Of a DNA stretch of 64,000 nucleotides, positions 1 to 64,000 are shown in pieces (position 1 is the first letter of the stretch; each line of letters opens with the position of its first letter). The notes beneath the pieces are model-generated. The model was not told the DNA's origin, made no database searches, and saw nothing but the letters and a program-made list of their open reading frames with translations. Origin of the DNA: Verrucomicrobiales bacterium (GTDB taxonomy: Bacteria > Verrucomicrobiota > Verrucomicrobiia > Limisphaerales > J093); NCBI GenBank assembly GCA_024233305.1, contig JACKPV010000028.1:93036-157035 (forward strand). The letters are read 5' to 3'. A program made the position numbers and the translations under genes.

Positions 1-206
1 GGTAACCCTCCATTTGCGCGGGATCCATGCCGCCGTACGGCTGGGCGACGTAGATGATGGGAATGCCCCGCGGCGGGAAACAAGGCCGGAATCCTGGGAT
101 GGTTCGCAGTTCGCGGGGGGCGGGAATTTGGATTGCATCCGGTGCCCGGGCGCCTATACTGCGGGAAAGTTTGGCAACAGAACAGCATCAGCAATCCTTC
201 TCGACC

Positions 207-1133
207 ATGAGTGCAATCAAGCTGGTTCACGAACAGAACCGTCGTTCTTTCATCAAGACCACCCTCGCCGGCGCCGGGGCCTTGGTGGCGGGCCCTGCCC
301 TGCTGCGCGCCCAGGCTCCGGCGACCTCGGCCACGCGGGCGGGAGATCTGGTGACCCTCGGCAAGACCGGGATCAAGGCGTCCTTCCTCGCCCAGGGAAC
401 CGGCTACAACGGATATAACCGCTCGTCGGCGCAGACCCGGGCCGGCAAGGATTCTTTCGACCGGTTGGTCCGCCACAGCCTGGATCAAGGGGTGAACTTC
501 ATGGACATGGCGGACCTCTACGGCTCGCACCCCTTCGTCCGCGAAGTCCTCAAGGGCATCAACCGCGACCGCTACGTGTTGCTCTCCAAGATCTGGCCCC
601 GCAAGGCGGACTGGGTGAGCCCTTCGGGCGGCGCGAAATCCGAGGTCGACCGGTTCCGCCAGGAACTGAACACCGACATGCTCGATGTCTGCCTCATTCA
701 CTGCATGATGAACGATCAGTGGGTCGGCGAATACGAGCGCATCCGGGATGAACTGTCCGAGTTGAAGCAGAAGAAAATCATCCGGGCCGTCGGCGTTTCC
801 TGCCACGATTTCGGCGCCCTGAAGGTGGCGGCCGAACATGAGTGGGTGGACCTGATCTTCGCGCGGATCAACAACAAGGGCGGCGGCGAATACTCCATGG
901 ACGGCACGGTCGAGGAGGTCAGTGCGGTGCTCAAGAAGGCCCGCGCCAACGGCAAGGCCGTGGTCGGCATGAAGCTCTTTGGCGCCGGCAAGCTCGTCAA
1001 ACCCGAGGAAAAGGATGCCTCCCTGAAATACGTCATCGGCGAGCGGCTCGTGGACGCCATGACCATCGGCATGTGCAAACCGGAGGAGGTCGACGACTCG
1101 GTCGCCCGCATCGCCAAGGCCCTTGCTGCCTAG
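207..1133 (+). CDS. Aldo/keto reductase family oxidoreductase with twin-arginine (Tat) signal peptide
   Basis: There is an in-frame ATG at 207 inside ORF 54..1133. The N-terminus MSAIKLVHEQNRRSFIKTTLAGAGALVAGPALLRAQA has an RRSF motif, a hydrophobic core and an AxA site. The body (GVNFMDMADLYGSHP, IIRAVGVSCHD) looks AKR-like. Confidence 0.8.
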   Translation: MSAIKLVHEQNRRSFIKTTLAGAGALVAGPALLRAQAPATSATRAGDLVTLGKTGIKASFLAQGTGYNGYNRSSAQTRAGKDSFDRLVRHSLDQGVNFMDMADLYGSHPFVREVLKGINRDRYVLLSKIWPRKADWVSPSGGAKSEVDRFRQELNTDMLDVCLIHCMMNDQWVGEYERIRDELSELKQKKIIRAVGVSCHDFGALKVAAEHEWVDLIFARINNKGGGEYSMDGTVEEVSAVLKKARANGKAVVGMKLFGAGKLVKPEEKDASLKYVIGERLVDAMTIGMCKPEEVDDSVARIAKALAA

Positions 1134-1894
1134 TCGAATCCCGGACGGCGAGATCCCAGCTCCGGCTGCCCGAGCGGCGTTCTTCGGAACGCCGCTTTGC
1201 TGTTTGGAGCCCTGCCGCGGGATCGACCGCGCCATGCTCCACTACGAGACCTGCAACCGGGAGAAGCGCCCGGGAATCGCCGGGACGGGGGCCTGGCCCG
1301 GCGAGCAGGGTTGGCCGGCCGCAAGCCCCCGCTGGGGGAATGCACCCGCGCGGGGCCTGCCGGAACCGCCGTCCGCACCCGCCCCCCGGGCCCGGCTGTA
1401 GACGTCCAGGCGCGCAGCTCGGGTTTTCCCGACTCTGAACGGGCTGAGCAATCGGAGCACGGAATCCGTTCCGCCGGGTTCGCCACGAGTCAAGCCTGCG
1501 GCGGAGTGAGTGCCGCGATCCCAAACCGTCCAGCCGCAACCAGGCAGTTGGATTCACCACCAATGGGCGCTGATGGGCACTGATCTTGAGGGAAACCAGA
1601 ATCGCTCGCCCTGGGTTCGGACTCACCATTTAGTGAGTCTCTTGCCCTCTCCGCCAAGGCGGCAGTGCCGCGCCCCATCTGTGGCATCCGGGCCCATCCG
1701 TGGTCCATTGACGGAAGCGATACGGCCCGGAATGCGCCCGAGTTCCGGCATCGGACCAGAACCTTCTTGCTAGCATAAGGCCCGCGTGCTAAGGGACTGG
1801 CATTTACGATTCCAATGCGCAAATCGATGCACTCGCAGGAGGGAGACACCCGTTCGGGTGTTGAGGTTGCTGACCAGGGAAAGGACGGGAGGGA

Positions 1895-3751
1895 ATGAAC
1901 CACGCCAGCACGAAGGAGCTCGTTCAGGTCAGCCAGTCCACTGTGCGGTTCGCCGGGGATTCCGGCGACGGCATGCAACTGGTGGGAAACCAGTTCGCGG
2001 AACTCTGCTCGATGATGGGCAATGTCATCTGTTCCCTGCCGGACTTTCCCTCCGAGATCCGCGCCCCGGCGGGCTCGCTGGCGGGGGTCAGCGGCTACCA
2101 GCTCAGCTTCGGCGGACAGGATGTGACGACGCCGGGCGACGCGCCCTACGCCCTGGCGGCGATGAATCCCGCCGCCTTGAAGGTGAACCTCAAGGAGCTG
2201 CAGCCGGGCGGGATCGTCATGGTCAACGAGGACGAGTTCACCCCCGCGAACCTCGCCAAGGCGGCCTACGCCGTCAGCCCGCTGGATGACGGCTCGCTCG
2301 ACGGGTACCGGGTGATCGCCGTGCCGATGAGCCGGCTGACCGAGGACGCCACCCTCAACTCGGGGTTGTCCCCGTCGGAACGTAAGCGGTGCAAGAACTT
2401 CTTCGCGCTGGGCCTCGTGATGTGGCTTTACGACCGGCCGATGCAGCCGGTGCTCGAGTGGTTGATGCGGAAGTTCCAGAAGAACCCGGCGGTCATGGCC
2501 GCGAACGGCGCCAGCGTGCGGGCGGGTTACAATTACGCCAACACCACGGAGCTGTTCCGCGTGCATTACCAGGTGGCGCGCGCCTCCCTGCCGCGGGGCA
2601 CGTACCGGCGGGTGAACGGCAACGAAGCGGCCGCCATGGGCTGCATCGCCGGCGCCGCCAAGTGCGAACGCCTGCTCGTCTACGCCGGTTACCCCATCAC
2701 GCCCGCCAGCGAAATCCTCCAGGAACTGTCCAAGCGGAAGGAGTTCGGCGTGCGCATGATCCAGGCCGAGGATGAAATCGCCGCCTGCTGCGCCGCCATC
2801 GGCGCCGCCTTTGCCGGGGCGGTGGCCGTCACCGCGACCAGCGGTCCCGGGCTGGCCCTCAAAATCGAGGCCATGGGTCTGGCGGTCATGACCGAGCTGC
2901 CGCTGGTGATCATCAACGTGCAGCGGGCGGGCCCGAGCACGGGCATGCCCACCAAGACCGAGCAGGCGGACCTGCTGATGGCCCTCTACGGGCGGCCCGG
3001 CGAATCGCCCGCGGTGGTGCTCGCCGCCGCCACTCCCAAGGACTGCTTCCACATGGCCTTCGAGGCGGTGCGGCTGGCTACCAAATACATGACGCCCGTG
3101 ATCCTGCTGAGTGACAGCTTCCTGGCGAACAGCGCCGAACCGTTCGCCGTCCCGGATCCCGAGAGACTCCCCAACCTCCGCGTCGAGCCCCCCGCCTCCC
3201 CGGAAGGCTTCGCGCCCTACCGCCGCAACCCGCAGACCCTCGCCCGTCCGTGGGCCGTCCCCGGCATGAAAGGGTTCGAACATCGCATCGGCGGGCTGGA
3301 GAAGGAGGACGTCACCGGCACGGTGACCTACGACGCGGACAATCATCGCCGCATGGTGGACCTGCGGGCACGCAAGATTGCGCAAATCGCCAACGACATC
3401 AAACCCGCGGAAGTGGTTGGCGCGACGTCGGGACGCCTGCTCGTGGTGGGTTGGGGCAGCACGCACGGGGCAATTTCCGCCGCCGTGAGCCAGCTGGTTC
3501 AGGAGGGCCATCAGGTGGGCCATCTGCACCTGCGCCACCTCAACCCCATGCCCGCGAACCTGGCCGAAGTCATCAGCAAGTTCGACCGGATCCTCGTCCC
3601 GGAAAACAACGCCGGGCAATTGAGCGTGATCCTCCGCAGCCGTTTCGGCACGCACATTGAAAGCCTGAACAAGGTCGAAGGTCGCCCGTTCTTGGTGCGG
3701 GAAATCCGCGCCGCCATGGAAGGAATTCTCAGCCGTGAACACGCCAACTGA
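1895..3751 (+). CDS. korA: 2-oxoacid (2-oxoglutarate-type):ferredoxin oxidoreductase, alpha subunit
   Basis: 618-aa ORF with ATG at 1895 preceded by gggaggga. The N-terminus VRFAGDSGDGMQLVGNQF and the ITPASEILQEL / TSGPGLALK motifs are typical of KorA-type fused alpha/gamma subunits. Substrate specificity is not determinable from sequence. Confidence 0.88.
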   Translation: MNHASTKELVQVSQSTVRFAGDSGDGMQLVGNQFAELCSMMGNVICSLPDFPSEIRAPAGSLAGVSGYQLSFGGQDVTTPGDAPYALAAMNPAALKVNLKELQPGGIVMVNEDEFTPANLAKAAYAVSPLDDGSLDGYRVIAVPMSRLTEDATLNSGLSPSERKRCKNFFALGLVMWLYDRPMQPVLEWLMRKFQKNPAVMAANGASVRAGYNYANTTELFRVHYQVARASLPRGTYRRVNGNEAAAMGCIAGAAKCERLLVYAGYPITPASEILQELSKRKEFGVRMIQAEDEIAACCAAIGAAFAGAVAVTATSGPGLALKIEAMGLAVMTELPLVIINVQRAGPSTGMPTKTEQADLLMALYGRPGESPAVVLAAATPKDCFHMAFEAVRLATKYMTPVILLSDSFLANSAEPFAVPDPERLPNLRVEPPASPEGFAPYRRNPQTLARPWAVPGMKGFEHRIGGLEKEDVTGTVTYDADNHRRMVDLRARKIAQIANDIKPAEVVGATSGRLLVVGWGSTHGAISAAVSQLVQEGHQVGHLHLRHLNPMPANLAEVISKFDRILVPENNAGQLSVILRSRFGTHIESLNKVEGRPFLVREIRAAMEGILSREHAN

Positions 3752-4808
3752 CCCCCCCCTGCCGGCTCCCCTGCCGACGCCCCAGGCCCCCAACATCGAT
3801 TGTCTGCGGGATCTGACCCGCAAGGACTTTCAGACCAAACAGGAAGTCCGCTGGTGCCCCGGCTGCGGCGACTATGCCATCCTGACCCAGATCCAGAAGT
3901 TGCTCCCCACGCTGGGCATCCCCCGCGAGCGCTTTGTCTTCGTCTCCGGCATCGGCTGTTCCTCGCGTTTCCCCTACTACATCAACACCTTCGGGTTCCA
4001 CGGCATCCACGGGCGCGCCCCCGCCATCGCCATGGGTGTCAAGGCGGCGAATCCCGACCTTTCCGTGTGGGTGGTGACCGGCGACGGCGACGGCCTCTCG
4101 ATCGGGACCAATCACCTCATCCACTGTCTCCGGCGCAACATCGACATCAACATCCTGCTCTTCAACAACCGCATCTACGGGTTGACCAAGGGGCAGTATT
4201 CCCCCACCTCCGAGTTCGGCAAGGTCACCAAGTCCAGTCCATTGGGGACCATCGAGCATCCGGTCCGGCCCATCCAGATGGCGCTCGCCGCCGAGGCCAC
4301 CTTCGTGGCCCGTACGGTGGCCGCAGATCCCGCGCACATGGCGCAGACCCTCGAGGCGGCCGCCCGCCACAAGGGAGCTTCGTTCATCGAGATCCTCCAG
4401 AACTGCCGGGTCTTCAACGACGGCACGTTCGATCAGGTCAATCAGCGCAAGAACGTCGACGACCGGATCATCCTCGAACACGGCAAGCCGGTGCGCTTCG
4501 GTCCCAATGGGTCGCGGGGCGTCGTGGTACGGAACATGCAGCCCGAGATCGTCGAGATCGCCCCTGCAACGACGGACGTCCCCGGGTTGCTGGTACATGA
4601 TGAGCGGGCGGATTCCCCGGCCCTGGCCGCCCTGCTGGCCGCCCTCGAACCACCGCAGTTTCCGACCGCGCTCGGCGTGTTCCGCGCCCGTGAGGAACCC
4701 ACTTACGAGGAGATGATGGTGCAGCAGATCGAGGCCTACCAGGCCAGGCGTGGCCCTGGGGATCTCCGGCGGCTGTTCGCCTCTGGCGCGACCTGGCAGA
4801 TCGACTGA
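3735..4808 (+). CDS. korB: 2-oxoacid:ferredoxin oxidoreductase, beta (TPP-binding) subunit
   Basis: GTG start at 3735 overlaps the korA 3' end. It carries the WCPGCGDYAIL motif and the TPP-binding motif GDGDGLSIGTNHLIH..NNRIYGLTKGQ. Confidence 0.88.
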   Translation: MNTPTDPPLPAPLPTPQAPNIDCLRDLTRKDFQTKQEVRWCPGCGDYAILTQIQKLLPTLGIPRERFVFVSGIGCSSRFPYYINTFGFHGIHGRAPAIAMGVKAANPDLSVWVVTGDGDGLSIGTNHLIHCLRRNIDINILLFNNRIYGLTKGQYSPTSEFGKVTKSSPLGTIEHPVRPIQMALAAEATFVARTVAADPAHMAQTLEAAARHKGASFIEILQNCRVFNDGTFDQVNQRKNVDDRIILEHGKPVRFGPNGSRGVVVRNMQPEIVEIAPATTDVPGLLVHDERADSPALAALLAALEPPQFPTALGVFRAREEPTYEEMMVQQIEAYQARRGPGDLRRLFASGATWQID

Positions 4809-4812
4809 GCTG

Positions 4813-6255
4813 ATGCCCCCCGCCGAGGCATGCGACGCGCCCTTGCCCGAGCTGGCCGTTTACCGACTGGCCCATGGCGAGGCGCCCGTCGCCGGGCCGG
4901 CCCACGAGCCGGTCAGCCTCGACTGGAACGTTGAGTTGCTGCACCAGAACGCCGCTTGGTTCTGCCGGCTGCGGTGGCTGGTGATCGGCGTGCTGGCGGT
5001 GGCAGGGGCCGCGGCGTCCGGCTGGGACTCCCCTTTTCTCCGCGGGCTTCACCTGCGACCCGGCTGGCTGCTTCCGGTGGCCGCGCTGCTGGGCGCGATG
5101 AACCTCGCCTACGCCGCCCTGCTCCGCCGTCCCCCTGCCCGCCAGGAAGCCGTGAAGCTGCGCCGCCTGCTGTGGGTACAGATCGCCGTGGACCTCGTGG
5201 CGCTTACCGTGGTGGTCCATTTCCTCGGCAGCACCGACAGTGCCGCGCCGTTCATGTATTTGTTCCACCTCATCCTGGCGTGCATCTTCTTCCCGCCCCG
5301 GCAGAGTCTCGTGGTCACCCTGCTCGCCGCCTTTCTCCACCTGGCGGATGTCGGGCTTGGCAGCCTCGCCGGGCCGGTCGGCGACGCCGCGGACGTATCC
5401 CCTGCGTTTCCGATGCTCCGGAGCCTGGGGAACGTGTCCATCTGGGCGGTGATCTGGTACCTGGCATCGAAGCTTGCCCGCGCAGTGCGCGATCGTGATC
5501 GCGAACTGGCGGCGGCGAACGCCCGCTTGGTGGCAAGCTGCGATGAACGGGCGCGTCACATGCTGCAAACCACCCACCAGCTCAAGGCACCCTTCGCCGC
5601 CATCCACGCGAACATCCAACTGCTCCTGGCCGGCATCTGCGGGCCCCTTCCCCCGAAGGCGGTGGATGTCGTCCGGCGGATGGCCGCCCGCTGCCTCGCC
5701 CTGTCCCAGCAGATCCAGGACATGATCCAGCTCGCCAACCTTCGTTCCGCCGCCCAATCCAACCCCGGCGCCGCCGAACTCGACGTGGCCGAGTTGCTTG
5801 CCCGCACCATCAGCCGCCTCCAACCCACCGCCACCGCCCGGGGAGTCCGTATCGATCCCGACCTCACGCCGGCTCCGGTCCGCGCGGTCGAGGACCACCT
5901 GCGCATGGTGGTCGACAACCTGCTGAGCAACGCCATCAACTACTCCCACGAAGGAGGCCTGGTCACGGTCGGTTGCCAGCCCCGCGCGAACCGCGGCGCG
6001 CGCCTCCTCGTGGCCGATCAGGGAATCGGCATTCCCAAGGAGAAGCTGCCCCGCATCTTCGAGGACTATTTCCGCACCAACGAGGCAGCACATCACAACC
6101 CCTCCTCGACCGGACTGGGCTTGGCAATCGTGCGCGATGTGACCCGCCTGGCGGGGATGGACCTCGAGGTGGAAACGGCGGTGGGTCGGGGCACCCGATT
6201 CACCTTGACCATTCCGCCGTCGCCGGTTACGTCGGGTCGTGCGGCGAATCCTTGA
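4813..6255 (+). CDS. Membrane-bound sensor histidine kinase
   Basis: ATG at 4813, 5 nt after the korB stop. Several N-terminal hydrophobic helices are followed by an H-box-like THQLKAPFAAIHANIQLL and an HATPase region (NLLSNAINYS, DQGIGIP, STGLGLAIV). Confidence 0.8.
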   Translation: MPPAEACDAPLPELAVYRLAHGEAPVAGPAHEPVSLDWNVELLHQNAAWFCRLRWLVIGVLAVAGAAASGWDSPFLRGLHLRPGWLLPVAALLGAMNLAYAALLRRPPARQEAVKLRRLLWVQIAVDLVALTVVVHFLGSTDSAAPFMYLFHLILACIFFPPRQSLVVTLLAAFLHLADVGLGSLAGPVGDAADVSPAFPMLRSLGNVSIWAVIWYLASKLARAVRDRDRELAAANARLVASCDERARHMLQTTHQLKAPFAAIHANIQLLLAGICGPLPPKAVDVVRRMAARCLALSQQIQDMIQLANLRSAAQSNPGAAELDVAELLARTISRLQPTATARGVRIDPDLTPAPVRAVEDHLRMVVDNLLSNAINYSHEGGLVTVGCQPRANRGARLLVADQGIGIPKEKLPRIFEDYFRTNEAAHHNPSSTGLGLAIVRDVTRLAGMDLEVETAVGRGTRFTLTIPPSPVTSGRAANP

Positions 6256-6263
6256 TCTGTTTT

Positions 6264-6662
6264 ATGGCCTACCTTCTGATTGTTGACGATGACGCCGACT
6301 TCTCGGCGGCGGTGAAGACCCTCTGCGAGTCCGACGGACACCAAGCGACCGTGGAAGCCAATCCCCAGGCGGTGCTCGACCAGATCAAGACCCGCCGGCC
6401 CGACGCCCTGATCCTGGACGTCATGTTCCCCGAGAATCCCAGCGCTGGATTCGAGATCGCGCGGTCGGTGCGCCGGCAGCATCCTGATCTTCCCATCCTC
6501 ATGCTCACCGCCGTGAACCAGCGTTTCCCGCTCGGCTTCAGCAGCCAGGACATCGATTCGACCTGGCTGCCCGTCACCGAGTTCATCGAGAAGCCGGTCG
6601 ACTTCGAGGCCCTGCGCACGAAGATCGCCGGCTTGGTGTTGCGGGCGGACGTCGATTCTTGA
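6264..6662 (+). CDS. Single-domain response regulator (receiver only)
   Basis: ATG at 6264. MAYLLIVDDDADF...PDALILDVMFP...MLTA..., about 132 aa with no output domain. Confidence 0.8.
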   Translation: MAYLLIVDDDADFSAAVKTLCESDGHQATVEANPQAVLDQIKTRRPDALILDVMFPENPSAGFEIARSVRRQHPDLPILMLTAVNQRFPLGFSSQDIDSTWLPVTEFIEKPVDFEALRTKIAGLVLRADVDS

Positions 6663-6858
6663 ACCGTCCCGCTTCATTGCCGCGCCACCGCTGACGTTCG
6701 GTCGACGACGGGATCCAAGAGGCCTCCGGCCCCGCCGGAAGTCGGGCTTGCTGCGGAAAGCACTCCGCGTTCCGACAAAGCCGGGCTGCGCCCCCCGCTT
6801 CCCCGTTGATGCGGTTTGATGCTGTCGCCGGGTGCGGGTCGCGTTAGGCTCTCGCGCC

Positions 6859-8136
6859 ATGTTCACAATCGAGCATCTGGACGCCCTGGAAATCCTCGAC
6901 AGCCGCGGCCGTCCCACGGTGCAGGCCGTCTGCCGGTTGCGCGGTCATCCGCCGGTGACCGCCTCGGTTCCGTCCGGGGCCTCGACCGGGGCCGCGGAGG
7001 CCCACGAACTCCGCGACCAGGATCCCGGACGCTACCGCGGGCTTGGGTGTCGCCGGGCGGTGGAGAACATCCGTTCGGTGATTCAGCCCGCGGTCGTCGG
7101 GCGTGCTTTTTCCGAACAGGCAGCGCTGGATGAGCGGTTGATCGAGTTGGACGGTACGCCGGACAAATCCCGGCTGGGAGCGAATGCCGTGCTGGCGGTA
7201 TCGATCGCCTTTGCCCGGGCCGCCGCCCGCGCCGACGGCATCCCGTTGTATGCGCACTTCGCCCGGATGGCCGGGATCGAAGTGCGCACGCTCCCGCGGC
7301 TGACGATCAACCTGTTCAGCGGCGGGAAGCACGCCGGGGCCCAGGCGGCGATTCAAGACGTGCTGCTCGTGCCCGTGGCGGCCCCGACCATCGACGACGG
7401 CCTGGCAATGACCTTCGCCGTTTACCAGACCGCCGCGGAGTTGATCGCGCGCCGGTATGGCATGCGACTCCTGCGCGCCGACGAGGGCGGACTGGCGCCG
7501 GATTTCCCCGGTTCCGAGGCCATGCTGGCGGACGCCGTCGAGGCGATGCGACTGGCGGGTCTGCAACCGGGACGGGAAATCGCGCTGGCCGTGGACGTGG
7601 CTTCCAGCCATTTCTTCCGCGGGGGGTGCTATCACCTGGGGACGACCCCGCTCGACAGCGGCGCGATGGTGGCGGAACTCGAAGGTTGGGCGCGGCGGTA
7701 CCCGATCGTGAGTCTGGAGGACGGCCTGGCGGAAGATGACTGGTCGCATTGGCCGCGGTTGACGGAGCGCTTGGGAAGCCGGTTGCTGGTACTGGGCGAT
7801 GACTTCCTTTGCACCAATCCCGACCGCCTCCGACGGGCGATCGCGGCCCGGGCAGCGACCGCCCTGCTCCTCAAGGTGAACCAGATCGGCACGCTGACCG
7901 AAGCACTGGCGGCCTGTCAACTGGGCCGCCAGGCCGGCTGGCAGGTCACCATCAGCGCGCGCAGCGGCGAAACCGAGGACGACTGGCTCGCCGATCTGGC
8001 GGTAGGCTGGGCCGGAGACCAGATCAAGATCGGTTCGATCACCCAGTCGGAACGTCTGGCCAAGTACAACCGCCTGCTCGCCATCGAACGGGAAACCGGC
8101 CTCCCGGTCGTCGACTGGCCCAAGGCGGGACCCTGA
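6859..8136 (+). CDS. eno: Enolase-family protein (divergent phosphopyruvate hydratase paralogue)
   Basis: MFTIEHLDALEILDSRGRPTV, SGASTGAAEAHELRD, ADEGGLAP, SLEDGL, LGDDFLCTN, LLLKVNQIGT and QIKIGS..SERLAKYN are all present. Two conserved active-site positions deviate: QEF becomes QDV, and SHRSGETED becomes SARSGETED. Confidence 0.85.
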   Translation: MFTIEHLDALEILDSRGRPTVQAVCRLRGHPPVTASVPSGASTGAAEAHELRDQDPGRYRGLGCRRAVENIRSVIQPAVVGRAFSEQAALDERLIELDGTPDKSRLGANAVLAVSIAFARAAARADGIPLYAHFARMAGIEVRTLPRLTINLFSGGKHAGAQAAIQDVLLVPVAAPTIDDGLAMTFAVYQTAAELIARRYGMRLLRADEGGLAPDFPGSEAMLADAVEAMRLAGLQPGREIALAVDVASSHFFRGGCYHLGTTPLDSGAMVAELEGWARRYPIVSLEDGLAEDDWSHWPRLTERLGSRLLVLGDDFLCTNPDRLRRAIAARAATALLLKVNQIGTLTEALAACQLGRQAGWQVTISARSGETEDDWLADLAVGWAGDQIKIGSITQSERLAKYNRLLAIERETGLPVVDWPKAGP

Positions 8137-9186
8137 GTGATCCCCGTCGCGCCCCCCATGCGCGCTTCCGTCCGATCCCCTCTGGTCTCGGTCGTAATGG
8201 CAGTCCGCAACGCGGCGGCGACCGTCGAGGCGGCCATCCGGAGCATCGAGCGCCAGACCCTCGCGGACTGGGAGTTCGTCGTTGTGGATGACGGCTCCAC
8301 TGACGGGACTTCCGGGCGGCTGGATGAAGCCCGCCGCCGGGACCCTCGGATTCGCGTCGTTCGCGCCCCGCATGCCGGGCTGACGCCGGCGTTGAACACC
8401 GGGTTGACGGAGGCCCGAGGGACCTTTATTGCCCGCATGGACGCCGACGACGTTTCCGATCGCGAGCGACTCGCGGCCCAGGTCACCTTGTTGGCAGCGG
8501 ACCCCACGTTGGGCGCGGCAAGCGGTCTCGTGGAGTTCGGTGGCGATCGGGTTCAAAGTGAAGGCTACGCCCGTCACGTCGACTGGTTGAACAGCCTCCG
8601 CACCCCGGACGAGATTGCCCTGAACCGCTTTGTGGAATCACCGGTCGCCAATCCCTCGGCAATGTTCCGTCGGGAATTGATCAATCGATGGGGCGGGTAT
8701 CGCGAGGGCGACTTCCCCGAGGACTACGAATTCTGGCTGCGGTGGTTCGAGGGCGGCCTGCGAATGGGCAAGACGTCCCGCGTGCTGCTCACCTGGAACG
8801 ATCCGCCGGATCGCCTCACCCGCCGCGATCCCCGTTACGCCGCCGCGGCCTTCTACGCCATCAAGGCCGCCTACCTGGCCCGCGAAATCCGGCGGTTGCG
8901 CCATGGTCGCGAGGTCTGGATCTGGGGCGCCGGCCGACGGACCCGCCGCCGCGTGGACCCCCTCATTGCAGAGGGAATCGCGGTGGACGGGTTCATCGAC
9001 ATCGATCCCCGCAAAGCCGCGGCGGGAAGACTGCCGATCCCCGTGGTGCTTCCCCTCGACATGCCCTCCGCAGAACGAGCGTTCGTCGTCGGCTACGTTG
9101 GCAAACGCGGTGCCCGCGAACTCATCCGGAACGACCTGGCGACGCGCGGCTACGTCGAAGGCCGGGATTTCCTGATGGCAGCCTGA
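8137..9186 (+). CDS. Family 2 glycosyltransferase
   Basis: GTG at 8137 lies directly after the enolase stop; an alternative ATG is at 8158. VSVVMAVRNAAATVEAAIRSIERQTLADWEFVVVDDGSTDGT and ARMDADD are GT2 hallmarks. Confidence 0.8.
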   Translation: MIPVAPPMRASVRSPLVSVVMAVRNAAATVEAAIRSIERQTLADWEFVVVDDGSTDGTSGRLDEARRRDPRIRVVRAPHAGLTPALNTGLTEARGTFIARMDADDVSDRERLAAQVTLLAADPTLGAASGLVEFGGDRVQSEGYARHVDWLNSLRTPDEIALNRFVESPVANPSAMFRRELINRWGGYREGDFPEDYEFWLRWFEGGLRMGKTSRVLLTWNDPPDRLTRRDPRYAAAAFYAIKAAYLAREIRRLRHGREVWIWGAGRRTRRRVDPLIAEGIAVDGFIDIDPRKAAAGRLPIPVVLPLDMPSAERAFVVGYVGKRGARELIRNDLATRGYVEGRDFLMAA

Positions 9187-9524
9187 AGGGACGCTTTCCT
9201 GCAGCGTCGACTGCCTCTCCGGACGCCCACATCGAACGCCCACCACGGGAAAGCACCCAGTCACTGAACTCGCGGAATCACCTCCCCCCGCATGATGGAC
9301 ACGGCGGCCAGGCCCGTCGATCGAGGTCGGTCGGCAAACCCGGACGCCGTTCCGCATACGCTCCCGCTGACCTCGGTATGACGAGGACCGTGGACACCCG
9401 CCGCAGGGCTTTCGATGCGTCGGATCTCACCGCGGCCGGTGGGATTCCCAGCCCGGCGCAATGGCTTGCTCAGCATGGCTTGAGGAGCGTTGCGAGGCAT
9501 CGCGGAGTCAGCTAGATTCGGCGC

Positions 9525-9719
9525 ATGACGATTCAGATGCTCAAGGCGGAGGTTGAAGCCCTGTCGGCCGACGAGCGGAGGAGGCTGGCGGCTTTTCTCG
9601 TTGCCTTGCGGCACAAGGACCTCGCGGCGTATCGATCCCGCATGACCGAGAAGATGGACGATAAGGCTCCCGAGAATTGGCTCACCCTGGAGGAGTTCGA
9701 CGCGCGATTGGAGTCCTGA
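9525..9719 (+). CDS. Putative antitoxin (addiction-module component)
   Basis: 64-aa ORF lying 4 nt upstream of a RelE/ParE-like ORF. The small helical acidic/basic sequence AEVEALSADERRRLAAFL resembles TIGR02574-type antitoxins. Confidence 0.5.
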   Translation: MTIQMLKAEVEALSADERRRLAAFLVALRHKDLAAYRSRMTEKMDDKAPENWLTLEEFDARLES

Positions 9720-9722
9720 ACG

Positions 9723-9977
9723 ATGGCCTATCGGCTGCTAATCTCGATGGAAGTGGTCGAGTTCGTCGAGCAGTTGCCAAGCCGGGCAAAGCGAAGAATG
9801 CGGGAGGTCATCCGCTCCATTGGCGAAAATCCGTTGGGCCGCTCGGACGCGGTCGATCAAGATGCTACGGGCAGGCGGCTGGAGATCGCGGTGGTGGGGG
9901 ACTACGCGTTGATGTACTGGATCGATGAAGCCCACCGCCAGGTGAAGATCCTGGATTTACACGCTGCCGACCGATAG
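9723..9977 (+). CDS. Putative RelE/ParE-family type II toxin
   Basis: 84 aa. Size, position after a small antitoxin-like ORF and the C-terminal pattern RRLEIAVVGDYALMYWIDEAHRQVKILDL resemble RelE/ParE toxins. Confidence 0.55.
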   Translation: MAYRLLISMEVVEFVEQLPSRAKRRMREVIRSIGENPLGRSDAVDQDATGRRLEIAVVGDYALMYWIDEAHRQVKILDLHAADR

Positions 9978-10196
9978 ACCGCGAGGCGATCACTGGAACG
10001 AGCGTCATCTGACGGGACGGCCGGACGGATCCAAGCCGCCGGTAGCAAACGGCCACCGTCGTTGGAACTGGTCTTCCTCGAAGGGTTTGGCTCCCACAAC
10101 GCAGTCCTCGGCCCCGTTGGTTGGTTGACCCCAGTGACGTCTCAGAGCCTGTTGCGGTGGACGCCGCGCGCGTTGAGATCGCGGCGGTTCTCGGCG

Positions 10197-10712
10197 CTAC
10201 CGAACGCGAATGCCGCCGGGGAAACGTCCGCCCGCGGTGTAGGCCGGCAACAGACGCGTCACGATTCGTTCAAGCTCCCGCTGGTCGACGGCATCGAAAG
10301 CCGACGGCTGGTCGGAGTCGATATCCAACACGGCCCGCACCTGCCCGGCGGAATCGAAGACCGGGATCACGATCTCGGATCGCGTCGTGCCCGAACAGGC
10401 GATGTGATGCGGTACGGCGGCGACGTCGGGAACCAGTTGCGTGCGCGCTTCCCGGGCGCACGCCCCGCACACGCCGCGATCGAAGGGGATCGTCAAACAC
10501 CCGTGGCCGCCCTGGTAGGGACCGATTTTGAGCAACCCCGGCGCCACCACGCGGTAAAAGCCCGTCCAGTTGAAGCGCTCCGAAAAGGCATGCACTTCGC
10601 AGGCGAGCGTCGCCATGAGGGCGATCTCGTCCGTCTCGCCCGCCAGCAGGGCATCCAACCGCCGATGCAGGTCGGCGTAGGTGGCGGCGCAGTGGGAGGG
10701 CGGCCGGTTCAT
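10197..10712 (-). CDS. msrC: GAF-domain protein, free methionine-(R)-sulfoxide reductase-like
   Basis: 171 aa. WTGFYRV...LGPYQGGHGCLTIPFDRGVCGACA...VPDVAAVPHHIACSGTTRSEIVIP matches the fRMsr/YebR GAF pattern. The start overlaps the stop of the upstream lipase-like gene. Confidence 0.75.
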   Translation of the reverse strand: MNRPPSHCAATYADLHRRLDALLAGETDEIALMATLACEVHAFSERFNWTGFYRVVAPGLLKIGPYQGGHGCLTIPFDRGVCGACAREARTQLVPDVAAVPHHIACSGTTRSEIVIPVFDSAGQVRAVLDIDSDQPSAFDAVDQRELERIVTRLLPAYTAGGRFPGGIRVR

Positions 10713-12154
10713 CGGGCCGGACGCGCGGCAAACAGGCCGGGGCCGCCGCGGAACGTCTCAAACCACGCCAACGCATCCAGAAGGCTGGGCATCACGCAGC
10801 CGCCGTGATCGGCGCCCGGCGCGGGTTCGATCAGTTCCACCGCGGCGCCCCGGGCTGCAAAGGCATCGCGGGCGGCGATGGAGTTGGCGAAGACGACATC
10901 CTGATCGCCGGTGCAGTGGTAGAGGCGGAGGGGGGACACCGGGGTCCAGTCGAGCAGCGAGTTGACCTCCAACGCCTGCCGGAGCGGATGATCGGGATCG
11001 TCCCGCAGCGCGGCCGCAATCTCGGGACGCAACGCCCGCAGCACCTCGTCCGGCATGGCGGCGTTGATTTCCGCCCCCGAGTGCTCGCCATCCAGCAACG
11101 GTGGCACGGTGGTGCGCCACGGCTCGACCAGCATTGCCTCGAGCGAATCGGCGAAGTGGTAGAGGTCCTGATACGCGGACAGCAGGAGGGCGAAGTAGTA
11201 GGGATTGGGCAGCCGCCGCCCGCTCAGGATGTCCGCCGCCGTGGTGCCCGCAAGATCGTAGGCCCCGGCCATGGGCGCGGCGGCGGTCACCGGGAACTCG
11301 TCCGGCAGGAAGGTCTCGAGTTCGCGCAGCAGCGCCAGGGTGGCGTGCCCCCCTTGCGAATAGCCGAAGAGAAAAAGCTGGTCGTTCAGGAGCCGGTTGT
11401 TCGCGGCGCAGAATTGCCGGGTGGCCCGCAACATGTCCACCGCGGCGGTCGCCTCGGACTTGGCATGGTGGTAGGGATGCCGGATCGTCGAAACGCCGAG
11501 ACCGAGGTAATCGGGCAGCGAAGCGGCGTAGCCCACGCTGGCGAAGGCGACGCCGATCATCAACTCGAGCCCGCCGGCCAGCGAGGGCGCCTCGGACCGC
11601 GCGGCCATGGTCCCGTGCTGGTAGGTGACGAGCGGCACCGGCGCGGAAAAACCCTGCGGCAGGACGAGCGCCCCGGACGCTACCGTGCGGTTACCGATTG
11701 GATCAATGGTCTCATAAACGAGCTGTCGCACCTCGACCCCCAGTTGCGGTTCGAAGTCCACCCCGGCCAACTTGAGCAGGGTCTTGATCTGCACGGTGCC
11801 GTAGACGCCAATGACCTCGCTGGAGAGCAGATGCCCCCGCTCGGATGGCTCGACGGCGAGCACGCGATAGAACCGGTGGGCGTCCCGACCGATCCCAGTG
11901 TCCGTCCAAGCGGCCCCGGTCTGCGGCCAGCTCGCGCGCCATTCGGGGGTGATCCAAATCCCATCGATGGTCCGGGCCGCCTGCACGGTGTAGGCCCAGT
12001 TCCCCTCCGGCCTGGTCCAGCCCAGCGCCAGCCCTTCCGGCGACGACGACAACGTGTCAATGCGCAGGTCGACCGGCGGGACCTGTCCCGCCAACGCCGG
12101 ACTGCCCGCCAGAACCACGCCCGGCAGCGCGAGGCAAAGGGCGGCGGTTGCCAT
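10709..12154 (-). CDS. Secreted alpha/beta-hydrolase (lipase-family) protein
   Basis: The start is trimmed to the ATG at 12154, which gives the signal peptide MATAALCLALPGVVLAGSPALA. There is a nucleophile elbow GYSQGGH and a late HG pair (GADHGGC). Confidence 0.7.
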   Translation of the reverse strand: MATAALCLALPGVVLAGSPALAGQVPPVDLRIDTLSSSPEGLALGWTRPEGNWAYTVQAARTIDGIWITPEWRASWPQTGAAWTDTGIGRDAHRFYRVLAVEPSERGHLLSSEVIGVYGTVQIKTLLKLAGVDFEPQLGVEVRQLVYETIDPIGNRTVASGALVLPQGFSAPVPLVTYQHGTMAARSEAPSLAGGLELMIGVAFASVGYAASLPDYLGLGVSTIRHPYHHAKSEATAAVDMLRATRQFCAANNRLLNDQLFLFGYSQGGHATLALLRELETFLPDEFPVTAAAPMAGAYDLAGTTAADILSGRRLPNPYYFALLLSAYQDLYHFADSLEAMLVEPWRTTVPPLLDGEHSGAEINAAMPDEVLRALRPEIAAALRDDPDHPLRQALEVNSLLDWTPVSPLRLYHCTGDQDVVFANSIAARDAFAARGAAVELIEPAPGADHGGCVMPSLLDALAWFETFRGGPGLFAARPAR

Positions 12155-12323
12155 GCGTCGGGCCGCCTGGAGCGGGACACGCGGTCGCGGCGCAGACAAG
12201 CAGGTTTCGTCGGGCCGGCGCGGTTGGTCTCTGTCGTTCACGGCGGCCAAGATGCGGGCTGTGGCGGGGCGGCGCAAAAGGTTTTTGCCTTTGCTTCGCC
12301 GCGGCCAGCATACTGCTGCGGTC

Positions 12324-13574
12324 ATGGGTGCATGGCCGATATGGGTTGCCGTTGCCGTCCTGGTTTTCGCCGGGACGAGCTTCTTTTGCGCCCTGGCGGA
12401 GACGGCCCTGTTCACCCTGAGTCACTGGCAGCTGCGGCAGATGGGCACGGCCGAAAGCGAAGCCGGGAAGCGGGTGCAACGGCTGTTGGAGACGCCGCAG
12501 GACCTGCTGGCCACGCTGGCGCTGTGGAACATGGTCGCGCATGCCGGCCTGGTGCTCGTGGCCGCGCGGTTGATCCTGGTCCGGGACTGGCCGGCCGTGC
12601 CCACGCTCGCCGGAGCATTCGTGCTGACCCTGATGGGAGGCGAGGTGGTGCCGAAAACCCTCGCGGTGCGCGCGCCGGATTTCTGGGCGCGGCGCGTGGG
12701 CTGGAGCCTGGGCTGGCTGATGCGACTGAGCCTGCCGGTGCGCCAACTGGCCCAACAGACCACCGGTCGAATTCTGAAAACCGTCCTCCAGGGACGTCCG
12801 AAGCCCGGTGACACCAGCGATGCCGAATATGCCGAACTGCTCGATCTGGCCTACCAACAGGGCGCCCTCGGAGAGGCCGGGCGCGACATCATCCTCAAGA
12901 TCGTCACGCTGGACCAGTGCATGGCCCGCGACGTGATGCGGCCCCGGGCGCAGATGATCGTCCTGGAGGACGAGACGCCGGTTCCCGAAATGCTGACGGC
13001 CGCCCGGCGGCTGGGCCATTCCCGGATCCCGTTGTACGACGAGAGCCCGGACACCATCGTGGGGATCCTCAACACCCGGAAGCTCCTGTTGAACCCCGAA
13101 GCTGACCTGTCGGAAGCGGTCGAGTTTCCGTCGTTCGTCCCCGATTCGATCAACCTCCTCCGGTTGCTGAAGAGCCTCCAGAAGCAGCGCCGGGGCATGG
13201 CCATCGTGCTGGACGAATACGGATCCGCCGCGGGCCTGGTGACCACCGAGGACATCCTGGGCGCCCTGATCGGCCGCCGCGGCGGTCCCGGCAGAGAACC
13301 CGGCGCCGTGCTCGAACGCCGCGACGAACAAACCTGGGAGGTCAGCGGGGTGGTGCGGGTGGACGATTTCCGCCGGCACTGCCCGGAACTCGGGGAGGTG
13401 GAGGAAGTGGACACCTTGGGAGGATTGCTGGTTTCGCTGGCGGGGGTCGTACCCGCGCGCGGCGCCAGCGTCACCTTCGGCAATCTCCGGCTCAAGGCGC
13501 TTGACGTCGACCAGCGGCGGGTACGGCGGCTCGAGGTCAAGGTCTTGAACCGGAAAGGAGCGGCCCGGCGATGA
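12324..13574 (+). CDS. CNNM/CorC/TlyC-family transporter (DUF21 + CBS pair + CorC_HlyC)
   Basis: ATG at 12324 (MGAWPIWVAVAVLVFAG...). A DUF21 membrane region and a CBS pair are followed by a C-terminal CorC_HlyC-like WEVSGVVRVDDF...LGGLL. Confidence 0.8.
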   Translation: MGAWPIWVAVAVLVFAGTSFFCALAETALFTLSHWQLRQMGTAESEAGKRVQRLLETPQDLLATLALWNMVAHAGLVLVAARLILVRDWPAVPTLAGAFVLTLMGGEVVPKTLAVRAPDFWARRVGWSLGWLMRLSLPVRQLAQQTTGRILKTVLQGRPKPGDTSDAEYAELLDLAYQQGALGEAGRDIILKIVTLDQCMARDVMRPRAQMIVLEDETPVPEMLTAARRLGHSRIPLYDESPDTIVGILNTRKLLLNPEADLSEAVEFPSFVPDSINLLRLLKSLQKQRRGMAIVLDEYGSAAGLVTTEDILGALIGRRGGPGREPGAVLERRDEQTWEVSGVVRVDDFRRHCPELGEVEEVDTLGGLLVSLAGVVPARGASVTFGNLRLKALDVDQRRVRRLEVKVLNRKGAARR

Positions 13575-14551
13575 CCGCAGCGCTGCTCATCGGGCTCGCC
13601 TTCCTGCTCAGCCTGAGTGTGAGTTTCGCCCTGTCCGGGATGGAAGCCGGCATGCTGTCGGTCAACCACCTGCGACTGCGGCGATGGATGCGGGAGGGCA
13701 ACCCGGCCGCCCGCCGGTTGTACACCTGTCTGCAGAATCCCGAACGGTTCCTCTGGACGATCCTGGTGGGGAACGTGCTGGCGAACTTCTTCGTGCTGAC
13801 GCTCGCGTTCTTTCTGCTGCACGCCGGGCTGGGTGGCGGCCGGACCTGGCTGGCCGGATGCCTGGGGGTCACCTTTCTCCTCTATGCCCTCGTGGACCTG
13901 CTCCCGAAAATGCTGTTCCGCTCGCTCCCCACCCGCTTGTCGCTGGCTTTTTCCCGTTTCCACGGCTGGATTTCACTCGCCCTTGGACCGGTGGTGGCGC
14001 CGGTCACCTGGCTGGCCAACGTCCTCCTGCGGTTGACCGGCGGGCGGCGGTTCACGGGCCGGATGTTCGGCAACCTCGAGGAACTCCGCCTCGTGATGCA
14101 GGAGTCCGGCGGTGCCCTCACCACCGAGGAGCGCTCGATGATCAACCGCGTGCTCGATCTGCAGGGCATGACGGCGGGCGGCCTGACGGTCCCGCTCGAC
14201 CAGGCGACCTGCGTCGCACCGGATACCACCGTCAGCGAGATCCTGAACATCTTCCGCCGGGAACCCTTCGGCCGCCTGCCGGTGCGGGATCGCGAGTCCG
14301 GCCGGGTGCTCGGCTACGTGAGCCTGCGGGCCATGCTGTACGGCCCCGAACAACCCGGCGACCGCCCGGCGGGCGAGGTGATGCTGCCCGTGCTCCACCT
14401 GCAGGAGACCGACCTCATCGAGCAGGCCCTCCGCCGGTTCCGCCGCTCGGGACAGCGGCTGGCCATCGTGCTCGACCGCCACCACCAGGAGATCGGCATC
14501 CTGACCCTCGAAGACATCCTCCGTCACATCTTCGGACGCCTGCCCTTGTGA
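13571..14551 (+). CDS. CNNM-family protein (DUF21 + CBS pair, no CorC_HlyC tail)
   Basis: ATGA overlap with the upstream paralogue. A DUF21 region and a CBS pair are present. The protein ends right after ILTLEDILRHIFG. Confidence 0.75.
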   Translation: MTAALLIGLAFLLSLSVSFALSGMEAGMLSVNHLRLRRWMREGNPAARRLYTCLQNPERFLWTILVGNVLANFFVLTLAFFLLHAGLGGGRTWLAGCLGVTFLLYALVDLLPKMLFRSLPTRLSLAFSRFHGWISLALGPVVAPVTWLANVLLRLTGGRRFTGRMFGNLEELRLVMQESGGALTTEERSMINRVLDLQGMTAGGLTVPLDQATCVAPDTTVSEILNIFRREPFGRLPVRDRESGRVLGYVSLRAMLYGPEQPGDRPAGEVMLPVLHLQETDLIEQALRRFRRSGQRLAIVLDRHHQEIGILTLEDILRHIFGRLPL

Positions 14552-14552
14552 G

Positions 14553-15881
14553 ATGAGCTGGGACGCCGTCATCGCGCTCTTGTTGAAGATCCTCGCGGTC
14601 GCCGCACTCGTGCTGCTGAACGGGTTCTTCGTCGCCGCGGAATTCGCGCTGGTGAAGATCCGGGAAACCCAGCTGGACACGCTGATCGCCCAGGGGCGGC
14701 GGGCGGCGCGCATCACGCGGCGGGTATTGCGCAATCTGGATTCATCGCTGAGCGCCTGCCAACTCGGCATCACCCTGGCGAGCCTGGCCCTGGGCTGGGT
14801 CGGCGAGCCCATCTTCAGCGCGCTGCTGCATCCCCTGTGGGAATGGAGCGGCTTCACCGATCCGGCCCGCGAGCACCTGCGCGAAACGGTGGCGGTGGTG
14901 GTGGGGTTCTCGGCGATCACCTTCCTGCACATCACCGCCGGAGAACAGGCACCCAAATGGCTGGCCATCCAGAAGCCCCTGCCAACCTCGCTCGTGGTGG
15001 CGCGTCCCCTCGAATGGTTTCACCGGATCTCGTATCCCTTCATCTGGCTGCTGAACCACGCTTCCCTCTGGTTGCTCCGCCGCCTTGGGTTGCAGATGGT
15101 GGGCGAGCACGACCTCGCCCACAGCGAGGACGAACTGCGGTTGCTGCTCGCCGCCGGCGCCCGTCGCACAGGTGCCACCGCCCTCGGACGCGCCATCGTG
15201 CTCAACGCCTTCGACCTCCGGCGCCGGATCGCCCGCGAGGTCATGCAGCCGCGGCGCGAGATCGTCGGGTTCGACGTGGCGGACCCGATCGAAAGCTGCC
15301 TGGCGCTCGCCGAGCAGACGCGGTTCTCGCGTTTCCCGCTCTTCGAGGACGGCGACCTGGATCGGACCGTGGGGGTGGTGCATGTAAAGGACCTTTACAC
15401 CCGGCGGCATCAGGCGCAGGTCGCGGCGGACCTGCTGCCCGTCGCGCGCGAGATCATCTACGTGCCGGAGACGGCCCGGCTCGAGCAACTGCTCGAACTC
15501 TTCCTCGAACGCCGGCTGCATTTCGGCATCGTGGTGGACGAATACGGCAGCACCGAAGGCATGGTGACCCTCGAAAACATCCTCGAGGAGTTGGTCGGGC
15601 AGATTCAGGACGAGTTCGATCAGGAACAGCCGCTGCTCCAGGCCCGGGGCGAGGGGGTCTGGGAGATTGACGGCGCCCTGCCCGTGCATGAACTGGAGGA
15701 GTTGCTCGGACGACCGATCCAGGAGGAGGGATTGTCCACCGTGAGCGGCCTCGTCACGCAGCGACTCGGCGGATTTCCCGCCCGGGGAGATTCCCTCATG
15801 CTAGGCGACCACCAACTCGAAGTGCTGCAGACCAGCGGTCCGCGCGTCACCCGTCTGCGTCTGACCCGTCCTCCGAATTAA
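14553..15881 (+). CDS. CNNM/TlyC-family transporter (DUF21 + CBS pair + CorC_HlyC)
   Basis: ATG lies 1 nt after the previous stop. LVLLNGFFVAAEFALVKIR, GEQAPK, CBS pair, MVTLENILEELVGQIQDEFD and WEIDGALPVHELEELL are present. Confidence 0.85.
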   Translation: MSWDAVIALLLKILAVAALVLLNGFFVAAEFALVKIRETQLDTLIAQGRRAARITRRVLRNLDSSLSACQLGITLASLALGWVGEPIFSALLHPLWEWSGFTDPAREHLRETVAVVVGFSAITFLHITAGEQAPKWLAIQKPLPTSLVVARPLEWFHRISYPFIWLLNHASLWLLRRLGLQMVGEHDLAHSEDELRLLLAAGARRTGATALGRAIVLNAFDLRRRIAREVMQPRREIVGFDVADPIESCLALAEQTRFSRFPLFEDGDLDRTVGVVHVKDLYTRRHQAQVAADLLPVAREIIYVPETARLEQLLELFLERRLHFGIVVDEYGSTEGMVTLENILEELVGQIQDEFDQEQPLLQARGEGVWEIDGALPVHELEELLGRPIQEEGLSTVSGLVTQRLGGFPARGDSLMLGDHQLEVLQTSGPRVTRLRLTRPPN

Positions 15882-16755
15882 CCGTCCCCTGCCCGGCCCG
15901 CCACCCGGCCCATGCGCCGGCTCCGACACCGGCGAGGATCAGCAGACCAAACAGACCGGCCGACCAAAGCCCGCCCCGCAGGTTCCCGAACGTGAACCAC
16001 GCCACCAGCAACAGCCAGAGCCCAGGGGCATGCAGGGTGAGCGGCATCGGGATGGGCCGCTTTGGCAGCAACCAAGGGGTGGCGAGGGTGATCATGCAAG
16101 CTCCGGCGAGAAGCCAGACCACGTAACTCCCCCACGGCGCTCCGTGCCAGGACGGCCCGCTCAACTCGGGCCAGGACCACCACCCCCGGGCTCCGACGGC
16201 AAAGGGATCCAACGCCAGCAACGCCAGCACCAGCAAGACGCTCGTGGCGCTCACCAGATGGTAGCCATAGAACTGATCCCGCCGCCAGGGACGCAGGACC
16301 AAGCGCGCCGTTTCCCGACTCATCAGCACCAGCGCGACCCAGAGGAAGGGCAACCCGAGCGGCACCAAGCCGAGCAGCCGCGGGCCCAGGGCTGCGGTGT
16401 ACTCGACCCTCCCCAGAGGCACCCCGGTCTTGGCCGACATGGCCATCACCAGCGTAATCGCCCCGAGAAGCACGACACTCCCACCGACAACGTTCTGCAT
16501 CGGCAGGCGCTGCAGCAGGATCGCCCCGGCCGTCCCCGCCGCCACCAAGCACCCCACAGCCTCCATCCATCCCAACGCCGGCGGCAGAGACACCCCGATC
16601 AACGCGAACGCGGCCAGGAGTCCCACCGTCACCGCGCAAACCGTGAGCCCCAAATCCGCTGCGCGCTGCCCCCAGGAAGGTGGTTGCCGCCGACGCTGCC
16701 GTCGCGCCCCCTGCCCCCCGCCCGGAGGCGGAAGCTCCTGTGAGATTCCCGGCAT
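15847..16755 (-). CDS. Polytopic membrane protein, DUF422 (carotenoid-biosynthesis-protein-like) family
   Basis: The start is trimmed to the ATG at 16755 so it does not overlap the upstream gene. There are multiple TM helices. The pattern GVPLGRVEYTAALGPRLLGLVPLGLPFLW resembles DUF422. The 3' end overlaps the convergent gene by about 35 nt. Confidence 0.5.
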   Translation of the reverse strand: MPGISQELPPPGGGQGARRQRRRQPPSWGQRAADLGLTVCAVTVGLLAAFALIGVSLPPALGWMEAVGCLVAAGTAGAILLQRLPMQNVVGGSVVLLGAITLVMAMSAKTGVPLGRVEYTAALGPRLLGLVPLGLPFLWVALVLMSRETARLVLRPWRRDQFYGYHLVSATSVLLVLALLALDPFAVGARGWWSWPELSGPSWHGAPWGSYVVWLLAGACMITLATPWLLPKRPIPMPLTLHAPGLWLLLVAWFTFGNLRGGLWSAGLFGLLILAGVGAGAWAGWRAGQGTVNSEDGSDADG

Positions 16756-16805
16756 GCGAAGGCGCTGGCAGCGCGGGGTGAGAACGGCGCCTGACTTCGG
16801 GAACG

Positions 16806-18194
16806 TCAGAAACCGGCCATCTCCCAGCCGGACCGATACCGGCGGCGCAACAACCGATCCGCCCCGGCGTGATTCGTAATCCGCGCCGGCGCCGCTTCCC
16901 ACCGCAACTCGACGTCCGGCACACGAACGGCAACCGTCCCCAGCAGGATCGCCTCCGTCATCGGACCGGTCTGCCCGAAGTGCGATTCGCACATCTGCCC
17001 TCCGAGACAGGCATCGAGGAAATGGTGATAGTGGTTTCGCGGCTCGAATTTCGGCCGGCGAACGTCCTTGAAGCGTTCCTCGGGCAGCAGCAGGGGCGTG
17101 CCGTCAAGCCACGTCAGCAACGCACCGTCCGTGCCGATGATCATGGCCGATTCGGCGGGGTAATCCTCGACCCCGTAGCGCTCGCGGATGTGCCGCGGGG
17201 GATAGAACGCGCCGTCCGCCCATTCGACCGTCCAGTCCTCGCCGCCCGTGAACCGGTTGCCGGGAAAGGTCCAGGTGATCCGGTTCGCCTGGGGCCAGGT
17301 GTCGGCGCGTCGCTCCCGTGATTCCTGCCAGGATGCCTGCACCTCCGCCGTCACCGCTTTCGGCGGCTGCATGTCCAACCCTTTCCATACCGCGTCGAAA
17401 ATGTGGCATCCGATATCCCCCGACCAGCCGGTGCCAAAATCCTGCCACGCCCGCCATTTGGTGGGATGATAGATGTCGGGGGCAAAGGGGCGCTCGGGCG
17501 CGGTCCCCAGCCATAAGTCCCACGCCAGCGAATCCGGAGGCGGCGCGCCCAGCGCCGGCCGCGGGCCGGGCAGGCGATAGTTCTCCACCGCGCCAGGGCG
17601 GTTCGCGGAGAGAAAGACCTTTTCGATCCGCCCGATGCGTCCCTGTTTCAGCCACATCGCCGCCGTCCGATCACAACTGCCCGAAGCCAACTGCGTCCCC
17701 AACTGCGTGATCACCCCGCGCGCCTGGGCCGCCTGCGTCAGCGCCCGGACCTCCGCCACGTCGTGGCACATCGGCTTCTGACAATACACGTGCTTGCCGC
17801 GGTCAATCGCCGACCGCGCGATGGCGTAGTGCATGTGGTCGGGAACGGTGACGTTTACCGAGTCGATCCGGTCCCCCTCCGAAGCCAGGAGTTCGCGCCA
17901 GTCGCGGTAGGTCCGCGCGCCGGGCACGGCTTCGGCGGCGCGTTGCAGATGGTTGGCATCGACGTCGCACAAGGCGACCACGCGCGTCCGGGGATGCCCC
18001 AGGAAGTTCTGCAGGTCCACCCACCCCATCCCGCCCACTCCGATGCAGGCGTGGTGGAGCACGTCGCCTCCCGCGTTCGCGCCGTTCACCGACCGGGCTG
18101 CGAACGGGGCCACCACGGCCCCGAGACCGGTTCGCGCCAGAAAGGACCTTCGCGAAAGCCCGCCGGTGACCGGGCTTGGTCGTGGTTTGGACAT
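16806..18194 (-). CDS. Gfo/Idh/MocA-family oxidoreductase with Tat signal
   Basis: Tat leader MSKPRPSPVTGGLSRRSFLARTGLGAVVAPFAA. Rossmann segment HACIGVGGMGWVD...VVALCDVD, then the EKPM-like motif VYCQKPM. Confidence 0.85.
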   Translation of the reverse strand: MSKPRPSPVTGGLSRRSFLARTGLGAVVAPFAARSVNGANAGGDVLHHACIGVGGMGWVDLQNFLGHPRTRVVALCDVDANHLQRAAEAVPGARTYRDWRELLASEGDRIDSVNVTVPDHMHYAIARSAIDRGKHVYCQKPMCHDVAEVRALTQAAQARGVITQLGTQLASGSCDRTAAMWLKQGRIGRIEKVFLSANRPGAVENYRLPGPRPALGAPPPDSLAWDLWLGTAPERPFAPDIYHPTKWRAWQDFGTGWSGDIGCHIFDAVWKGLDMQPPKAVTAEVQASWQESRERRADTWPQANRITWTFPGNRFTGGEDWTVEWADGAFYPPRHIRERYGVEDYPAESAMIIGTDGALLTWLDGTPLLLPEERFKDVRRPKFEPRNHYHHFLDACLGGQMCESHFGQTGPMTEAILLGTVAVRVPDVELRWEAAPARITNHAGADRLLRRRYRSGWEMAGF

Positions 18195-18496
18195 GCCCCC
18201 TGTCTAGCAAGCGCCGGGGCGGATGCAAGCGGTTTCATGCTCCGCTCAGCCCGCACCAGCCGGGCCAATCCCCGAACGCGGGGTCAACAATGCGCGACGT
18301 ACAACAGCACCGTGCGCGTGGCGTCGCCGCACGGCGTGGAGCGGCAGGTGGGGGATAGCCCCCAGCACGGCCACCGACCCCGCCCCGGGACTTGGGGCCA
18401 CCTCCCCACCTCCCCTGCCCCGCCCGCGGATCCGCCGCGTGCACAATCCTGCAAAACGTCCTGCCGCCAAATGAGTTGGACTCGAACGCCGCGCGC

Positions 18497-18511
18497 TGGC
18501 ATGCTCCCTGC
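18497..18511 (+). promoter_or_regulatory. Possible sigma-54 type -24/-12 element (TGGCATGCTCCCTGC)
   Basis: GG and GC are spaced exactly as in the TGGCAC-N5-TTGC consensus, about 50 nt upstream of the ATG at 18561. No enhancer-binding protein is visible in the window. Confidence 0.2.
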
Positions 18512-18560
18512 CTTACGGTCGGGTCGAAGGAAGTCGAGTTGAACGACAGAGATAAACACG

Positions 18561-19130
18561 ATGAAAACCATGAAGACGAAGAACTGGATCGCCCTGACCA
18601 TCGTCACGGCAATGTCCTTCGGGGCGGCCGTTGCTTGGGCGGGGGAGGATCCCGGAACGGGTGACGGCACAGACCCGGTCATTGAGGAACCGACGGATCC
18701 CGGCACCCCGCCGGACACGGAAAACCCCGGAAAGCCCGGCAAGCCGGAAACCCCGGTGCAGGCCGGAAAACCGGATGACGTCGGCAAACCCGACAAGCCG
18801 GAGAAACCGGAGAAGCCCGAGCGTCCTTCGCCCGCCGTGCCCGACGAGATCAAACAGATGGTGAAAGAAGCCCTCGAGGCGCGAAAGGCGTTCATGCGGG
18901 AGCAGAGCGAGCTCCTGAAGCAATGGAAGGCGGCGGAGCAGGACAACCGCGAACAAATCCGGCAGCAGCTCCGCGAACAACTCGAGCAGTTCCTCGAGGA
19001 ACAGAAGCAGAAGCGGGAGCAGCTGCATGTCCGCCTGCAGGAGATGCGGCAGGAGTTCAAGAACCAGCGGGATGCATTGCTTGATGCGGCGCAGGATCAG
19101 GCACGGGAACGGGCCGGGCGGGATCGCTGA
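18561..19130 (+). CDS. Secreted protein with Pro/Lys/Glu-rich repeat region and Gln/Glu/Arg-rich helical C-terminus
   Basis: Signal peptide MKTMKTKNWIALTIVTAMSFGAAVAWA, a low-complexity PGKPGKPETP...KPDKPEKPEKPERP stretch and a long predicted helix. No family was recognised. Confidence 0.6.
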   Translation: MKTMKTKNWIALTIVTAMSFGAAVAWAGEDPGTGDGTDPVIEEPTDPGTPPDTENPGKPGKPETPVQAGKPDDVGKPDKPEKPEKPERPSPAVPDEIKQMVKEALEARKAFMREQSELLKQWKAAEQDNREQIRQQLREQLEQFLEEQKQKREQLHVRLQEMRQEFKNQRDALLDAAQDQARERAGRDR

Positions 19131-19135
19131 GTCGC

Positions 19136-20437
19136 TTGACCAACCTCCCCCATTCCAACGGGTCATCGGGCCGGACGCCGTGCGCGGCATCCGGCCCGAT
19201 CCTCTTTCGCGCGGTCCGGGCCGCGGCGATGGTGCTGCTCAGCCTGTCGGTCCGGATGTCCGCCGGCCCGCCCCTGACCGCCCCGGGAGAAGAGCCGCCG
19301 GACGATGCCACGTTTGACGCCCTGCTCCTGGAGCAGATTGAACAACTGGACCAGCTGGGTGAAATCCCCGACGCCGACCTCGCGGAGCTGCTCGCCGAAC
19401 CGACGCCCCGGATCCGGTCCTGGGATTACAGCGCCAGCGTCCGGCTTGCCGCCGGCCACAATGACAACGTGGTCCTGAGCGCCACCCACCCCGAACCCAG
19501 TGGCTTCTGGCTGACCGGTATCGATGCCTTCCTCTTCCGCATGCCCGTCGATGGCCGGGAGTTCAGCCTGATGTTCATGGGGGATGATGTGCGCTATTTC
19601 TCCTCCCCCAGCGCCGACAAGGACCAGCTCTTCCTGACCGTCGCGCAGATCGGACAACGGACAGAAAACGGATTTGAAAGCGGCTTCGAGCTGCAGCACG
19701 TCTACCAGGATCAGATCCTGGACGCCTCCGCCACCGAGTTCGAACTCTTCGCCGTCCGCGCCCAGGGCCACGGGCTCACTGGAGCGCCCCGCTTCGCCGC
19801 CAACCTGGCCCCCGGCCTGCGACTGCGACTCGACCTCCCCGCCACTCGCCAATGGTACCGAAGTCCGCTCGACAGCTTCTGGGAAGCCGGCCCCCGGATG
19901 GAACTGGAACGTTCGCTCGCCGACGGGTCCGGCAAACTCAGCGCCGGTTTCGCCGCGCTCTGGCGACCCTACGATTCCCGCCCGCAGACCTCGCTTGACG
20001 GTTTCCAGGCGCCCGGCACCAACCTCCGCTATCAGCGAAACCGGGTGCACGCGGGCTGGCAGCAGCGCTGGGATGCTGCCCGACGCTGGCAGACCTCATG
20101 CAAGCTGGCTTACGACCGCAACACCGACAACGGATCGGGCTATTTCGACTACGACCGCTATCACGCCGCCGTCCAGCTCGCCTTTCGCACCGATCAGTGG
20201 GAGGCCCGGCTGCGGGGCACGGCAAGCTACTACGCCTACGACAACCAGCCGGCCAGCCTGGAAGACCCCGCCATGCGCCGCAAGACCGGACTCGCCGTCG
20301 AAGTGCATCTGGCGCGCTCGCTGTCGCGGCGGGTGCGCCTCTACGCCGATTACGCGCGTGAAGAGTCGCTGGCCAACCAGCCGCTCGAGGAATACTCTGT
20401 CAACAAAGTCCTGGCCGGGATCGAGGTCGAATTCTGA
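19136..20437 (+). CDS. Putative outer-membrane beta-barrel protein
   Basis: The C-terminus ...VNKVLAGIEVEF ends in an aromatic residue as in OMP beta-signals. Alternating Tyr/Asp/Arg-rich strands are seen (ASYYAYDN, RLYADYARE). The start is uncertain: TTG at 19136 or ATG at 19229. Confidence 0.5.
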   Translation: MTNLPHSNGSSGRTPCAASGPILFRAVRAAAMVLLSLSVRMSAGPPLTAPGEEPPDDATFDALLLEQIEQLDQLGEIPDADLAELLAEPTPRIRSWDYSASVRLAAGHNDNVVLSATHPEPSGFWLTGIDAFLFRMPVDGREFSLMFMGDDVRYFSSPSADKDQLFLTVAQIGQRTENGFESGFELQHVYQDQILDASATEFELFAVRAQGHGLTGAPRFAANLAPGLRLRLDLPATRQWYRSPLDSFWEAGPRMELERSLADGSGKLSAGFAALWRPYDSRPQTSLDGFQAPGTNLRYQRNRVHAGWQQRWDAARRWQTSCKLAYDRNTDNGSGYFDYDRYHAAVQLAFRTDQWEARLRGTASYYAYDNQPASLEDPAMRRKTGLAVEVHLARSLSRRVRLYADYAREESLANQPLEEYSVNKVLAGIEVEF

Positions 20438-20458
20438 GCCGGCCGGACGGGCGGCATC

Positions 20459-21958
20459 ATGAATGCAGAATCCTCGCGCACACAGCGGACCCGCCGGTTC
20501 CTCCCGGGCCTGATCGTCGGACTGACCCTGGCCGTCTTCGCGGCCGGCGTGCTGGCGGTGACCCTGCACCTGCGCGAGAAGCTGCGGGTCCAGATCGCGG
20601 GGCGTGAAGCCGCCTTCCTCCACCGCCTCACGCTGCTCCAGGAAATGACCGAGCCCGACGAAACCGAAGAAGACGAGGGAGTGAACGAGGCGGAGATTCT
20701 CGCGCTGGACCCCGACCTGGCCGACGAGGAGGCGGACTCCAGCACCGGGTTCGTGGTTCTCGACAAGGCCCGACGTCTCATGGAAGTATTGGATGGCCTG
20801 CTCGGAATCCGTGTCTACGGACGGCACGACCAGATCATCGCCACCCTCCCCTTGAACCTGAAGGAGGCCCTGTTTGTCCAAACCGACTGGGCAGCCTTGG
20901 GCAGCGCGCCGCAAAGCCGCCTGGACCCCATCAAGGTCCAGTCGCTGTTCACCGATCCGTTCATGGCGGGATTCCCGGACGATGCCGAAGCGCCGGTGCT
21001 GCGTTTGTTGTTGCCCTTGCAGCGACGGGGAGCGCCCGAACGCATGGGGGCGGTCGAATTCCTGTTGGACGGCGCCGCCTTGCAGGCCGAGTTCCGCGCC
21101 CTCGATCGGTCCCTCTGGGGACAGGCCCTCGGGTCGTTCCTCGTCGGTGGTGGGTTGACCGCCGCCGTCCTCCTGCGGGCCCTCAGCCGGCTCCAAAGCG
21201 TCAACCGGCTGCTGGAACATCGGACGCAGGACCTCCTGCGGGCGAATGCCGAGCTGGCGCTCTCCGCCCGCACCTCGGCGGTTGGAGCCGTGACCGCGCA
21301 CCTGCTGCACGGACTGAAGAACCCTCTCGCCGGACTGCGGAGCCTGGTGGCGGACAAAGTGAGCGGCAGCCCCGCGGAGGACGCCGACCTCTGGCAGGAG
21401 GCCGCCCGGAGCGCGCAACGCATGCAGACGATGGTTCAGGAAGTCACTCGTCTGCTGGCCGAGGAACAGGGCGGTGCGGTCTATGCCCTGACCCTGGCCG
21501 AACTCATCGGGCTGATCGGCGAACGGCTCCGACCCGTCGCCCAACGCGCCGGGGTGGAACTCGAGCTCATCCGCAGCGCGCAGGGCGAACTGGACAACCA
21601 CCGCGCCGACCTGATCCTGCTCATCCTCGAAAACCTGGTTCGCAACGCGGTCGAAGCCACGCCGGCCGGCGGCCTCGTGCGGGTCGGGTGCTCCAACGGC
21701 GACGAGCAAATCCGTTTCCGCATCGAGGACACCGGCCCCGGGCTCGATCCCGGAATCGCCGAGCGGGTGTTTCGTCCGGTGCGTTCGACCAAACCCGGCG
21801 GCTCGGGCATCGGGCTGGCCATCAGCCGCCAGTTGGCCACCCACCTGGGCGCCCGCCTGGAACTGGCCGCCAACAGCGAGAAGGGCGCCGCCTTTACCCT
21901 GACGATTCCAATCCAAAAGCCCGCCTGCGCGGGGACCGCCGGCGGCGCGAGCGCCTGA
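20459..21958 (+). CDS. Sensor histidine kinase (two TM helices, periplasmic domain), no cognate regulator adjacent
   Basis: TM1 FLPGLIVGLTLAVFAAGVLAV, a loop of about 190 aa, then TM2. H-box AHLLHGLKNPLAGL. HATPase motifs NLVRNAVEA, DTGPGL, GGSGIGLAISRQL. Confidence 0.8.
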   Translation: MNAESSRTQRTRRFLPGLIVGLTLAVFAAGVLAVTLHLREKLRVQIAGREAAFLHRLTLLQEMTEPDETEEDEGVNEAEILALDPDLADEEADSSTGFVVLDKARRLMEVLDGLLGIRVYGRHDQIIATLPLNLKEALFVQTDWAALGSAPQSRLDPIKVQSLFTDPFMAGFPDDAEAPVLRLLLPLQRRGAPERMGAVEFLLDGAALQAEFRALDRSLWGQALGSFLVGGGLTAAVLLRALSRLQSVNRLLEHRTQDLLRANAELALSARTSAVGAVTAHLLHGLKNPLAGLRSLVADKVSGSPAEDADLWQEAARSAQRMQTMVQEVTRLLAEEQGGAVYALTLAELIGLIGERLRPVAQRAGVELELIRSAQGELDNHRADLILLILENLVRNAVEATPAGGLVRVGCSNGDEQIRFRIEDTGPGLDPGIAERVFRPVRSTKPGGSGIGLAISRQLATHLGARLELAANSEKGAAFTLTIPIQKPACAGTAGGASA

Positions 21959-21977
21959 CTGCCCCCCGGCGACCGCC

Positions 21978-23315
21978 CTACATCCCCGCGTGAGATTCCG
22001 CCGCAAGGCGTCCCCGTTCCTCCCGCACCGGCACGGTCGTCACCAGGGCCAGCAGGAACAGCACCGCACACAGGGGAATGGAAGGTTGCAGACCGATCCG
22101 GAATTGCAGCAGACCGAAGGTGAGCAGGCCGAAGATCGATGCCAGCTTGCCCGAGAGCCCCCAGAAACCGAAGAACTCGCCGGCTTTCGATTCCGGCGCC
22201 AGGATCCCCACCATGGCCCGGCTGGCGGATTGCGTGGATCCCATGCCCAGCCCCGCCATGGCGCCCAGCGCCAGGAAGACATGCTCGACCTTCCAATCCA
22301 CGCCCAGCCACCGGTGCAACGCCGCGGTGATGTCCTGCACCCCCCAGATCGCCACGATGCAGACAATCCACATCCCCAGGGTGAGTTGAAACGTGCGCTT
22401 GGCGCCGATCCGGTCCTGAATGAAACCGAACAGCACCGCGCCCGCCGCCGCCGTCACCTGGGTTAGAACGAACATCATCACCATCGACGATCCCGACCAC
22501 TGCAACACCTGTTCGCCGTAGAGAAACGCAAAACTGATGATGATGGACATGCCGGCCATCGCGAAGAACACGGCCACCAGAAAAACGGCCAGATCCCGGA
22601 ACGCCCCGAGTTCCCGCGCCGTGCGGCCCAGCCGCTGAAAGCCGATCTGCAGATACCGGGCGCCGGCGGGCAACGCGTGCGGGGTTCCCCGTTGTTTCAG
22701 CCAGAGGAACGTCGGCACCGCCGCCAGCAGGAAGAACACCGCAGTGACCGGCCCCGCCCACCGCGCCCGCGCAAAATCCGAAGCATCCGCCGCCCCCAAG
22801 CCCTGCACCACCAGCGTGGATGCCAGCCCGCCGAAGTAGCCCAAACCCCAGGCGAAACCGGAGATCTTGCCCAGGTCCTTGCGCGGCCCGAGATCCGGAA
22901 GGAAACTCGAGGCGAACGACTCTCCCACCGCGTATCCGAAGTTCGACAACACCACCAGGCCCATCGCCAGGAAATGGTGCCCCGGCCCCGCAAGCGCCAG
23001 GGCGGCCGTGCCTCCGACCGTGACCAGATAGCTCACAAACAGGAACCGCTTCTTGGCCGACGTGAAGTCCATGATCGCGCCCAGCACCGGGGCCGTCAGC
23101 ACCACCAACCCGTAGCTCACCGCCAGCGCCAGACTCCAAAGCAGATTGCCCCGCGTGTAGCCGCCCCCGGGATCGGGTCCGACGATCAACTTCGTAAAAT
23201 GCACACAGTAAACCACCGTGATGATCACCGTCGTGTAGGACGAGTTGGCGAAGTCGAACATCGCCCAGCCGAAGATCTCCTTGCGACTGGCCCGTGGTTT
23301 CTGGTTCTGGTCCAT
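21978..23315 (-). CDS. MFS transporter, UMF1/Atg22-like family
   Basis: The start is trimmed to the ATG at 23315 (MDQNQKPRASRKEIFGWAMFDFANSSYTTVI). About 12 hydrophobic helices. Confidence 0.8.
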   Translation of the reverse strand: MDQNQKPRASRKEIFGWAMFDFANSSYTTVIITVVYCVHFTKLIVGPDPGGGYTRGNLLWSLALAVSYGLVVLTAPVLGAIMDFTSAKKRFLFVSYLVTVGGTAALALAGPGHHFLAMGLVVLSNFGYAVGESFASSFLPDLGPRKDLGKISGFAWGLGYFGGLASTLVVQGLGAADASDFARARWAGPVTAVFFLLAAVPTFLWLKQRGTPHALPAGARYLQIGFQRLGRTARELGAFRDLAVFLVAVFFAMAGMSIIISFAFLYGEQVLQWSGSSMVMMFVLTQVTAAAGAVLFGFIQDRIGAKRTFQLTLGMWIVCIVAIWGVQDITAALHRWLGVDWKVEHVFLALGAMAGLGMGSTQSASRAMVGILAPESKAGEFFGFWGLSGKLASIFGLLTFGLLQFRIGLQPSIPLCAVLFLLALVTTVPVREERGRLAAESHAGM

Positions 23316-23515
23316 TTTGGTGCACGATCCGATCCGCCGCCGGCGGTTGACGCCCGATTCAATAAGCGACCTGGCCCGCCGGCACCAATCGATAATGCAC
23401 GGTCCCATGATCGGCGGAAACGATGACCGCCGGCCGGTTCCCCGGACCGGAAGGCCGGCCTTCTGCCGTCCCGTGACAAACGACGGCTTGCCAGCCGGGA
23501 GGGGTCCCGTCGAGC

Positions 23516-23908
23516 ATGGACGCGATGTTGAAACGTCGCCTGCCAATCCTGCTGCTGCTGGCCCTGTCGGGGGCGGGATGCGCCACCAACAAGATCACGA
23601 ACGTGACCCCGCGCCAGGTCCAGCGCACCCCGGACAACCTCTATCGGATCGAGGCCCGTTGGGACAGCAATCAGCGGTCGATCCGCAAGAACACCCTGCA
23701 ACCCCGGGTGATCGTGGACCGGGATTTCCACGCCATGGAGCCGACGCCCGGCACGCAAAACCGGTGGGAGGCGCTGGTGCCCGTTCCCTCCGACCGGCGG
23801 TTCGTGAACTACCGCTTCAAGTTCGACTACCTTTACAACGCCATCCCGACGCCCCGCCCCGACAGCAAGATCTCGCCGACCTATCAGATGGAAATCATCG
23901 AGCCCTGA
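23516..23908 (+). CDS. Small lipoprotein, unknown function
   Basis: Signal plus lipobox: MDAMLKRRLPILLLLALSGAGC. Confidence 0.55.
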   Translation: MDAMLKRRLPILLLLALSGAGCATNKITNVTPRQVQRTPDNLYRIEARWDSNQRSIRKNTLQPRVIVDRDFHAMEPTPGTQNRWEALVPVPSDRRFVNYRFKFDYLYNAIPTPRPDSKISPTYQMEIIEP

Positions 23909-24034
23909 GCCGTAACCGTTCAGCAGCTCGTAGCCGTGGACGCATCGTCGGCGCATGATTCAGGGGGGATAAGCCCGCCTGCCACCGGGCGCAACGAATC
24001 ACCGGAGCGCTGACGCCGTTTTGGGGAACCCGCC
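23904..24034 (-). repeat. REP-like dispersed intergenic repeat, copy A (inverted orientation)
   Basis: The reverse complement contains ...tatcccccctgaatcatgcgccgacgatgcgtccacggctacgagctgctgaacggttacggctcagg. In an ungapped hand alignment, 50 of 60 core positions are identical to copy C (36874..36933). It overlaps the stop codon of the lipoprotein gene. Confidence 0.7.
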
Positions 24035-24130
24035 GCCCGATGGCGCATCGGCGCTCGTGAACACGGGACGCGGGTTCGCCGTCCAACGAACATTGACCCC
24101 GGCCAACCGGCGGGGCAGTCTGCCGGCTTG

Positions 24131-25093
24131 ATGATAAGATATCCAACAGTTCGCAGAGAGCTTGGGGCGGCGTTGCTGATCGCAATGTTCTGGGCAACCG
24201 GCCCGGTTTTCCTCCCCGCCGCCGAGCCGTCGGGCACGCGCACCTTCGAGGTCAAGGGCGAGGTGCGGCGCCTGGTCCCCGAAGGAAACGTCCTCGTGAT
24301 CAAGCATGAGGAAATACCCGGCTACATGGACGCCATGACCATGCCGTTTCAGGTGAAGAACCCCGCGGAGATGGCGGGCATCGGGATCGGTGACAAACTG
24401 GTTTTCCGCATGACGGTCACCGAGGATGACGGTTGGATCGACCGGATCCGGGTGCTCGAAAGAGGCGGGGCTGAAGATCCCAAACCGGACATCCCGGGCA
24501 TCCGGCTGGTGCGGGACGTCGACCCGCTGAAGGTCGGGGACCGAATGCCCTCCTACCCCTTCACGAACGAGTTGCACCAAGCGGTGAGTCTCGACCGCTT
24601 CAAGGGGCAGGTGGTTGCCTTGACGTTCATCTACACCCGGTGCCCCTACCCCACCTTCTGCCCCCGGCAATGCCGGCAGTTCGCCGAAGCGTTGACCCTC
24701 CTCAAACAGAGATTGCCCGGCCCGGAGCGACGCTGGCATCTTCTGTCCCTCTCCTTCGATCCCGCGTATGACACGCCGTCGGTGCTGCAGGAATATGCCC
24801 GGCGCTACGACTACAACCCCGCCCATTGGAACTTCCTGACCGGCGCCATGATCGACATCGACGCGATTACGGAGCAATTCGGGGTGATCTTTGCGCGCGA
24901 CGGCGAAGGGTGGTCCCACAACGTGCGCACCGTGGTCATCGATGCGGCGGGCATGATCCGGAAGATCTACGTCGGCAACGAATGGACGGCGGAGGAATTG
25001 GTGGAGGCAATGGTCCAAGCGGCCGCTGGCGGCGCTGAGGCCGATAGGGGTAGGGATGGCGGGGTTAGCGCCCCCCCTGCCTCCGAACCGTAG
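24131..25093 (+). CDS. SCO1/SenC-family copper chaperone fused to an N-terminal CusF-like copper-binding domain
   Basis: The CusF-like segment is VIKHEEIPGYMDAMTMPFQV. The thioredoxin-fold SCO motif is FIYTRCPYPTFCP (CxxxC), and a later His lies in WSHNV. Confidence 0.8.
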   Translation: MIRYPTVRRELGAALLIAMFWATGPVFLPAAEPSGTRTFEVKGEVRRLVPEGNVLVIKHEEIPGYMDAMTMPFQVKNPAEMAGIGIGDKLVFRMTVTEDDGWIDRIRVLERGGAEDPKPDIPGIRLVRDVDPLKVGDRMPSYPFTNELHQAVSLDRFKGQVVALTFIYTRCPYPTFCPRQCRQFAEALTLLKQRLPGPERRWHLLSLSFDPAYDTPSVLQEYARRYDYNPAHWNFLTGAMIDIDAITEQFGVIFARDGEGWSHNVRTVVIDAAGMIRKIYVGNEWTAEELVEAMVQAAAGGAEADRGRDGGVSAPPASEP

Positions 25094-25278
25094 GGCGGGT
25101 TCCCGCATGCGACTCTCCGGTCCGTGGGGTCTCGGCAAGACTACCGGTAACCGCGCGAGCCATCTTCCACACGAAACAAGCCCTCCGCCGCAAACCAGCG
25201 GCTCGGCCAGCGTCGGCTGTCGGCTTCGCTCGGCCCGGGTCCGATAAAGATAAAGTGAATAAAGTGACAGGTTCATAG

Positions 25279-25307
25279 TTGACACGCTCTCGCGGGGCTT
25301 CTACGGT
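25279..25307 (+). promoter_or_regulatory. Possible sigma-70-type promoter of the transposase gene (TTGACA-N17-TACGGT)
   Basis: A perfect -35 hexamer sits in the only AT-rich patch of this spacer (gataaagataaagtgaataaagtgac...), 31 nt upstream of the ATG at 25338. The -10 is weak. Confidence 0.25.
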
Positions 25308-25337
25308 CTGGGTGGCGCAGGTGAACCAGAGGTAATC

Positions 25338-26309
25338 ATGCGAATGGCACGGATCAAGGTATCGGGTCGGGGGGCGGTGTATCACTGCATCTCCCGCGTG
25401 GTCGGCGGACAGCGGTTGCTCGGGGACCTCGAGAAGGAGAAGCTCCGCCTCATGCTCTGGCAGCAGGCCGCCTTCTGCGGACTCGAAATCATCACCTACT
25501 GCCTCCTGTCCAATCACTTCCACATCCTGGTCCGGGTGCCGTCCGAGGTCGTCGCCAGCGATGCCGAACTGGTCGATCGGACCCTGAAGTTCTACGGGCC
25601 CAAGAGCCTCTACGTGCAGAACCTGCAGCGGGTCCTGGGGCAGCAGGGGGAATTGCCCGAGGATCTGCGGGCCGGGGTGCGGCAACGGTTGGGGGATGTG
25701 TCGGTGTTCATGAAGGAACTCAAGCAACGGTTCAGCAAGTGGTACAACAAGCAACACGAACGGTTCGGCACGCTGTGGGCCGAACGGTTCAAGAGTGTGT
25801 TGGTGGAGGACGTGCCCGGGGTGGTGGAGACGGTGGCGGCGTATGTGGACTTGAATCCGGTGCGGGCGGGATTGGTGAAGGATCCGAAGGAGTATCGGTG
25901 GTGTGGGTATGCGGAGGCGGAGGCGGGGCGGGGTGAGGCGCGCTCGGGGTTGGCAAGTATCTCGGGAGCAAAGGAATGGAGTGAGGTAGCCGGGCGGTAT
26001 CGGGAGGTGCTGATGGTGAAGAGCGGGGTGGCGGGGAGATCGGGGAAGGAGGTGTTGAGTGCGGGGGAGATCCGGCGGGAGTTGCAGCGGGGGAGGGAGT
26101 TGGCGTTGGGGCAGGCGCTGAGGTTGCGGGTGAGGTATTTCAGCGACGGGGTGTTGTTGGGATCGAGGAACTTCGTGAACGAGATGTTCGCGGAGCACCG
26201 GGAGCGATTTGGGCCGCGGCGAAAGACGGGGGCGAGGAAGCTGCGGGGCTTGGCAGTGCTGGGAGGCCTGGCGAGCCTGCGGGACTTGCGGATCGGAGCG
26301 ATCACATAG
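25338..26309 (+). CDS. IS200/IS605-like HUH (Y1) transposase, RAYT-like
   Basis: YHCISRVVGGQ...LLSNHFHILVRVP provides the HUH motif. AAYVDLNPVRAGLVKDPKEYRWCGY provides the catalytic Tyr region typical of REP-associated tyrosine transposases. The second half has G-rich, C-poor codon usage unlike neighbouring genes. Confidence 0.75.
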   Translation: MRMARIKVSGRGAVYHCISRVVGGQRLLGDLEKEKLRLMLWQQAAFCGLEIITYCLLSNHFHILVRVPSEVVASDAELVDRTLKFYGPKSLYVQNLQRVLGQQGELPEDLRAGVRQRLGDVSVFMKELKQRFSKWYNKQHERFGTLWAERFKSVLVEDVPGVVETVAAYVDLNPVRAGLVKDPKEYRWCGYAEAEAGRGEARSGLASISGAKEWSEVAGRYREVLMVKSGVAGRSGKEVLSAGEIRRELQRGRELALGQALRLRVRYFSDGVLLGSRNFVNEMFAEHRERFGPRRKTGARKLRGLAVLGGLASLRDLRIGAIT

Positions 26310-26796
26310 AAGGAGACCGCTCAGGCGATGGTATCTCACATTCCGACTCCCGATCCGCTGACGCACTCGTCGCCGGTCGGTGCGCACCGTCGGTGACTGT
26401 CCGTCCGGAGCGAGCCCACATGCACCGCCTGCGGTCGTGCCGCCGTCCCCAAGAGCCGTCGCTGGACGGGGAGCGGGTGCCCGTTCACCAACCCGCCGAA
26501 TCCCTGCCGGCAGCGAAGGTGCGTCGTTCATCGGCAACCAGGGTTTGGCCCGATCCGCTCCGGCGAATTGGCGCAAGCACGGCTTGCGACCGGGCGAACT
26601 CGCGGTAGACTGCGCCGGCATAATGCGACCCGCACAGCACAGCCGGGCACGAGGCGGAGCGGCGTTGGCCGGGCAGGAGTCCCCCTTGCCACGAGCGCTC
26701 CGGACCAGCACCAGATCGTCGCAAATAATTGCCCTTCAAGGATGGGGAGTTCCGGCTTGCGCCCAGGGGAAGCCGCGAATTAGTATCTAAACTCGG

Positions 26797-26809
26797 CTTC
26801 ATTATGAAG
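26797..26809. promoter_or_regulatory. Perfect palindrome CTTCAT-T-ATGAAG upstream of the PFOR gene
   Basis: 6-bp arms in an AT-richer patch, 18 nt upstream of the ATG at 26827. No known operator consensus was recognised. Confidence 0.15.
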
Positions 26810-26826
26810 CACGCCGCAGACGCAGA

Positions 26827-29800
26827 ATGACTATGAGCAGCACGACCGCAAGTTCCGTTTCCGCCGCCTCCGAGGGTGTCACGGCCCGCGCCGACCGGGC
26901 TCCGAAATACCCGGGAATCCCGCTCACCTGCAACGGCAACCAGTTGATCGCGACCCACGTCGAAGCGCGGATCACCGAGGGCGGCGTGTTTTACCCCATC
27001 ACCCCCTCGACCGAAGGCGGCGAGCTCTATCAACAGTCGTTCGCGAATGGGGTCCTGAACGTGTGGGGCCGGAACAAAGTAGCGATCGAGGCCGAAGGTG
27101 AACATGCGGCGCAAGGCGGGGCGACGGCGCTCGCGGTGGCGGGGCATCGCGTGGTGAATTTCACCTCTGGCCAGGGCATCGCCTATGCCATGGAGCAGTA
27201 TTACCACGCCCCCGGCAAGCTCTCGACGATGGTCCTCGAGGTGGGCGCCCGCGCCCTGACGAAGCACGCACTGAACGTCCACTGCGGACATGACGATTTC
27301 TACGGCGCGCTCGACACGGGTTGGACCATGCTGATCGGCCGGGACGCGCAGCAGGTGGCGGACCAGGCGTTGATTCTGCGCAAGGTCAACGAGTTGTCGC
27401 TCAATCCGGGGATGAACATCCAGGACGGCATGCTGACCACCCACTCCGAACGCACCTACCTCGCCCCCGAGGCCGAACTGCTCCGCGAGTTTCTCGGGGC
27501 GCCCGATGACGTGATCGATTGCCCCACATCCGCGCAACGCGAGTTGTTCGGCCCGCGGCGGCGGCGGGTACCGGCGATGATGGACCTGAAGGCGCCCCTG
27601 CTGCTTGGCCCGGTGCAGAACCAGGAGCACCACATGAACGGCGTGGTCGCCCGCCGCAACAACTTCAACGAGCACATCCTCCCGATGCTGGAAACCGCCT
27701 TCGAGGAGTTTGGCGACCTCACCGGCCGCCGTTATGGGCTGGTGACGGAATACAAGTGCGAGGACGCGGAGACGGTCTTTGTCTCGCTCGGTTGCGCGGC
27801 GGAGAACATCGAAGAGGCCTGCGATTACCTGCGCGAACAGCGCAACGCGAAAGTCGGTTCGATCCATATCAATGTCATCCGTCCGTTCCCCGAGGCGGCG
27901 GTCGTCAACGCGCTTCGCGGGAAAAAGAACGTCATCGTGCTCGAACGTACCGACGAGGGACTGGCCGGCGACAATCCCCTCGCGCGGGACATCCGCGTGG
28001 CGCTCGGCAAGGCGCAGGAAGCGGCGAAGTTCGGCGGCACGCTGCCGGGGCTGACACCCGAAGAAACGCCCCGTCTGTTCCGTGGCAGCTACGGCATCGG
28101 CTCCCGCGATTTCCGCCCCGAGCACACCCTCGGGGCCTACGAATTCGCCACCGGTCAGACCCGGCGCAAGGACGGACGGAGTGCCGCGGAAGGTGAAGCT
28201 TACTTCGTCCTCGGGGTGGACCATCCCTACTCGGTGATCAGCAAGGACACCCCTTCCCTGCTCCCGGCGGGCGCGATTGCCGTCCGTTTCCACTCGATCG
28301 GTGGCTGGGGCATGATCACCACCGGCAAGAACCTCGGGGAGATCATCGGCGACTTCGGACAGATCCTCGGCCAACGCCGGCCATTGGTGGACGCCGATGG
28401 CAATCCGAAGGAGCACCTGTACATCATGGCCAACCCGAAGTACGGGTCCGAGAAGAAGGGGGCTCCCACGAACTACTACCTCACCGTGGCCCCCGAGCGG
28501 ATCAAGGTGAACTGCGAGCTGAATCACGTGGACGTGGTGCTGTGCTGTGATCCGAAGGCCTTCACCCACACCAACCCGCTGGAAGGCTTGAACAAGGGAG
28601 GCAGCTTCGTCTGGGAATCGAGCGACACGCCCGAGGTGGCCTGGCAACGGATCCCCGCGAAGCACCGCCAGTTCGTCAAGGACCACGGGATCCGCGTGTT
28701 CATCCTCCCCGGTTTCGACATCGCCCGCAAAGCCACCGAGCGGCCCGATCTGCAGCTGCGCATGCAGGGCAACAGCTTCCTCGGCGCATTCTTCAAGGTC
28801 TCCCCCTTTCTCAAGGACTTCGGGATCAGCGAGGAGGAGTTCCACGAAACGGTACGGCACCAGTACCGCAAAAAGTTCGGACGCTTCGGAGACGCCGTCG
28901 TGGAATCGAACATGACCGTCATGACGGAGGGGTTCAGCCGGGTGCGCGAAATCGCCTACGGCGGGATGGAAGATCCGGACCGATCGAGCATGCGGAACCC
29001 GCCCCGGCTGCCGTTGGGAGCCGAGGGACTGCTCCCCACCGCGGGTTGCGGCACGGCCTGCGGAGGCGTTGCAGCGCCGGCCACCCAAACCCCAAGGTAC
29101 GCGGTGCAGTCGGTGGCCAAGTTCGATTCCGAGTTCCGCGCCGGCCTGGGCTACCATCAGCCTTCGGGCGCGTTCGCCTCGGTGGGCGTGATGGGAGCCG
29201 GCACGGGGGCCACGCAATCCAAATACGTCGCGCGCCGCGAAACGCCGGTCTACATCGCGGAAAACTGCACCCAATGCATGGCGTGCATCACCGCCTGCCC
29301 GGACACCGCGCTGCCCAACACGGCACAGGACGTCGCCACGGTACTCAAAACGGCCGTGCACTACTACGTCACCGATGTCGAAGAACGCCGGCAGCTCGCC
29401 GCCGAACTAAAGGGGATCGAGGAGCGCGCCCGCGCCCGCATGGTCGAGGGCGTCAAGAAGCGGGAGAACATTCCCTTCAAGAACATCATTCGCGACGAGG
29501 TGGACCGCCTCACCGCGGTGAGCGAGAGCGCGCGCGCCCAATTCAACGGCATCATCGAACAACTGCCCCTCGCCTACTCGAACGTCCCGGCGATCTTCCG
29601 TTCGCTGGAACAGAAGAACCCCGGCGCCGGCGGCCTTTTCCAGATCTACGTCAGCGACCTGTGCAAGGGCTGCGGGGAATGCGTGCAGGTCTGCGGCGAC
29701 CACGACGCATTGCGGATGGTGACCGAGACCGAGGAACTCAATGCGCGCCACACGACCGCGCAGATTTTCTCGCGCCTCCTGCCCGACACGCCGCAGAAGT

Positions 29801-31590
29801 TCCTGGGCCTTTACAACGACGACGATGCCGCGAACTCCCGCGAAGCCGCCCTGCGCAACCACCTGATGGTGCGGCGCAACTACGAGGCGCTGGTCAGCGG
29901 CGACGGCGCCTGCGCCGGTTGCGGTGAAAAATCCGTGCTCCGCGCGCTGGCCTCCGTCACCGAGGCCTACATGCGCCCCATGTATCACCGCAAGGCGGAC
30001 CGCCTCGGGGCCAAGGCCGACCGGATCGAGCAGGACGGCGTCGCCCGACTGGCGGCCCTCAAGCAACGCAACGCGGAGGAGTACGAGTTGTTCAAACGCG
30101 CGGTGGCCCACATCCTGATAGGGCTCGGCGGCGAGGATGACGCCGACACCGACCGGCGCCTTGCCGCCCGCGGCCCGATCGCTGACGACGAGGTCGTCAA
30201 GGCCCTGGTCGCTGTGCTGCGCCAGGATGCCTTCAACCACCGCGAACTCCAACCGGTCGAAAACCGGGCCGCCAATGGGATGTCGGTCATGATGATGGGC
30301 GCGAGCACGGGCTGCAACACGGTCTATGGCTCCACCCCGCCCTCGAATCCGCATCCGTATCCGTGGATGAACTCGCTCTTCCAGGATGGCGCGACGATCA
30401 GCTGGCTGCTGGGCGAATCCGTGATCATGAACCATGCGCGGCGGTCCGTGGCGCCCGAGCGCCTGGCAGACGCCCTGCTCACCCGGGAGGACGGGGTTAT
30501 CAACCGGCGCGAGTATTTCGATCTAACGCACCTTGACGACGCCTTGATGACCGAGCACGAAATCCGCGAACTCCCCAAAGTGTGGGTGGTGGGCGGCGAC
30601 GGCGCGCTCGGCGACATCGGCTTCCAGAATGTATCGAAGGTCGTTCTGCAGAACCGTCCGAACGTCAAGCTGCTCATGCTCGATACGCAGGTTTACTCGA
30701 ACACCGGCGGTCAAAACTCCGACAGCTCGACCATGCTCGGCGGCTACGACATGAACCAGTTCGGCACCGCGTCGCAGGGCAAGTTGATCGAAAAGAAAAG
30801 CGTCGCCGAGGCCTTCACCAGCGGGCACGGCTCGCCGTTTGTCGCCCAGGTGTCGATGGCAAACTCGGCGAAGCTCTACAAGGCCATGCTGGATGGCCTC
30901 GAGTACCGCGGCACCGCCTTCTTTCAGTGCTACACCACCTGCCAGCCCGAACATGGCGTCGGCGACAATATGAGCGCCGAACAGGCCAAGCTCGTGCGTG
31001 ACGCGCGCGGCATGCCGGAATTCGTGTTCAACCCGCAGCTCGGGGAGACCTCCCAGGAATCCCTGTCCTTAAAGGGCAACCCGTCCACGGAACGCGACTG
31101 GTGGCGGACGAAGTACAAGTCCACCGGCGAGGAATACGACTACACGGTGGCCCACTGGGCGATCACCGAAGGGCGGTTCCGCAAGCACCTCCGGGCCCTC
31201 AAGGCCGAGGAAGCCTCCGAGTTCATCCCGCTGGCGGATCTGCTGTTGCTCATCACCCAGGATGACGTCACGAAACGGCGCGTCTTCGACCGGAACCACC
31301 GCAGCTACGTCCCCGACTTCGGCGCTTTCATCCGGGCGGAGGTGAACGGGAAGATGAAGCACTTCGCGGTGAGCCGACAGATGGTGTTGTTCGCCGTCGA
31401 ACGCCGGAAAGCGTGGCGCATGCTGCAGAGCAAGGCGGGCTTGGTGAACCAGGATTACCTCGCCCAGAAGGCCCTGCTGGCCAAACTGGACCAAGGCGAA
31501 CTCCAGCTCGCCGACGTCCGGGCGGACATCCGGACGTTCTTCGACGCCGAACTGGCCGCGCTCACGTCCGCCGGCACCTCAGCCGCCTGA
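26827..31590 (+). CDS. Single-polypeptide pyruvate:ferredoxin/flavodoxin oxidoreductase-type 2-oxoacid oxidoreductase, unusually long (1587 aa)
   Basis: Domain order can be read from motifs. The POR_N domain has YPITPSTEGGE. The gamma-like domain has FHSIGGWGMITTGKNLG. The two ferredoxin cluster motifs are CTQCMACITACPD and CKGCGECVQVCGD. The TPP domain has GDGACAGCGEKS, GASTGCNTVYGS and GGDGALGDIGFQ...LDTQVYSNTGGQNS. Confidence 0.9.
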   Translation: MTMSSTTASSVSAASEGVTARADRAPKYPGIPLTCNGNQLIATHVEARITEGGVFYPITPSTEGGELYQQSFANGVLNVWGRNKVAIEAEGEHAAQGGATALAVAGHRVVNFTSGQGIAYAMEQYYHAPGKLSTMVLEVGARALTKHALNVHCGHDDFYGALDTGWTMLIGRDAQQVADQALILRKVNELSLNPGMNIQDGMLTTHSERTYLAPEAELLREFLGAPDDVIDCPTSAQRELFGPRRRRVPAMMDLKAPLLLGPVQNQEHHMNGVVARRNNFNEHILPMLETAFEEFGDLTGRRYGLVTEYKCEDAETVFVSLGCAAENIEEACDYLREQRNAKVGSIHINVIRPFPEAAVVNALRGKKNVIVLERTDEGLAGDNPLARDIRVALGKAQEAAKFGGTLPGLTPEETPRLFRGSYGIGSRDFRPEHTLGAYEFATGQTRRKDGRSAAEGEAYFVLGVDHPYSVISKDTPSLLPAGAIAVRFHSIGGWGMITTGKNLGEIIGDFGQILGQRRPLVDADGNPKEHLYIMANPKYGSEKKGAPTNYYLTVAPERIKVNCELNHVDVVLCCDPKAFTHTNPLEGLNKGGSFVWESSDTPEVAWQRIPAKHRQFVKDHGIRVFILPGFDIARKATERPDLQLRMQGNSFLGAFFKVSPFLKDFGISEEEFHETVRHQYRKKFGRFGDAVVESNMTVMTEGFSRVREIAYGGMEDPDRSSMRNPPRLPLGAEGLLPTAGCGTACGGVAAPATQTPRYAVQSVAKFDSEFRAGLGYHQPSGAFASVGVMGAGTGATQSKYVARRETPVYIAENCTQCMACITACPDTALPNTAQDVATVLKTAVHYYVTDVEERRQLAAELKGIEERARARMVEGVKKRENIPFKNIIRDEVDRLTAVSESARAQFNGIIEQLPLAYSNVPAIFRSLEQKNPGAGGLFQIYVSDLCKGCGECVQVCGDHDALRMVTETEELNARHTTAQIFSRLLPDTPQKFLGLYNDDDAANSREAALRNHLMVRRNYEALVSGDGACAGCGEKSVLRALASVTEAYMRPMYHRKADRLGAKADRIEQDGVARLAALKQRNAEEYELFKRAVAHILIGLGGEDDADTDRRLAARGPIADDEVVKALVAVLRQDAFNHRELQPVENRAANGMSVMMMGASTGCNTVYGSTPPSNPHPYPWMNSLFQDGATISWLLGESVIMNHARRSVAPERLADALLTREDGVINRREYFDLTHLDDALMTEHEIRELPKVWVVGGDGALGDIGFQNVSKVVLQNRPNVKLLMLDTQVYSNTGGQNSDSSTMLGGYDMNQFGTASQGKLIEKKSVAEAFTSGHGSPFVAQVSMANSAKLYKAMLDGLEYRGTAFFQCYTTCQPEHGVGDNMSAEQAKLVRDARGMPEFVFNPQLGETSQESLSLKGNPSTERDWWRTKYKSTGEEYDYTVAHWAITEGRFRKHLRALKAEEASEFIPLADLLLLITQDDVTKRRVFDRNHRSYVPDFGAFIRAEVNGKMKHFAVSRQMVLFAVERRKAWRMLQSKAGLVNQDYLAQKALLAKLDQGELQLADVRADIRTFFDAELAALTSAGTSAA

Positions 31591-31748
31591 CCGGGAACCC
31601 TGGCCGATCGGGATGCCGCGGGCGCCGGCGGCTGAGCGACGCGACGGGAAGCGGGCCTGTGAAAGCGTCACCGAGCGAGCCGAGCTGCGTCGGTGCGCCG
31701 GATCCGAGAAAACGCAGTTGGCGCTGGAGTCCACCGGTGAGGATCGTC

Positions 31749-31815
31749 GCGCCCCGATGGCAGGCCGCCGTTGCCTTGGTGAATCATGCGCCGACTACAC
31801 GTCGGCGGCTAAAGC
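31749..31815 (+). repeat. REP-like dispersed intergenic repeat, copy B (shorter)
   Basis: The sequence gatggcaggccgccgttgccttggtgaatcatgcgccgactacacgtcggcggcta shares the tgaatcatgcgccgac core. It has a perfect GCCGAC-N5-GTCGGC hairpin. It lies in the convergent spacer between the PFOR gene and tsaD. Confidence 0.6.
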
Positions 31816-31878
31816 GACGGCGAGCCCCCTTGCCCGGCATGGCACGACCGATCGAGGCGCTTGGGGCTCGGGAGTGGT

Positions 31879-32916
31879 TCAGGCGGAGGTTTGCTCGAGC
31901 GACCAGCCGGGATCGGACTCTTGCTCGGGAAAGGGCGTTTCGCGAGACGGCTGCAACCGTCGTTCTGCCAGCACGGCGACCATGGCCGCGTTGTCCGTGG
32001 CGAACTCGGGTCGGGCCAGGCGCAAACGAAGGCCGGCCTGCTCGCAGGCCCGGGCGAGTTCCCGCCGAAGGGCACGGTTGCAGGTCACTCCGCCGGAGGC
32101 CGTCACGCAGGGACGTCCGGTTTGCAGCGCTGCCCGGACTGTTTTTCGGACCAGCACCTCGACGATGGCCGCGCGCACGCTGGCACAGAAATCCCGCAGT
32201 CCCCGAGCGTCTTCGAGCAACTCCGGGTGGTCGCGGAGGCAATAGCGCACGGCGGTCTTGAGGCCGCTGAAACTGAAATCGTGGTGCGCTTCGTGCAGCA
32301 TCGGGCGCGGAAAGTGGTGCGCCTCGGGATTCCCCTCCTCCGCCAGCCGATCCAGCATCGGCCCGCCCGGATACGGCAGCCCGATCAGCTTCGCGGCCTT
32401 GTCGAAACACTCCCCGGCCGCGTCGTCGACCGTCCCGCCAAGGACCCGGTGCCGTCCTTCCTCGGGCAACTCGACCAGCATCGTATGGCCCCCGCTCACG
32501 ATGAGCGAGACGTTCGGCTCGAACTCCTCCCACAGCGCGCGCGGTGGATCGCCGTCGATCCAGGGGGAATACAGGTGGGCTTCGTGGTGATGGATGGCCA
32601 GGCAGGGCTTTTGCCAGACAAACGCCACGCTCTGGGCGAAACGCCAGCCCACCATGAGGGCGCTGGGCAGGCCGGGGCCGCGGGTCGCGGCGATACCGTC
32701 GATGTCCCCGGGGAGCAGGCCGGCTTCGGTGAGCGCCAGCCGCGCCAGGGGCAGGAGGTTCTGCAAGTGCGCGCGAGTGGCCAGCTCCGGCACGACACCT
32801 CCGTATTCCGCGTGGAGGCGGATTTGGGAGGAAACGAGGTTGCCCCGGATCAATCCGTCGTGAACGAGAGCCACGCTGGTCTCGTCGCACGAACTCTCGA
32901 TCCCCAGCACGATCAT
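31879..32916 (-). CDS. tsaD: tRNA N6-adenosine threonylcarbamoyltransferase
   Basis: The start is trimmed to the ATG at 32916. MIVLGIESSCDETSVALV, the HHHEAHL-type motif (AIHHHEAHLYSP), SGGHT and GVTCN are present. Confidence 0.9.
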   Translation of the reverse strand: MIVLGIESSCDETSVALVHDGLIRGNLVSSQIRLHAEYGGVVPELATRAHLQNLLPLARLALTEAGLLPGDIDGIAATRGPGLPSALMVGWRFAQSVAFVWQKPCLAIHHHEAHLYSPWIDGDPPRALWEEFEPNVSLIVSGGHTMLVELPEEGRHRVLGGTVDDAAGECFDKAAKLIGLPYPGGPMLDRLAEEGNPEAHHFPRPMLHEAHHDFSFSGLKTAVRYCLRDHPELLEDARGLRDFCASVRAAIVEVLVRKTVRAALQTGRPCVTASGGVTCNRALRRELARACEQAGLRLRLARPEFATDNAAMVAVLAERRLQPSRETPFPEQESDPGWSLEQTSA

Positions 32917-32944
32917 GGGCCGGCGATAACCCGCTGGCGTCCGG

Positions 32945-34264
32945 TCAACCCGCCGGCACGGGCTCGGTCGCGCCGGGTTCGTGGTCCGGTCGCCCGGTAA
33001 AGAGCACGATGCCGCGGAGCAGATCCCGTGCGCGTTCGAGTTGGATGTCGCGGAGGTCCTCGAACTGTTTGCGCTGGCCTTCCTCGAGCGTTTCCACCGC
33101 GCCGGGCACACGCCGCAGGGCGAGCAATCCGGCTTCCTCCGGGCTGATCTCGATGACGATGTCGGGCGTGATGCCGTGCTCGTGGATGACCTTGTGGCTG
33201 GGCGTGTAGTACTTCGCGGTGGTCAACCGGAGCGCCGCGCCGTCCTGTAGCGGGATGATGCTCTGGACGGAGCCCTTGCCGAAGGTGGTCTGTCCCACGA
33301 TCACGGCCCGCTTCAGGTCCTGAAGACAGCCGGCCACAATCTCGGACGCGCTGGCGCTGCCCCCGTTGACAAGCACGACCATCGGCAGATCAAGGTGCTT
33401 GCCGTTGCGGGACACCCGGAATTCCCGTTTCTCTCGCGGGTCCCGTCCTTCGGTCGTCACGACAATCGTGCCCGGCGCGACGAAACGGCCGCAAACGGCC
33501 GCCGCCTGGTCCAGCAACCCGCCGGGGTTGTCGCGCAGATCAAGGATCAACGCCTTCATGGCCGCCGCTTCCAGCCGGGCGAGTGCGGCGTCCAGTTCGC
33601 TCCTCGTCTGCCCCCCGAACTGGTTGATCCGGATGTAGCCGATCCCGTCCGGTCCGAGCGGGAATTCCCGCCGACCGTCGATGTCCCGGACCGTGTCCAC
33701 CTTGATGTCGCCCCGGGTCAGGGTGTGGTCGCGTGTCTCCCCGGAACTGGGCCGGAGGATCGTGATGGTCACCTGCGTGCCCGGTTCGCCCCGCAACACG
33801 TCGACCGCGTCGGTCAGCGACATCTTCTCAGTCGTCTTGCCCTCGATCTTGATGATCCGGTCCCCGGAGAGGATGCCGGCCTGGAAAGCGGGACTGTCCT
33901 CGATGGGCGCGATGACGGTCAACGCCCCGCCCCGCAACCCGACCTGGATTCCGATGCCACCGAACTTGCCCTCGGTGTCACTCTTCAAATCCTCGTATTT
34001 GCGCGGCTCGAGGAACTCGCTGTGCGGGTCCAGCGTGTTCAACATCCCGTGCAGGGCGCCATGAATCAGGTCCTGATAGGTCAGCTTGTCGCCGTCGACG
34101 TAGTCCTGCCAGACCCGTTCCAGCACCAGGGCGAACAGCCGCAGGTTGGCGTAAACATCGTTTCGGGCCGAGGCTTCCTCCGACCGCAGATAGACCTGGG
34201 CGCCGAAGAAGAGGTTGACGCCCAGCGCGGTGATGAGCGCCGAGTATGCGAGTCGCCTTTTCAT
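32945..34264 (-). CDS. ctp: S41-family C-terminal processing peptidase with PDZ domain
   Basis: N-terminal anchor MKRRLAYSALITALGVNLFFGA. PDZ segment AGILSGDRIIKIEG. Catalytic region LVNGGSASASEIVAGCLQD...GQTTFGKGSVQ. Confidence 0.85.
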   Translation of the reverse strand: MKRRLAYSALITALGVNLFFGAQVYLRSEEASARNDVYANLRLFALVLERVWQDYVDGDKLTYQDLIHGALHGMLNTLDPHSEFLEPRKYEDLKSDTEGKFGGIGIQVGLRGGALTVIAPIEDSPAFQAGILSGDRIIKIEGKTTEKMSLTDAVDVLRGEPGTQVTITILRPSSGETRDHTLTRGDIKVDTVRDIDGRREFPLGPDGIGYIRINQFGGQTRSELDAALARLEAAAMKALILDLRDNPGGLLDQAAAVCGRFVAPGTIVVTTEGRDPREKREFRVSRNGKHLDLPMVVLVNGGSASASEIVAGCLQDLKRAVIVGQTTFGKGSVQSIIPLQDGAALRLTTAKYYTPSHKVIHEHGITPDIVIEISPEEAGLLALRRVPGAVETLEEGQRKQFEDLRDIQLERARDLLRGIVLFTGRPDHEPGATEPVPAG

Positions 34265-34341
34265 GTCAGTGTGACCAGCCGATCATCGGGCAACCATAGT
34301 CGCGCGGAAGGGGCCGGGCAAGCGCGCCGGGCCGCGGTCGC

Positions 34342-35589
34342 CTACCAGACGAACCGGACCCGGCCCAGACGCTCGCGCAGTTCCGCCAGCACCCGCTGTT
34401 CCTCGGCCTCGCCGGCCGCTTCGAAGGTGACGCTGAACCGCAGATAAGGACCCGACTCATCCCACGGCACGGTGGACACGAGGCATTCGCTGATGAGCCA
34501 TTGCGAGACCTCCTCGGCATTGCGAAACGGGATCTCCCGACCGTCGGCGGCCACGGCCGCCCGCGGCGCGCGCGTGTAGAGGAAGAAGGAGCCCCGCGGC
34601 TTGCGCGCAGCGAAGCCGGCACCGCGCAACACCGCGACGAGCCCGTCCATTCGCCGGGAGTATTTGGCGGCGATTTGCTGCGTGATCTCGGGATGATCGA
34701 AGCAATAGGCCGCGGCGTGCTGGATCGCCAGAAATTGCCCCGAATCGGTGTTGTCCTTCACGTCACCGTAAGCCTTCACGAGCAGTGCATTGCCCGCCAC
34801 AAAACCGCAACGCCAGCCGGTCATGTTGAAGCTCTTGCTGCAGGAATGGAGTTCAACGCCAACCTCCTTCGCGCCCGGCGTGGCCAGGAAGCTCGAGGGC
34901 CGGCCGTCGAACACCAGCGCGGCATAGGCGGCGTCGCTGATCACCACCAGCGAGTTCGTGCGGGCGAAATGCACCACCCGCGCGTAAAACTCGGGGGTGG
35001 CGCTGCCTCCGGTCGGGTTGTTCGGGTAATTGATCACCAACACCTTGGCTTTCGCCCGAACGTCCGCCGGCACGGCGTCGAGATCGGGCAGAAAGCCGTT
35101 CTCCTCGCACAGCGGCAGGTTGTGCACCACGCCGCCATAGTAGCGGGCGTGAGTGCCGAAGACGGGATAGCCCGGAGTGGTCATGAGCACCACGTCCCCC
35201 GGATCGATGAACGCGGCGGGCAGGATGGACAACGCCGCCTTGCTGCCGATGGAGTGCAGCACCTCGGTGGCCGGATCGACGCCGGGCACCTCGCACACCC
35301 GCTCGAGGTACCGGGCGGCCGCCTGTTTCAGGACCTCGTCCCCGTTGTCGGCGTAACCGCGATTCGCCCGCTGCGGCGCCTCGGCGTGCAACGTGGCAAT
35401 GACCTCGGGGAACGCCATGTCGTCGGGTTCCCCCACCCCCATGTCGATGATGCGACCGCCCGGATTGGCGGCCAGGGCGGCCCGTTTCGCACGCTTGATC
35501 TTCTCGAACTTGTAGATGGCGGTGGACTTGCCGTAGTTCGACCCGCCGATGCGCTCGGCGAACAGTTGTTGCAGATACGATTCAGCCAT
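34342..35589 (-). CDS. Class I/II PLP-dependent aminotransferase, LL-diaminopimelate aminotransferase-like
   Basis: IDMGVGEPD, INYPNNPTG and the PLP-lysine motif SCSKSFNMTGWRCG are present. Assignment to DapL rather than another subfamily is inference. Confidence 0.65.
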   Translation of the reverse strand: MAESYLQQLFAERIGGSNYGKSTAIYKFEKIKRAKRAALAANPGGRIIDMGVGEPDDMAFPEVIATLHAEAPQRANRGYADNGDEVLKQAAARYLERVCEVPGVDPATEVLHSIGSKAALSILPAAFIDPGDVVLMTTPGYPVFGTHARYYGGVVHNLPLCEENGFLPDLDAVPADVRAKAKVLVINYPNNPTGGSATPEFYARVVHFARTNSLVVISDAAYAALVFDGRPSSFLATPGAKEVGVELHSCSKSFNMTGWRCGFVAGNALLVKAYGDVKDNTDSGQFLAIQHAAAYCFDHPEITQQIAAKYSRRMDGLVAVLRGAGFAARKPRGSFFLYTRAPRAAVAADGREIPFRNAEEVSQWLISECLVSTVPWDESGPYLRFSVTFEAAGEAEEQRVLAELRERLGRVRFVW

Positions 35590-35634
35590 GTGCGGCGAGC
35601 ACTCTACGCCGGTTCCAAAACCCGCGCCAGTGAG

Positions 35635-36555
35635 TTACTTCTTCGGACGGAAGCCCGGTGGCAGGCGGAACCCGCCGTCGTCGGTCGTTTCCTCCGCCGC
35701 CGCTTCCGGCGTCTCCCCGGACGTCTCTTCGGCCGCGTCCTCCGGCAGGCCCAGCCGCTTCCGGGCCTTGCGCGCCGCCTGGGTCTGCCCGTATTCGGTC
35801 ACGATGCGCCGCAACAGCACCTCGGCCTTCGCCGCCTGATTGAGGTGGTAGTAGAGGTTGCAGAGATGCACCGCCGCCCAGCCCCAACGCTCGGGATCGA
35901 GCCGGAACTTGAGAATCTCCTCGTGCTCGAGGGCCGCCGCCAACGGGTTGCCGAGGTCCTTCTCGTAAATCTCCGCAATCCGGAAGTGCGCGTGGACCCG
36001 CCGGGGATAGCGCTGTAAGTAGTCGCGCAGGGCATGCACGGCGCCGAGATGATCGCCGTTGGCCCAAAGTCGTTCCGCCTCCTCGTAGGCGCGGTCCGTC
36101 GTGTCCGGCACTGAATCCGCCGCCAGCAACCGGTTGGCCCGCCGCTCCACGAAGTGACTGATGTCGTAGGCCGCCAACAACGCCAACCCAAGCAGCGCCA
36201 CGAAACCGCCCGCCGCGTACAACCCGAGCGAATCCTCCCCCTGCTCCGCCGCCCGCACCGGCGCGGTCGACGCCGCCCCGGCCGCCGGACGGTTGGTATC
36301 ACCCACCGCGTTCGCAACCTCGTTGGTCACGGTCACCGCCCCCGTCTCGTTCGTGCCTTCGCCGGCGGGCGCCGCCGTCTCCGCCACCCCCGGAGCTGGC
36401 TGCTCGATGGCGCCCTCGGGACCGGAATCCCAGCGGTCAAAGCGCTGCCCGGCCCGGTCCATGCGCTCCTGATAGGCACCCAGGAAGTGCTTGACGCACA
36501 AGGCTCCCAGCGCGAGCAGCAGGACGTAGGCGAGGATTTTTAATGCCGTTTTCAT
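35635..36555 (-). CDS. Membrane-anchored TPR-like repeat protein
   Basis: An N-terminal TM (MKTALKILAYVLLLALGALCV) and a second TM (GGFVALLGLALLAAYDI) are followed by a C-terminal helical-repeat region (YEEAERLWANGDHLGAVHALRDYLQRYP...). Confidence 0.55.
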   Translation of the reverse strand: MKTALKILAYVLLLALGALCVKHFLGAYQERMDRAGQRFDRWDSGPEGAIEQPAPGVAETAAPAGEGTNETGAVTVTNEVANAVGDTNRPAAGAASTAPVRAAEQGEDSLGLYAAGGFVALLGLALLAAYDISHFVERRANRLLAADSVPDTTDRAYEEAERLWANGDHLGAVHALRDYLQRYPRRVHAHFRIAEIYEKDLGNPLAAALEHEEILKFRLDPERWGWAAVHLCNLYYHLNQAAKAEVLLRRIVTEYGQTQAARKARKRLGLPEDAAEETSGETPEAAAEETTDDGGFRLPPGFRPKK

Positions 36556-36830
36556 GCCTCAGGAAGGTCGACGTTAAGCCCATTCGCACCCCGGCGAGAA
36601 GCGTTTTCCCACCAGGGACGGTAACCGGTCGATGCGGAATCCAGGACGGTTACCCCGAGCATCCCCCAGGAATCCGGGAGGCCAAGCGGTATGCCAGTGG
36701 TCAATCGATGCGGGAACATCCGGGCTCCGGGACCGTAGCAGGAAGCGGAGACCGTCCGTTCGTCCCTCTTGAACTGGGAGACACGCGGGCGGTTTCGCCC
36801 GGTCGGAGCGCGCCATTCACTTCCCTCCCC

Positions 36831-36933
36831 GGCGGTTTCCCGTCGCGCCTGGCTGCAGGCGGCCGTATCCCCGCTGAATCATGCGCCGACTGCACGTCAG
36901 CGGCTACGGCCTGCTGAATGGTCACGGCTCAGG
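36831..36933 (+). repeat. REP-like dispersed intergenic repeat, copy C
   Basis: The sequence ggcggtttcccgtcgcgcctggctgcaggcggccgtatccccgctgaatcatgcgccgactgcacgtcagcggctacggcctgctgaatggtcacggctcagg lies between the K+ channel stop and the TPR gene start. Confidence 0.7.
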
Positions 36934-36954
36934 CGGGGTGCCTTCCGTACCGGG

Positions 36955-38625
36955 TCAGGAAGCGGTCTCGTCCTCGACGGTGCCGATGAGGATCAGTTCC
37001 ATCCCGGCGACCAGCGTGGTGGCGGGCTCCGGGTTGATGAGGAGTTCGTCGTCCTGCCGCACGGCCACGATGCTGCAGCCGGTCTGGGGCCGGATTTCGC
37101 TCTCGACAATGCTCTTCCCCGCCAGCGCCGCAGGGAGCGGGATGCGGAACACCTGCAACCCTTCGGCCAGCATCAGCACGTCCGCGTGGCGCAGGGCGTT
37201 GAAGATGACGTTTGCGCCCATCGAGCCGTAGGAAAGCACGAAATCCGCGCCGGCGCGGTGGAGGGTCGAGACGTTGCGCTCATGGGTGGCCCGGCTGAGG
37301 ATCTGCATGTCGGGACGCAACCGACGGCAGAGGATGGTCAGGTAAACGTTGGTATCGTCGTCGTGGGTCGTGATGATCGCGGCGGGCGCCTCCGGGATGC
37401 CGGCGGCGTTGAGATTGTCGAGGTCCGCGGCGTCGCCGACCAGGGCGCGCTTGTCCCCCTGCACGTTGGCCGCGTCGCGCTCGAGGATACGGTAATCCAG
37501 ATTCCGACTGCAGAACGCCGCGGCGGTGGCCTGGCCCACTCGTCCGCCGCCCACGATCAGCAGGGGCGCCGCGGACACGTTGTAGATGCAGAACAACTCG
37601 TCGTAACGCCGCAGTTGCTCGGCCGAACCGGCGAGCACCAGGATGCTGCTGGGGGTGATCTCCGTTTCCGATGTCGGCGTCTGCAGCTTTCCGCGTTCCC
37701 AAACGCCCACCACGGTGATGCCGAGGCTCTCCCGCAACCGGCTGTCGAAAAGGCGCCGGCCCACCAGCGGCGTCCCGGAAGCGGTGGCCTCGGCGATCAG
37801 GAGGCGGTCGAAGCTGCCGATCACATGCGACCGGGCGTCACCGGCGATGGTGCGTCGGGCCAGGGAACGCCCCATCATTTCATCCAGTCGAAGCACCTGC
37901 GTCGCGCCGGCAAGCTTGAGAATCTCCTCCGCCGCCGCCGAACTCGCCGTGGCCAGGATGGGGATGTCGGGGGAGACTTCCCGCACGGTCGAGGTGATGT
38001 TCGTGTTGATCACGTCGGACTGCGTCAAGACCACCATGGCCGCCTGCCGCACCCGCGCCTTTTCAAAGGTCTCCGGCAGGTCCGGTTCCCCCACCATCAC
38101 CGCAAAGCCCAGATCATGGCGCTCGAGCGCCGTGGACAGGTCCGGGGTCAGGATCACGTAGGATCGTTCGTACCGGCCGAGCTTCTCGATCAGCGCCCCG
38201 GTCACCGGGTTCAGATCGGTCACGATGACGTGGCCCGTGGTCTTCGGTTCGAGCCGGCGAGGGGCGCGCGCCTCGGATTGCGCCTTCATGTAGGGCGCGT
38301 AGAAGAACTCGATGAACGTGAACGGCAGCACGACCAGCAGCGAGATCATCCCCGTCAGCAGCACCACCATGGAAAACGCGCGGCCCAGGTCGGTGTGAAA
38401 CGTGATGTCGCCGAACCCGAGTGTGGACATCACCGTCAGGGTCCAGTAGAAGCCCGTCAACCAGGAGAACTCCTGCCCTTCGCGCAGCATGAGCAAGTGA
38501 AAGCCGATGCTGTAGAACACGATCAGGAGGAAGAAGATCCCCAGATAACGCAGCAGCAACCGCACGTTTCGCTGGCTCGTGCGGCTTTGCAGGAAAGCGG
38601 TGATCTGGCTGATGAACGACTTCAC
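36955..38625 (-). CDS. Potassium channel with two RCK/TrkA-N domains
   Basis: GTG at 38625 gives (M)KSFISQITAF. There are two TM helices flanking the selectivity filter TVMSTLGFGDITF. Two Rossmann-type RCK domains follow, one carrying LLIVGGGRVGQATA. The open frame continues upstream to 39255, so the start is uncertain. Confidence 0.75.
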   Translation of the reverse strand: MKSFISQITAFLQSRTSQRNVRLLLRYLGIFFLLIVFYSIGFHLLMLREGQEFSWLTGFYWTLTVMSTLGFGDITFHTDLGRAFSMVVLLTGMISLLVVLPFTFIEFFYAPYMKAQSEARAPRRLEPKTTGHVIVTDLNPVTGALIEKLGRYERSYVILTPDLSTALERHDLGFAVMVGEPDLPETFEKARVRQAAMVVLTQSDVINTNITSTVREVSPDIPILATASSAAAEEILKLAGATQVLRLDEMMGRSLARRTIAGDARSHVIGSFDRLLIAEATASGTPLVGRRLFDSRLRESLGITVVGVWERGKLQTPTSETEITPSSILVLAGSAEQLRRYDELFCIYNVSAAPLLIVGGGRVGQATAAAFCSRNLDYRILERDAANVQGDKRALVGDAADLDNLNAAGIPEAPAAIITTHDDDTNVYLTILCRRLRPDMQILSRATHERNVSTLHRAGADFVLSYGSMGANVIFNALRHADVLMLAEGLQVFRIPLPAALAGKSIVESEIRPQTGCSIVAVRQDDELLINPEPATTLVAGMELILIGTVEDETAS

Positions 38626-39279
38626 GACCTGCCCCCCGGAGACCTTCCGACCGCCCCGCCATTCCACGGCGCGCGGCGTTCGCAGGCTTCCGGGGAAGCG
38701 GACCGTAACATGCGCTTGCCGCGTTCGTCCAACTGTCCCACCTGCGCGACAACGGTGCTCGCCCCGCCTCGCGCTGGTGTTCCTCGGCGCCTCGCCCATG
38801 GCATCGAACGAGACATCGACCGCATGGCAACTTCCGCAGGCGGACGGCCCCACCAGAGGATAGGCATGGGTCGACTCCGTGATGGTCCCCTGCTTGCAGA
38901 CCCCGGCATCGCCGGCAACGTCCGCCCCGTCCAACGTGACCCGGATGCCGTCCCCGTTGATGGTGAGCCCGAGATCCTCGCTCCGCGCGCCAGGACCGAA
39001 CACCTCCCCCCGAAGGAGACGAGCCGGTACGGAGCCGGATTGGCGGGATCGGACCTGGTTCCAATCGGACGGCAGGCAGCCGCTGTCCAGCTCGGTGGCG
39101 CGCCACGAGTAACAGCCGTTCGAACCCGGGAACCGCTCGACAGAGCACGAGCCCCCCGCAGCGCCGGACGCACGCGAGGGGAGAAAATGGTCTCGCCTCC
39201 CGGCTGCGCTGCCACCGGCGGGCCCTGCATCCCGCGCCCTGTCGGGAGTCCACAAAAGCCCGGCGACGGGCCGGCAGAC

Positions 39280-39699
39280 TCAAGGCGCCGGAAGCCGGGT
39301 GAAGGCGGCGATGGGTCTCTTGAAGCCCGCCTTCTTCACCGCATCCATCGCTCCGACCACCTTGCCCCAGGGAGCGTTGGTGTCGGCGCGAATCGAAACC
39401 ACGGTGTCCGGATCCTCGTCGGCCCGCTGGCGCAGGGTGGCCTCGAGGGGATCGAGTTCAATCGCCTCGCGCCCGAGGTAGAAGTACGGCGCTTCATTGG
39501 CAATGGTGATGACCAAGCTGTCGTCCTGCGACGCGCCCTGGCGCCCCTCGCGGGATTCGGGCAGTGTGAGCCGGATGGCGGGCTGCATCTTGAACGTGCT
39601 GGTCGCCATCATGAACACCAGCAGCACCATCAATATGTCGATCAACGGCACGATGATGACCGCCGGCGGTTGACGTCGTTTGCGCTCGTAGAAGTTCAT
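39280..39699 (-). CDS. exbD: ExbD/TolR-family biopolymer transport protein
   Basis: The N-terminus is MNFYERKRRQPPAVIIVPLIDILMVLLVFMMATSTF. The start overlaps the exbB stop in an ATGA arrangement. Confidence 0.85.
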   Translation of the reverse strand: MNFYERKRRQPPAVIIVPLIDILMVLLVFMMATSTFKMQPAIRLTLPESREGRQGASQDDSLVITIANEAPYFYLGREAIELDPLEATLRQRADEDPDTVVSIRADTNAPWGKVVGAMDAVKKAGFKRPIAAFTRLPAP

Positions 39700-40370
39700 G
39701 ACCGCCGGCCTTGCGGCTCCTCGGATCCCTCCCCGCTCGAACGCCCCTTGCGCCTTCCCGACGGGGTGGGCTCGCGGTAAAGCCGGCGCAGCAGGTCGTC
39801 GAGCAGGTTCTCCATCTCGACGGCGAAGGTCTCGACCTTCTTGGTGAAGTAGCTCCAGGCCACGAGCGAGGGAATGGCGATCAACAGCCCCATGAGGGTC
39901 GTGTTCAGGGCGATGGCGATGCCCCGCGCCAGCACCGAATTGTCGCTCACCCCGGCCTGGCCGATGTCCCCGAACAACGTGATCAGGCCGTGAATGGTGC
40001 CGAGCAACCCGAGCAACGGCGCCACCCCGACGACGACCTCGAGAACCACCAGGCCGCGTTCGAGGGACACGACCTCCTGGCGCGCCCGGGTTTGCAGGGC
40101 ATTGCCGTTGTCGTTGCGCGGCCAGCCCAGATGCGCCACGGACGTGGCCACCAGCCGGCTGAGGGTTGAAGGACTTTTTTCACAGGTGCTCTGCACCAGC
40201 GGCAGATCATCCCGGCCCCGGCACTCCGCCAGCAACGTCTCGAGATCCGCCGGCACGACCCGGCTCCGACGCAGGGCCAGACCGCGTTCGACGATGAACG
40301 TGACGCTGACAATCGACGTCAGCACCAGCAACCCCATGAACGGCCCGCCCGCCAACAGAAAATCCCACAT
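39696..40370 (-). CDS. exbB: MotA/TolQ/ExbB proton-channel protein
   Basis: The start is trimmed to the ATG at 40370 (MWDFLLAGGPFMGLLVLTSIVSVTFIVER). The conserved C-terminal motif is LLGTIHGLITLFGDIG...ALNTTLMGLLIAIP. Confidence 0.85.
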   Translation of the reverse strand: MWDFLLAGGPFMGLLVLTSIVSVTFIVERGLALRRSRVVPADLETLLAECRGRDDLPLVQSTCEKSPSTLSRLVATSVAHLGWPRNDNGNALQTRARQEVVSLERGLVVLEVVVGVAPLLGLLGTIHGLITLFGDIGQAGVSDNSVLARGIAIALNTTLMGLLIAIPSLVAWSYFTKKVETFAVEMENLLDDLLRRLYREPTPSGRRKGRSSGEGSEEPQGRRS

Positions 40371-40399
40371 ACGGCTTCTTCTTCCGTCTCCGACCGCGA

Positions 40400-41482
40400 T
40401 CAATAGTAAAAGGTGAACCGGATGTCCCGGTAATCGCCGCCCACCAGCCGGACGACGTCCGGGGGCCAGCTTTCGTACGGCGATGGCTTCCGAATGGCAA
40501 GCTGACAAACCGCCGTGTAGAGGTCGCCCACATCCGATTCGGCCACGTTCATGTTGCTGACCCGACCCTCCTTCGAGAGCCGGAACTCGATCACCACCTT
40601 GCCCAACCGGTCGAGACTGAAACGCTGTTCCCGCAGCAGAGTGAACCAGCATTGCTGAACGGCATCCACGAGCTGGCGGTCGTAGTCGCCCAGGGGGCTC
40701 GCCTGAACATCGAGGCTCGACTGGACCGAGAAGCGCTTCACGCCGCCTTCCTGACGAAGCTTCTGACCGACCATTGCGCTGTCGGGATTGAGGCCGCGTC
40801 GCGCAAGCGCCTCGGCCACCGTTCGCGGTCGCTCGGGCGCCGACGGGCGGTTCGCCGCGTGGGGCAGCCCGGGCGAAAGCAGCGGGGTCAACGCGGAAGG
40901 CGGCTTCACCATCGCGAGATCGCCGGTTTCGGGCGACGGATCGATTTCGGCCGCGACCGGCTCGACCTCCTCGGCCGGCGCCTCCGCGCCGGGATCAGGC
41001 GCCGGATCATCGAGCGCAGCAAGGTCCGGAGGCGGTTCAGGCGGACTCGGCTGCAACGGCGCCGAGGCCGAGGCCCGCTCGGTATCCGCGGTCTTCATGA
41101 CCACTTCCTGCGTGCCATCCAGCGCGGGCTGGTCCAGATCCCGGGGCGCCGGGTTGGCCGCCTGCGAACTGACGGCGCCATAAAATTCCGTGTCCAGCGG
41201 AGACGTCGGAGCGGCCTGGGAGGGATCCACATCCACGAAGATAAGCGGCGCCCGCTGCTCAAGTTCACGACTCACGGCGGCCAGTTCCTCCCGCCGGGCT
41301 TCAGCCGCGCGCGCCGCGGCATCGAGCCGCAACAGGCGGGCCAGGGTCGCCATTGGTCCCGAGCGCCACCAATCCAGCCGGTCACCGATCTCGAGCACGG
41401 AGAACAACGTGGCGTGAAACAACAGCGAAAGCAGGAACGCCCGGACGATCGGTCTCGATCCCCGTCCGCGCCGCCGCTCCAT
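40400..41482 (-). CDS. TonB-like energy-transducer protein
   Basis: ATG at 41482 (MERRRGRGSRPIVRAFLLSLLFHATLF) gives an N-terminal anchor. A Pro/Ala/Glu-rich linker follows. The C-terminal GKVVIEFRLSKEGRVSNMNVAES resembles TonB_C. The gene lies next to exbBD. Confidence 0.55.
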   Translation of the reverse strand: MERRRGRGSRPIVRAFLLSLLFHATLFSVLEIGDRLDWWRSGPMATLARLLRLDAAARAAEARREELAAVSRELEQRAPLIFVDVDPSQAAPTSPLDTEFYGAVSSQAANPAPRDLDQPALDGTQEVVMKTADTERASASAPLQPSPPEPPPDLAALDDPAPDPGAEAPAEEVEPVAAEIDPSPETGDLAMVKPPSALTPLLSPGLPHAANRPSAPERPRTVAEALARRGLNPDSAMVGQKLRQEGGVKRFSVQSSLDVQASPLGDYDRQLVDAVQQCWFTLLREQRFSLDRLGKVVIEFRLSKEGRVSNMNVAESDVGDLYTAVCQLAIRKPSPYESWPPDVVRLVGGDYRDIRFTFYY

Positions 41483-41635
41483 TGCCGCCAGGTTGCTCAC
41501 CAAAGTTCAAGGATGCCGCACGGCCACCGGAGCGGCAACCGCAAGTTCCAAGCCGGCCCGTCAGCCGGACGGCCCACGCACCACGAGACGTCGGTGGCGT
41601 CCGGGTTACGATCGGCGATGAGCGGCGCAGGCGGT

Positions 41636-41869
41636 TCACCCTGAGGTCGGGCGGTCGCTGCGCCAGAGCATGATCAGGCAGCCGATGACGAAGGCCAGCG
41701 CGTGCAATCCCAAGACAGCGAGGAACGATCCTCCGAGCAGGAAGAGCCCGACGAGGGTGCAGACCAAGCTGATGCCCGCGCACAACGCCGGGCTGAGGCG
41801 GTCGTCGATCTCGGCCAGTTTGTAGCAGATCCCCGGCAGGATGATGAGCAAACCAATGGTCGTATACAT
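41636..41869 (-). CDS. Small hydrophobic membrane protein (about 77 aa, about 3 TM)
   Basis: ATG at 41869. MYTTIGLLIILPGICYKLAE...LVCTLVGLFLLGGSFLAVLGLHALAFVIGCLIML. No family was recognised. Confidence 0.4.
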   Translation of the reverse strand: MYTTIGLLIILPGICYKLAEIDDRLSPALCAGISLVCTLVGLFLLGGSFLAVLGLHALAFVIGCLIMLWRSDRPTSG

Positions 41870-41986
41870 GGCAGTGGTTCCGATCGGTGTTTGATGCGGC
41901 GACGGATGGACCGCCCCCACCTTGCGCCGCCCTCCGGCGGCCGCCAATTACAAGCCGCCGAAACCCGTGGAAACGCAACCCCCGGC

Positions 41987-43531
41987 TCACCGCACGGTCG
42001 CGAGGCGCGGATCGTCCAGATCGAGCCGGTACATGATCTGATTGTAGTCGTAGCGCGGCGTCGGGAACTCGTTGCCCGAGAAAGTGTTCGCGTACGTGCC
42101 CTCGAAGTAGATCCGCCGCCCGCCGTCCTCATCGAGAAAGGCATGGTGCACCGGGTTGTAGAAGCTGTAGCGCTCGTGGGTCACGATCTTCTTGACCTTG
42201 CGCCACGGACCAGTGGGCTCCAGGGCCTCGCCATACCAAACCTCGCCAAGCGATGACGTGCCCCCCTTCTCGACCGCGATCACCACCCAGCGTTGTCGAT
42301 GGGGATTCCAGTGCACCGAGCCGCGATGCAGCCGCACCCGCTTCCCGGTGTCCACGTCCGTCGGTGAATAATGCGCCTCGTCAGGGCGGATCGCACCGCG
42401 CGCCAGCAAGTCCGCTTCGACCCCGGCGTCTACCGGACGGCCTCCCGACCTCCAACCGAAGCGCAGCCTGCCGGACGCATCACGATCCAACTCCGACGCC
42501 GCCCCCTCCGGGCCCTCCCGAAAGCAGGTCCACGCCTCGTAACGCGCCGGGGCGAGCACCTCCTCCCACCGCGCCCGAACCCGCGCCGTCGGAAACACTT
42601 CTCCCAACAGGAAGAACCGCCCGTCGTCGGAACCAGAACGGAAGGGATGCGCCTGCCCGGGGAAGCACCACCGGGTTTCGGGCGTCAACCGCTGCACGAG
42701 TTCGAACTCCCGGGTCTCCTCGTTGAACACCGCCAAGCCGTGCCCGAGTTCCCGTCCCAGCGAAGCCATGTGCGCGTAATGGCAGACCAACCGTTCCCGG
42801 CCCGTCGCGTCCGGCAGCGTCAGGAAGGCATCCGCCCAAATGAGGCCCCGTTCCACCCCCAGACGGGCCACCGGCCGGCTGAAACCCTCGTCGTCCACGA
42901 AGTAATCGAGGTCCACGCCGCCGGACGGATCAAGGCCGCCTGGCCCCGGGAGGGCGGACTCGGCGCCCGCCATCCAGAAATGCCCGAGCGGGTAGCTGGC
43001 CCGCGAGGTGTCGCCCCAGAACCAGAACAACCGCCCGGCATAAGGCAGTGCCGACACCGAATCCTGCCCGACCACCTTTGCCGCTCCCAACGGGGCCCGC
43101 AGCGGCGCAGGTTCGCCCAGGAGCACGCTGTCACGGTAGATGCCCTCGCCCGTCACCCGGTAGAGGCGCTCGGCCAGGTTGACGCGCTGCAACCGCAGCT
43201 GCGTCCGCAATCCCGGCCGGGCCAGCAACCGGGTCCCGGCATAGCCGAAACCGTCCTTGGGGAATTCGTAGCCGTGACTGCGGACGAAGAAGAAGACCTC
43301 CTGCCCCATCAAACCCGGCTCGTTGAACGCCACCCAACCGGCGCTGTCACTGACGAAACGCAGGTGATGCACCGTCTCCAACTCGACCAGCGGCACCCCG
43401 CGGCCGGTGGCGTCGTCAACGATCTGAATGCCGAAAAAGGCATTGGTGTCTGGGCGGCCCGCCGGGATCGCGGCCATCGCCACGACCCAGCTCAAAACCA
43501 GCGGCCGGAGGGAAGCGGGAACGCTTCGCAC
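41987..43531 (-). CDS. Secreted protein of unknown function, last gene of the cytochrome operon
   Basis: GTG at 43531 lies 4 nt after the stop of the upstream cytochrome gene and gives the signal-like VRSVPASLRPLVLSWVVAMAAIPA. There is no CXXCH motif. The FWFWGDTS motif is vaguely beta-propeller/DUF4185-like. Confidence 0.6.
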   Translation of the reverse strand: MRSVPASLRPLVLSWVVAMAAIPAGRPDTNAFFGIQIVDDATGRGVPLVELETVHHLRFVSDSAGWVAFNEPGLMGQEVFFFVRSHGYEFPKDGFGYAGTRLLARPGLRTQLRLQRVNLAERLYRVTGEGIYRDSVLLGEPAPLRAPLGAAKVVGQDSVSALPYAGRLFWFWGDTSRASYPLGHFWMAGAESALPGPGGLDPSGGVDLDYFVDDEGFSRPVARLGVERGLIWADAFLTLPDATGRERLVCHYAHMASLGRELGHGLAVFNEETREFELVQRLTPETRWCFPGQAHPFRSGSDDGRFFLLGEVFPTARVRARWEEVLAPARYEAWTCFREGPEGAASELDRDASGRLRFGWRSGGRPVDAGVEADLLARGAIRPDEAHYSPTDVDTGKRVRLHRGSVHWNPHRQRWVVIAVEKGGTSSLGEVWYGEALEPTGPWRKVKKIVTHERYSFYNPVHHAFLDEDGGRRIYFEGTYANTFSGNEFPTPRYDYNQIMYRLDLDDPRLATVR

Positions 43532-43535
43532 CGGA

Positions 43536-45353
43536 TCAACCGGAGGATTCGTCCCCCGGCTTGCGGGCGCCGGGTCCTTCCGGCTTCGCGGGCGCGGCAG
43601 GTTCGGAGGCGGCGGCGAGGGTTTCCGTGTCGAGACCATGTTCCTCTTCATACCATTCCCGGGTGACTTTGCCATCCCACCAGGCCCAGTTCATGGGATA
43701 GGTGCCCGGAGCGAGGATCACGTGGTAGAAGTGCCAGACCACGATCGAGAGACAGGCGAGGATGGCCTCGTAGTAATGCACGGTGGTGGCCACATCGACC
43801 GCCCACCGGGGCAGCCACTGCGTCACCGGCATCTTCAGCCAGATCATCAACCCGGTCACCCCCATGATGATGGTGCCCCAGACCACCGCCCAGTATTCGA
43901 CCTTCTCGATGTAGCCGAACCGCGCGAACTTCGGCGGTTTCGGGGCGCGTCCCACGAGATACTGCGTGTTCCGGGCCAACTGGCCCAGGTCGTGCCGCGC
44001 CGGGGCCAGATCCCGCACCAAGCGGCGACCGCGCGCGGTGAACAGCACATAGAGGATGTGGTAGAAACCAAGCGCCAGCAGCACCACACCGGCAAACCGG
44101 TGCAGCCAGCGCCGGATCGCCTCGTCGGCGCCGAACATCAGCGCCAGCCACGAATCCGGGAACTTCAGGGCAAACCCCGTCAGCGCCAGCAAAATGAAGC
44201 TGCTCAACAGGATGAAATGCTGCACGCGCTGGGTCTGGTCCATCCGGGGCACCACCCGGTCCGACGATCGCTTCGCCGCGAGCGCCCGGTGGAGCCAGCT
44301 CAGGAAGCTGTGGAGAGTCATCATGCCCACCACCACGAAGATCATCGCCAGGTAAATCGCCCGGACCCAGCGGTTCACCGTGGTCCCGATGCCGTCGCTG
44401 GACCCGGACGAGAGGTCGAGGTCGAGGTGCACCCGGCCCAGCGCGAAATTTTCGGTGGCGCCGGGATGACACTGGCCACAGGTCTCGACCAGATGATTTG
44501 GGCTGATCGACGAGTCGGGATCGGTGGACGGCAGAATCTTGTGATACCCGTGACAGCTCGCACAATTGGCCGCGTGGGTGTCGCCCATCCGCGCCGCCAG
44601 GCCGTGGTAACTGTCGAAGAAGCTCTCCACCTGCCGGGCGGGCATCTTGAACTTGGTGTTGATCCGCTCCGAGGCATGGCATTTGGCGCAGATCTGTTCG
44701 GCGAGTTTCACCGAGGATACCGCGTTCAACGCCTCGATCCGGTGTTCAGCGTGGCAGTCGGTACAGGTGGGCGCTTCGCGCCGGCCGTCCTGCATCGCCA
44801 TCCCATGCACGCTCGCCGCCACGTCATCGGCCGCGTCCGGATGGCATTCCCCGCAGGTCTCTGCGAGCCGCGACCAGTGGAGGGGGGATTCGAGCGAGGT
44901 CGGGTGGGTGACATTGTGATCCCCATGGCAATCCACGCAGGTGGCCGCCGCGGTGTCCCCCGCCGCCAGGGCCAGGCCGTGCACACTGGCGCCATAGCTC
45001 TCCGACTGATCCTCGTGACAGGTGGCGCAGTCGATCCGCTTCGGGATTACACCGTCGTCGGGATGATCCGAAGTGATGTCGTCGTGGCAGGAGAAGCAGG
45101 TGTTGGTACCGTGCGCGGAGGCGGCGAAGATGGCCTCGTCGACGAAGACCGACACCTCGTTGCCATCGGCGTCCGTCTTCGTCATGTCAGGATCGGAGTG
45201 GCAGAGCAGGCAATCCTCGTCCGGAATCGCGTCCGCCGCCCGCAGACCGCCCACCATCATCAGCGCCGTCAGGACGGCGACCACCCGACTCCGTCGCGGC
45301 CTCCCCGAGCGCGGGGCCGGCCGGCGGCGGACCATTGTCAGATCACTGCTCAT
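43536..45353 (-). CDS. CbcL-like fusion protein: 9-haem c-type cytochrome domain + C-terminal cytochrome-b-type membrane domain
   Basis: Signal peptide RSRVVAVLTALMMVGGLRAADA. The nine CXXCH motifs are CLLCH, CFSCH, CATCH, CVDCH, CGECH, CTDCH, CAKCH, CASCH and CGQCH. Four to five TM helices follow with conserved His (RVQHFILL, WLHRF...FYHILY, VHYYEA...WHFYHV). The start may be 45365 (GTG), 45353 or 45335. Confidence 0.85.
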   Translation of the reverse strand: MSSDLTMVRRRPAPRSGRPRRSRVVAVLTALMMVGGLRAADAIPDEDCLLCHSDPDMTKTDADGNEVSVFVDEAIFAASAHGTNTCFSCHDDITSDHPDDGVIPKRIDCATCHEDQSESYGASVHGLALAAGDTAAATCVDCHGDHNVTHPTSLESPLHWSRLAETCGECHPDAADDVAASVHGMAMQDGRREAPTCTDCHAEHRIEALNAVSSVKLAEQICAKCHASERINTKFKMPARQVESFFDSYHGLAARMGDTHAANCASCHGYHKILPSTDPDSSISPNHLVETCGQCHPGATENFALGRVHLDLDLSSGSSDGIGTTVNRWVRAIYLAMIFVVVGMMTLHSFLSWLHRALAAKRSSDRVVPRMDQTQRVQHFILLSSFILLALTGFALKFPDSWLALMFGADEAIRRWLHRFAGVVLLALGFYHILYVLFTARGRRLVRDLAPARHDLGQLARNTQYLVGRAPKPPKFARFGYIEKVEYWAVVWGTIIMGVTGLMIWLKMPVTQWLPRWAVDVATTVHYYEAILACLSIVVWHFYHVILAPGTYPMNWAWWDGKVTREWYEEEHGLDTETLAAASEPAAPAKPEGPGARKPGDESSG

Positions 45354-45429
45354 GACACCTTTCACAGCCGTGAAATCGTTGTCCGCGCTCCGGCCCGGGC
45401 CCCGGCGCGAACACCCCGTTCTCCCCGGG

Positions 45430-47649
45430 CTAGTGGCTCAGGCGGGAGGCCATCGCGTAGACGATGAGGACCAGCAGGATGACCCCGATTCCGAAAAACA
45501 TGTAGCCGAAGGAACGCGCGATGTTCTTCCAACGCTCCCATTCGTCGCGGACGCGGTGCGCGTCCAACCGGCCGGTGGCCACCAACCGGTCGTACCAACG
45601 GCGGCGTTCGTGGAGCATCTCGCTCTTCGAGACGCGACCCGAGAAGATCACGGTGTCCATCGGGAACTTCTCCAGCCGGAAATGCGTGTTGAAGAAGTGG
45701 ATGGTGAAGATGAAGCCCGCGGCGAGCAGCGCCTCGTCCGAGTGCACGATGAGCGCGATGTTGATCACCCAGCCCGGCAGGAACCGGCTGAAGAACTCGG
45801 GGAACCACATCACCAGACCCGAGAGCCCGATGGCGAACACGCCCCAGAACACGGCGAAGTAGTCGAACTTCTCCCAGTAGGTCCACCGGTCGAACTGCGG
45901 TTTCGGTCCCTTGCCGAAGAACCACTTGTTATGCGCCACGAAGTCCCGCAGGTCCTGCATCGTCGGCACCATCGAATCCGGCCCGAACATCGCGGTCTTG
46001 ATCCGTTGGAAGCTGACCCGGCCCGTGGCGGGATCCCGCATTTCGCGCCGGTTGACCCAGGTGTTTCGCACCAGCGCCGCCAGGTGCAGCCCGAAGTAGA
46101 GGAAGGTGATGAGGGCGCCGAAATGGTGCAACGTGCGCGCCACGACCGGTCCCCCCATGACACTGAAGAGGGTCCTGGCCCATTCGGTGTAATAGAACTT
46201 GAGCGGCATGCCGGTGATCACCAGCAACAGGAAGCTCGTCACCACCAGGAAGTGCAGGAACCGGTCAAACGGCTGGAACCGCGTGAACCACTCGTCATCC
46301 TGCTGGGTGTTGATCTTCGCCTCCCGGAAGGTCTTCGAGTCATGCAGATAAAGGTAGATCGCCCGCGCCAGCCAGAGCAGGGTATGCGCTCCGAAGAAGG
46401 TGAACACCCCGATCAACAACCCGGTCATCAGCACGAAGGTCAGGTGCAGTTCGGGGTAATGCTCGCGGTCCAGCGGATTCGCGTGCGGCTGGTATTGCGT
46501 AAAGCCGACGGTCGCGTCCGGATGGCACCGGGCGCAGGTGGCCAGGATGTTCTCCGAGGAAAGCCGGGATGCCGGATCGGACGGCGGCAGCACGTCATGG
46601 TGGCCGTGACAATCGTAGCAGGCCGCCACTTCCGAAGCCACGTTCGGCTGCCCCAGGGCCATCGCCTTGCCGTGATAGGTGTCGCGATAGTGGGTCAAGC
46701 GATCCTCGTGACACTGGCCGCAACGCCGGTCGCTCGCCGCCTTGAAATGCCCGTTGACCGGCGGCTCGATCTCGTGCGCGCTGTGGCAATCCGTGCAGAC
46801 CGGCCCGCGTTTGTCCCCCTCGAGCGTCAGCTTGCCATGCACGCTGCGGTCGTAGACCTCCTCGACCTTCACGTGGCATTTCCCGCACGTCTTGGCCACG
46901 TTGAGGTGGTTGATCGGCGAATCCCGGTCGACGCTGCGCTTGATGTCGTGCACCCCGTGGCAGTCATTGCACGAAGGCGCGACGATCAGCCCCAGCTTGA
47001 GCAGGGCCTGGCCGTGAATGCTGTCGAGGTAGTGCGCGGCCGCCGTGCTGTTCTGGATCTGGTATTCCTCCGTCAGATTCGTGTTGCTGTGACACTTCGC
47101 GCAGGTCAACGGCAGGTTCAGTTTGAACACCGGGGATTGCGAGTCGCTGACCGGCAGAATGTCGTGGTGGCCGTGACAATCCGCGCAACGGGCCGCCGCG
47201 CTCGCCCCCATCTGCTGACTCACACCGTGAATGCTTCCCGCGTATTCCTCCGCCGCGCTCTCATGGCACTGGCCGCAGTCCACCGACCGCGCCCGGACCT
47301 CGTCGTCCGGGTGATCCCGGGTCAGGTCCGCGTGACAATCCACACAGTCCAGCAGACCGCCGTGGACCGAGGCGTCGGCCGTCCCCGCATCGACGAAGAT
47401 CGACACCTCCTGCCCGTCCGGCCCGGTCATCGTCAGGTCGGCGTCCCCGTGGCAATCCAGACATTCGCTGCTGGCGATGACGTCCGCCGCCTCCTCGACC
47501 GCGGCATCGTCCCCCGCCGCGTCCTGGGAGTGGAGCGGGAGAAATCCGGCCGAGCCCAGCAGGCTCAGCCAGAGCAGGGTGATCGCAATACGGCGCAGCC
47601 CGCTAGAGGCCGCCGTTGTGGCAGTCACTGCACAACCAACCAGTGTCAT
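45430..47649 (-). CDS. CbcL-like fusion protein: 11-haem c-type cytochrome domain + C-terminal cytochrome-b-type membrane domain
   Basis: Signal-like LRRIAITLLWLSLLGSAGFLPLHS. The eleven CXXCH motifs are CLDCH, CVDCH, CGQCH, CADCH, CAKCH, CNDCH, CGKCH, CTDCH, CGQCH, CYDCH and CARCH. About 6 TM helices follow with His-bearing segments (FLHFLVV, TLHHFGAL...GLHLAAL, ALIVHSDEA...FTIHFFNTHF). The start is uncertain (47706, 47649 or 47628) and overlaps the upstream gene. Confidence 0.85.
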   Translation of the reverse strand: MTLVGCAVTATTAASSGLRRIAITLLWLSLLGSAGFLPLHSQDAAGDDAAVEEAADVIASSECLDCHGDADLTMTGPDGQEVSIFVDAGTADASVHGGLLDCVDCHADLTRDHPDDEVRARSVDCGQCHESAAEEYAGSIHGVSQQMGASAAARCADCHGHHDILPVSDSQSPVFKLNLPLTCAKCHSNTNLTEEYQIQNSTAAAHYLDSIHGQALLKLGLIVAPSCNDCHGVHDIKRSVDRDSPINHLNVAKTCGKCHVKVEEVYDRSVHGKLTLEGDKRGPVCTDCHSAHEIEPPVNGHFKAASDRRCGQCHEDRLTHYRDTYHGKAMALGQPNVASEVAACYDCHGHHDVLPPSDPASRLSSENILATCARCHPDATVGFTQYQPHANPLDREHYPELHLTFVLMTGLLIGVFTFFGAHTLLWLARAIYLYLHDSKTFREAKINTQQDDEWFTRFQPFDRFLHFLVVTSFLLLVITGMPLKFYYTEWARTLFSVMGGPVVARTLHHFGALITFLYFGLHLAALVRNTWVNRREMRDPATGRVSFQRIKTAMFGPDSMVPTMQDLRDFVAHNKWFFGKGPKPQFDRWTYWEKFDYFAVFWGVFAIGLSGLVMWFPEFFSRFLPGWVINIALIVHSDEALLAAGFIFTIHFFNTHFRLEKFPMDTVIFSGRVSKSEMLHERRRWYDRLVATGRLDAHRVRDEWERWKNIARSFGYMFFGIGVILLVLIVYAMASRLSH

Positions 47650-49084
47650 ATTCTTCGCCCGGATGCCGGAAGGGCTGTCCCTTCGCATCCAGTTGATCCA
47701 GTTCATCCCCGGAGCCCTGGGCCAGGATGATGTGGCAGGCGTCGCAACGACTCAGTTCGAGCACCTTCTCACCATCCTCGGTCTTGTGATTGTCGTCGTG
47801 GCAACGGAAGCAACCGGGCCATTCCTTGTGGCCGATGTTGTTCGGATAGCTCAGCCAGCTGGCCTTCATCGCGGGGAAGAAGTTCCGGCCATAGATCGCC
47901 CGGACCTCCTCGACCGCCTTCGCCACGACGTTCGGATCCTGGTCGCGGTACTTGGATTGAATGAAATCGCCGATCTCCGACATCGCCTCGTCCTTCGTCG
48001 AGTACTCCTGGACCAGGGCGTAGACGGCGTTCGTCTTGATGTACGGCAACGCGCGGTCCAGCCGGCCCAGGCTGATCGCCAGGTTCACCGCCTTGTTCGG
48101 CGAGTGGAAGTTGTGCGCCGGACGGTTGTGGCAGTCCATGCAGTCCATCCGCCGGACCTTCGACTCGTCCACCTCGTCCTCGTAACCGTCCGCCCGGTAG
48201 ACCGTGACCTGGCCTTCCCGGTCGGTGACCCGCACCCAGGGAATGGTCTGTCGGGATTCGTCCTCCGCGAAGTACTCGACCTTGTTGGCCACATTCATGT
48301 GCCAGTGGATACCGCTGGTCGGGCCGCGCGTCGGGTCGGCGCCCCCCACCTTGAGTTCGAGCTTCACCGAATACTCGGAACCCTCCTCGTCACCCTGGAA
48401 CGAGCGCACCGTGCGCACGACATCACCGACGAAGGACTCCGGCCAGTGGCACTGCTCGCAGGTGTCCTGGGCGGGACGCAAGTTCTTGATGGGGGTCGGC
48501 ACCGGGCGGGGATACTTGTTGAACAGGGTCGCATAGACCTGGTAGCTGCCCGACAGCTTGGCCCGGACGAACCACTCGGCGCCGGAACCGATATGGCATT
48601 CGACGCACGACACCCGGGCATGCGCGCCGTCCTGATAGGCCACGCGCTCCGGCTCCATGACCGTGTGGCACACCTCGCCGCAGAAGGTCGTGGATTCGGT
48701 CAAATGAAAGGTCTGGTAGCTGCCCAGCGCGGTCAGGAACAGGAACCCGATGCTGCAACTCGAGAAGATCAACAGTGTCCGGCGATGCTTCGGGCTGGCC
48801 AGATCGATGACCAGCGCCCGGGGCTCGCGGCTGCGGTGCAGGCGGCGACGTTCCACCAGGATGCCGGCCACGAACAGGGCGATCCCCAGAATCATGAAGC
48901 CGGGCGCCACCAGAAAAGCCAGGATCCCCACGTACGGATTCGACGATCCGGCGAACAACTCGAGCAACCAGAGCAGGACAAAGGCGAAGAAGGCGGCAAT
49001 CACCACCATCAAGCCCGAAAGGCTCACCCAGTTCTGCCACAGCCTCGCCTTCCCGCCGCCGTGTCTTTCAGTTTCCTGACTCAT
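47603..49084 (-). CDS. ImcH-like / NapC-NirT-related membrane multihaem cytochrome (3 TM + 7 haem motifs)
   Basis: ATG at 49084 (MSQETERH...). Three N-terminal TM helices. The six CXXCH motifs are CVECH, CEQCH, CMDCH, CFRCH, CDACH and CSDCH. One CX3CH motif (CGEVCH, 48665..48682) is also present. Confidence 0.8.
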   Translation of the reverse strand: MSQETERHGGGKARLWQNWVSLSGLMVVIAAFFAFVLLWLLELFAGSSNPYVGILAFLVAPGFMILGIALFVAGILVERRRLHRSREPRALVIDLASPKHRRTLLIFSSCSIGFLFLTALGSYQTFHLTESTTFCGEVCHTVMEPERVAYQDGAHARVSCVECHIGSGAEWFVRAKLSGSYQVYATLFNKYPRPVPTPIKNLRPAQDTCEQCHWPESFVGDVVRTVRSFQGDEEGSEYSVKLELKVGGADPTRGPTSGIHWHMNVANKVEYFAEDESRQTIPWVRVTDREGQVTVYRADGYEDEVDESKVRRMDCMDCHNRPAHNFHSPNKAVNLAISLGRLDRALPYIKTNAVYALVQEYSTKDEAMSEIGDFIQSKYRDQDPNVVAKAVEEVRAIYGRNFFPAMKASWLSYPNNIGHKEWPGCFRCHDDNHKTEDGEKVLELSRCDACHIILAQGSGDELDQLDAKGQPFRHPGEEYDTGWLCSDCHNGGL

Positions 49085-49325
49085 ACGCAACTGCCCGATT
49101 CATCCGCCGTTCTTTTTTCCATAAGCCTGCCGAAGCCTCTCCACTGCGGGAAACCCGGCACGCCCAAGAGGCTACAAAAACGTCGGAAACCTGCTTCGCA
49201 CCAATTGGCGAGGACCAACCGTTTCTTGCCATTCCACCTGACAACCCCCGCCACAAATGCCGCCTGACACCCTCCGCCACCCCGTGTTAGCCTCCCCCAC
49301 CCTGAAACGTCGCCTCATTCACGTC

Positions 49326-51800
49326 ATGAACATCACGAACCCAGCCCCCACCCCGCGCCGCCCCGGCCCCCACGCCCCGGGCCCGCTGCTGGCGCGCCTG
49401 GCCCTCCTCGGTCTCCTGTCCCCCGCCGCCGGATACGCCGTGGAACTCGCCAACGCCGTGGTCGTACGCCCGCCCCACCCCCACCGCGCCGTGGACCGGG
49501 CCGTGACCATGCTCGTCGATGAGGTCGGAAAACGCGCCCGCCTCCGCTGGACCGTGACCACCGAATGGCCCCGCGACGGCCGCCCGGCCATCGCCGTGGG
49601 CGAGGTATCCGACCGCCGCGCTCTGACCGGACCATGGGCCGCGCTGGAAGCCGATGGGGGCCGGCCACCCTCAGCGGAAGGATTCCACATCCGCGTCACA
49701 AACGGGTCCGAAACCCCGGGCGTGCTCCTCGCCGGCCACGACCCGCGCGGGGTGCTCTTCGGCGTGGGACACCTGCTGCGGCATCTCGAAATCCGCCCCG
49801 GAAGCGTCACCCTTCCCGACGATTTCACCGTCACGACCGCGCCCCGCCAGCGACTCCGCGGCCATCAACTCGGGTTCCGACCGAAGACCCATTCCTACGA
49901 CGCCTGGGACGTGGCCCAATGGGAGCAGTATTACCGCGATCTCATCGTGTTCGGCGCCAACGCCATCGAGTTGATGCCGCCCCGCACCGACGACGCCGCC
50001 GACAGCCCGCACTTTCCGCTGCCGCCAATGGAGATGATGGGCCGCATGTCACAGCTGGCGGATGATTACGACCTGGACGTTTGGATCTGGTACCCGGCGA
50101 TGGACCGGGATTACGCCGACCCCGCGACGGTGGAACGGGCGCTGCACGAATGGCGCGAAGTCTTCGAGCAACTCCCGCGAGTGGACGCAGTGTTTGTGCC
50201 GGGCGGCGATCCCGGGCACACGCCGCCCCGAACGTTGATGAGCCTCCTCGCCCGGCAAAGTGCGTCGTTGCGCGAGGCGCATCCCGGGGCGGAATTGTGG
50301 GTGTCGCCGCAGGGCTTCGACCGGCAGTGGCTGGACGAGTTCCTCGACCTTCTGCGCCACGATGGCCCGGACTGGCTCGCCGGCGTGGTTTTCGGCCCGC
50401 AAGTGCGGATGAGCCTCCCCGAGTTGCGCGCGGCGATTCCCTCCCGCTACCCGATCCGGCATTACCCTGACATTACGCACACCCGCCAATGCCAGTATCC
50501 GGTGCCCGATTGGGACGTCGCCTTCGCGATCACCGAGGGACGCGAATGCATCAACCCGCGGCCCGTGGACCAGGCGGCCATCTTCCGGTTGCTGCAACCG
50601 CACACCGTGGGTTTCCTGACCTACTCGGAGGGCTGCAACGACGACGTGAACAAGGCCGTCTGGAGCGCGCTCGGGTGGGATCCGGAGCAGCCGGTGATCG
50701 ACATCCTGCGCGAATACAGCCGGCACTTCATCGGCCCCGACTTCGAGGAGGGGTTCGCGCAGGGGTTGCTCGCGTTGGAAAGGAACTGGCGCGGCCCCGT
50801 GGCGGCGAATCCCGGCATCGAAACCACGCTCCGACAGTTCCAGCAGATGGAACGTCAGGCCGGCCCGGCGGTGAGGGCGAACTGGCGTTTCCAGCAGGCC
50901 CTCTTCCGCGCCCACTACGACGCCTTCATCCAACGTCGCCTCGCCCGCGAAACGGCCCTCGAACAGGAAGCCACCGACGCCCTGCAACAGGCGGACAGGA
51001 ACGGAGCGCTCTTCGCCCTGCGCCAGGCTGAAGCCACGCTGGATCGGGCCCTCACGGAACCCGTCGCCCCGGACTTGCGCGCGCGCATCCGCGAGCTGGC
51101 CGAATCGCTCTTCCAAAGCATCCGCATGCAACTCAGCGTGCCCCGGCACGCCGCCATTGCGGTGGATCGCGGCGCCAGCCTGGACACCCTCGATTACCCC
51201 CTCAACAACCGCCGCTGGTTGCTCGAGCAGTTCCCCCGTATCCGCGCCCTGCCAACCGAGGCCGCGCGACTCGAAGCCATCCGGACCCTCGTGGACTGGA
51301 CCAATCCCGGTCCCGGCGGTTTCTACGACGATCCGGGCAATCCCGCCCGCCAGCCGCATCTGGTCCGGCAGCTGCCGTTCCCGGAAGACCCGGCCAGTTA
51401 CCGCTCGGCCAAGACCGGGTTCGAGGAAGGCGACGTGGTGGACGATCCCGCGGACCAGCCCGAAGGCGCCTTGCGTCTGTCCTGGATGGACCACGCCGAA
51501 ACGCTGTGGGATCAGCCCCTCCGGTTCCACTACACCGACCTTGATTCGGCAGCGCGCTACCGCGTCCGTGTCGTCTATGGTGGCGACAGCCCCCGCCGCC
51601 GCGTCCGCCTCGCGGCGGGGGACAACTTCGAGATCCACCCGTTGCAGGCCCGGGAGAACCCCTATCACCCGCAGGAATACGCGATTCCAGCCGCCGCCAT
51701 CCGGGACGGCGAACTCACCCTCACCTGGACGCTCGAACCGGGCCTTGGCCGCAACGGACGCGGCTGCCAGGTGGCCGAAGTCTGGCTGATCAAGGAATAG
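49326..51800 (+). CDS. Secreted glycoside-hydrolase-like protein (GH20b/GH67N-like N-domain + TIM-barrel-like core)
   Basis: ATG at 49326 with signal LLARLALLGLLSPAAGYA. EGFHIRV...GVLLAGHDPRGVLFGVGHLLRHL resembles the N-domain of GH20/67/115-type enzymes, followed by RGHQLGFRPKTHSYDAW. The family assignment is tentative. Confidence 0.5.
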   Translation: MNITNPAPTPRRPGPHAPGPLLARLALLGLLSPAAGYAVELANAVVVRPPHPHRAVDRAVTMLVDEVGKRARLRWTVTTEWPRDGRPAIAVGEVSDRRALTGPWAALEADGGRPPSAEGFHIRVTNGSETPGVLLAGHDPRGVLFGVGHLLRHLEIRPGSVTLPDDFTVTTAPRQRLRGHQLGFRPKTHSYDAWDVAQWEQYYRDLIVFGANAIELMPPRTDDAADSPHFPLPPMEMMGRMSQLADDYDLDVWIWYPAMDRDYADPATVERALHEWREVFEQLPRVDAVFVPGGDPGHTPPRTLMSLLARQSASLREAHPGAELWVSPQGFDRQWLDEFLDLLRHDGPDWLAGVVFGPQVRMSLPELRAAIPSRYPIRHYPDITHTRQCQYPVPDWDVAFAITEGRECINPRPVDQAAIFRLLQPHTVGFLTYSEGCNDDVNKAVWSALGWDPEQPVIDILREYSRHFIGPDFEEGFAQGLLALERNWRGPVAANPGIETTLRQFQQMERQAGPAVRANWRFQQALFRAHYDAFIQRRLARETALEQEATDALQQADRNGALFALRQAEATLDRALTEPVAPDLRARIRELAESLFQSIRMQLSVPRHAAIAVDRGASLDTLDYPLNNRRWLLEQFPRIRALPTEAARLEAIRTLVDWTNPGPGGFYDDPGNPARQPHLVRQLPFPEDPASYRSAKTGFEEGDVVDDPADQPEGALRLSWMDHAETLWDQPLRFHYTDLDSAARYRVRVVYGGDSPRRRVRLAAGDNFEIHPLQARENPYHPQEYAIPAAAIRDGELTLTWTLEPGLGRNGRGCQVAEVWLIKE

Positions 51801-51825
51801 CAACCGCCGCAAGCTCCACCCCGCC

Positions 51826-52644
51826 ATGTCCTCCCTCCCTCCCCTGCCCGCCGGCTGGCAAAACCCGATCAAAACCCGCCTGCACGCCGATGAAGCCGTC
51901 ATCGGCATCACGATCACCGTCAATCACGTCGAAACCGCCGCCCAGGCCGCGGCGTTGGGCTTCGATTTTCTGTGGATCGAGATGGAACATTCACCGGTCA
52001 GCCTCGACACCTTGCGGGCCATTGTCCTCGCCACCCGCGGCCTGCCGGCCGTGCCCTTGGCCCGCGTCCCGGTCAACGCGCTCTGGACAGCAAAACGCGT
52101 TCTCGACGCCGGCGTGCTCGGGGTGATCTTCCCCTTCACCAGCACCGTCGGGCTGGCCGCCCAGGCCGCCGATGCCTGCCGCTATCCGCCGCTCGGACAG
52201 CGGGGATCGGGCGCCGGACTCGCGGGCTTTCGCTGGCCGGCGCCGGAGGGATACCATGACTTCGCCGACCGCAATGTCGTCGTCGTGGCCATGATCGAAG
52301 AGGCTTCCGCGGTGGACCAGATCGACCGCATCGCCGCCACGCCCGGCGTGGATGTCCTGTTCGTCGGCCCGAGCGACCTTTCCTTTTCGCTCGGCCTGCG
52401 CGGCGACATGTCGCATCCGCAGGTCGAAGCGGCAATGGACCGGGTGCTGGCGGCAGCGCGGGAAAACGGGAAGGCTGCGGGACGATTCGTGGCGGATCCC
52501 GACGGCATCCAGCGGGCCCTCGACCGCGGCTTCCGCTTTATCCAGACCGGAACCGAGCTGAACCTGATGAGCGCCGGCGCCCGGCAGTTGCTCGCGCCGC
52601 TTGGTCGCTGGCAAACCGGTGTGAAGGAACCGGGCACCTATTGA
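51826..52644 (+). CDS. HpcH/HpaI-family 2-keto-3-deoxy-acid aldolase
   Basis: GFDFLWIEMEHSPVS, ARVP, GVIFPF and RYPPLGQRG match the HpcH/HpaI aldolase pattern. Confidence 0.8.
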   Translation: MSSLPPLPAGWQNPIKTRLHADEAVIGITITVNHVETAAQAAALGFDFLWIEMEHSPVSLDTLRAIVLATRGLPAVPLARVPVNALWTAKRVLDAGVLGVIFPFTSTVGLAAQAADACRYPPLGQRGSGAGLAGFRWPAPEGYHDFADRNVVVVAMIEEASAVDQIDRIAATPGVDVLFVGPSDLSFSLGLRGDMSHPQVEAAMDRVLAAARENGKAAGRFVADPDGIQRALDRGFRFIQTGTELNLMSAGARQLLAPLGRWQTGVKEPGTY

Positions 52645-52882
52645 CCGGAGCGGACACGGCCCGAGGGTCCGGCCCTGAACGCCGGCGTTGGTGACGCGGC
52701 CAAGTGCGGGATTCCCAAACCGCCCGAACTCTGCCAGCGTACGCGCCAGTCAATGGCAGAACCCAAGGCCCCATGCATCGAAGCCTGCCGGGCACGTTCG
52801 GCGAACGATCCCGGCGCGTCGGCCCGGGAGTCGCGGGTCCGGGTCTGTCGCGCGTCATCCGTGAACCACCCCCCTCGAACCC

Positions 52883-53326
52883 ATGCTCAAAGGAATCGCT
52901 CCCGTCATCAGCCCGGAACTGCTCAAGGTGCTGGCCGAAATGGGCCACGGCGATGAACTCATCCTCGCCGACGCCCACTTCCCGGGCCACACCATGAACC
53001 CCCGCGTATTGCGCGCCGACGGGATCGGAATCGCGACGTTGCTCGACGGCATGCTGCCCCTGTTCGAGTTGGACAGTTACGCCGATCCGCTCGTGATGAT
53101 GGCCGCCGTCGAAGGGGATCAGCTGGACCCCGCCGTCGAGACAAACTACATGGGCGCGGTCCACCGACACGCCCCGGGGGCCAAACCTCCCGTGCGCATC
53201 GACCGGTTCGCTTTCTACGACCGCGCCCGCCAGGCCTTCGCCGTGGTCATGACCGGCGAAACCGCGAAGTATGGGAACATCCTCCTGAAGAAGGGCGTCA
53301 CCCCCGGGGCGCCCCCGCACGCCTGA
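52883..53326 (+). CDS. fucU: RbsD/FucU-family sugar mutarotase (L-fucose mutarotase-like)
   Basis: The N-terminus is [36 protein letters not shown]. Size is 147 aa. Confidence 0.85.
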
Positions 53327-53528
53327 ACCGGCTCGATCCGATACGCCCCAGTTTCCAACGCCCCTGCGCAGGGAGCAGAGGGCAGAGCACCAGACGTCGG
53401 CGGAAATCAGGAGGATGCTCTCCGGTAGATCAGGCGCAGGTCGGCGCGCCGGAATAGGCGCCAAGTTCGCGGTCGCCCCGGAGGGCGCACGGTCACGTTC
53501 TTCCCGAAGCGGCGCGCACGGAGTGACA

Positions 53529-53575
53529 CGCCCTACCACCTGGCCCGGGTAGGGCGCGCAGTCCCCTGCGCGCCG
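53529..53575. terminator. Two overlapping perfect GC-rich hairpins in a convergent intergenic region
   Basis: The first is CGCCCTAC-N12-GTAGGGCG (53529..53556). The second is GGCGCGCAG-tcccc-CTGCGCGCC (53553..53575). They lie between the 3' ends of fucU and the hydrogenase small-subunit gene. There is no U-tract, so they could equally be REP-like. Confidence 0.3.
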
Positions 53576-53781
53576 CCCGAGATCCAGCCCCCGATTCACC
53601 TCCCGAACCCGTATCGAGGGCGGTTCCGCTCACTCACTCGACCCTCCACCTCAAAACACTCCATTTCCGGGCTTCCGCCCACCAGCCAGTCGGCCGGAGT
53701 CTGGTGCTCGGGAGGGGAGGCGTTCCCATGCAGCAACGGTCCGGGCTGGGGGTCCGCGGCTTCCTGCTTCGAGTCCCATGG

Positions 53782-54351
53782 TCAGACGGTCTCCGTCCTG
53801 GCGTAAACCACCATCTCGCCGTCGCGGCGCAGGTCCTCCGGATGGTAGCGCGGGATGGGCATTTCGAGGTGCTTGAACTGCACCGGCGCGGTCTTCTTGT
53901 CGACGATGCCCAAGGCCACCGCCACGCCGTAGATGATTGCTTCCGGGCGGGGCGGGCAGCCGGGAATGTAGAAGTTCACCGGGACGAGCTTCTCGACCGG
54001 ACCCAGGACGGAATACATGTCGTACCAGATGCCGCCCCCGCACGCGCACGAGCCGATGGCGAAAACCAGCTTCGGCGCGGGCATGGCTTCGTAGGCGCGT
54101 TGGAGGGCCTTCGCCGTCGAACGCATGGCCGGTCCCTGACAGAGCATGACGTCGGCGTGCCGGGGTGAGCCCACCAGACGAATGCCGAACCGTTCGGCGT
54201 CGTAATACGGGGTCAGCGCATTGAGCACCTCGATGTCGCATCCGTTGCACCCGCCGCTGTTGGCGTGGTAGACCCACAGCGAGCGCCCGAACATTTTCTG
54301 GCAGAGGTTCTTCAACATGGTGGGATGATCCCGCGAGAAGCCCGGCTTCAA
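53782..54351 (-). CDS. Group 4 [NiFe]-hydrogenase small subunit (NuoB/HycG-like)
   Basis: SLWVYHANSGGCNGCDIE, GSCACGGG and IPGCPPRPE are the NuoB/HycG cluster ligands. The start is TTG at 54351 (overlapping the upstream stop) or ATG at 54318. Confidence 0.85.
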   Translation of the reverse strand: MKPGFSRDHPTMLKNLCQKMFGRSLWVYHANSGGCNGCDIEVLNALTPYYDAERFGIRLVGSPRHADVMLCQGPAMRSTAKALQRAYEAMPAPKLVFAIGSCACGGGIWYDMYSVLGPVEKLVPVNFYIPGCPPRPEAIIYGVAVALGIVDKKTAPVQFKHLEMPIPRYHPEDLRRDGEMVVYARTETV

Positions 54352-54872
54352 TCCAGCTCGATTTCGATGTCGTCCACGACCGGTTGCCCATCGAGATAGG
54401 CTTGCGAGCGGAAGACCCAGCGCTCGTTTTCCAGGTCATCAAACCGGTACCCCTTCATCTTCAACTCCTCGAGCTTCGAGGGTTCCTTGAAGCATCGCCC
54501 GCATCGTTGGCAGGTGCTCATGAACAGCTCAAGGCGTTGTTGGATGTCGCCAATGGCCGGCGTGGCGTTCTCGAACTCGTGGCTCATGGTGATCGCCTTT
54601 TCGGGACAGACATCCGCGCAACGCCCGCAATAGGTGCACCGGCGGCCGAGGTATTTGATGATGCGGATTTCCTGACAGACGTCGTACACGAGAATCTCGC
54701 GGGCGGGGCAGTTGCTGGCACAGCCGCCGCAACCGATGCATTTGGCGGCGTCGAAGACCGGCCGACCGCGGAATCGCGCCGGCAAGGGCGAGGATTGCGC
54801 CGGATAGGGCAAGGTGACCCGGCCCGCCCGCAGACAGAGCACCGCTTCCTTCAGTTTGCTGGTAATGGACAT
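54348..54872 (-). CDS. 2x[4Fe-4S] ferredoxin-like subunit (NuoI/HycF-like)
   Basis: The two cluster motifs are CIGCGGCASNCPAREI and CTYCGRCADVCPEKAI. Confidence 0.85.
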   Translation of the reverse strand: MSITSKLKEAVLCLRAGRVTLPYPAQSSPLPARFRGRPVFDAAKCIGCGGCASNCPAREILVYDVCQEIRIIKYLGRRCTYCGRCADVCPEKAITMSHEFENATPAIGDIQQRLELFMSTCQRCGRCFKEPSKLEELKMKGYRFDDLENERWVFRSQAYLDGQPVVDDIEIELD

Positions 54873-54894
54873 CGTTGGCGTTGGCGCGGGGAGT

Positions 54895-55815
54895 TCAGTA
54901 ACCGAAACCAGCCAGCACGAGGGCCACGAAGGAGACCCCCACGAGGCCGCCGTAATAGCGCAGGGCTTGATCGATGCGATAGCGGGCGTGCGTCGCGGCC
55001 ACCAGCGTGACGAGAAGCACCAGCACCAGCACTTTCGCCCAGAAGAGCAGCCAACCGATCGGGAAGACCAGGTGGCTCCCCCAGGGAATGAACAAGGCCA
55101 CGAACAGGCTGCTGTAGATCACCAGGCGCACCATCTGAGCGTATTTGAAGACCGCCAGTTTGGGACCCGAGTATTCAATGAGCGGGCCTTCCATGATCTC
55201 CGTCTCCGCCTCCGCGATGTCAAAAGGCACGCGCTGCACGAAGGCCTGGAACGAAAGCAGCATCACCGCCAGCATGAGCAACCCCGACCATGGCACGCCG
55301 CCACCCGCGTAGACCGAGCCGTCGAGCACCGTCTCCAGCCGGAAGGTGCCGGTGTTCACGGCGCCGATGATCAGGGTGATCGCAAAGAGCGGCTCGAGCG
55401 CGATCATGGTGATCATCTCGCGGCTGATGCCGATGAGGGAAAAGGTCGAACCGGCCGCCAACCCGGCGAGCAGCGTGCAAATCCCCGCCAGCGTCAACAG
55501 GTAGACCAGCAGGATGATGTCCCCCGCCCCCGCCAGCGGGACCGGCGCGCCGAGGGGAATCAGGCAGGCGACGGTCAGCACCGTGGCCAGCGCCAGGTGC
55601 ACCGCGAACCGCTGCATCCACGGGCTCTCCCCGGATTCGATATCCTCCTTGCCGAGCAGTTTCAGCAGGTCGTAGTAGGGCTGCAGCAACGGCGGCCCCT
55701 GCCGCGACTGGATCCGCGCGGTGACCTTGCGCAGCAGGCCCTCGAACAACGGGGCCAGCGCGAGAACCACCACCACATTCGCGAACGACCGGAGGATGAG
55801 GATGAGCACTTCCAT
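54895..55815 (-). CDS. Membrane subunit NuoH/HycD-like
   Basis: About 8 TM helices. The motifs LLRKVTARIQSRQGPPLLQPYYDLLKL and PFDIAEAETEI are NuoH/HycD signatures. Confidence 0.85.
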   Translation of the reverse strand: MEVLILILRSFANVVVVLALAPLFEGLLRKVTARIQSRQGPPLLQPYYDLLKLLGKEDIESGESPWMQRFAVHLALATVLTVACLIPLGAPVPLAGAGDIILLVYLLTLAGICTLLAGLAAGSTFSLIGISREMITMIALEPLFAITLIIGAVNTGTFRLETVLDGSVYAGGGVPWSGLLMLAVMLLSFQAFVQRVPFDIAEAETEIMEGPLIEYSGPKLAVFKYAQMVRLVIYSSLFVALFIPWGSHLVFPIGWLLFWAKVLVLVLLVTLVAATHARYRIDQALRYYGGLVGVSFVALVLAGFGY

Positions 55816-55888
55816 CACGAGATACCGGGCGCGCTTCGGCTCCCGGCGTTCGGGCTTCGTTCGGGTTTCGGATTTCGGCCTTCAGCGT

Positions 55889-57559
55889 TCATCGGCGTCG
55901 CACCAGCCGCAGCAATTCTTCCTGGCTCCAGATCCGTTGGGCGCCGGACCGGATGTCGACCGTCTCCATGCGGTCCGTGCAGGAGAAGCAGGGATCGATG
56001 CTGCCAAGCGAAATGGTCATGTCGGCCAGTTGCTGGTCCTTGATCATCGCCGGCACACCCTGGAGATTCTGATACGTTGGCGCCCGCACCCGCCAGCGTC
56101 GGGGACGGTTGTTTTCGCCGGTGATGATGAAATGATGGCTTTCGCCGCGCGGGGCCTCGACGGAGGACATTCCCATGCGACCCACCGGCAGTTCGTCCTG
56201 GATGTCCAGGGCGAGCGGGCCGGGTTCCATGCGATCGAGACACTGGCGCATGATCCGAATGGACTCGAACACCTCCTTCATGCGGACGACCACCCGGGAC
56301 CAGACATCGGCGCCGTCGGCCGTGATCACATCGAAGTCGAGACGGTCGTAGGCCGCATAAGGATGGTCCCGCCGGGCGTCACCGGGAACCCCGGCGGCGC
56401 GGGCGACCGGCCCCACCAGGCCGGCCTCCTTGACGAGGCGGGCATCGGCAACCCCGACGCCACGGGTGCGCCGCTGGATGTTCCGATCCTTGGAAACGGC
56501 GGCGACAACCGCGGTCCATTCCGTTTCGAGCTTGTCGAGAACCTGGCGCAGTTCGGTCTTGAGTTCGGGCGTGATGTCCCAGCGCACCCCGCCGATGACG
56601 CAAAGGGCGTAGGTCTTCCGGTTGCCACTGATCTTCTCGGCGATCCACATGACCGGCTCGCGGATGCGGAAGGCCTGCATGAAAAGGGTGTCGAAGCCGA
56701 CGATGTGACAGGCGAGCCCGACCCAGAGCAGGTGGCTGTGGAGGCGCTCGAGTTCGAGCATGATGGTGCGGATGTAGGCGGCCCGCGGCGGGATCTCGAG
56801 GGCGGCCGCCGACTCGACGGCCTGGGCGTAGGCGACGTTGTGGACGCAGCCGCAGATGCCGCAGATGCGTTCGGCGGCCATCGGGATGTCGTTGTAGGTG
56901 AGCACCGATTCGGCGAGCTTCTCGATGCCGCGATGCACCATGAAGCCCCGGTACTCGCAGCCACGCACCATTTCGCCCTCGAGGTACAGCCGGAAGTGGG
57001 CCGGCTCGTCGAGCGTGGGATGAAACGGGCCGAAAGGCACCACCGTGCAGCCCTCGGGCGGCTCGTCGAACTTGAATTCACGATCCGGATCGAAGCCCTC
57101 GGGAACGTGGTTCCAGGGCACGTCCTTGCGCAAGGGATGCATGCCCTCGGGCCAGCCGTCCGGCAACACGAGACGTTTGGGATACGCATGTCCGACGGGT
57201 TCGATGCCGACCAGATCGCGGAACTCCCGTTCGGCCCAGTTCGCCGCCGGCACGTCCGCCGTGATCGAGTCGAGCTTCGGATCATCGGCCGGCAACTGCG
57301 TCAGGAAGCTCGCGAGCAGGTGGTCGCGGTCGAAGGCAAAGTTGTGCGCCACCAGAAAGTGACCTGAATGCGGCCGGTCATCGGCCCCGATGCTGATGAT
57401 GTAGCGCGCATCGAGCTGGCGGAAGACGTGGCGGCACACCTCCCGGACCGAGGCCCGGTCGATGAAGACGAACAACCGGTCCTCCGCGGGGAGGTCGGCG
57501 CGCTGGATGGCCGTCCCGAAACGGTCCTTCAGCAGGTTGAGTTTTTCTCGAGCGACCAT
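55889..57559 (-). CDS. Group 4 [NiFe]-hydrogenase large subunit fused to NuoC-like N-domain (HycE-like)
   Basis: The N-terminal 30-kDa-like domain includes ANWAEREFRDLVGIEP. NiFe ligand motifs are RICGICGCVH (proximal) and DPCFSCTDR (distal). A 26-aa C-terminal extension follows. Confidence 0.9.
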   Translation of the reverse strand: MVAREKLNLLKDRFGTAIQRADLPAEDRLFVFIDRASVREVCRHVFRQLDARYIISIGADDRPHSGHFLVAHNFAFDRDHLLASFLTQLPADDPKLDSITADVPAANWAEREFRDLVGIEPVGHAYPKRLVLPDGWPEGMHPLRKDVPWNHVPEGFDPDREFKFDEPPEGCTVVPFGPFHPTLDEPAHFRLYLEGEMVRGCEYRGFMVHRGIEKLAESVLTYNDIPMAAERICGICGCVHNVAYAQAVESAAALEIPPRAAYIRTIMLELERLHSHLLWVGLACHIVGFDTLFMQAFRIREPVMWIAEKISGNRKTYALCVIGGVRWDITPELKTELRQVLDKLETEWTAVVAAVSKDRNIQRRTRGVGVADARLVKEAGLVGPVARAAGVPGDARRDHPYAAYDRLDFDVITADGADVWSRVVVRMKEVFESIRIMRQCLDRMEPGPLALDIQDELPVGRMGMSSVEAPRGESHHFIITGENNRPRRWRVRAPTYQNLQGVPAMIKDQQLADMTISLGSIDPCFSCTDRMETVDIRSGAQRIWSQEELLRLVRRR

Positions 57560-59511
57560 GCGGAGGCGGGTTTCTCGTTGGGATTCTGCGGACGGGGTTC
57601 GACGGCCGGCAGCCGTCCGGCGGCCGGATGCAGGCGGCCGACGGCGCGATGCAGTTCGGTGTAGTAATGCGCGGCGCGCAGCCGATTGGCATCGGTTTCG
57701 ACCGCATAACCGCAAAGCCACGGCGCCGCGGCGCGCTGCGACGATCCTCCCGCGCGGGCCAGCAGGCGGACCAGGGCGAAAAGCCCCAGCATGAGCGCCA
57801 GGAGGAGCAAGGGCGCATAGACCGCGGTATTCGTCGCGGCGACAAGTCCGGCAGCACTGGCGGTCACCGGTCCGATGGTGTCCGGGGCGGTGGCCAGTCC
57901 GTGCGGACTCATCGCCAGAGCGCGCGACACGAAGGCGAAACCAAGAAACGGCAGCAACCCGGCCGCAACGCAGAGCGTCGCCAGGATCACCTGCGCGGTC
58001 CGCATCTTGCGCGAAACCTCAAGGCGCCCGAGAGCCTGCCGGCGTTCCTCGACCAACCGGCTGGTTCGCGAAAGGAAGATCGCCCCGTAAAACTTCATCA
58101 TCAGCGCGAGCGTGAGTGCGCTGGTCAACACCGCGACCGCGCCGCAAACCGGCAACCAGCGCGAGGCCGCCGTACCCTGCAAGGCCGCCGTAAACATCGG
58201 CCACTTGCTGGCGTAGCCGCTCAGCAGGGGCACCCCCGCGATGGCCAGACTGCCGACGAGGGCCGTAAACCCGGTGACGGGCATGTGGCGTTGAAGGCCG
58301 CCAAGTTTGTTCATGTCCTGGGTGCCGGTGGCGTGCAAAACCGCGCCCGCGTCCAGGAAGAGCAGGCTCTTGAAGACGCCATGATTCAAGGTGTGGAAGA
58401 GGGCGCCCGTCAAGGCGATCCCCGCCAGCGCTCCCGTTGCGGGCGTCCCTTCGCCCAGGAGCACCAGACACACCCCCAGGCCAAACAGGATGTAGCCGGC
58501 CTGGCCGATGCTGGAGAAAGCCAGCAGACGCTTCGACTGTTCCTGTTGCAGGGCCCGGAATGTGCCCGTGAACAGGGTCAGCGTGCCGAGGAACAGAAAC
58601 GCCAGGCCCCAACCGCCGATGGGGTAGTCGGCCCGCACCTCGGACGGCACCAGCCAAAGGAAGTACCGCATCAATCCGTAAACGCCGGTCTTGAGCATCA
58701 CCCCGGACAACAAGGCGCTCACCGGGGAAGGCGCCGCCGGATGGGCGTCCGGCAACCAGAACTGGCCGAAGGGCCACATCCCCAGCTTGATGCCGAAACC
58801 GGTCAGGAACAGCGTCAGCGCAACCGCCACCCAACCCGGGTGCCCGGCCAGCAAAGCAGGCATGTGATGCGCCACGGCATCGAAATCGAAGCGCATCAAT
58901 TCCGTGCCAGCCACGGTCTCCAAGCCGTCCTGCGCCAGCATGGCGGCACCCAGCATGGTGACGGCACACGCGAATTGCATCATCCACAGGAAACGCGCCG
59001 CGGCCTGCCGGTGGCCTGGGCACGATCGTTCATAGCGGATCATCGCCCAGCCCGTGAGCGTCATCATCTGCCAGAAGATGAAGAAGAACCACATCATGTC
59101 GGTCGTGCTCACCAGGCCGAGCATGGCGGCAATGAAGACCAGCAGATGCGGGTAGAAACGCCCCGCGCTCCGCGGACGGTGGGACGTCATATAGTCGATC
59201 GCGTGGAATGCCGCCGGCACGCTGACCACGGCAATCAACGCCAGGAACACCGCGCTCAAGCCGTCCACGTAAAGCCGCAGAGCGAAACCGAGCGGCGGCA
59301 GTGAGAGAAAGGTCACTCCCGGTCCGGGACCGTGGCGCAGCACGCCGGCCACCGCGCCGCCCACGAGCGCCGCCGTCGTCAGGATGACCCCGAAACTCAC
59401 CCAACCGGCCACCCGCCGCCGATGATCGATGAACAGTGTGAAGACCGCGCCGCCGAGACACAGCACGATGGCGCCAAGCACCGCGTGTTCAGGAGTGGTG
59501 AAGCCGGTCAT
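57529..59511 (-). CDS. Antiporter-like membrane subunit (NuoL/HycC/HyfB-like), copy 2
   Basis: 660 aa and polytopic. DMMWFFFIFWQMMTLTGW, LPDAHPAAPSPVSALLSGVMLKTGVYG and HTLNHGVFKSLLFL are present. Confidence 0.85.
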   Translation of the reverse strand: MTGFTTPEHAVLGAIVLCLGGAVFTLFIDHRRRVAGWVSFGVILTTAALVGGAVAGVLRHGPGPGVTFLSLPPLGFALRLYVDGLSAVFLALIAVVSVPAAFHAIDYMTSHRPRSAGRFYPHLLVFIAAMLGLVSTTDMMWFFFIFWQMMTLTGWAMIRYERSCPGHRQAAARFLWMMQFACAVTMLGAAMLAQDGLETVAGTELMRFDFDAVAHHMPALLAGHPGWVAVALTLFLTGFGIKLGMWPFGQFWLPDAHPAAPSPVSALLSGVMLKTGVYGLMRYFLWLVPSEVRADYPIGGWGLAFLFLGTLTLFTGTFRALQQEQSKRLLAFSSIGQAGYILFGLGVCLVLLGEGTPATGALAGIALTGALFHTLNHGVFKSLLFLDAGAVLHATGTQDMNKLGGLQRHMPVTGFTALVGSLAIAGVPLLSGYASKWPMFTAALQGTAASRWLPVCGAVAVLTSALTLALMMKFYGAIFLSRTSRLVEERRQALGRLEVSRKMRTAQVILATLCVAAGLLPFLGFAFVSRALAMSPHGLATAPDTIGPVTASAAGLVAATNTAVYAPLLLLALMLGLFALVRLLARAGGSSQRAAAPWLCGYAVETDANRLRAAHYYTELHRAVGRLHPAAGRLPAVEPRPQNPNEKPASAWSLEKNSTC

Positions 59512-61433
59512 GGGTGGTCGGGCTCCTTCAGGTTGGGGCTCCCTGCCCCGCCGGACCGCGGCGCGCCGCCAATCCAGCGGAACCAGCGTTTGAACTCAGC
59601 ATAGTATCCGTGCGCGGTGAAACGATTGGCTTCGCCGGCCTGCGCATACCCGGTCAACCAGGGGCTGTCCGTGCGCCGACTCGATCCCCCCGCTCTCGCC
59701 AGCATCGCGCCGCCCAACCCGAGGAGGGCCAGCAAGGCCAGGACCGCCAGCGGGACCAAGTGCGCCCCACCGCCGAGCACCGCTTGCATTCCCGGCAGGC
59801 CTTCCGCCGTTCGGACCGCCGCGGCCAGGGTTTCCCCCAACCCCTCGCGACTGGCGTTCAGCGCGCGCGTCGCGAGTCCGAACGCGACCGCCGGCGCCAG
59901 ACCAAACACGACACACGTCGCGGCGAGCAGGAGCTGCGGCGCCAGGAGGGTCCAGTCCTTTTCCAGCCGCTTCCGGCCGGCCGCCGCTTGCGTCACGGTT
60001 TCGCTGGCCCGCCCGAGAAAGCCGGCGCCGAAGAACTTGATGAAGGACGCCAGGGTGACCGCACTGGTCAGGATGGCCAGCACGCCGCATACGGGCAGCC
60101 ACCAGCCGGCGGGAACGCCCTGGATGGCGCCCGTGTAGATCGTCCACTTGCTCAGGAACCCGTTGAACCCGGGCACCCCGGAAATCGAGAACGAGGCCAC
60201 CAGCACCGTGATCCCCGTGACCGGCATCCATTTGAGCAAACCACCCAACCGGTTGAGGTCCTGCGTGCCGGCGGCCAGCAGCATCGAGCCCGAGTTCAAG
60301 AACAGCAGGCTCTTGAAGGTCCCGTGATGAACGGTATGCAACAGCGCCCCCATGAACGCCACCGTGGCCACGGGCGCCAGCGCCGCATCGTTCAACCCGA
60401 GGACCGCGAGGCAGGCGCCGATGCCCAGCAGGATGTAGCCCACCTGACCAATGCTGTGGAAGGCCAGCAGACGTTTCGTCTGTTCCTGGCGCAGTGCCTG
60501 CAGCGTGCCGGTGAGCAGAGTGACCGTGCCGAGGCCGGCCAGCAACGCCCCCCAGGTCGTCATCGGGTACGCCCCGGTGGCCTCCGCCGGCACCAGCCAC
60601 AGAAAGTAGCGCATGATGCCGTATACCCCGGTCTTCAGCATGACCCCCGAGAGCAGCGCGCTCATCGGCGACGGCGCCGCGGGATGCGCGTCGGGCAGCC
60701 AGACCTGTCCGAAGGGCCACATGCCCAGCTTGATGCCAAACCCGACCAGGAACAGCGCGAAGGCCAGCGCCACGCGACCGGGATGACCCTCGAGCAGCGC
60801 CGGCAGATTGGCGCTCACCGTCTCGAAGTCGAAGCGCAAGCCCGCGCCGACCGTCGGCGTCCCCGCCGCCAGCAAACCCGCCCCGAGCATGGTGACCGCA
60901 CAGGCGATCTGCATCATGACGAGGAACTTCAAGGCCGCGCGGCGGTTGGCGGCGTTCCGGTGCTCGAAGCGGATCATCACGAACCCCGGCAGGGTCATCA
61001 GCTGCCAGAAGATGAAGAAGAACCACATCATGTCCGTGGTGCTCACCAGCCCGTACATCGCCGCGATGAATACCAACAACCACGAGTAGTAACGCCGGAC
61101 TCCATAGTCCGGATAGAGATCCATATAGCGGATCGAGAACAGCGTGGCCGGGAGCGCGATGCTGGCGATCAGCCCGATGAACACCGCCGTCAAGCCGTCC
61201 ACATGCAACGTCAGCGCGAAGCCCAGGGCCGGCAGGCGCAGGAATGTCTCGGGAGCCGTGCCACCGTCGATCAGCGATCGTGCGGCGGCGAAGAGGGCGA
61301 ACATGCTCGCGATGGTGGTCACCAGGAACGTCAACCAACCCGCCAGTCGTCGATTCGCCGCGACCACCGCCGTCACTGCGGCGCCCGCCAGACAGAGGAC
61401 CAAAGCAATCAGCAAGGCTTGCGCGGGGGTCAT
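59508..61433 (-). CDS. Antiporter-like membrane subunit (NuoL/HycC/HyfB-like), copy 1
   Basis: The start is trimmed to the ATG at 61433 (MTPAQALLIALVLCLAGAAV). It carries the same conserved blocks as copy 2 (DMMWFFFIFWQLMTLPGF, LPDAHPAAPSPMSALLSGVMLKTGVYG). ATGA overlap with copy 2. Confidence 0.85.
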   Translation of the reverse strand: MTPAQALLIALVLCLAGAAVTAVVAANRRLAGWLTFLVTTIASMFALFAAARSLIDGGTAPETFLRLPALGFALTLHVDGLTAVFIGLIASIALPATLFSIRYMDLYPDYGVRRYYSWLLVFIAAMYGLVSTTDMMWFFFIFWQLMTLPGFVMIRFEHRNAANRRAALKFLVMMQIACAVTMLGAGLLAAGTPTVGAGLRFDFETVSANLPALLEGHPGRVALAFALFLVGFGIKLGMWPFGQVWLPDAHPAAPSPMSALLSGVMLKTGVYGIMRYFLWLVPAEATGAYPMTTWGALLAGLGTVTLLTGTLQALRQEQTKRLLAFHSIGQVGYILLGIGACLAVLGLNDAALAPVATVAFMGALLHTVHHGTFKSLLFLNSGSMLLAAGTQDLNRLGGLLKWMPVTGITVLVASFSISGVPGFNGFLSKWTIYTGAIQGVPAGWWLPVCGVLAILTSAVTLASFIKFFGAGFLGRASETVTQAAAGRKRLEKDWTLLAPQLLLAATCVVFGLAPAVAFGLATRALNASREGLGETLAAAVRTAEGLPGMQAVLGGGAHLVPLAVLALLALLGLGGAMLARAGGSSRRTDSPWLTGYAQAGEANRFTAHGYYAEFKRWFRWIGGAPRSGGAGSPNLKEPDHP

Positions 61434-62002
61434 CGCATCACCTCCATCGCCGGTTGAACCACCCTTGGCCGGGACGAACCGCCGGACCTCACGAGCAGCC
61501 CGCCTAGGAGCTCCGCCAGCGCCTCGACCGTGCGCTGCACCGGTTCGCTGAGCGCACAGACAGCGTCGTTCCCCCATCGCATGGCAGCCGCGCCCCCCCC
61601 GCCCTGCGCAACGGTCCGGGGCTGGACGCCCAGCAAGCCAACCTTCCGGCGCCCGTCGCTTTCGATCAACCGGGCGAGCAGGCCGAGCGCCAGCTTGTGG
61701 GTCGAAACCTGCGGATAACGCGCGGTTATTTCGTCGGTCTCGAGCAGCACCACCGAACCGGGCGGGCCGCGGAATTCGGTGGCGTCGAGGAAGAGCACCC
61801 GCTCACAACCCGTGGCCGCGATGGCGTCGAGCAGGCGCTCCGGCTCCGTGCCGGCGAACAGGACCGGTTCAACCCCGGCGCCCGCCAGTTGCTCGGCCAG
61901 GCACATCCCGAGGGCATCGTCGCCCTGGCCGACGTTCCCCACCCCGACCACACAGACCCGGCCGGTCAGGAGCGCTTCGAGCTGTTCACGCAGTCCGGGC
62001 AT
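61430..62002 (-). CDS. Hydrogenase maturation endopeptidase (HycI/HybD-like)
   Basis: ATG at 62002 overlaps the upstream stop (ATGA). GVGNVGQGDDALG, FLDAT and VSTHK supply the Asp/Asp/His metal ligands typical of these proteases. Confidence 0.75.
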   Translation of the reverse strand: MPGLREQLEALLTGRVCVVGVGNVGQGDDALGMCLAEQLAGAGVEPVLFAGTEPERLLDAIAATGCERVLFLDATEFRGPPGSVVLLETDEITARYPQVSTHKLALGLLARLIESDGRRKVGLLGVQPRTVAQGGGGAAAMRWGNDAVCALSEPVQRTVEALAELLGGLLVRSGGSSRPRVVQPAMEVMR

Positions 62003-62847
62003 CAGATTTCCTCCCCCAGCTTGCGGATTTGCTCGAAGGTGAAGACCGGGCCGTCGACGCAGACATAGGAGACCCCGATGCAGCAATGCCCGCACTTGCC
62101 CACGCCGCACTTCATGTAGCGTTCGAGGGTCGACACGATGTTGCGGTCCTCGAAGCCGAGTTTCTTGAGGTCCATGATGACAAACCGGAACATGATGGGC
62201 GGCCCGCAGACGAACGCCGTCGTGTTCTCGACCGGCAGGTTGACGCCCTCCTTCTGGAACAGGCTCCCGACCACGCCCGTGTGCCCGGTCCAACCGTCAT
62301 CCCCCCGATCCACGGTCAGATGGCATTCGATGCCGCCCGCTTTTTCCCATTCCTTGAGGTCGGGTCGGTACATCAGTTCCTGGGGCGTCTTCGAGCCGTA
62401 GAAGATCTGGATGCGGCCGAATTTCTCGCGGTGGGCCAGCGCGTAGATGATGCACGAACGCAGCGGAATCAACCCGATGCCGCCCGCCACGAACACGAGG
62501 TTGCGCCCCGCGTAGGCGTCCATCGGAAACCCGTTGCCGTAAGGACCGCGGACGCCGAATCGCGCGCCGGGCTGGAGGGCGTGCAACGCGGCGCTGCAAC
62601 TGCCCACCGTGCGGATGGTAAAGAAGGTCTCCTCCTCGGTGGGACTGGGCGGCAGCGAGGCGGGGAATTCCCCGACGCCGAACAGCGACACCTGGGCGAA
62701 CTGCCCGGGCATGAACCGCCGGAACGCCGCCTGCTCAGCCGCATCCTCGAAGTGCCAGAAAAACGTCCGGACGTCCGTGATCTCGTCGACCACGCGGTCC
62801 AGCACCGCCAGTTTCGGCAGGTAAATGTTGTCAGCGGGCGACGGCAT
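62002..62847 (-). CDS. FAD/NAD(P)-binding [2Fe-2S] oxidoreductase subunit (sulfhydrogenase gamma HydG / AsrB / PyrK-like)
   Basis: Ferredoxin-reductase-type fold motifs are FFTIRTVG and VFVAGGIGLIPL. The C-terminal cluster motif is MKCGVGKCGHCCIGVSYVCVDGPVF. The start is ATG at 62847 or TTG at 62865. Confidence 0.8.
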   Translation of the reverse strand: MPSPADNIYLPKLAVLDRVVDEITDVRTFFWHFEDAAEQAAFRRFMPGQFAQVSLFGVGEFPASLPPSPTEEETFFTIRTVGSCSAALHALQPGARFGVRGPYGNGFPMDAYAGRNLVFVAGGIGLIPLRSCIIYALAHREKFGRIQIFYGSKTPQELMYRPDLKEWEKAGGIECHLTVDRGDDGWTGHTGVVGSLFQKEGVNLPVENTTAFVCGPPIMFRFVIMDLKKLGFEDRNIVSTLERYMKCGVGKCGHCCIGVSYVCVDGPVFTFEQIRKLGEEI

Positions 62848-63916
62848 CGGCGGACTCGGTTTCAACGGTGGCCCGGCGGATCATCTCGACGACGCTCGGC
62901 ATGCCGATGTCGCCATGGCAAACGGCCACGCACCGGCCGCAGCCGACGCAGGCCATCGAGAGTTCACGCTGGATGAAATAGTGGGCCAGCTTCCGGAAGA
63001 AGCGGCGGTTGCGACGGTCGTGGACGGCATGGCGCGGGTTGTGTCCGCCGGCCATCCGGGTAAAACCGTGCAGCGCGCACGAGTCCCATAACCGCACCCG
63101 TTCGTACTCGCCCGGACCGACGCGGCGGTCGCTGACGGTGAAGCACGTGCAGGCGGGGCAAACGTAGGTGCACCCGCCGCATTCCAGGCAGCGGGATCCG
63201 ATCTCCTGCCAGGTCTTGTCGAGGATCTTCCCCTGCGAAACGTAGCGAACGGTCGCCGCGAACCAGCTGGTCATGGTTTTGAACCGCCTGCGTGTTTCCG
63301 CAAGAATCGCGCGCCGCCGCTCGACATGCTCGGGACCGGCGGGTTGGAAAACCGGATCGCTGAACAACGATTCACCCTTGGGCGTGCCGGCCACCGCCAT
63401 GTAGACGTCCCCCAGGTCCATCAATTGCAGGTCGAAATGGTCCTTCGCCGCCGGGCCGGTGTCGGTGCAAACGCAGAAGCAGTTTTCGTCAATGTCGTGC
63501 TCCGGATCGGTGCAGACGACGTTCACGAGAAAGAGGTTCCGCCGGCGATGTTCGTAGTAGGTGTCGCGGTAGTCGCGGCCCAGATAGAAACGGTCCAAGT
63601 GATCGATTCCCGCCACGTCGCAGGACCGGATGCCGAAGATCGCCCGGGGCGTTTCATCGAGCGTGGGTTGAAGTTCGTAGGTGCCGTCCGTCTGCTTGAT
63701 CCGCATCAGCTTCTCGATGTGCGGGAAGACGTAGCGTTTGGGCGGGTAATAGGGATTGGGCAGGTGCAGTTCGATGCGATCCCGGTTGGCCTTGGTGACC
63801 GCCTCGAAAAACGTGTCCCGGCCACGACCGCGGAACGGCGCCAGCACCTCGTATTCCTGCCGGAGCAGATCCACGATCCGGAGCACGTCAGGCTTGGCGA
63901 TCAGGCGGGCGCGCAT
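62831..63916 (-). CDS. 4Fe-4S-cluster subunit (sulfhydrogenase beta HydB / AsrA-like)
   Basis: 361 aa. PKRYVFP, GIRSCDVAGI, CLECGGCTYVCPACTCF and CVGCGRCVAVCHGDIGM are present. Confidence 0.8.
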   Translation of the reverse strand: MRARLIAKPDVLRIVDLLRQEYEVLAPFRGRGRDTFFEAVTKANRDRIELHLPNPYYPPKRYVFPHIEKLMRIKQTDGTYELQPTLDETPRAIFGIRSCDVAGIDHLDRFYLGRDYRDTYYEHRRRNLFLVNVVCTDPEHDIDENCFCVCTDTGPAAKDHFDLQLMDLGDVYMAVAGTPKGESLFSDPVFQPAGPEHVERRRAILAETRRRFKTMTSWFAATVRYVSQGKILDKTWQEIGSRCLECGGCTYVCPACTCFTVSDRRVGPGEYERVRLWDSCALHGFTRMAGGHNPRHAVHDRRNRRFFRKLAHYFIQRELSMACVGCGRCVAVCHGDIGMPSVVEMIRRATVETESADAVAR

Positions 63917-63918
63917 GG

Positions 63919-64000
63919 TCAGACTTTCTCGATCCGAACGTAAACCGGTTGGCTGAGGCTGGCGCCGCCCAGCGGACCGCGCCGGCTCATGGCCCGCTCG
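63919..64000 (-). CDS. 3' end of an upstream gene of the same operon (partial, unidentified)
   Basis: The reading frame ...RAMSRRGPLGGASLSQPVYVRIEKV* ends 2 nt before the HydB-like start and has GC-rich third positions. It is truncated by the window edge. Confidence 0.3.
   Translation of the reverse strand, partial: ERAMSRRGPLGGASLSQPVYVRIEKV

Follow-up and report, generated by a model that had tools for sequence, protein, structure and literature searches.

Among the closest described counterparts of the locus reported here are two inner-membrane proteins of Geobacter sulfurreducens, ImcH (GSU3259) and CbcL (GSU0274), through which respiratory electrons leave the membrane; ImcH is needed to respire extracellular acceptors of high potential. 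ImcH is recognized in sequence by a CX3CH motif beside the transmembrane (TM) domain and by six CXXCH motifs (PMC6295460). GSU3259 has 507 residues, with three N-terminal TM helices (13-35, 45-67 and 100-122), a NapC/NirT-like region and haem motifs at 132, 156, 205, 311, 428, 448 and 486. Its published haem-1/quinol pocket comprises E127, H137, K173, Q179 (distal) and Y188, of which E127, K173 and Y188 are protonatable. The haems of Geobacter ImcH are low-potential (-150 to -358 mV), its partners belong to the PpcA family, and the published identity of non-Geobacter homologues to it ranges from 31.5 to 49%. CbcL is a fusion protein in which a periplasmic c domain with nine haems is joined to a dihaem cytochrome b of the HydC/FdnI type that has six TM helices. 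In published analyses, the quinone site lies at the P face in ImcH and at the N face in CbcL. Following the Geobacter model, genes of the two types, whose locus numbers are far apart in G. sulfurreducens, are generally regarded as alternatives that are encoded apart from each other and that each serve a particular potential. A further point of reference is Escherichia coli FdnI (PDB 1KQF chain C), a four-helix dihaem cytochrome b with four His ligands, which is a separate subunit fed by FdnGH.

For the Verrucomicrobiota, a porin-cytochrome system was proposed by He et al. in 2017 (PMC5615132), and a catalogue of 2018 includes both ImcH homologues and 11-haem CbcL homologues from the phylum (PMC6295460, Table S2). 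In 2026, Limisphaera isolates were shown to respire ferric citrate and ferrihydrite (PMC13608581). In view of these three studies, the remark in the preliminary description of our locus that the lineage is not known for extracellular electron transfer is out of date. Limisphaera has MK-7 as its only quinone and lacks the bc1 complex, whose role is already filled by alternative complex III, and its genomes list inner-membrane cytochromes with 6-11 haems (PMC13608581). The inner-membrane component is named as ImcH or CbcL in neither PMC5615132 nor PMC13608581.

The window, i.e., the whole 64-kb stretch of DNA analysed here, carries four co-directional, closely spaced genes:

Gene A, 47603..49084, minus strand: predicted ImcH-family inner-membrane 7-haem quinol dehydrogenase (493 aa)
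Gene B, 45430..47649, minus strand: predicted CbcL/MtoC/MtrH-type fusion of an 11-haem periplasmic domain and an FdnI/HydC-type dihaem cytochrome b
Gene C, 43536..45365, minus strand: 9-haem CbcL-type paralogue of B (609 aa)
Gene D, 41987..43531, minus strand: secreted beta-propeller, glycoside-hydrolase-like (514 aa)

The A/B overlap measures 26 or 47 nt, depending on whether B starts at GTG 47628 (732 aa, NCBI call) or at ATG 47649 (739 aa, Logan call); 64-76 nt separate B from C, and 4 nt separate C from D. GC3 is 0.82-0.87 in all four frames, in support of their being coding. The tight, co-directional packing described beforehand is thus borne out.

Gene A has three N-terminal TM helices by hydropathy (hydrophobic segments at about 19-50, 51-82 and 104-125), with the haem domain following TM3. 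Its seven haem motifs, a number already given in the preliminary description together with the three helices, are a CX3CH (CGEVCH) at 137, directly after TM3, and CXXCH at 162, 211, 317, 427, 449 and 487. The resulting spacing of 25/49/106/110/22/38 compares with 24/49/106/117/20/38 in GSU3259, the interval between haems 4 and 5 being 7 residues shorter in A, and with 24/49/106/109/21/38 in Oter_2584, an ImcH homologue of the same architecture from Opitutus terrae, a member of the same phylum (PMC6295460). A matches Pfam PF03264 (NapC/NirT) over residues 106-193 with 38.5 bits (cut-off 24.1), TIGR03153 NrfH with an E value of 6e-11 and Desulfovibrio vulgaris NrfH (2j7a_C) with an E value of 0.008. 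All five pocket residues are found (E132, H142 of the CX3CH, K178, Q184 and Y193 in 495-aa numbering), each offset by +5 from GSU3259. Among 27 homologues, four of the five positions are invariant (E130, K176, Q182 and the CX3CH His in 493-aa numbering), and Y191 is kept in at least 90%. Over 167 aligned N-terminal residues, A shares 41.9% identity with GSU3259, for which a machine-read fragment of the first ~180 residues from a preprint supplement was used; this value falls inside the published range for non-Geobacter homologues. A thus displays every published sequence feature of ImcH and, as judged from these features, is a member of that family, as had been supposed.

The assignment of B and C as CbcL/MtoC/MtrH-type fusions, likewise proposed beforehand, is upheld by their architecture, cytochrome-b family matches and His ligands and, for B, by the fold. 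B contains the expected 11 CXXCH motifs and, in its model, which is of modest confidence (pLDDT 69), six long membrane helices. It is tied to the CbcL family by the architecture and haem spacing common to Oter_2603, an 11-haem, 729-aa O. terrae protein listed in that family in PMC6295460 (39/23/30/28/44/28/30/25/34/28 in B, 37/21/30/28/44/28/30/25/34/28 in Oter_2603). Aligned over its full length, C shares 29% identity with B, whose two final haems and final TM helix have no counterpart in C. The description of C as a nine-motif paralogue with a cytochrome-b-type membrane domain holds, but not the implied similarity in helix number, as C has five hydrophobic helices instead of six and its C-terminal tail is hydrophilic. 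One homologue in the published catalogue has four TM helices (PMC6295460). Compared with Geobacter CbcL, C has the same number of haems in a different spacing (38/23/30/28/30/25/42/28 versus 23/25/23/24/29/28/43/28 in GSU0274) and B, in its model, the same number of TM helices, whereas the 11 haems of B, the five helices of C and the tandem arrangement of two paralogues set the window apart.

The membrane domains of both proteins belong to cytochrome-b families. PF01292 is matched by C with 51.3 bits and by B with 32.2 bits, barely over the cut-off of 30.1, and TIGR01583 (formate dehydrogenase gamma) is matched with E values of 7e-18 (C) and 3e-13 (B). Sequence matches to E. coli FdnI (1kqf_C) have E values of 1.5e-11 and 8e-6, respectively, and the FdnI haem ligands H18, H57, H155 and H169 are all aligned with His in both proteins. 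In an alignment of 34 family members (32 B-type homologues plus B and C), H466, H508, H636 and H651 are invariant. By fold, the modelled membrane domain of B has a single significant match in the PDB, namely FdnI (1kqf_C; E 1e-4, TM 0.74). The two proteins differ from FdnI in an extra TM helix before the b domain, followed in B by another after it, and in having their own fused multihaem c domain as redox partner.

A has relatives in at least 597 species genomes. At 29 of 55 well-flanked loci, across Verrucomicrobiota, Acidobacteriota and Ignavibacteriota/Bacteroidota, the distance from the ImcH-like gene to one of the CbcL type is no more than 1.5 kb, and about ten genomes of Verrucomicrobiia share the order A-B-C. 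Looking from the other side, an ImcH-like gene is found directly upstream of the B-type orthologue at 30 of the 60 loci with enough upstream DNA, while many ImcH-like genes lack a CbcL-type neighbour at distances of up to 10 kb. In the relatives checked, the A and B orthologues overlap or abut; in O. terrae, by comparison, Oter_2584 and Oter_2603 are about 19 locus tags apart, whereas in the window the two genes overlap and a 9-haem paralogue comes next. Desulfuromonas acetexigens has ImcH and CbcL homologues with consecutive accession numbers, both expressed on electrodes (PMC12133095). The consolidation of these modules is therefore not special to this genome, contrary to the initial impression; since the cassette is common in public genomes of several phyla, the locus illustrates a known system well but does not represent a new one, and current understanding is not overturned. 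Outside Geobacter, the two gene types often form one cassette, for which marker-gene surveys of iron or humic respiration should allow.

Directly upstream of the ImcH-like gene, 46 of 81 loci in relatives encode a class I monohaem cytochrome c, the most common of its immediate neighbours. An 8-haem cytochrome (seven CXXCH and one CX4CH) adjoins the ImcH-like gene at 23 and an outer-membrane barrel of ~730 aa at 15 of the 81; together they match the verrucomicrobial porin-cytochrome pair of PMC5615132. In many loci of Opitutae and Akkermansiaceae, the monohaem gene stands between this pair and the ImcH-like gene. The cassette is also linked in relatives to a 9-haem cytochrome with an MtrC/MtrF domain (54.6 bits), to tetrahaem/Fe-S/NrfD modules like Geobacter Cbc4 and to cytochrome c maturation genes.

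In contrast to the loci in which porin and 8-haem clusters adjoin the ImcH-like gene, neither a porin nor a periplasmic cytochrome is encoded in this window. Outside the cassette, no open reading frame of at least 100 aa with two or more CXXCH motifs occurs in the 64 kb, and tblastn of the same stretch with the conserved neighbour genes of relatives (monohaem c, Fe-S protein, NrfD, 8-haem cytochrome, outer-membrane barrel) gave no match. A periplasmic multihaem carrier, porin-cytochrome or outer-surface cytochrome is likewise lacking in the window and in ~10 kb past one edge, in agreement with the first reading of the sequence. The window also encodes a PFOR-like enzyme, a group 4 hydrogenase of the formate-hydrogenlyase type and an SCO1/CusF copper chaperone. 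The first two fit a fermenter profiting from an external electron sink, and the host looks like an organotrophic fermenter.

Pairwise alignment with a near-identical sister assembly, GCA_024233225.1, revealed a divergent block of 3,179 nt (45517..48695) with 579 differing positions (18%), whereas the other ~19 kb aligned contain only 21 differences. One end of the block lies immediately past TM3 of A and the other ~29 codons short of B's end, so that A's haem domain is covered together with B. Between the two alleles of B, dN/dS is 0.16 and dS is 0.68. The allele of the window was found independently in a Logan contig (L001) that spans the upstream junction. The block looks like a recombination mosaic, and the swap of alleles at strain level suggests that respiratory chains within a population vary in these cytochromes. 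The block edges coincide with the best-conserved sequence, in which crossovers would be likely regardless.

We consider it reasonably probable that A, B and C act at the inner membrane in an anaerobic respiratory chain, where they couple the menaquinone pool to periplasmic c-type carriers, with Fe(III) or humics as likely acceptors. The host would be a fermentative, facultatively anaerobic verrucomicrobium. A would oxidize menaquinol in a pocket at the periplasmic face beside haem 1, releasing protons into the periplasm and passing electrons along its seven haems. B and C are anciently diverged paralogues, each combining an FdnI-like dihaem b domain with a chain of periplasmic c-haems, 11 in B and 9 in C. 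Homology with FdnI would place the quinone site of their b domains at the cytoplasmic face, so that electrons would cross the membrane via haems bC and bP. We infer that electrons flow outward and that extracellular or periplasmic compounds such as Fe(III) or humic quinones are the likely final acceptors; the genes for periplasmic carriers and for outer-membrane components would then lie in other parts of the genome. By analogy with Geobacter, A, B and C may divide the labour by redox potential. The inner-membrane step of the proposed verrucomicrobial extracellular electron transfer, unnamed in earlier papers, can now be putatively assigned to proteins of these types. Points that weigh against this reading are the lack of a shuttle, porin or outer-surface cytochrome in the 64 kb, the five helices of C, the narrow PF01292 margin of B and the modest confidence of its model.

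Several observations on relatives could also be accommodated by a general quinol:cytochrome c oxidoreductase, whose class I cytochromes would feed cbb3/caa3 oxidases, NrfA or peroxidases instead of extracellular acceptors. The monohaem cytochrome upstream of so many ImcH-like genes could just as well supply oxidases or periplasmic reductases, the bc1 complex is missing in these verrucomicrobia, and the SCO1/CusF gene is present in the window. We nevertheless regard this role as rather unlikely. In the loci where the monohaem gene is flanked by the porin-cytochrome pair on one side and the ImcH-like gene on the other, its product could equally be a shuttle to the conduit, and no such gene was found in this window by tblastn. 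Moreover, Limisphaera already has alternative complex III in the bc1 role, and the haem potentials of Geobacter ImcH are low. A reversed flow through B and/or C must also be weighed, with periplasmic or extracellular donors reducing menaquinone at the cytoplasmic face and generating pmf, while A re-oxidizes the quinol at the periplasmic face in a loop or an A-B complex. The native role of FdnI is to reduce quinone, homologues of CbcL/MtoC/MtrH are found in metal reducers and metal oxidizers alike (PMC6295460), and the location of the quinone sites on opposite faces has been noted in the literature. The A/B overlap, with its counterparts in relatives, and the inter-strain block carrying A's haem domain and B together would agree with such a partnership. 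However, adjacency of the two gene types is frequent but not obligate, as the 30 of 60 B-type loci and the many solitary ImcH-like genes attest, crossovers would be expected at the block edges in any case, and the organism appears organotrophic; this direction of flow is accordingly improbable in our estimation. On a related note, the ImcH haem domain and the 11-haem CbcL-type protein might be a co-adapted working pair exchanged as a unit between strains, acting as a heteromeric complex or quinone loop with one quinone site per membrane face, not as two independent exits. This would explain both the A/B overlap and a 3.2-kb block covering exactly these two parts, but we hold it to be a speculative idea with little likelihood.

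It is very improbable that D is a genuine partner, that is, a periplasmic redox enzyme of unrecognized type receiving electrons from C or from the whole cassette. D begins 4 nt past the stop of C, from GTG 43531 and not ATG 43675 (as in the public gene call P0121), and is probably co-transcribed with the cytochrome genes; its family has no function assigned in Pfam or NCBIfam. The order of C, D and a small 77-aa reading frame, with C and D overlapping, is kept in one close relative only (L090, ~79% nucleotide identity). As anticipated, D is a secreted, non-haem protein: its N-terminus is signal-peptide-like, and no haem, Fe-S or other cofactor motif is present. Its confident AF2 model (pLDDT 84) is a beta-propeller, for which Foldseek returned the putative hydrolase 4hbs (E 1e-10), followed by GH93, GH43 and sialidase propellers, all PDB matches being glycosidases or sialidases. 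More distant D homologues are located among BNR, SASA and DUF4185 genes, not cytochromes, and one of them carries a fused GH5 cellulase domain. Furthermore, D is absent from all 160 ImcH or CbcL loci in which it was sought. The conserved module therefore consists of three genes (A-B-C) and not of the four-gene unit initially described, with D as a local neighbour outside it.

Downstream of D, four further genes follow:

41636..41869, minus strand: small 77-aa membrane protein, also called in the sister assembly
40400-41503, minus strand: TonB-like gene, with a weak tonB_Cterm match
39696-40652, minus strand: ExbB gene (Pfam MotA_ExbB)
39280-39699, minus strand: ExbD gene (Pfam ExbD)

The 77-aa protein has no family match. 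TonB-ExbBD genes were not found beside the cassette in relatives and, like D, are local neighbours outside the cytochrome module. The counterpart of the 77-aa protein in L090 occupies the same position and is 80% identical, and the terminator scan placed the first convincing intrinsic terminator after gene A at 39274-39260.

The genes of the locus and those that follow it are:

47603-49084, minus strand: gene A, 493 aa; three hydrophobic helices, one CX3CH and six CXXCH motifs
45430-47628 (NCBI call) or to 47649 (Logan call), minus strand: gene B; 11 CXXCH motifs, then a membrane domain
43536-45365, minus strand: gene C, 609 aa; nine CXXCH motifs and a membrane domain resembling that of B
43531 (GTG start) to 41987 (end of the locus), minus strand: gene D, 514 aa; no haem motif, signal-peptide-like N-terminus
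within 39260-41947, minus strand: 77-aa membrane ORF, TonB-like gene, ExbB and ExbD, downstream of D and co-directional

A and B overlap by 26-47 nt, B and C are separated by 64-76 nt, and C and D by 4 nt. The preliminary description of four genes agrees with the ORF and motif content, except for the start of D and for the number of TM helices in C, which is five and not six. The D product is identical to the public entry 'hypothetical protein H7A47_04080, Verrucomicrobiales bacterium'. Across the 64-kb window, no further ORF of at least 100 aa carries two or more CXXCH motifs. The conserved neighbours of the cassette (an ImcH-like gene plus one or more CbcL-type genes) in its relatives, i.e., monohaem c, Fe-S protein, NrfD, 8-haem cytochrome and barrel, were not found in the window either, in line with the earlier remark that shuttle and conduit genes are not visible there. 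The sole convincing intrinsic terminator after gene A lies at 39274-39260, behind ExbD, and a single transcription unit of eight genes, from A through ExbD, is therefore possible; a scan of 39000-49600 gave no matches to sigma-70 promoters. In the close relative L090, the 77-aa ORF again follows D and the TonB-ExbBD genes do not; in more remote relatives, none of these four genes was found to adjoin the cassette.

The assignment of A to the ImcH family is well supported at the sequence level. ImcH homologues are defined by three TM helices, an atypical CX3CH adjoining the TM domain, and six CXXCH motifs (PMC6295460). All three features are present in A, where CGEVCH directly follows the third helix and the six CXXCH motifs lie downstream of it. 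The haem motifs of A (positions 137, 162, 211, 317, 427, 449 and 487) are spaced like those of Geobacter sulfurreducens ImcH, GSU3259 (132, 156, 205, 311, 428, 448 and 486), and the tabulated positions of the Opitutus terrae homologue Oter_2584 likewise match. The protein scores 38.5 bits against the NapC/NirT N-terminal Pfam family (cut-off 24.1) and also matches NrfH models, NrfH being its sole PDB sequence match. According to the ImcH preprint, haem 1 of ImcH has the unusual distal ligand Gln179, and the conserved protonatable residues of the quinol pocket are Glu127, Lys173 and Tyr188. Their equivalents in A are E132, K178, Q184 and Y193, each shifted by +5, the same offset as the CX3CH His; among 27 homologues, Glu, Lys and Gln never vary at these positions, and the Tyr is at least 90% conserved. 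A is 42% identical to GSU3259 over 167 residues of a machine-read N-terminal fragment from the preprint supplement, which for this fragment falls within the range of 31.5-49% published for non-Geobacter ImcH homologues. Architecture, motif spacing, pocket residues and identity together bear out the ImcH-like call made earlier for A.

B and C are, with good support, fusions of the CbcL/MtoC/MtrH type. Both match the formate dehydrogenase gamma-subunit model as well as PF01292 (51.3 bits for C and 32.2 bits for B; cut-off 30.1). C aligns with E. coli FdnI, the formate dehydrogenase-N gamma subunit (1kqf_C), at E 1.5e-11, and H18, H57, H155 and H169 of FdnI each face a His in C. B, which is 29% identical to C end to end, keeps the same four His; as H466, H508, H636 and H651 (B numbering) they are invariant when B and C of the window are aligned with 32 B-type homologues. 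The AlphaFold2 model of B, of modest confidence (pLDDT 69), contains six long membrane helices, and FdnI is its sole significant match in a PDB fold search (E 1e-4, TM-score 0.74 on the target). The tie to the family comes from the architecture and spacing shared with Opitutus terrae Oter_2603 (729 aa, 11 haems, 6 TM), catalogued as a CbcL/MtoC/MtrH homologue (PMC6295460), whose haems are spaced almost exactly as in B. C parallels B across the first nine haems and is devoid of its last two haems and last TM helix. The CbcL-like reading of both genes stands on cytochrome-b family matches, FdnI His ligands and the fold of B. For the N-terminal haems of B and C, the top sequence match is PDB 28pb_A ('Cytochrome c', 278 aa), which is also the nearest solved sequence for the first five; it aligns with residues 61-196 of B (E 1e-15) and 51-209 of C (E 6e-12) and shares with both the motif SHPDDG...C..CH; its motif spacing does not match that of Geobacter CbcL, GSU0274.

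The consolidation of these modules in one operon had been regarded as special. Relatives of A were surveyed with one genome per species, and at least 597 genomes carry one; 80 of those matches, together with further loci and the window, gave 81 sources. Among the matches listed, 49 of 81 loci carry a CbcL-type gene together with the ImcH-like one. Where the listed loci extend at least 4 kb on both sides, a CbcL-type b domain is present in 39 of 55 and lies no more than 1.5 kb away in 29 of 55. In a reverse test, B-type orthologues on metagenome contigs served as anchors: an ImcH-like gene lies directly upstream in half of the loci with enough upstream DNA (30/60) and a C-type gene downstream in 12/53, which makes adjacency frequent, not obligate. 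The ImcH and CbcL homologues of D. acetexigens, both expressed on electrodes, have consecutive accession numbers (PMC12133095), a numbering that suggests adjacent genes. The window locus thus exemplifies a widespread cassette, and linkage of ImcH- and CbcL-type genes is frequently seen outside Geobacter.

The gene order varies by lineage. Verrucomicrobiia loci typically read monohaem c, tetrahaem c, Fe-S, NrfD, (monohaem c), ImcH, 11-haem CbcL, 9-haem CbcL (e.g., L002, L004, L010, L011, L019, L020 and L021), and some add a 9-haem cytochrome of about 750 aa with an MtrC/MtrF domain (54.6 bits) after the 9-haem CbcL. The tetrahaem/Fe-S/NrfD trio has the composition of Geobacter Cbc4, CbcSTU. In Acidobacteriaceae, an 11-haem CbcL-type gene is found immediately 5' of the ImcH-like gene, while in Ignavibacteriota and Bacteroidota 13- and 19-haem CbcL-type genes precede it and more cytochromes follow. 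Three MAGs labelled Chlorobiaceae, Ignavibacteriaceae and Bacteroidetes (L074, L078 and L081) have clusters much larger than that of the window, with 18-19-CXXCH and 13-haem CbcL-type ORFs side by side upstream of the ImcH-like gene, and a PetB-type cytochrome b and further cytochromes downstream of it; 14-haem ORFs occur on the downstream side in L078 and likewise in L069 and L075.

In Opitutae, Akkermansiaceae and Luteolibacter, the order is an 8-site cytochrome (seven CXXCH and one CX4CH), an outer-membrane barrel of about 730 aa without a Pfam match, a monohaem c, and ImcH (L008, L009, L022, L032-L035, L038, L040, L051, L055, L061 and L083). These clusters correspond to the porin-cytochrome cluster described from Verrucomicrobia by He et al. 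2017, with eight haem sites, a porin of at least 20 strands and an unnamed inner-membrane partner (PMC5615132). Verrucomicrobial homologues were already known from published catalogues, which count one ImcH and four CbcL (PMC6295460), and the phylum is among the ImcH carriers in the ImcH characterisation preprint. The present analysis makes three modest additions: the naming of ImcH/CbcL as the missing inner-membrane step adjoining verrucomicrobial porin-cytochrome genes, the finding that ImcH-CbcL linkage is common outside Geobacter, and a strain-level allele swap.

This swap emerged from a comparison of window positions 35430-64000 with the collinear contig JACKPX010000013.1 of the sister assembly GCA_024233225.1. 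A sharply bounded block at 45517-48695 holds 579 differences in 3,179 nt (18%); outside it, 21 differences occur in about 19 kb (ca. 99.9% identity), and the two assemblies agree in C, D and all flanking genes. The upstream edge of the block falls in A at the CX3CH, immediately behind TM3, and its other edge lies some 29 codons short of the B stop. Every haem motif is kept in both alleles, and for B the dN/dS of 0.16 with a dS of 0.68 indicates purifying selection on both. A homologous-recombination mosaic, its crossovers placed in the segments of highest conservation, would explain the block most simply. The alternative is a strain-chimeric assembly; the window allele, including the upstream junction, is independently present in a Logan contig (SRR15882951). 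In the sister assembly, A is broken by single-base indels, either a genuine frameshift or a sequencing artefact. An origin of the window A-B allele in the L090 lineage was rejected, as L090 has about 79% DNA identity to both alleles; its 98% amino-acid match in the C-terminus of B is due to conservation.

By homology with NrfH and ImcH, A would oxidise menaquinol at the periplasmic face, in a step that may be electroneutral by analogy with menaquinol oxidation by Geobacter ImcH, for which this has been argued (ImcH preprint). Homology with FdnI would place the quinone site of B and C at the cytoplasmic face, where quinol oxidation would release protons inside the cell while electrons move out across the membrane field, a scheme that has been put forward for CbcL; in Geobacter this arrangement goes with lower-potential acceptors. 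In reverse, the same architecture would be an electrogenic quinone reductase. The direction of the electrons, their acceptor and the division of work by potential among A, B and C are what we infer for this locus.

Two main rivals to electron export deserve consideration. A-C might deliver electrons to periplasmic or aerobic terminal enzymes via a class I cytochrome, and such a cytochrome is very often encoded upstream in relatives; or ImcH and CbcL might act as a coupled loop or complex. A role of D in electron transfer is much less likely. Its confident model (pLDDT 84, pTM 0.85) is a beta-propeller whose PDB matches are 4hbs, a Bacteroides putative hydrolase (E 1e-10), followed by GH93, GH43 and sialidase propellers. 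Planctomycetota and Verrucomicrobiota hold very many members of the family, some of them annotated DUF4185 and one fused to a GH5 cellulase domain, and homologues at about 60% identity adjoin BNR, SASA and DUF4185 genes, not cytochromes. Among the matches listed, neither the 80 ImcH-anchored loci nor the 80 B-anchored ones contain D; L090, at about 79% nucleotide identity, is alone in preserving the order B-C-D-77aa. D is therefore most probably not a redox partner of the cytochromes, and it does not belong to the conserved cytochrome module. A 631-aa protein after the B-type gene in L003 was considered as a counterpart of D and rejected, since comparison shows no homology.

The lineage had been described as not known for extracellular electron transfer. 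Such transfer to humic substances was in fact proposed for bog Verrucomicrobia by He et al. (PMC5615132), and two Limisphaera isolates respire ferric citrate and ferrihydrite, presented in their September 2026 description as the phylum's first case of dissimilatory iron reduction (PMC13608581). Limisphaera has MK-7 as sole quinone, alternative complex III in place of bc1, and a genomic G+C of 65.2-65.8% (PMC13608581); the window, at about 66%, is near these values. A PFOR-like gene and a formate-hydrogenlyase-type group 4 hydrogenase cluster in the window agree with the fermentative side of Limisphaera physiology. Other features around the locus are:

49257-51800, plus strand: 847-aa gene, divergent from A and 172 nt apart; signal-like N-terminus, no match in Pfam, NCBIfam or PDB sequence search
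24128-25093 and 25338-26309, plus strand: CusF-SCO1/SenC fusion (copper chaperone, haem-copper oxidase assembly) and adjoining 323-aa ORF whose one match, to an IS200-like Y1 transposase, is partial
26827-31590, plus strand: single-chain pyruvate/2-oxoacid:ferredoxin oxidoreductase-like protein, 1,587 aa, unusually long for its family; POR_N, PFOR_II, POR, ferredoxin and TPP_enzyme_C domains
53782-63916, minus strand: formate-hydrogenlyase-type cluster; group 4 [NiFe]-hydrogenase small subunit, 2x[4Fe-4S] protein, NuoH-like protein, fused 30-kDa/49-kDa large subunit, two antiporter-like subunits, Fer4_22 and NAD-binding proteins

The last of these continues past the window edge in locus L086, and the roughly 10 kb followed beyond one window edge showed this cluster only. 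Just outside the window, L086 encodes a HycI protease and a molybdopterin formate-dehydrogenase-like protein.

Follow-up and report, generated by a model that had tools for sequence, protein, structure and literature searches.

With which partner does a membrane-bound [NiFe]-hydrogenase exchange electrons when its operon also encodes a HydB/HydG-like pair of the kind found in soluble sulfhydrogenases? This question is raised by a locus in a Verrucomicrobiales metagenome-assembled genome (MAG), which we analysed within a stretch of 64,000 nt (hereafter the window). A first-pass annotation had described nine minus-strand genes combining an FHL/Hyf-like core with such a pair instead of a formate dehydrogenase (FDH), and the order and families given there agree with Pfam and NCBIfam. 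Upstream of position 64000, however, the gene that had been left as unknown and off-window proved to encode an FdhF homologue. The first annotation was right that the window itself shows no formate dehydrogenase, but this is misleading for the operon, and "instead of" has to be abandoned, since the operon starts with this homologue.

The ten genes (fdh-like, hydB-like, hydG-like, hycI, two hyfB-like genes, hycE-like, hycD-like, hycF-like and hycG-like) form one operon (Table 1). The FdhF-like gene, which continues outside the window (L001 7965-9998 of the source contig), stops 2 nt before the ATG of the hydB-like gene, and the nine in-window genes either overlap, by 17, 1, 4, 4 and 31 nt, or are separated by gaps of 73, 22 and 29 nt that leave no room for further genes within the operon. 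In four cases (protease, first HyfB-like gene, large subunit and NuoB-like gene) the longest ORF begins upstream of the true start.

Table 1. Genes of the hydrogenase operon in transcriptional order, with positions counted from the first letter of the window
Feature	Position	Strand	Remarks
FdhF-like molybdopterin-oxidoreductase homologue, 3' end (last 27 codons)	63919..64000	-	First operon gene, 677 aa
HydB/SHI-beta/AsrA-like Fe-S subunit, 361 aa	62831..63916	-	Fer4_22; 16 invariant Cys
HydG/SHI-gamma/AsrB-like FAD-, NAD(P)-binding [2Fe-2S] flavoprotein, 281 aa	62002..62847	-	NAD_binding_1 + DHODB_Fe-S_bind
HycI-type hydrogenase maturation endopeptidase, 190 aa	61430..62002	-	TIGR00072 77 bits, above cut-off
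HyfB/HycC/NuoL-like antiporter-type membrane subunit, copy 1, 641 aa	59508..61433	-	Proton_antipo_M
HyfB/HycC/NuoL-like antiporter-type membrane subunit, copy 2, 660 aa	57529..59511	-	Proton_antipo_M
[NiFe]-hydrogenase large subunit, NuoC-NuoD fusion like HycE, 556 aa	55889..57559	-	Both CxxC Ni-Fe motifs
HycD/HyfC/NuoH-like membrane subunit, 306 aa	54895..55815	-	Pfam, NCBIfam matches
HycF/HyfH/NuoI-like 2x[4Fe-4S] subunit, 174 aa	54348..54872	-	Pfam, NCBIfam matches
HycG/HyfI/NuoB-like hydrogenase small subunit, 178 aa	53782..54318	-	Four Cys of proximal cluster

The homologies support an FHL-type, membrane-bound group 4 [NiFe]-hydrogenase as the core of the predicted complex, as originally suggested. 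Among solved structures the best relative of the large subunit is E. coli HycE (7z0s_E, 420 bits, as against 236 bits for Pyrococcus MbhL), and the protein scores 307 bits with the NuoD model but only 25 bits with the ShyA model. The sequence features expected of group 4 are encoded, namely both CxxC pairs and NuoB-like, NuoI-like, NuoH-like and antiporter-like subunits. The Ni-Fe motifs RICGICGCVH and DPCFSCTDR are invariant in 81 orthologues, and the C-terminus bears a 26-aa extension of the cleavable type, with the HycI protease encoded in the same operon. Cysteines of the small and NuoI-like subunits are invariant in 69 orthologues, the latter subunit having an additional invariant CxxCxxC in its C-terminal part. 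The two HyfB-like copies, 54% identical to each other, both possess the conserved antiporter-like Lys/His; most relatives have a single copy, the duplication belonging to this Verrucomicrobiales lineage. As to the subgroup, acidobacterial peat homologues have been called 4a (PMC6018796) or 4b (PMC13582414, PMC9599518), and the nearest characterised relative of the large subunit is 4a HycE at 38% identity (38-39% to E. coli HycE and HyfG by BLASTP).

The HydB/HydG-like proteins are supported, again by homology, as relatives of the beta and gamma subunits that oxidise NADPH in P. furiosus sulfhydrogenase I (SHI), to which they match with E-values of 3e-40 (9nez_B) and 1e-54 (9nez_C), respectively; the earlier description of the pair as a sulfhydrogenase diaphorase-type module is therefore upheld. 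The best NCBIfam matches of the HydB-like protein are sulfhydrogenase HydB/ShyB and AsrA, but since the equivalog scores are far below the cut-offs, the two proteins should be regarded as homologues rather than orthologues of the sulfhydrogenase subunits. No variation is seen across 61-68 orthologues in their NAD(P), FAD-type and Fe-S motifs, which include all 16 cysteines of the HydB-like protein and, in 68 orthologues of the HydG-like protein, AGGIGLIPLRS, GPYGNGF, CGPPxM and the four 2Fe-2S cysteines.

The first subunit matches HDCR FdhF, YjgC/ForC and FdhH best among PDB sequences, and its predicted fold resembles that of FDHs (TM 0.85-0.87, with 0.87 to 7z0t_A). However, the equivalents of the catalytic Sec/Cys140, His141 and Arg333 are Tyr, Thr and Ala, and all three catalytic residues are missing in 59 of 59 orthologues, in which the first site is Tyr (57) or Phe (2), the second Cys, Ser, Thr or Gly, and the third Thr, Ser or Ala. 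Together with the TIGR01591 score of 512 bits, below the cut-off of 666, these substitutions indicate that the subunit probably no longer oxidises formate. Judged by its conservation it is nevertheless under strong purifying selection: the cysteines of the N-terminal [4Fe-4S] site are invariant, many family-specific residues around the old active site are invariant too (H129, G130, G132, Y134, N137 and E326 among them), and it retains 61 of 93 positions that do not vary in function among canonical FdhF-type enzymes by the criterion of conservation, whereas cofactor-less E. coli NuoG keeps 37. Such conservation leaves room for a bound cofactor and a real third substrate. On the other hand, the PGD-loop motifs have changed (the GxTQH loop has lost 2 aa, and SGQ stands in place of TGR), and related HydB/HydG-linked Fdh-like clades differ from one another at the old active site and have no replacement in common, a pattern that favours lost catalysis over a new chemistry common to them all.

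When synteny was compared, as the first annotation had advised, some 60 loci distributed over many phyla proved to have the ten-gene order; it recurs in MAGs representing eight or more phyla or lineages, at 76-87% large-subunit identity. Operons of this type occur widely among uncultured bacteria of soil and peat, where they are known from sequence. The arrangement itself is less novel than had been supposed. Takano et al. (Front Microbiol, Sept 2026, PMC13582414) described in silico group 4b clusters in which an Fdh-like protein without the Cys/Sec is combined with SHI-beta/gamma homologues, and Matheus Carnevali et al. (2019, bioRxiv 10.1101/328856) reported a similar "enigmatic" group 4 hydrogenase region of undetermined function in Saganbacteria RX5A. 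Since the architecture was already described by Takano et al., the present operon is a further example of a kind known in silico.

What function can be proposed, given the genes present, their homologies and synteny, the conserved motifs and the missing FDH catalytic residues, all of which are observed? The NAD(P)H-linked idea survives the discovery of the FdhF homologue because that protein has lost the catalytic residues of an FDH. The most likely function, which we would nevertheless consider evenly balanced between right and wrong, is that of a hydrogenase that translocates ions and exchanges electrons with NAD(P)H, its Fdh-like subunit no longer oxidising formate. In this reading the contacts between subunits, the path of the electrons, the use of NAD(P)H, the coupling to ions and the direction of the reaction are inferred. 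Three subunits would form a peripheral arm replacing HycB and the catalytic FdhF of E. coli FHL: an SHI-gamma-like FAD/[2Fe-2S] NAD(P)H dehydrogenase, an SHI-beta-like wire of several [4Fe-4S] clusters, and the FdhF-derived subunit, which may have a scaffolding role, provide an Fe-S end-station or let a second redox partner dock. Electrons would pass from NAD(P)H to FAD and the [2Fe-2S] cluster of the HydG-like protein, through the [4Fe-4S] chain of the HydB-like protein, and onward via the HycF-like and HycG-like subunits to the Ni-Fe site, or in the reverse direction, and this transfer would be coupled to the passage of ions through the NuoH-like and HyfB-like subunits. Electron transfer from NAD(P)H to H2 is endergonic under standard conditions, which counts against an NAD(P)H-linked reading; H2 might be released from NAD(P)H at low H2 pressure or with the help of a membrane potential, or, alternatively, NADPH might be made from H2.

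Other explanations should also be considered. The HydB/HydG-like genes might encode part of a different enzyme, either a sulfite reductase of the AsrABC type or a cytoplasmic sulfhydrogenase, being neighbours of the hydrogenase genes by chance, as one might suppose from NCBIfam, where they match AsrA with 141 bits and AsrB with 188 bits, though neither score reaches the cut-off. This is hardly credible, and the separate transcription unit by which the first annotation would have been refuted is not borne out, as the operon is tight, with gene overlaps on both sides of the pair, no AsrC-like or sirohaem gene is present in the operon or its flanks, group 3 alpha/delta hydrogenase subunits are absent from the operon, and the synteny, including hycI immediately after hydG, is kept in the roughly 60 loci and in distant relatives. 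An ordinary formate hydrogenlyase, in which formate is oxidised at a non-canonical site and the HydB/HydG-like proteins replace HycB as the electron wire, would fit the FdhF homologue encoded first and the HycE-like large subunit, and it is the usual annotation in peat Acidobacteria, where such clusters are published as FHL or as group 4b with formate dehydrogenase (PMC6018796; PMC9599518). We consider this improbable given the replaced catalytic residues and sub-threshold TIGR01591 score described above and the absence of HycB/HyfA and HycH homologues, and a mere wire would have no use for a flavoprotein with invariant NAD(P)-binding motifs; moreover, the commonest flank families of related loci include neither a formate channel nor a PFL gene, and a sigma-54 promoter motif was found upstream of the operon in 0 of 59 loci.

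More difficult to set aside is the proposal of Takano et al. (PMC13582414) that the Fe-S network branches to three termini, the Ni-Fe site, the SHI-gamma-like flavin and the Fdh-like subunit, the last binding a real third substrate or partner (a small molecule or ferredoxin) in confurcation, bifurcation or dual-donor H2 metabolism. Their AlphaFold models have three branches, and the predicted intact fold, the invariant residues and the many canonical positions retained relative to NuoG point the same way. An HdrC/HdrB-like pair lies immediately upstream in 7-8 related loci, and the PFOR and KorAB genes, which are also in the window, would furnish reduced ferredoxin. Still, we regard this proposal as rather unlikely, since Hdr-like genes are absent at the window's own locus, no known bifurcating flavin site is encoded (the sole flavoprotein being of the FNR/PyrK type), and both the altered PGD-loop motifs and the lack of a common replacement at the old active site speak against it.

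Returning to the NAD(P)H-linked enzyme, we would suggest tentatively, and with somewhat less than even confidence, that this is the first ion-translocating, complex-I-type group 4 [NiFe]-hydrogenase to use NAD(P)H/NAD(P)+ directly, having arisen by the grafting of a sulfhydrogenase-type module onto an FHL with a dead FDH as scaffold. If so, it would be an independent parallel to the gain by complex I of NuoEFG with its FDH-derived NuoG, and the annotated "formate hydrogenlyases" of peat and soil Acidobacteriota and Verrucomicrobiota would be NAD(P)H-linked, energy-coupled H2 enzymes.

Among known systems, the clusters of Takano et al. (PMC13582414) share an Fdh homologue without the Mo-ligand Cys/Sec, homologues of both SHI-gamma and SHI-beta, a membrane-bound group 4 hydrogenase that includes HyfC-like and antiporter-like subunits, and overlapping host phyla (Acidobacteriota, Armatimonadota, Methylomirabilota), between which transfer is frequent. 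Matched by description to their [NiFe]/[NiFeSe] "group 4b" clusters, the large subunit here is of the Cys type, not the Sec type, and unlike their "typical" 4b cluster, with a HyfE-like protein and multiple ferredoxins, the operon has no HyfE-like gene and a single HycF-like ferredoxin-type subunit; the duplicated antiporter-like gene is a further difference. By gene content the Saganbacteria RX5A region similarly combines an unclassifiable molybdopterin oxidoreductase and asrA-/asrB-like genes with a group 4 hydrogenase, but it has a CooF-like gene too, whereas AsrABC sulfite reductase shares the AsrA/AsrB-like homologues and differs in its sirohaem subunit AsrC. With E. coli FHL-1/FHL-2 (group 4a; 7Z0S/7Z0T) the operon has in common the fused NuoC-NuoD large subunit, the HycI protease, an FdhF-fold subunit and HycG-, HycF-, HycD- and HycC/HyfB-like subunits; it differs in the lost Sec140, His141 and Arg333, the added SHI-beta/gamma-type NAD(P)H flavoprotein module, the missing sigma-54 motif and the lack of any match to HycB, HyfA, HycH, HyfJ or HyfE (BLASTP against E. 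coli Hyc/Hyf proteins). The soluble P. furiosus sulfhydrogenase I (group 3b; 9NEZ/9NF0) shares the beta/gamma homologues with their Fe-S, FAD-type and NAD(P) motifs and, by homology, probably the wiring from NADPH through an Fe-S chain to the hydrogenase and back, whereas here the catalytic subunits are membrane-bound and complex-I-like rather than cytoplasmic group 3 alpha/delta, and there is an extra Fdh-like subunit. Among enzymes with catalytically dead FDH-like domains, the NuoE/F/G N-module of respiratory complex I likewise places an NAD(P)H-oxidising flavoprotein and a non-catalytic, FDH-derived Fe-S subunit on a NuoB/C/D/H/I/L-type core; here, however, the flavoprotein is of the FNR/PyrK type (FAD) rather than NuoF (FMN), the FDH-derived subunit is less degenerate than NuoG, and the Q-site subunit retains its Ni-Fe centre.

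Nine co-directional minus-strand genes lie at 53782-63916, in the order that the first-pass annotation gave, and each of its family assignments was upheld by Pfam and NCBIfam (see the table). These genes are closely packed, their junctions being overlaps of 17, 1, 4, 4 and 31 nt and gaps of 73, 22 and 29 nt, and consensus scans of the operon for sigma-70 promoters and intrinsic terminators gave no internal signal above shuffled expectation. Gene overlaps and synteny place the HydBG-like genes within this unit, rather than in a separate one with an AsrC-like gene, and on these grounds both an AsrABC reading and a separate transcription unit were rejected. The gene preceding them, which is cut by the window edge, can be seen in full on contig JACKPX010000013.1 (Verrucomicrobiales MAG, GCA_024233225.1), where an exact-match look-up found an identical HydB-like protein. 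There it encodes a 677-aa product, and 2 nt separate its end from the start of the hydB-like gene; the nearest solved structures are all formate dehydrogenases (HDCR FdhF, B. subtilis ForC/YjgC, F420-FDH and E. coli FdhH). Since an FdhF homologue directly precedes the hydB-like gene, the operon has ten genes with this homologue first, and as far as gene content goes the earlier proposal that the HydBG-like module stands in place of a formate dehydrogenase is incorrect. The Fdh-like gene is preceded by a 486-bp non-coding stretch and, beyond it, a divergent gene. At the locus carrying the whole gene (L001) this stretch contains a conspicuously AT-rich patch, ttcttttgaaattagataattgcaggcattgctatggcaaaaaaagataatcaaatgacaagc, at 7700-7790, in a genome of 66% GC. 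The patch probably serves as a promoter or in regulation; neither a sigma-70 nor a sigma-54 consensus was found there. Sigma-54/FhlA-type regulation was rejected, since none of 59 loci has a TGGYAY-N5-TTGCW-type motif upstream of its Fdh-like gene.

Genes of the operon and other features of the window
Feature	Position	Strand	Domains or motifs
Fdh-like gene (last 27 codons only in the window)	63919-64000	-	Molybdop_Fe4S4, Molybdopterin, Molydop_binding (whole protein)
HydB/AsrA-like Fe-S protein	62831-63916	-	Fer4_22
HydG/AsrB-like flavoprotein	62002-62847	-	NAD_binding_1, DHODB_Fe-S_bind
HycI-type protease	61430-62002	-	HycI
HyfB/NuoL-like, copy 1	59508-61433	-	Proton_antipo_M
HyfB/NuoL-like, copy 2	57529-59511	-	Proton_antipo_M
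[NiFe] large subunit, NuoC-NuoD fusion	55889-57559	-	RICGICGCVH, DPCFSCTDR, 26-residue C-terminal extension
NuoH-like	54895-55815	-	NADHdh
NuoI-like	54348-54872	-	two 4Fe-4S motifs
NuoB-like	53782-54318	-	Oxidored_q6
KorA/KorB-like pair	1895-3751, 3735-4808	+	
PFOR-like ORF, 1587 aa	26827-31590	+	POR_N, PFOR_II, POR, Fer4
Tandem cytochrome genes	43536-45365, 45430-47706	-	Cytochrome_C7/c3 (paired CXXCH), Ni_hydr_CYTB
High-GC3 ORF, 847 aa	49257-51800	+	
High-GC3 ORF, 433 aa	19136-20437	+	

The HydG-like and HydB-like proteins have their closest matches in the gamma (9nez_C, 1.4e-54) and beta (9nez_B, 3.3e-40) subunits, respectively, of soluble sulfhydrogenase I (SHI) of Pyrococcus furiosus. Across 68 orthologues the NAD(P) loop AGGIGLIPLRS of the HydG-like protein is invariant, as are GPYGNGF, CGPPxM and four [2Fe-2S] cysteines, so that the NAD(P)-binding residues on which the first-pass annotation had staked its reading are present; in the HydB-like protein 16 of 16 cysteines are invariant in 61 orthologues. 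For the large subunit the best match is E. coli HycE (420 bits, versus 236 for MbhL, its counterpart in the Pyrococcus membrane hydrogenase), and its identity to HycE and HyfG is 38-39%. Cluster ligands are invariant among orthologues of the small subunit and the NuoI-like subunit, and both antiporter-like copies, which are 54% identical paralogues, keep the conserved Lys and His common to HycC/HyfB. Compared with the E. coli Hyc and Hyf proteins, the operon contains no homologue of HycB, HyfA, HycH, HyfJ or HyfE. The C-terminal extension of the NuoI-like subunit carries an extra CxxCxxC (residues 121-127), invariant in 69 orthologues, where E. coli HycF/HyfH have CxxC ... CxxC instead; it may bind one more cluster, or a metal, where this subunit would meet the HydB-like one.

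The residues that define a formate dehydrogenase are missing from the Fdh-like protein. In the alignment, 'CARLCH' of HDCR FdhF is replaced by 'GTGVYT' and 'PLRGQNN' by 'PLAEHNN', the equivalents of E. coli FdhH Sec140, His141 and Arg333 being Tyr, Thr and Ala. Among 59 orthologues from related loci, position 140 (FdhH numbering) is Tyr in 57 and Phe in two; the residue at 141 may be Cys, Ser, Thr or Gly, and that at 333 Thr, Ser or Ala, with an invariant Glu directly after it. The four cysteines that make up the N-terminal [4Fe-4S] site do not vary among them. Also lost in the family are Lys44 (now Arg), the GxTQH loop, which has a 2-residue deletion, and TGR (now SGQ), and the TIGR01591 score of 512 falls under the cut-off of 666. 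Of 93 positions conserved in at least 90% of 32 canonical FdhF-type sequences the family retains 61, versus 37 for the cofactor-less E. coli NuoG. An AlphaFold single-chain model has the full FDH fold (pTM 0.83; TM 0.85-0.87 to FDHs, including FdhF in the FHL complex), with low confidence exactly at the former cofactor and active-site loops (residues 293-295, 326-334 and 568-574), a suggestive feature that would fit the cofactor being either bound or not. Judged by its sequence, the subunit is not a canonical formate dehydrogenase, and its strong conservation within the family keeps open that it may have a role other than formate catalysis.

In a whole-library search the Fdh-like family formed a tight clade, with two full-length 50%-identity representatives and the next matches at most 37% identical. 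Cys-His-Arg is also missing from many neighbouring FdhF-like representatives, and we checked the genomic context of five such non-canonical relatives. In four of them (P0244, P0247, P0259 and P0253) a Fer4_22 (HydB-like) gene comes next, followed, where the contigs extend, by a HydG-like gene, hycI and antiporter-like genes; the contig of the fifth, P0246, is too short to show downstream genes. In a crude neighbour-joining tree these proteins cluster at the base. Since each subclade has different residues at the old active site, e.g. GVYT, EPGH or RAQR, we read this as probable loss of formate catalysis in the Fdh-like clades rather than one shared new chemistry.

Searching one genome per species, we found 180 relatives. 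Every one of the best 80 is a MAG; their large subunits are 76-87% identical, and the hosts belong to Verrucomicrobiota, Acidobacteriota, Nitrospirota, Methylomirabilota, Planctomycetes, Armatimonadota (Chthonomonadaceae), Syntrophobacteraceae and Chlamydiota. Gene order is identical in every relative whose contig is long enough. The flanks of related loci are not conserved, which, together with the high identity across phyla, points to probable horizontal spread of a self-contained operon; conserved neighbours were thus rejected as a clue to the substrate. Most relatives have one HyfB-like gene; the window and about 10 Verrucomicrobiota loci have two, a duplication confined to certain Verrucomicrobiota lineages. 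The flank families met most often are an HdrC/HdrB-like pair, upstream at 7-8 loci, and HypA, downstream at about six; formate channel, PFL, molybdenum-cofactor and fdhD families do not rank among the most frequent. At one related locus (L019) the HdrC-like 4Fe-4S protein (93-650) and HdrB-like CCG-domain protein (654-1544) are encoded on the same strand, 55 bp upstream of the Fdh-like gene. The pair, which may hint at another redox partner, is missing at the window's own locus, and most related operons lack it too. Nickel-insertion genes of the HypA-like and CobW/HypB-like types adjoin the operon downstream of the NuoB-like gene at about six loci (e.g. L091, 882-2062); the window ORFs that were scanned included no hyp gene.

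Elsewhere in the window, where genes were called by GC3-based ORF picking and Pfam, a KorA/KorB-like 2-oxoacid:ferredoxin oxidoreductase pair bears out the earlier side remark on low-potential ferredoxin metabolism. The PFOR-like ORF has no Pfam family reported past about residue 835. Two tandem genes encode multihaem cytochromes c fused to cytochrome b561-type membrane domains, and both large high-GC3 ORFs lack a Pfam match at E <= 1e-5.

The best-supported reading is that the operon would encode an FHL-derived, ion-translocating [NiFe]-hydrogenase in which the SHI-gamma/beta-like module passes electrons to or from NAD(P)H and the Fdh-like subunit is presumably no longer a formate oxidiser. 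A true formate hydrogenlyase is unlikely because both the catalytic residues and HycB are missing. Decay was rejected as well, since none of the ten genes is broken, their conservation spans phyla, and invariant residues are numerous in the Fdh-like family. The main rival is a three-terminus, possibly confurcating, enzyme after Takano et al. (PMC13582414), with which it would agree that the Fdh-like subunit is strongly conserved and that some relatives have HdrBC-like genes upstream; however, the Fdh-like clades have no active-site motif in common, and there is no known bifurcating flavin site. As for the proposed NAD(P)H-linked hydrogenase, its reaction direction, preference for NADH or NADPH, ion coupling and subunit contacts are what we infer. 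NAD(P)H has a redox potential of about -320 mV and H+/H2 of -414 mV at 1 atm H2, and because of this H2 production from NAD(P)H would require either a low H2 pressure or a contribution from the membrane potential, while the reverse direction, from H2 to NAD(P)H, might allow energy conservation.

We know of no membrane-bound group 4 hydrogenase for which direct NAD(P)H coupling has been shown; if true, the present case would be a new physiological class joining the pyridine-nucleotide pool, H2 and the membrane potential. The hosts are abundant uncultured bacteria of soil, peat and groundwater, and this ecologically widespread operon type is commonly mis-annotated as formate hydrogenlyase: comparable clusters of peat Acidobacteria have been classed as group 4a FHL (PMC6018796) or as group 4b with formate dehydrogenase (PMC9599518), and such clusters are now counted as FHL in metabolic reconstructions. 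For annotation, an FdhF match beside a group 4 hydrogenase should not be taken as formate oxidation unless Sec/Cys-His-Arg has been checked. The architecture itself was already reported in silico in September 2026 (PMC13582414), and a similar 'enigmatic' region is described in Saganbacteria (Matheus Carnevali et al. 2019; bioRxiv 10.1101/328856). By sequence, the window operon is a new Cys-type Verrucomicrobiales example of this kind, with a duplicated antiporter-like gene, and its combination of NiFe core, flavoprotein and degenerate FDH subunit may be seen as a living analogue of an evolutionary intermediate of complex I.
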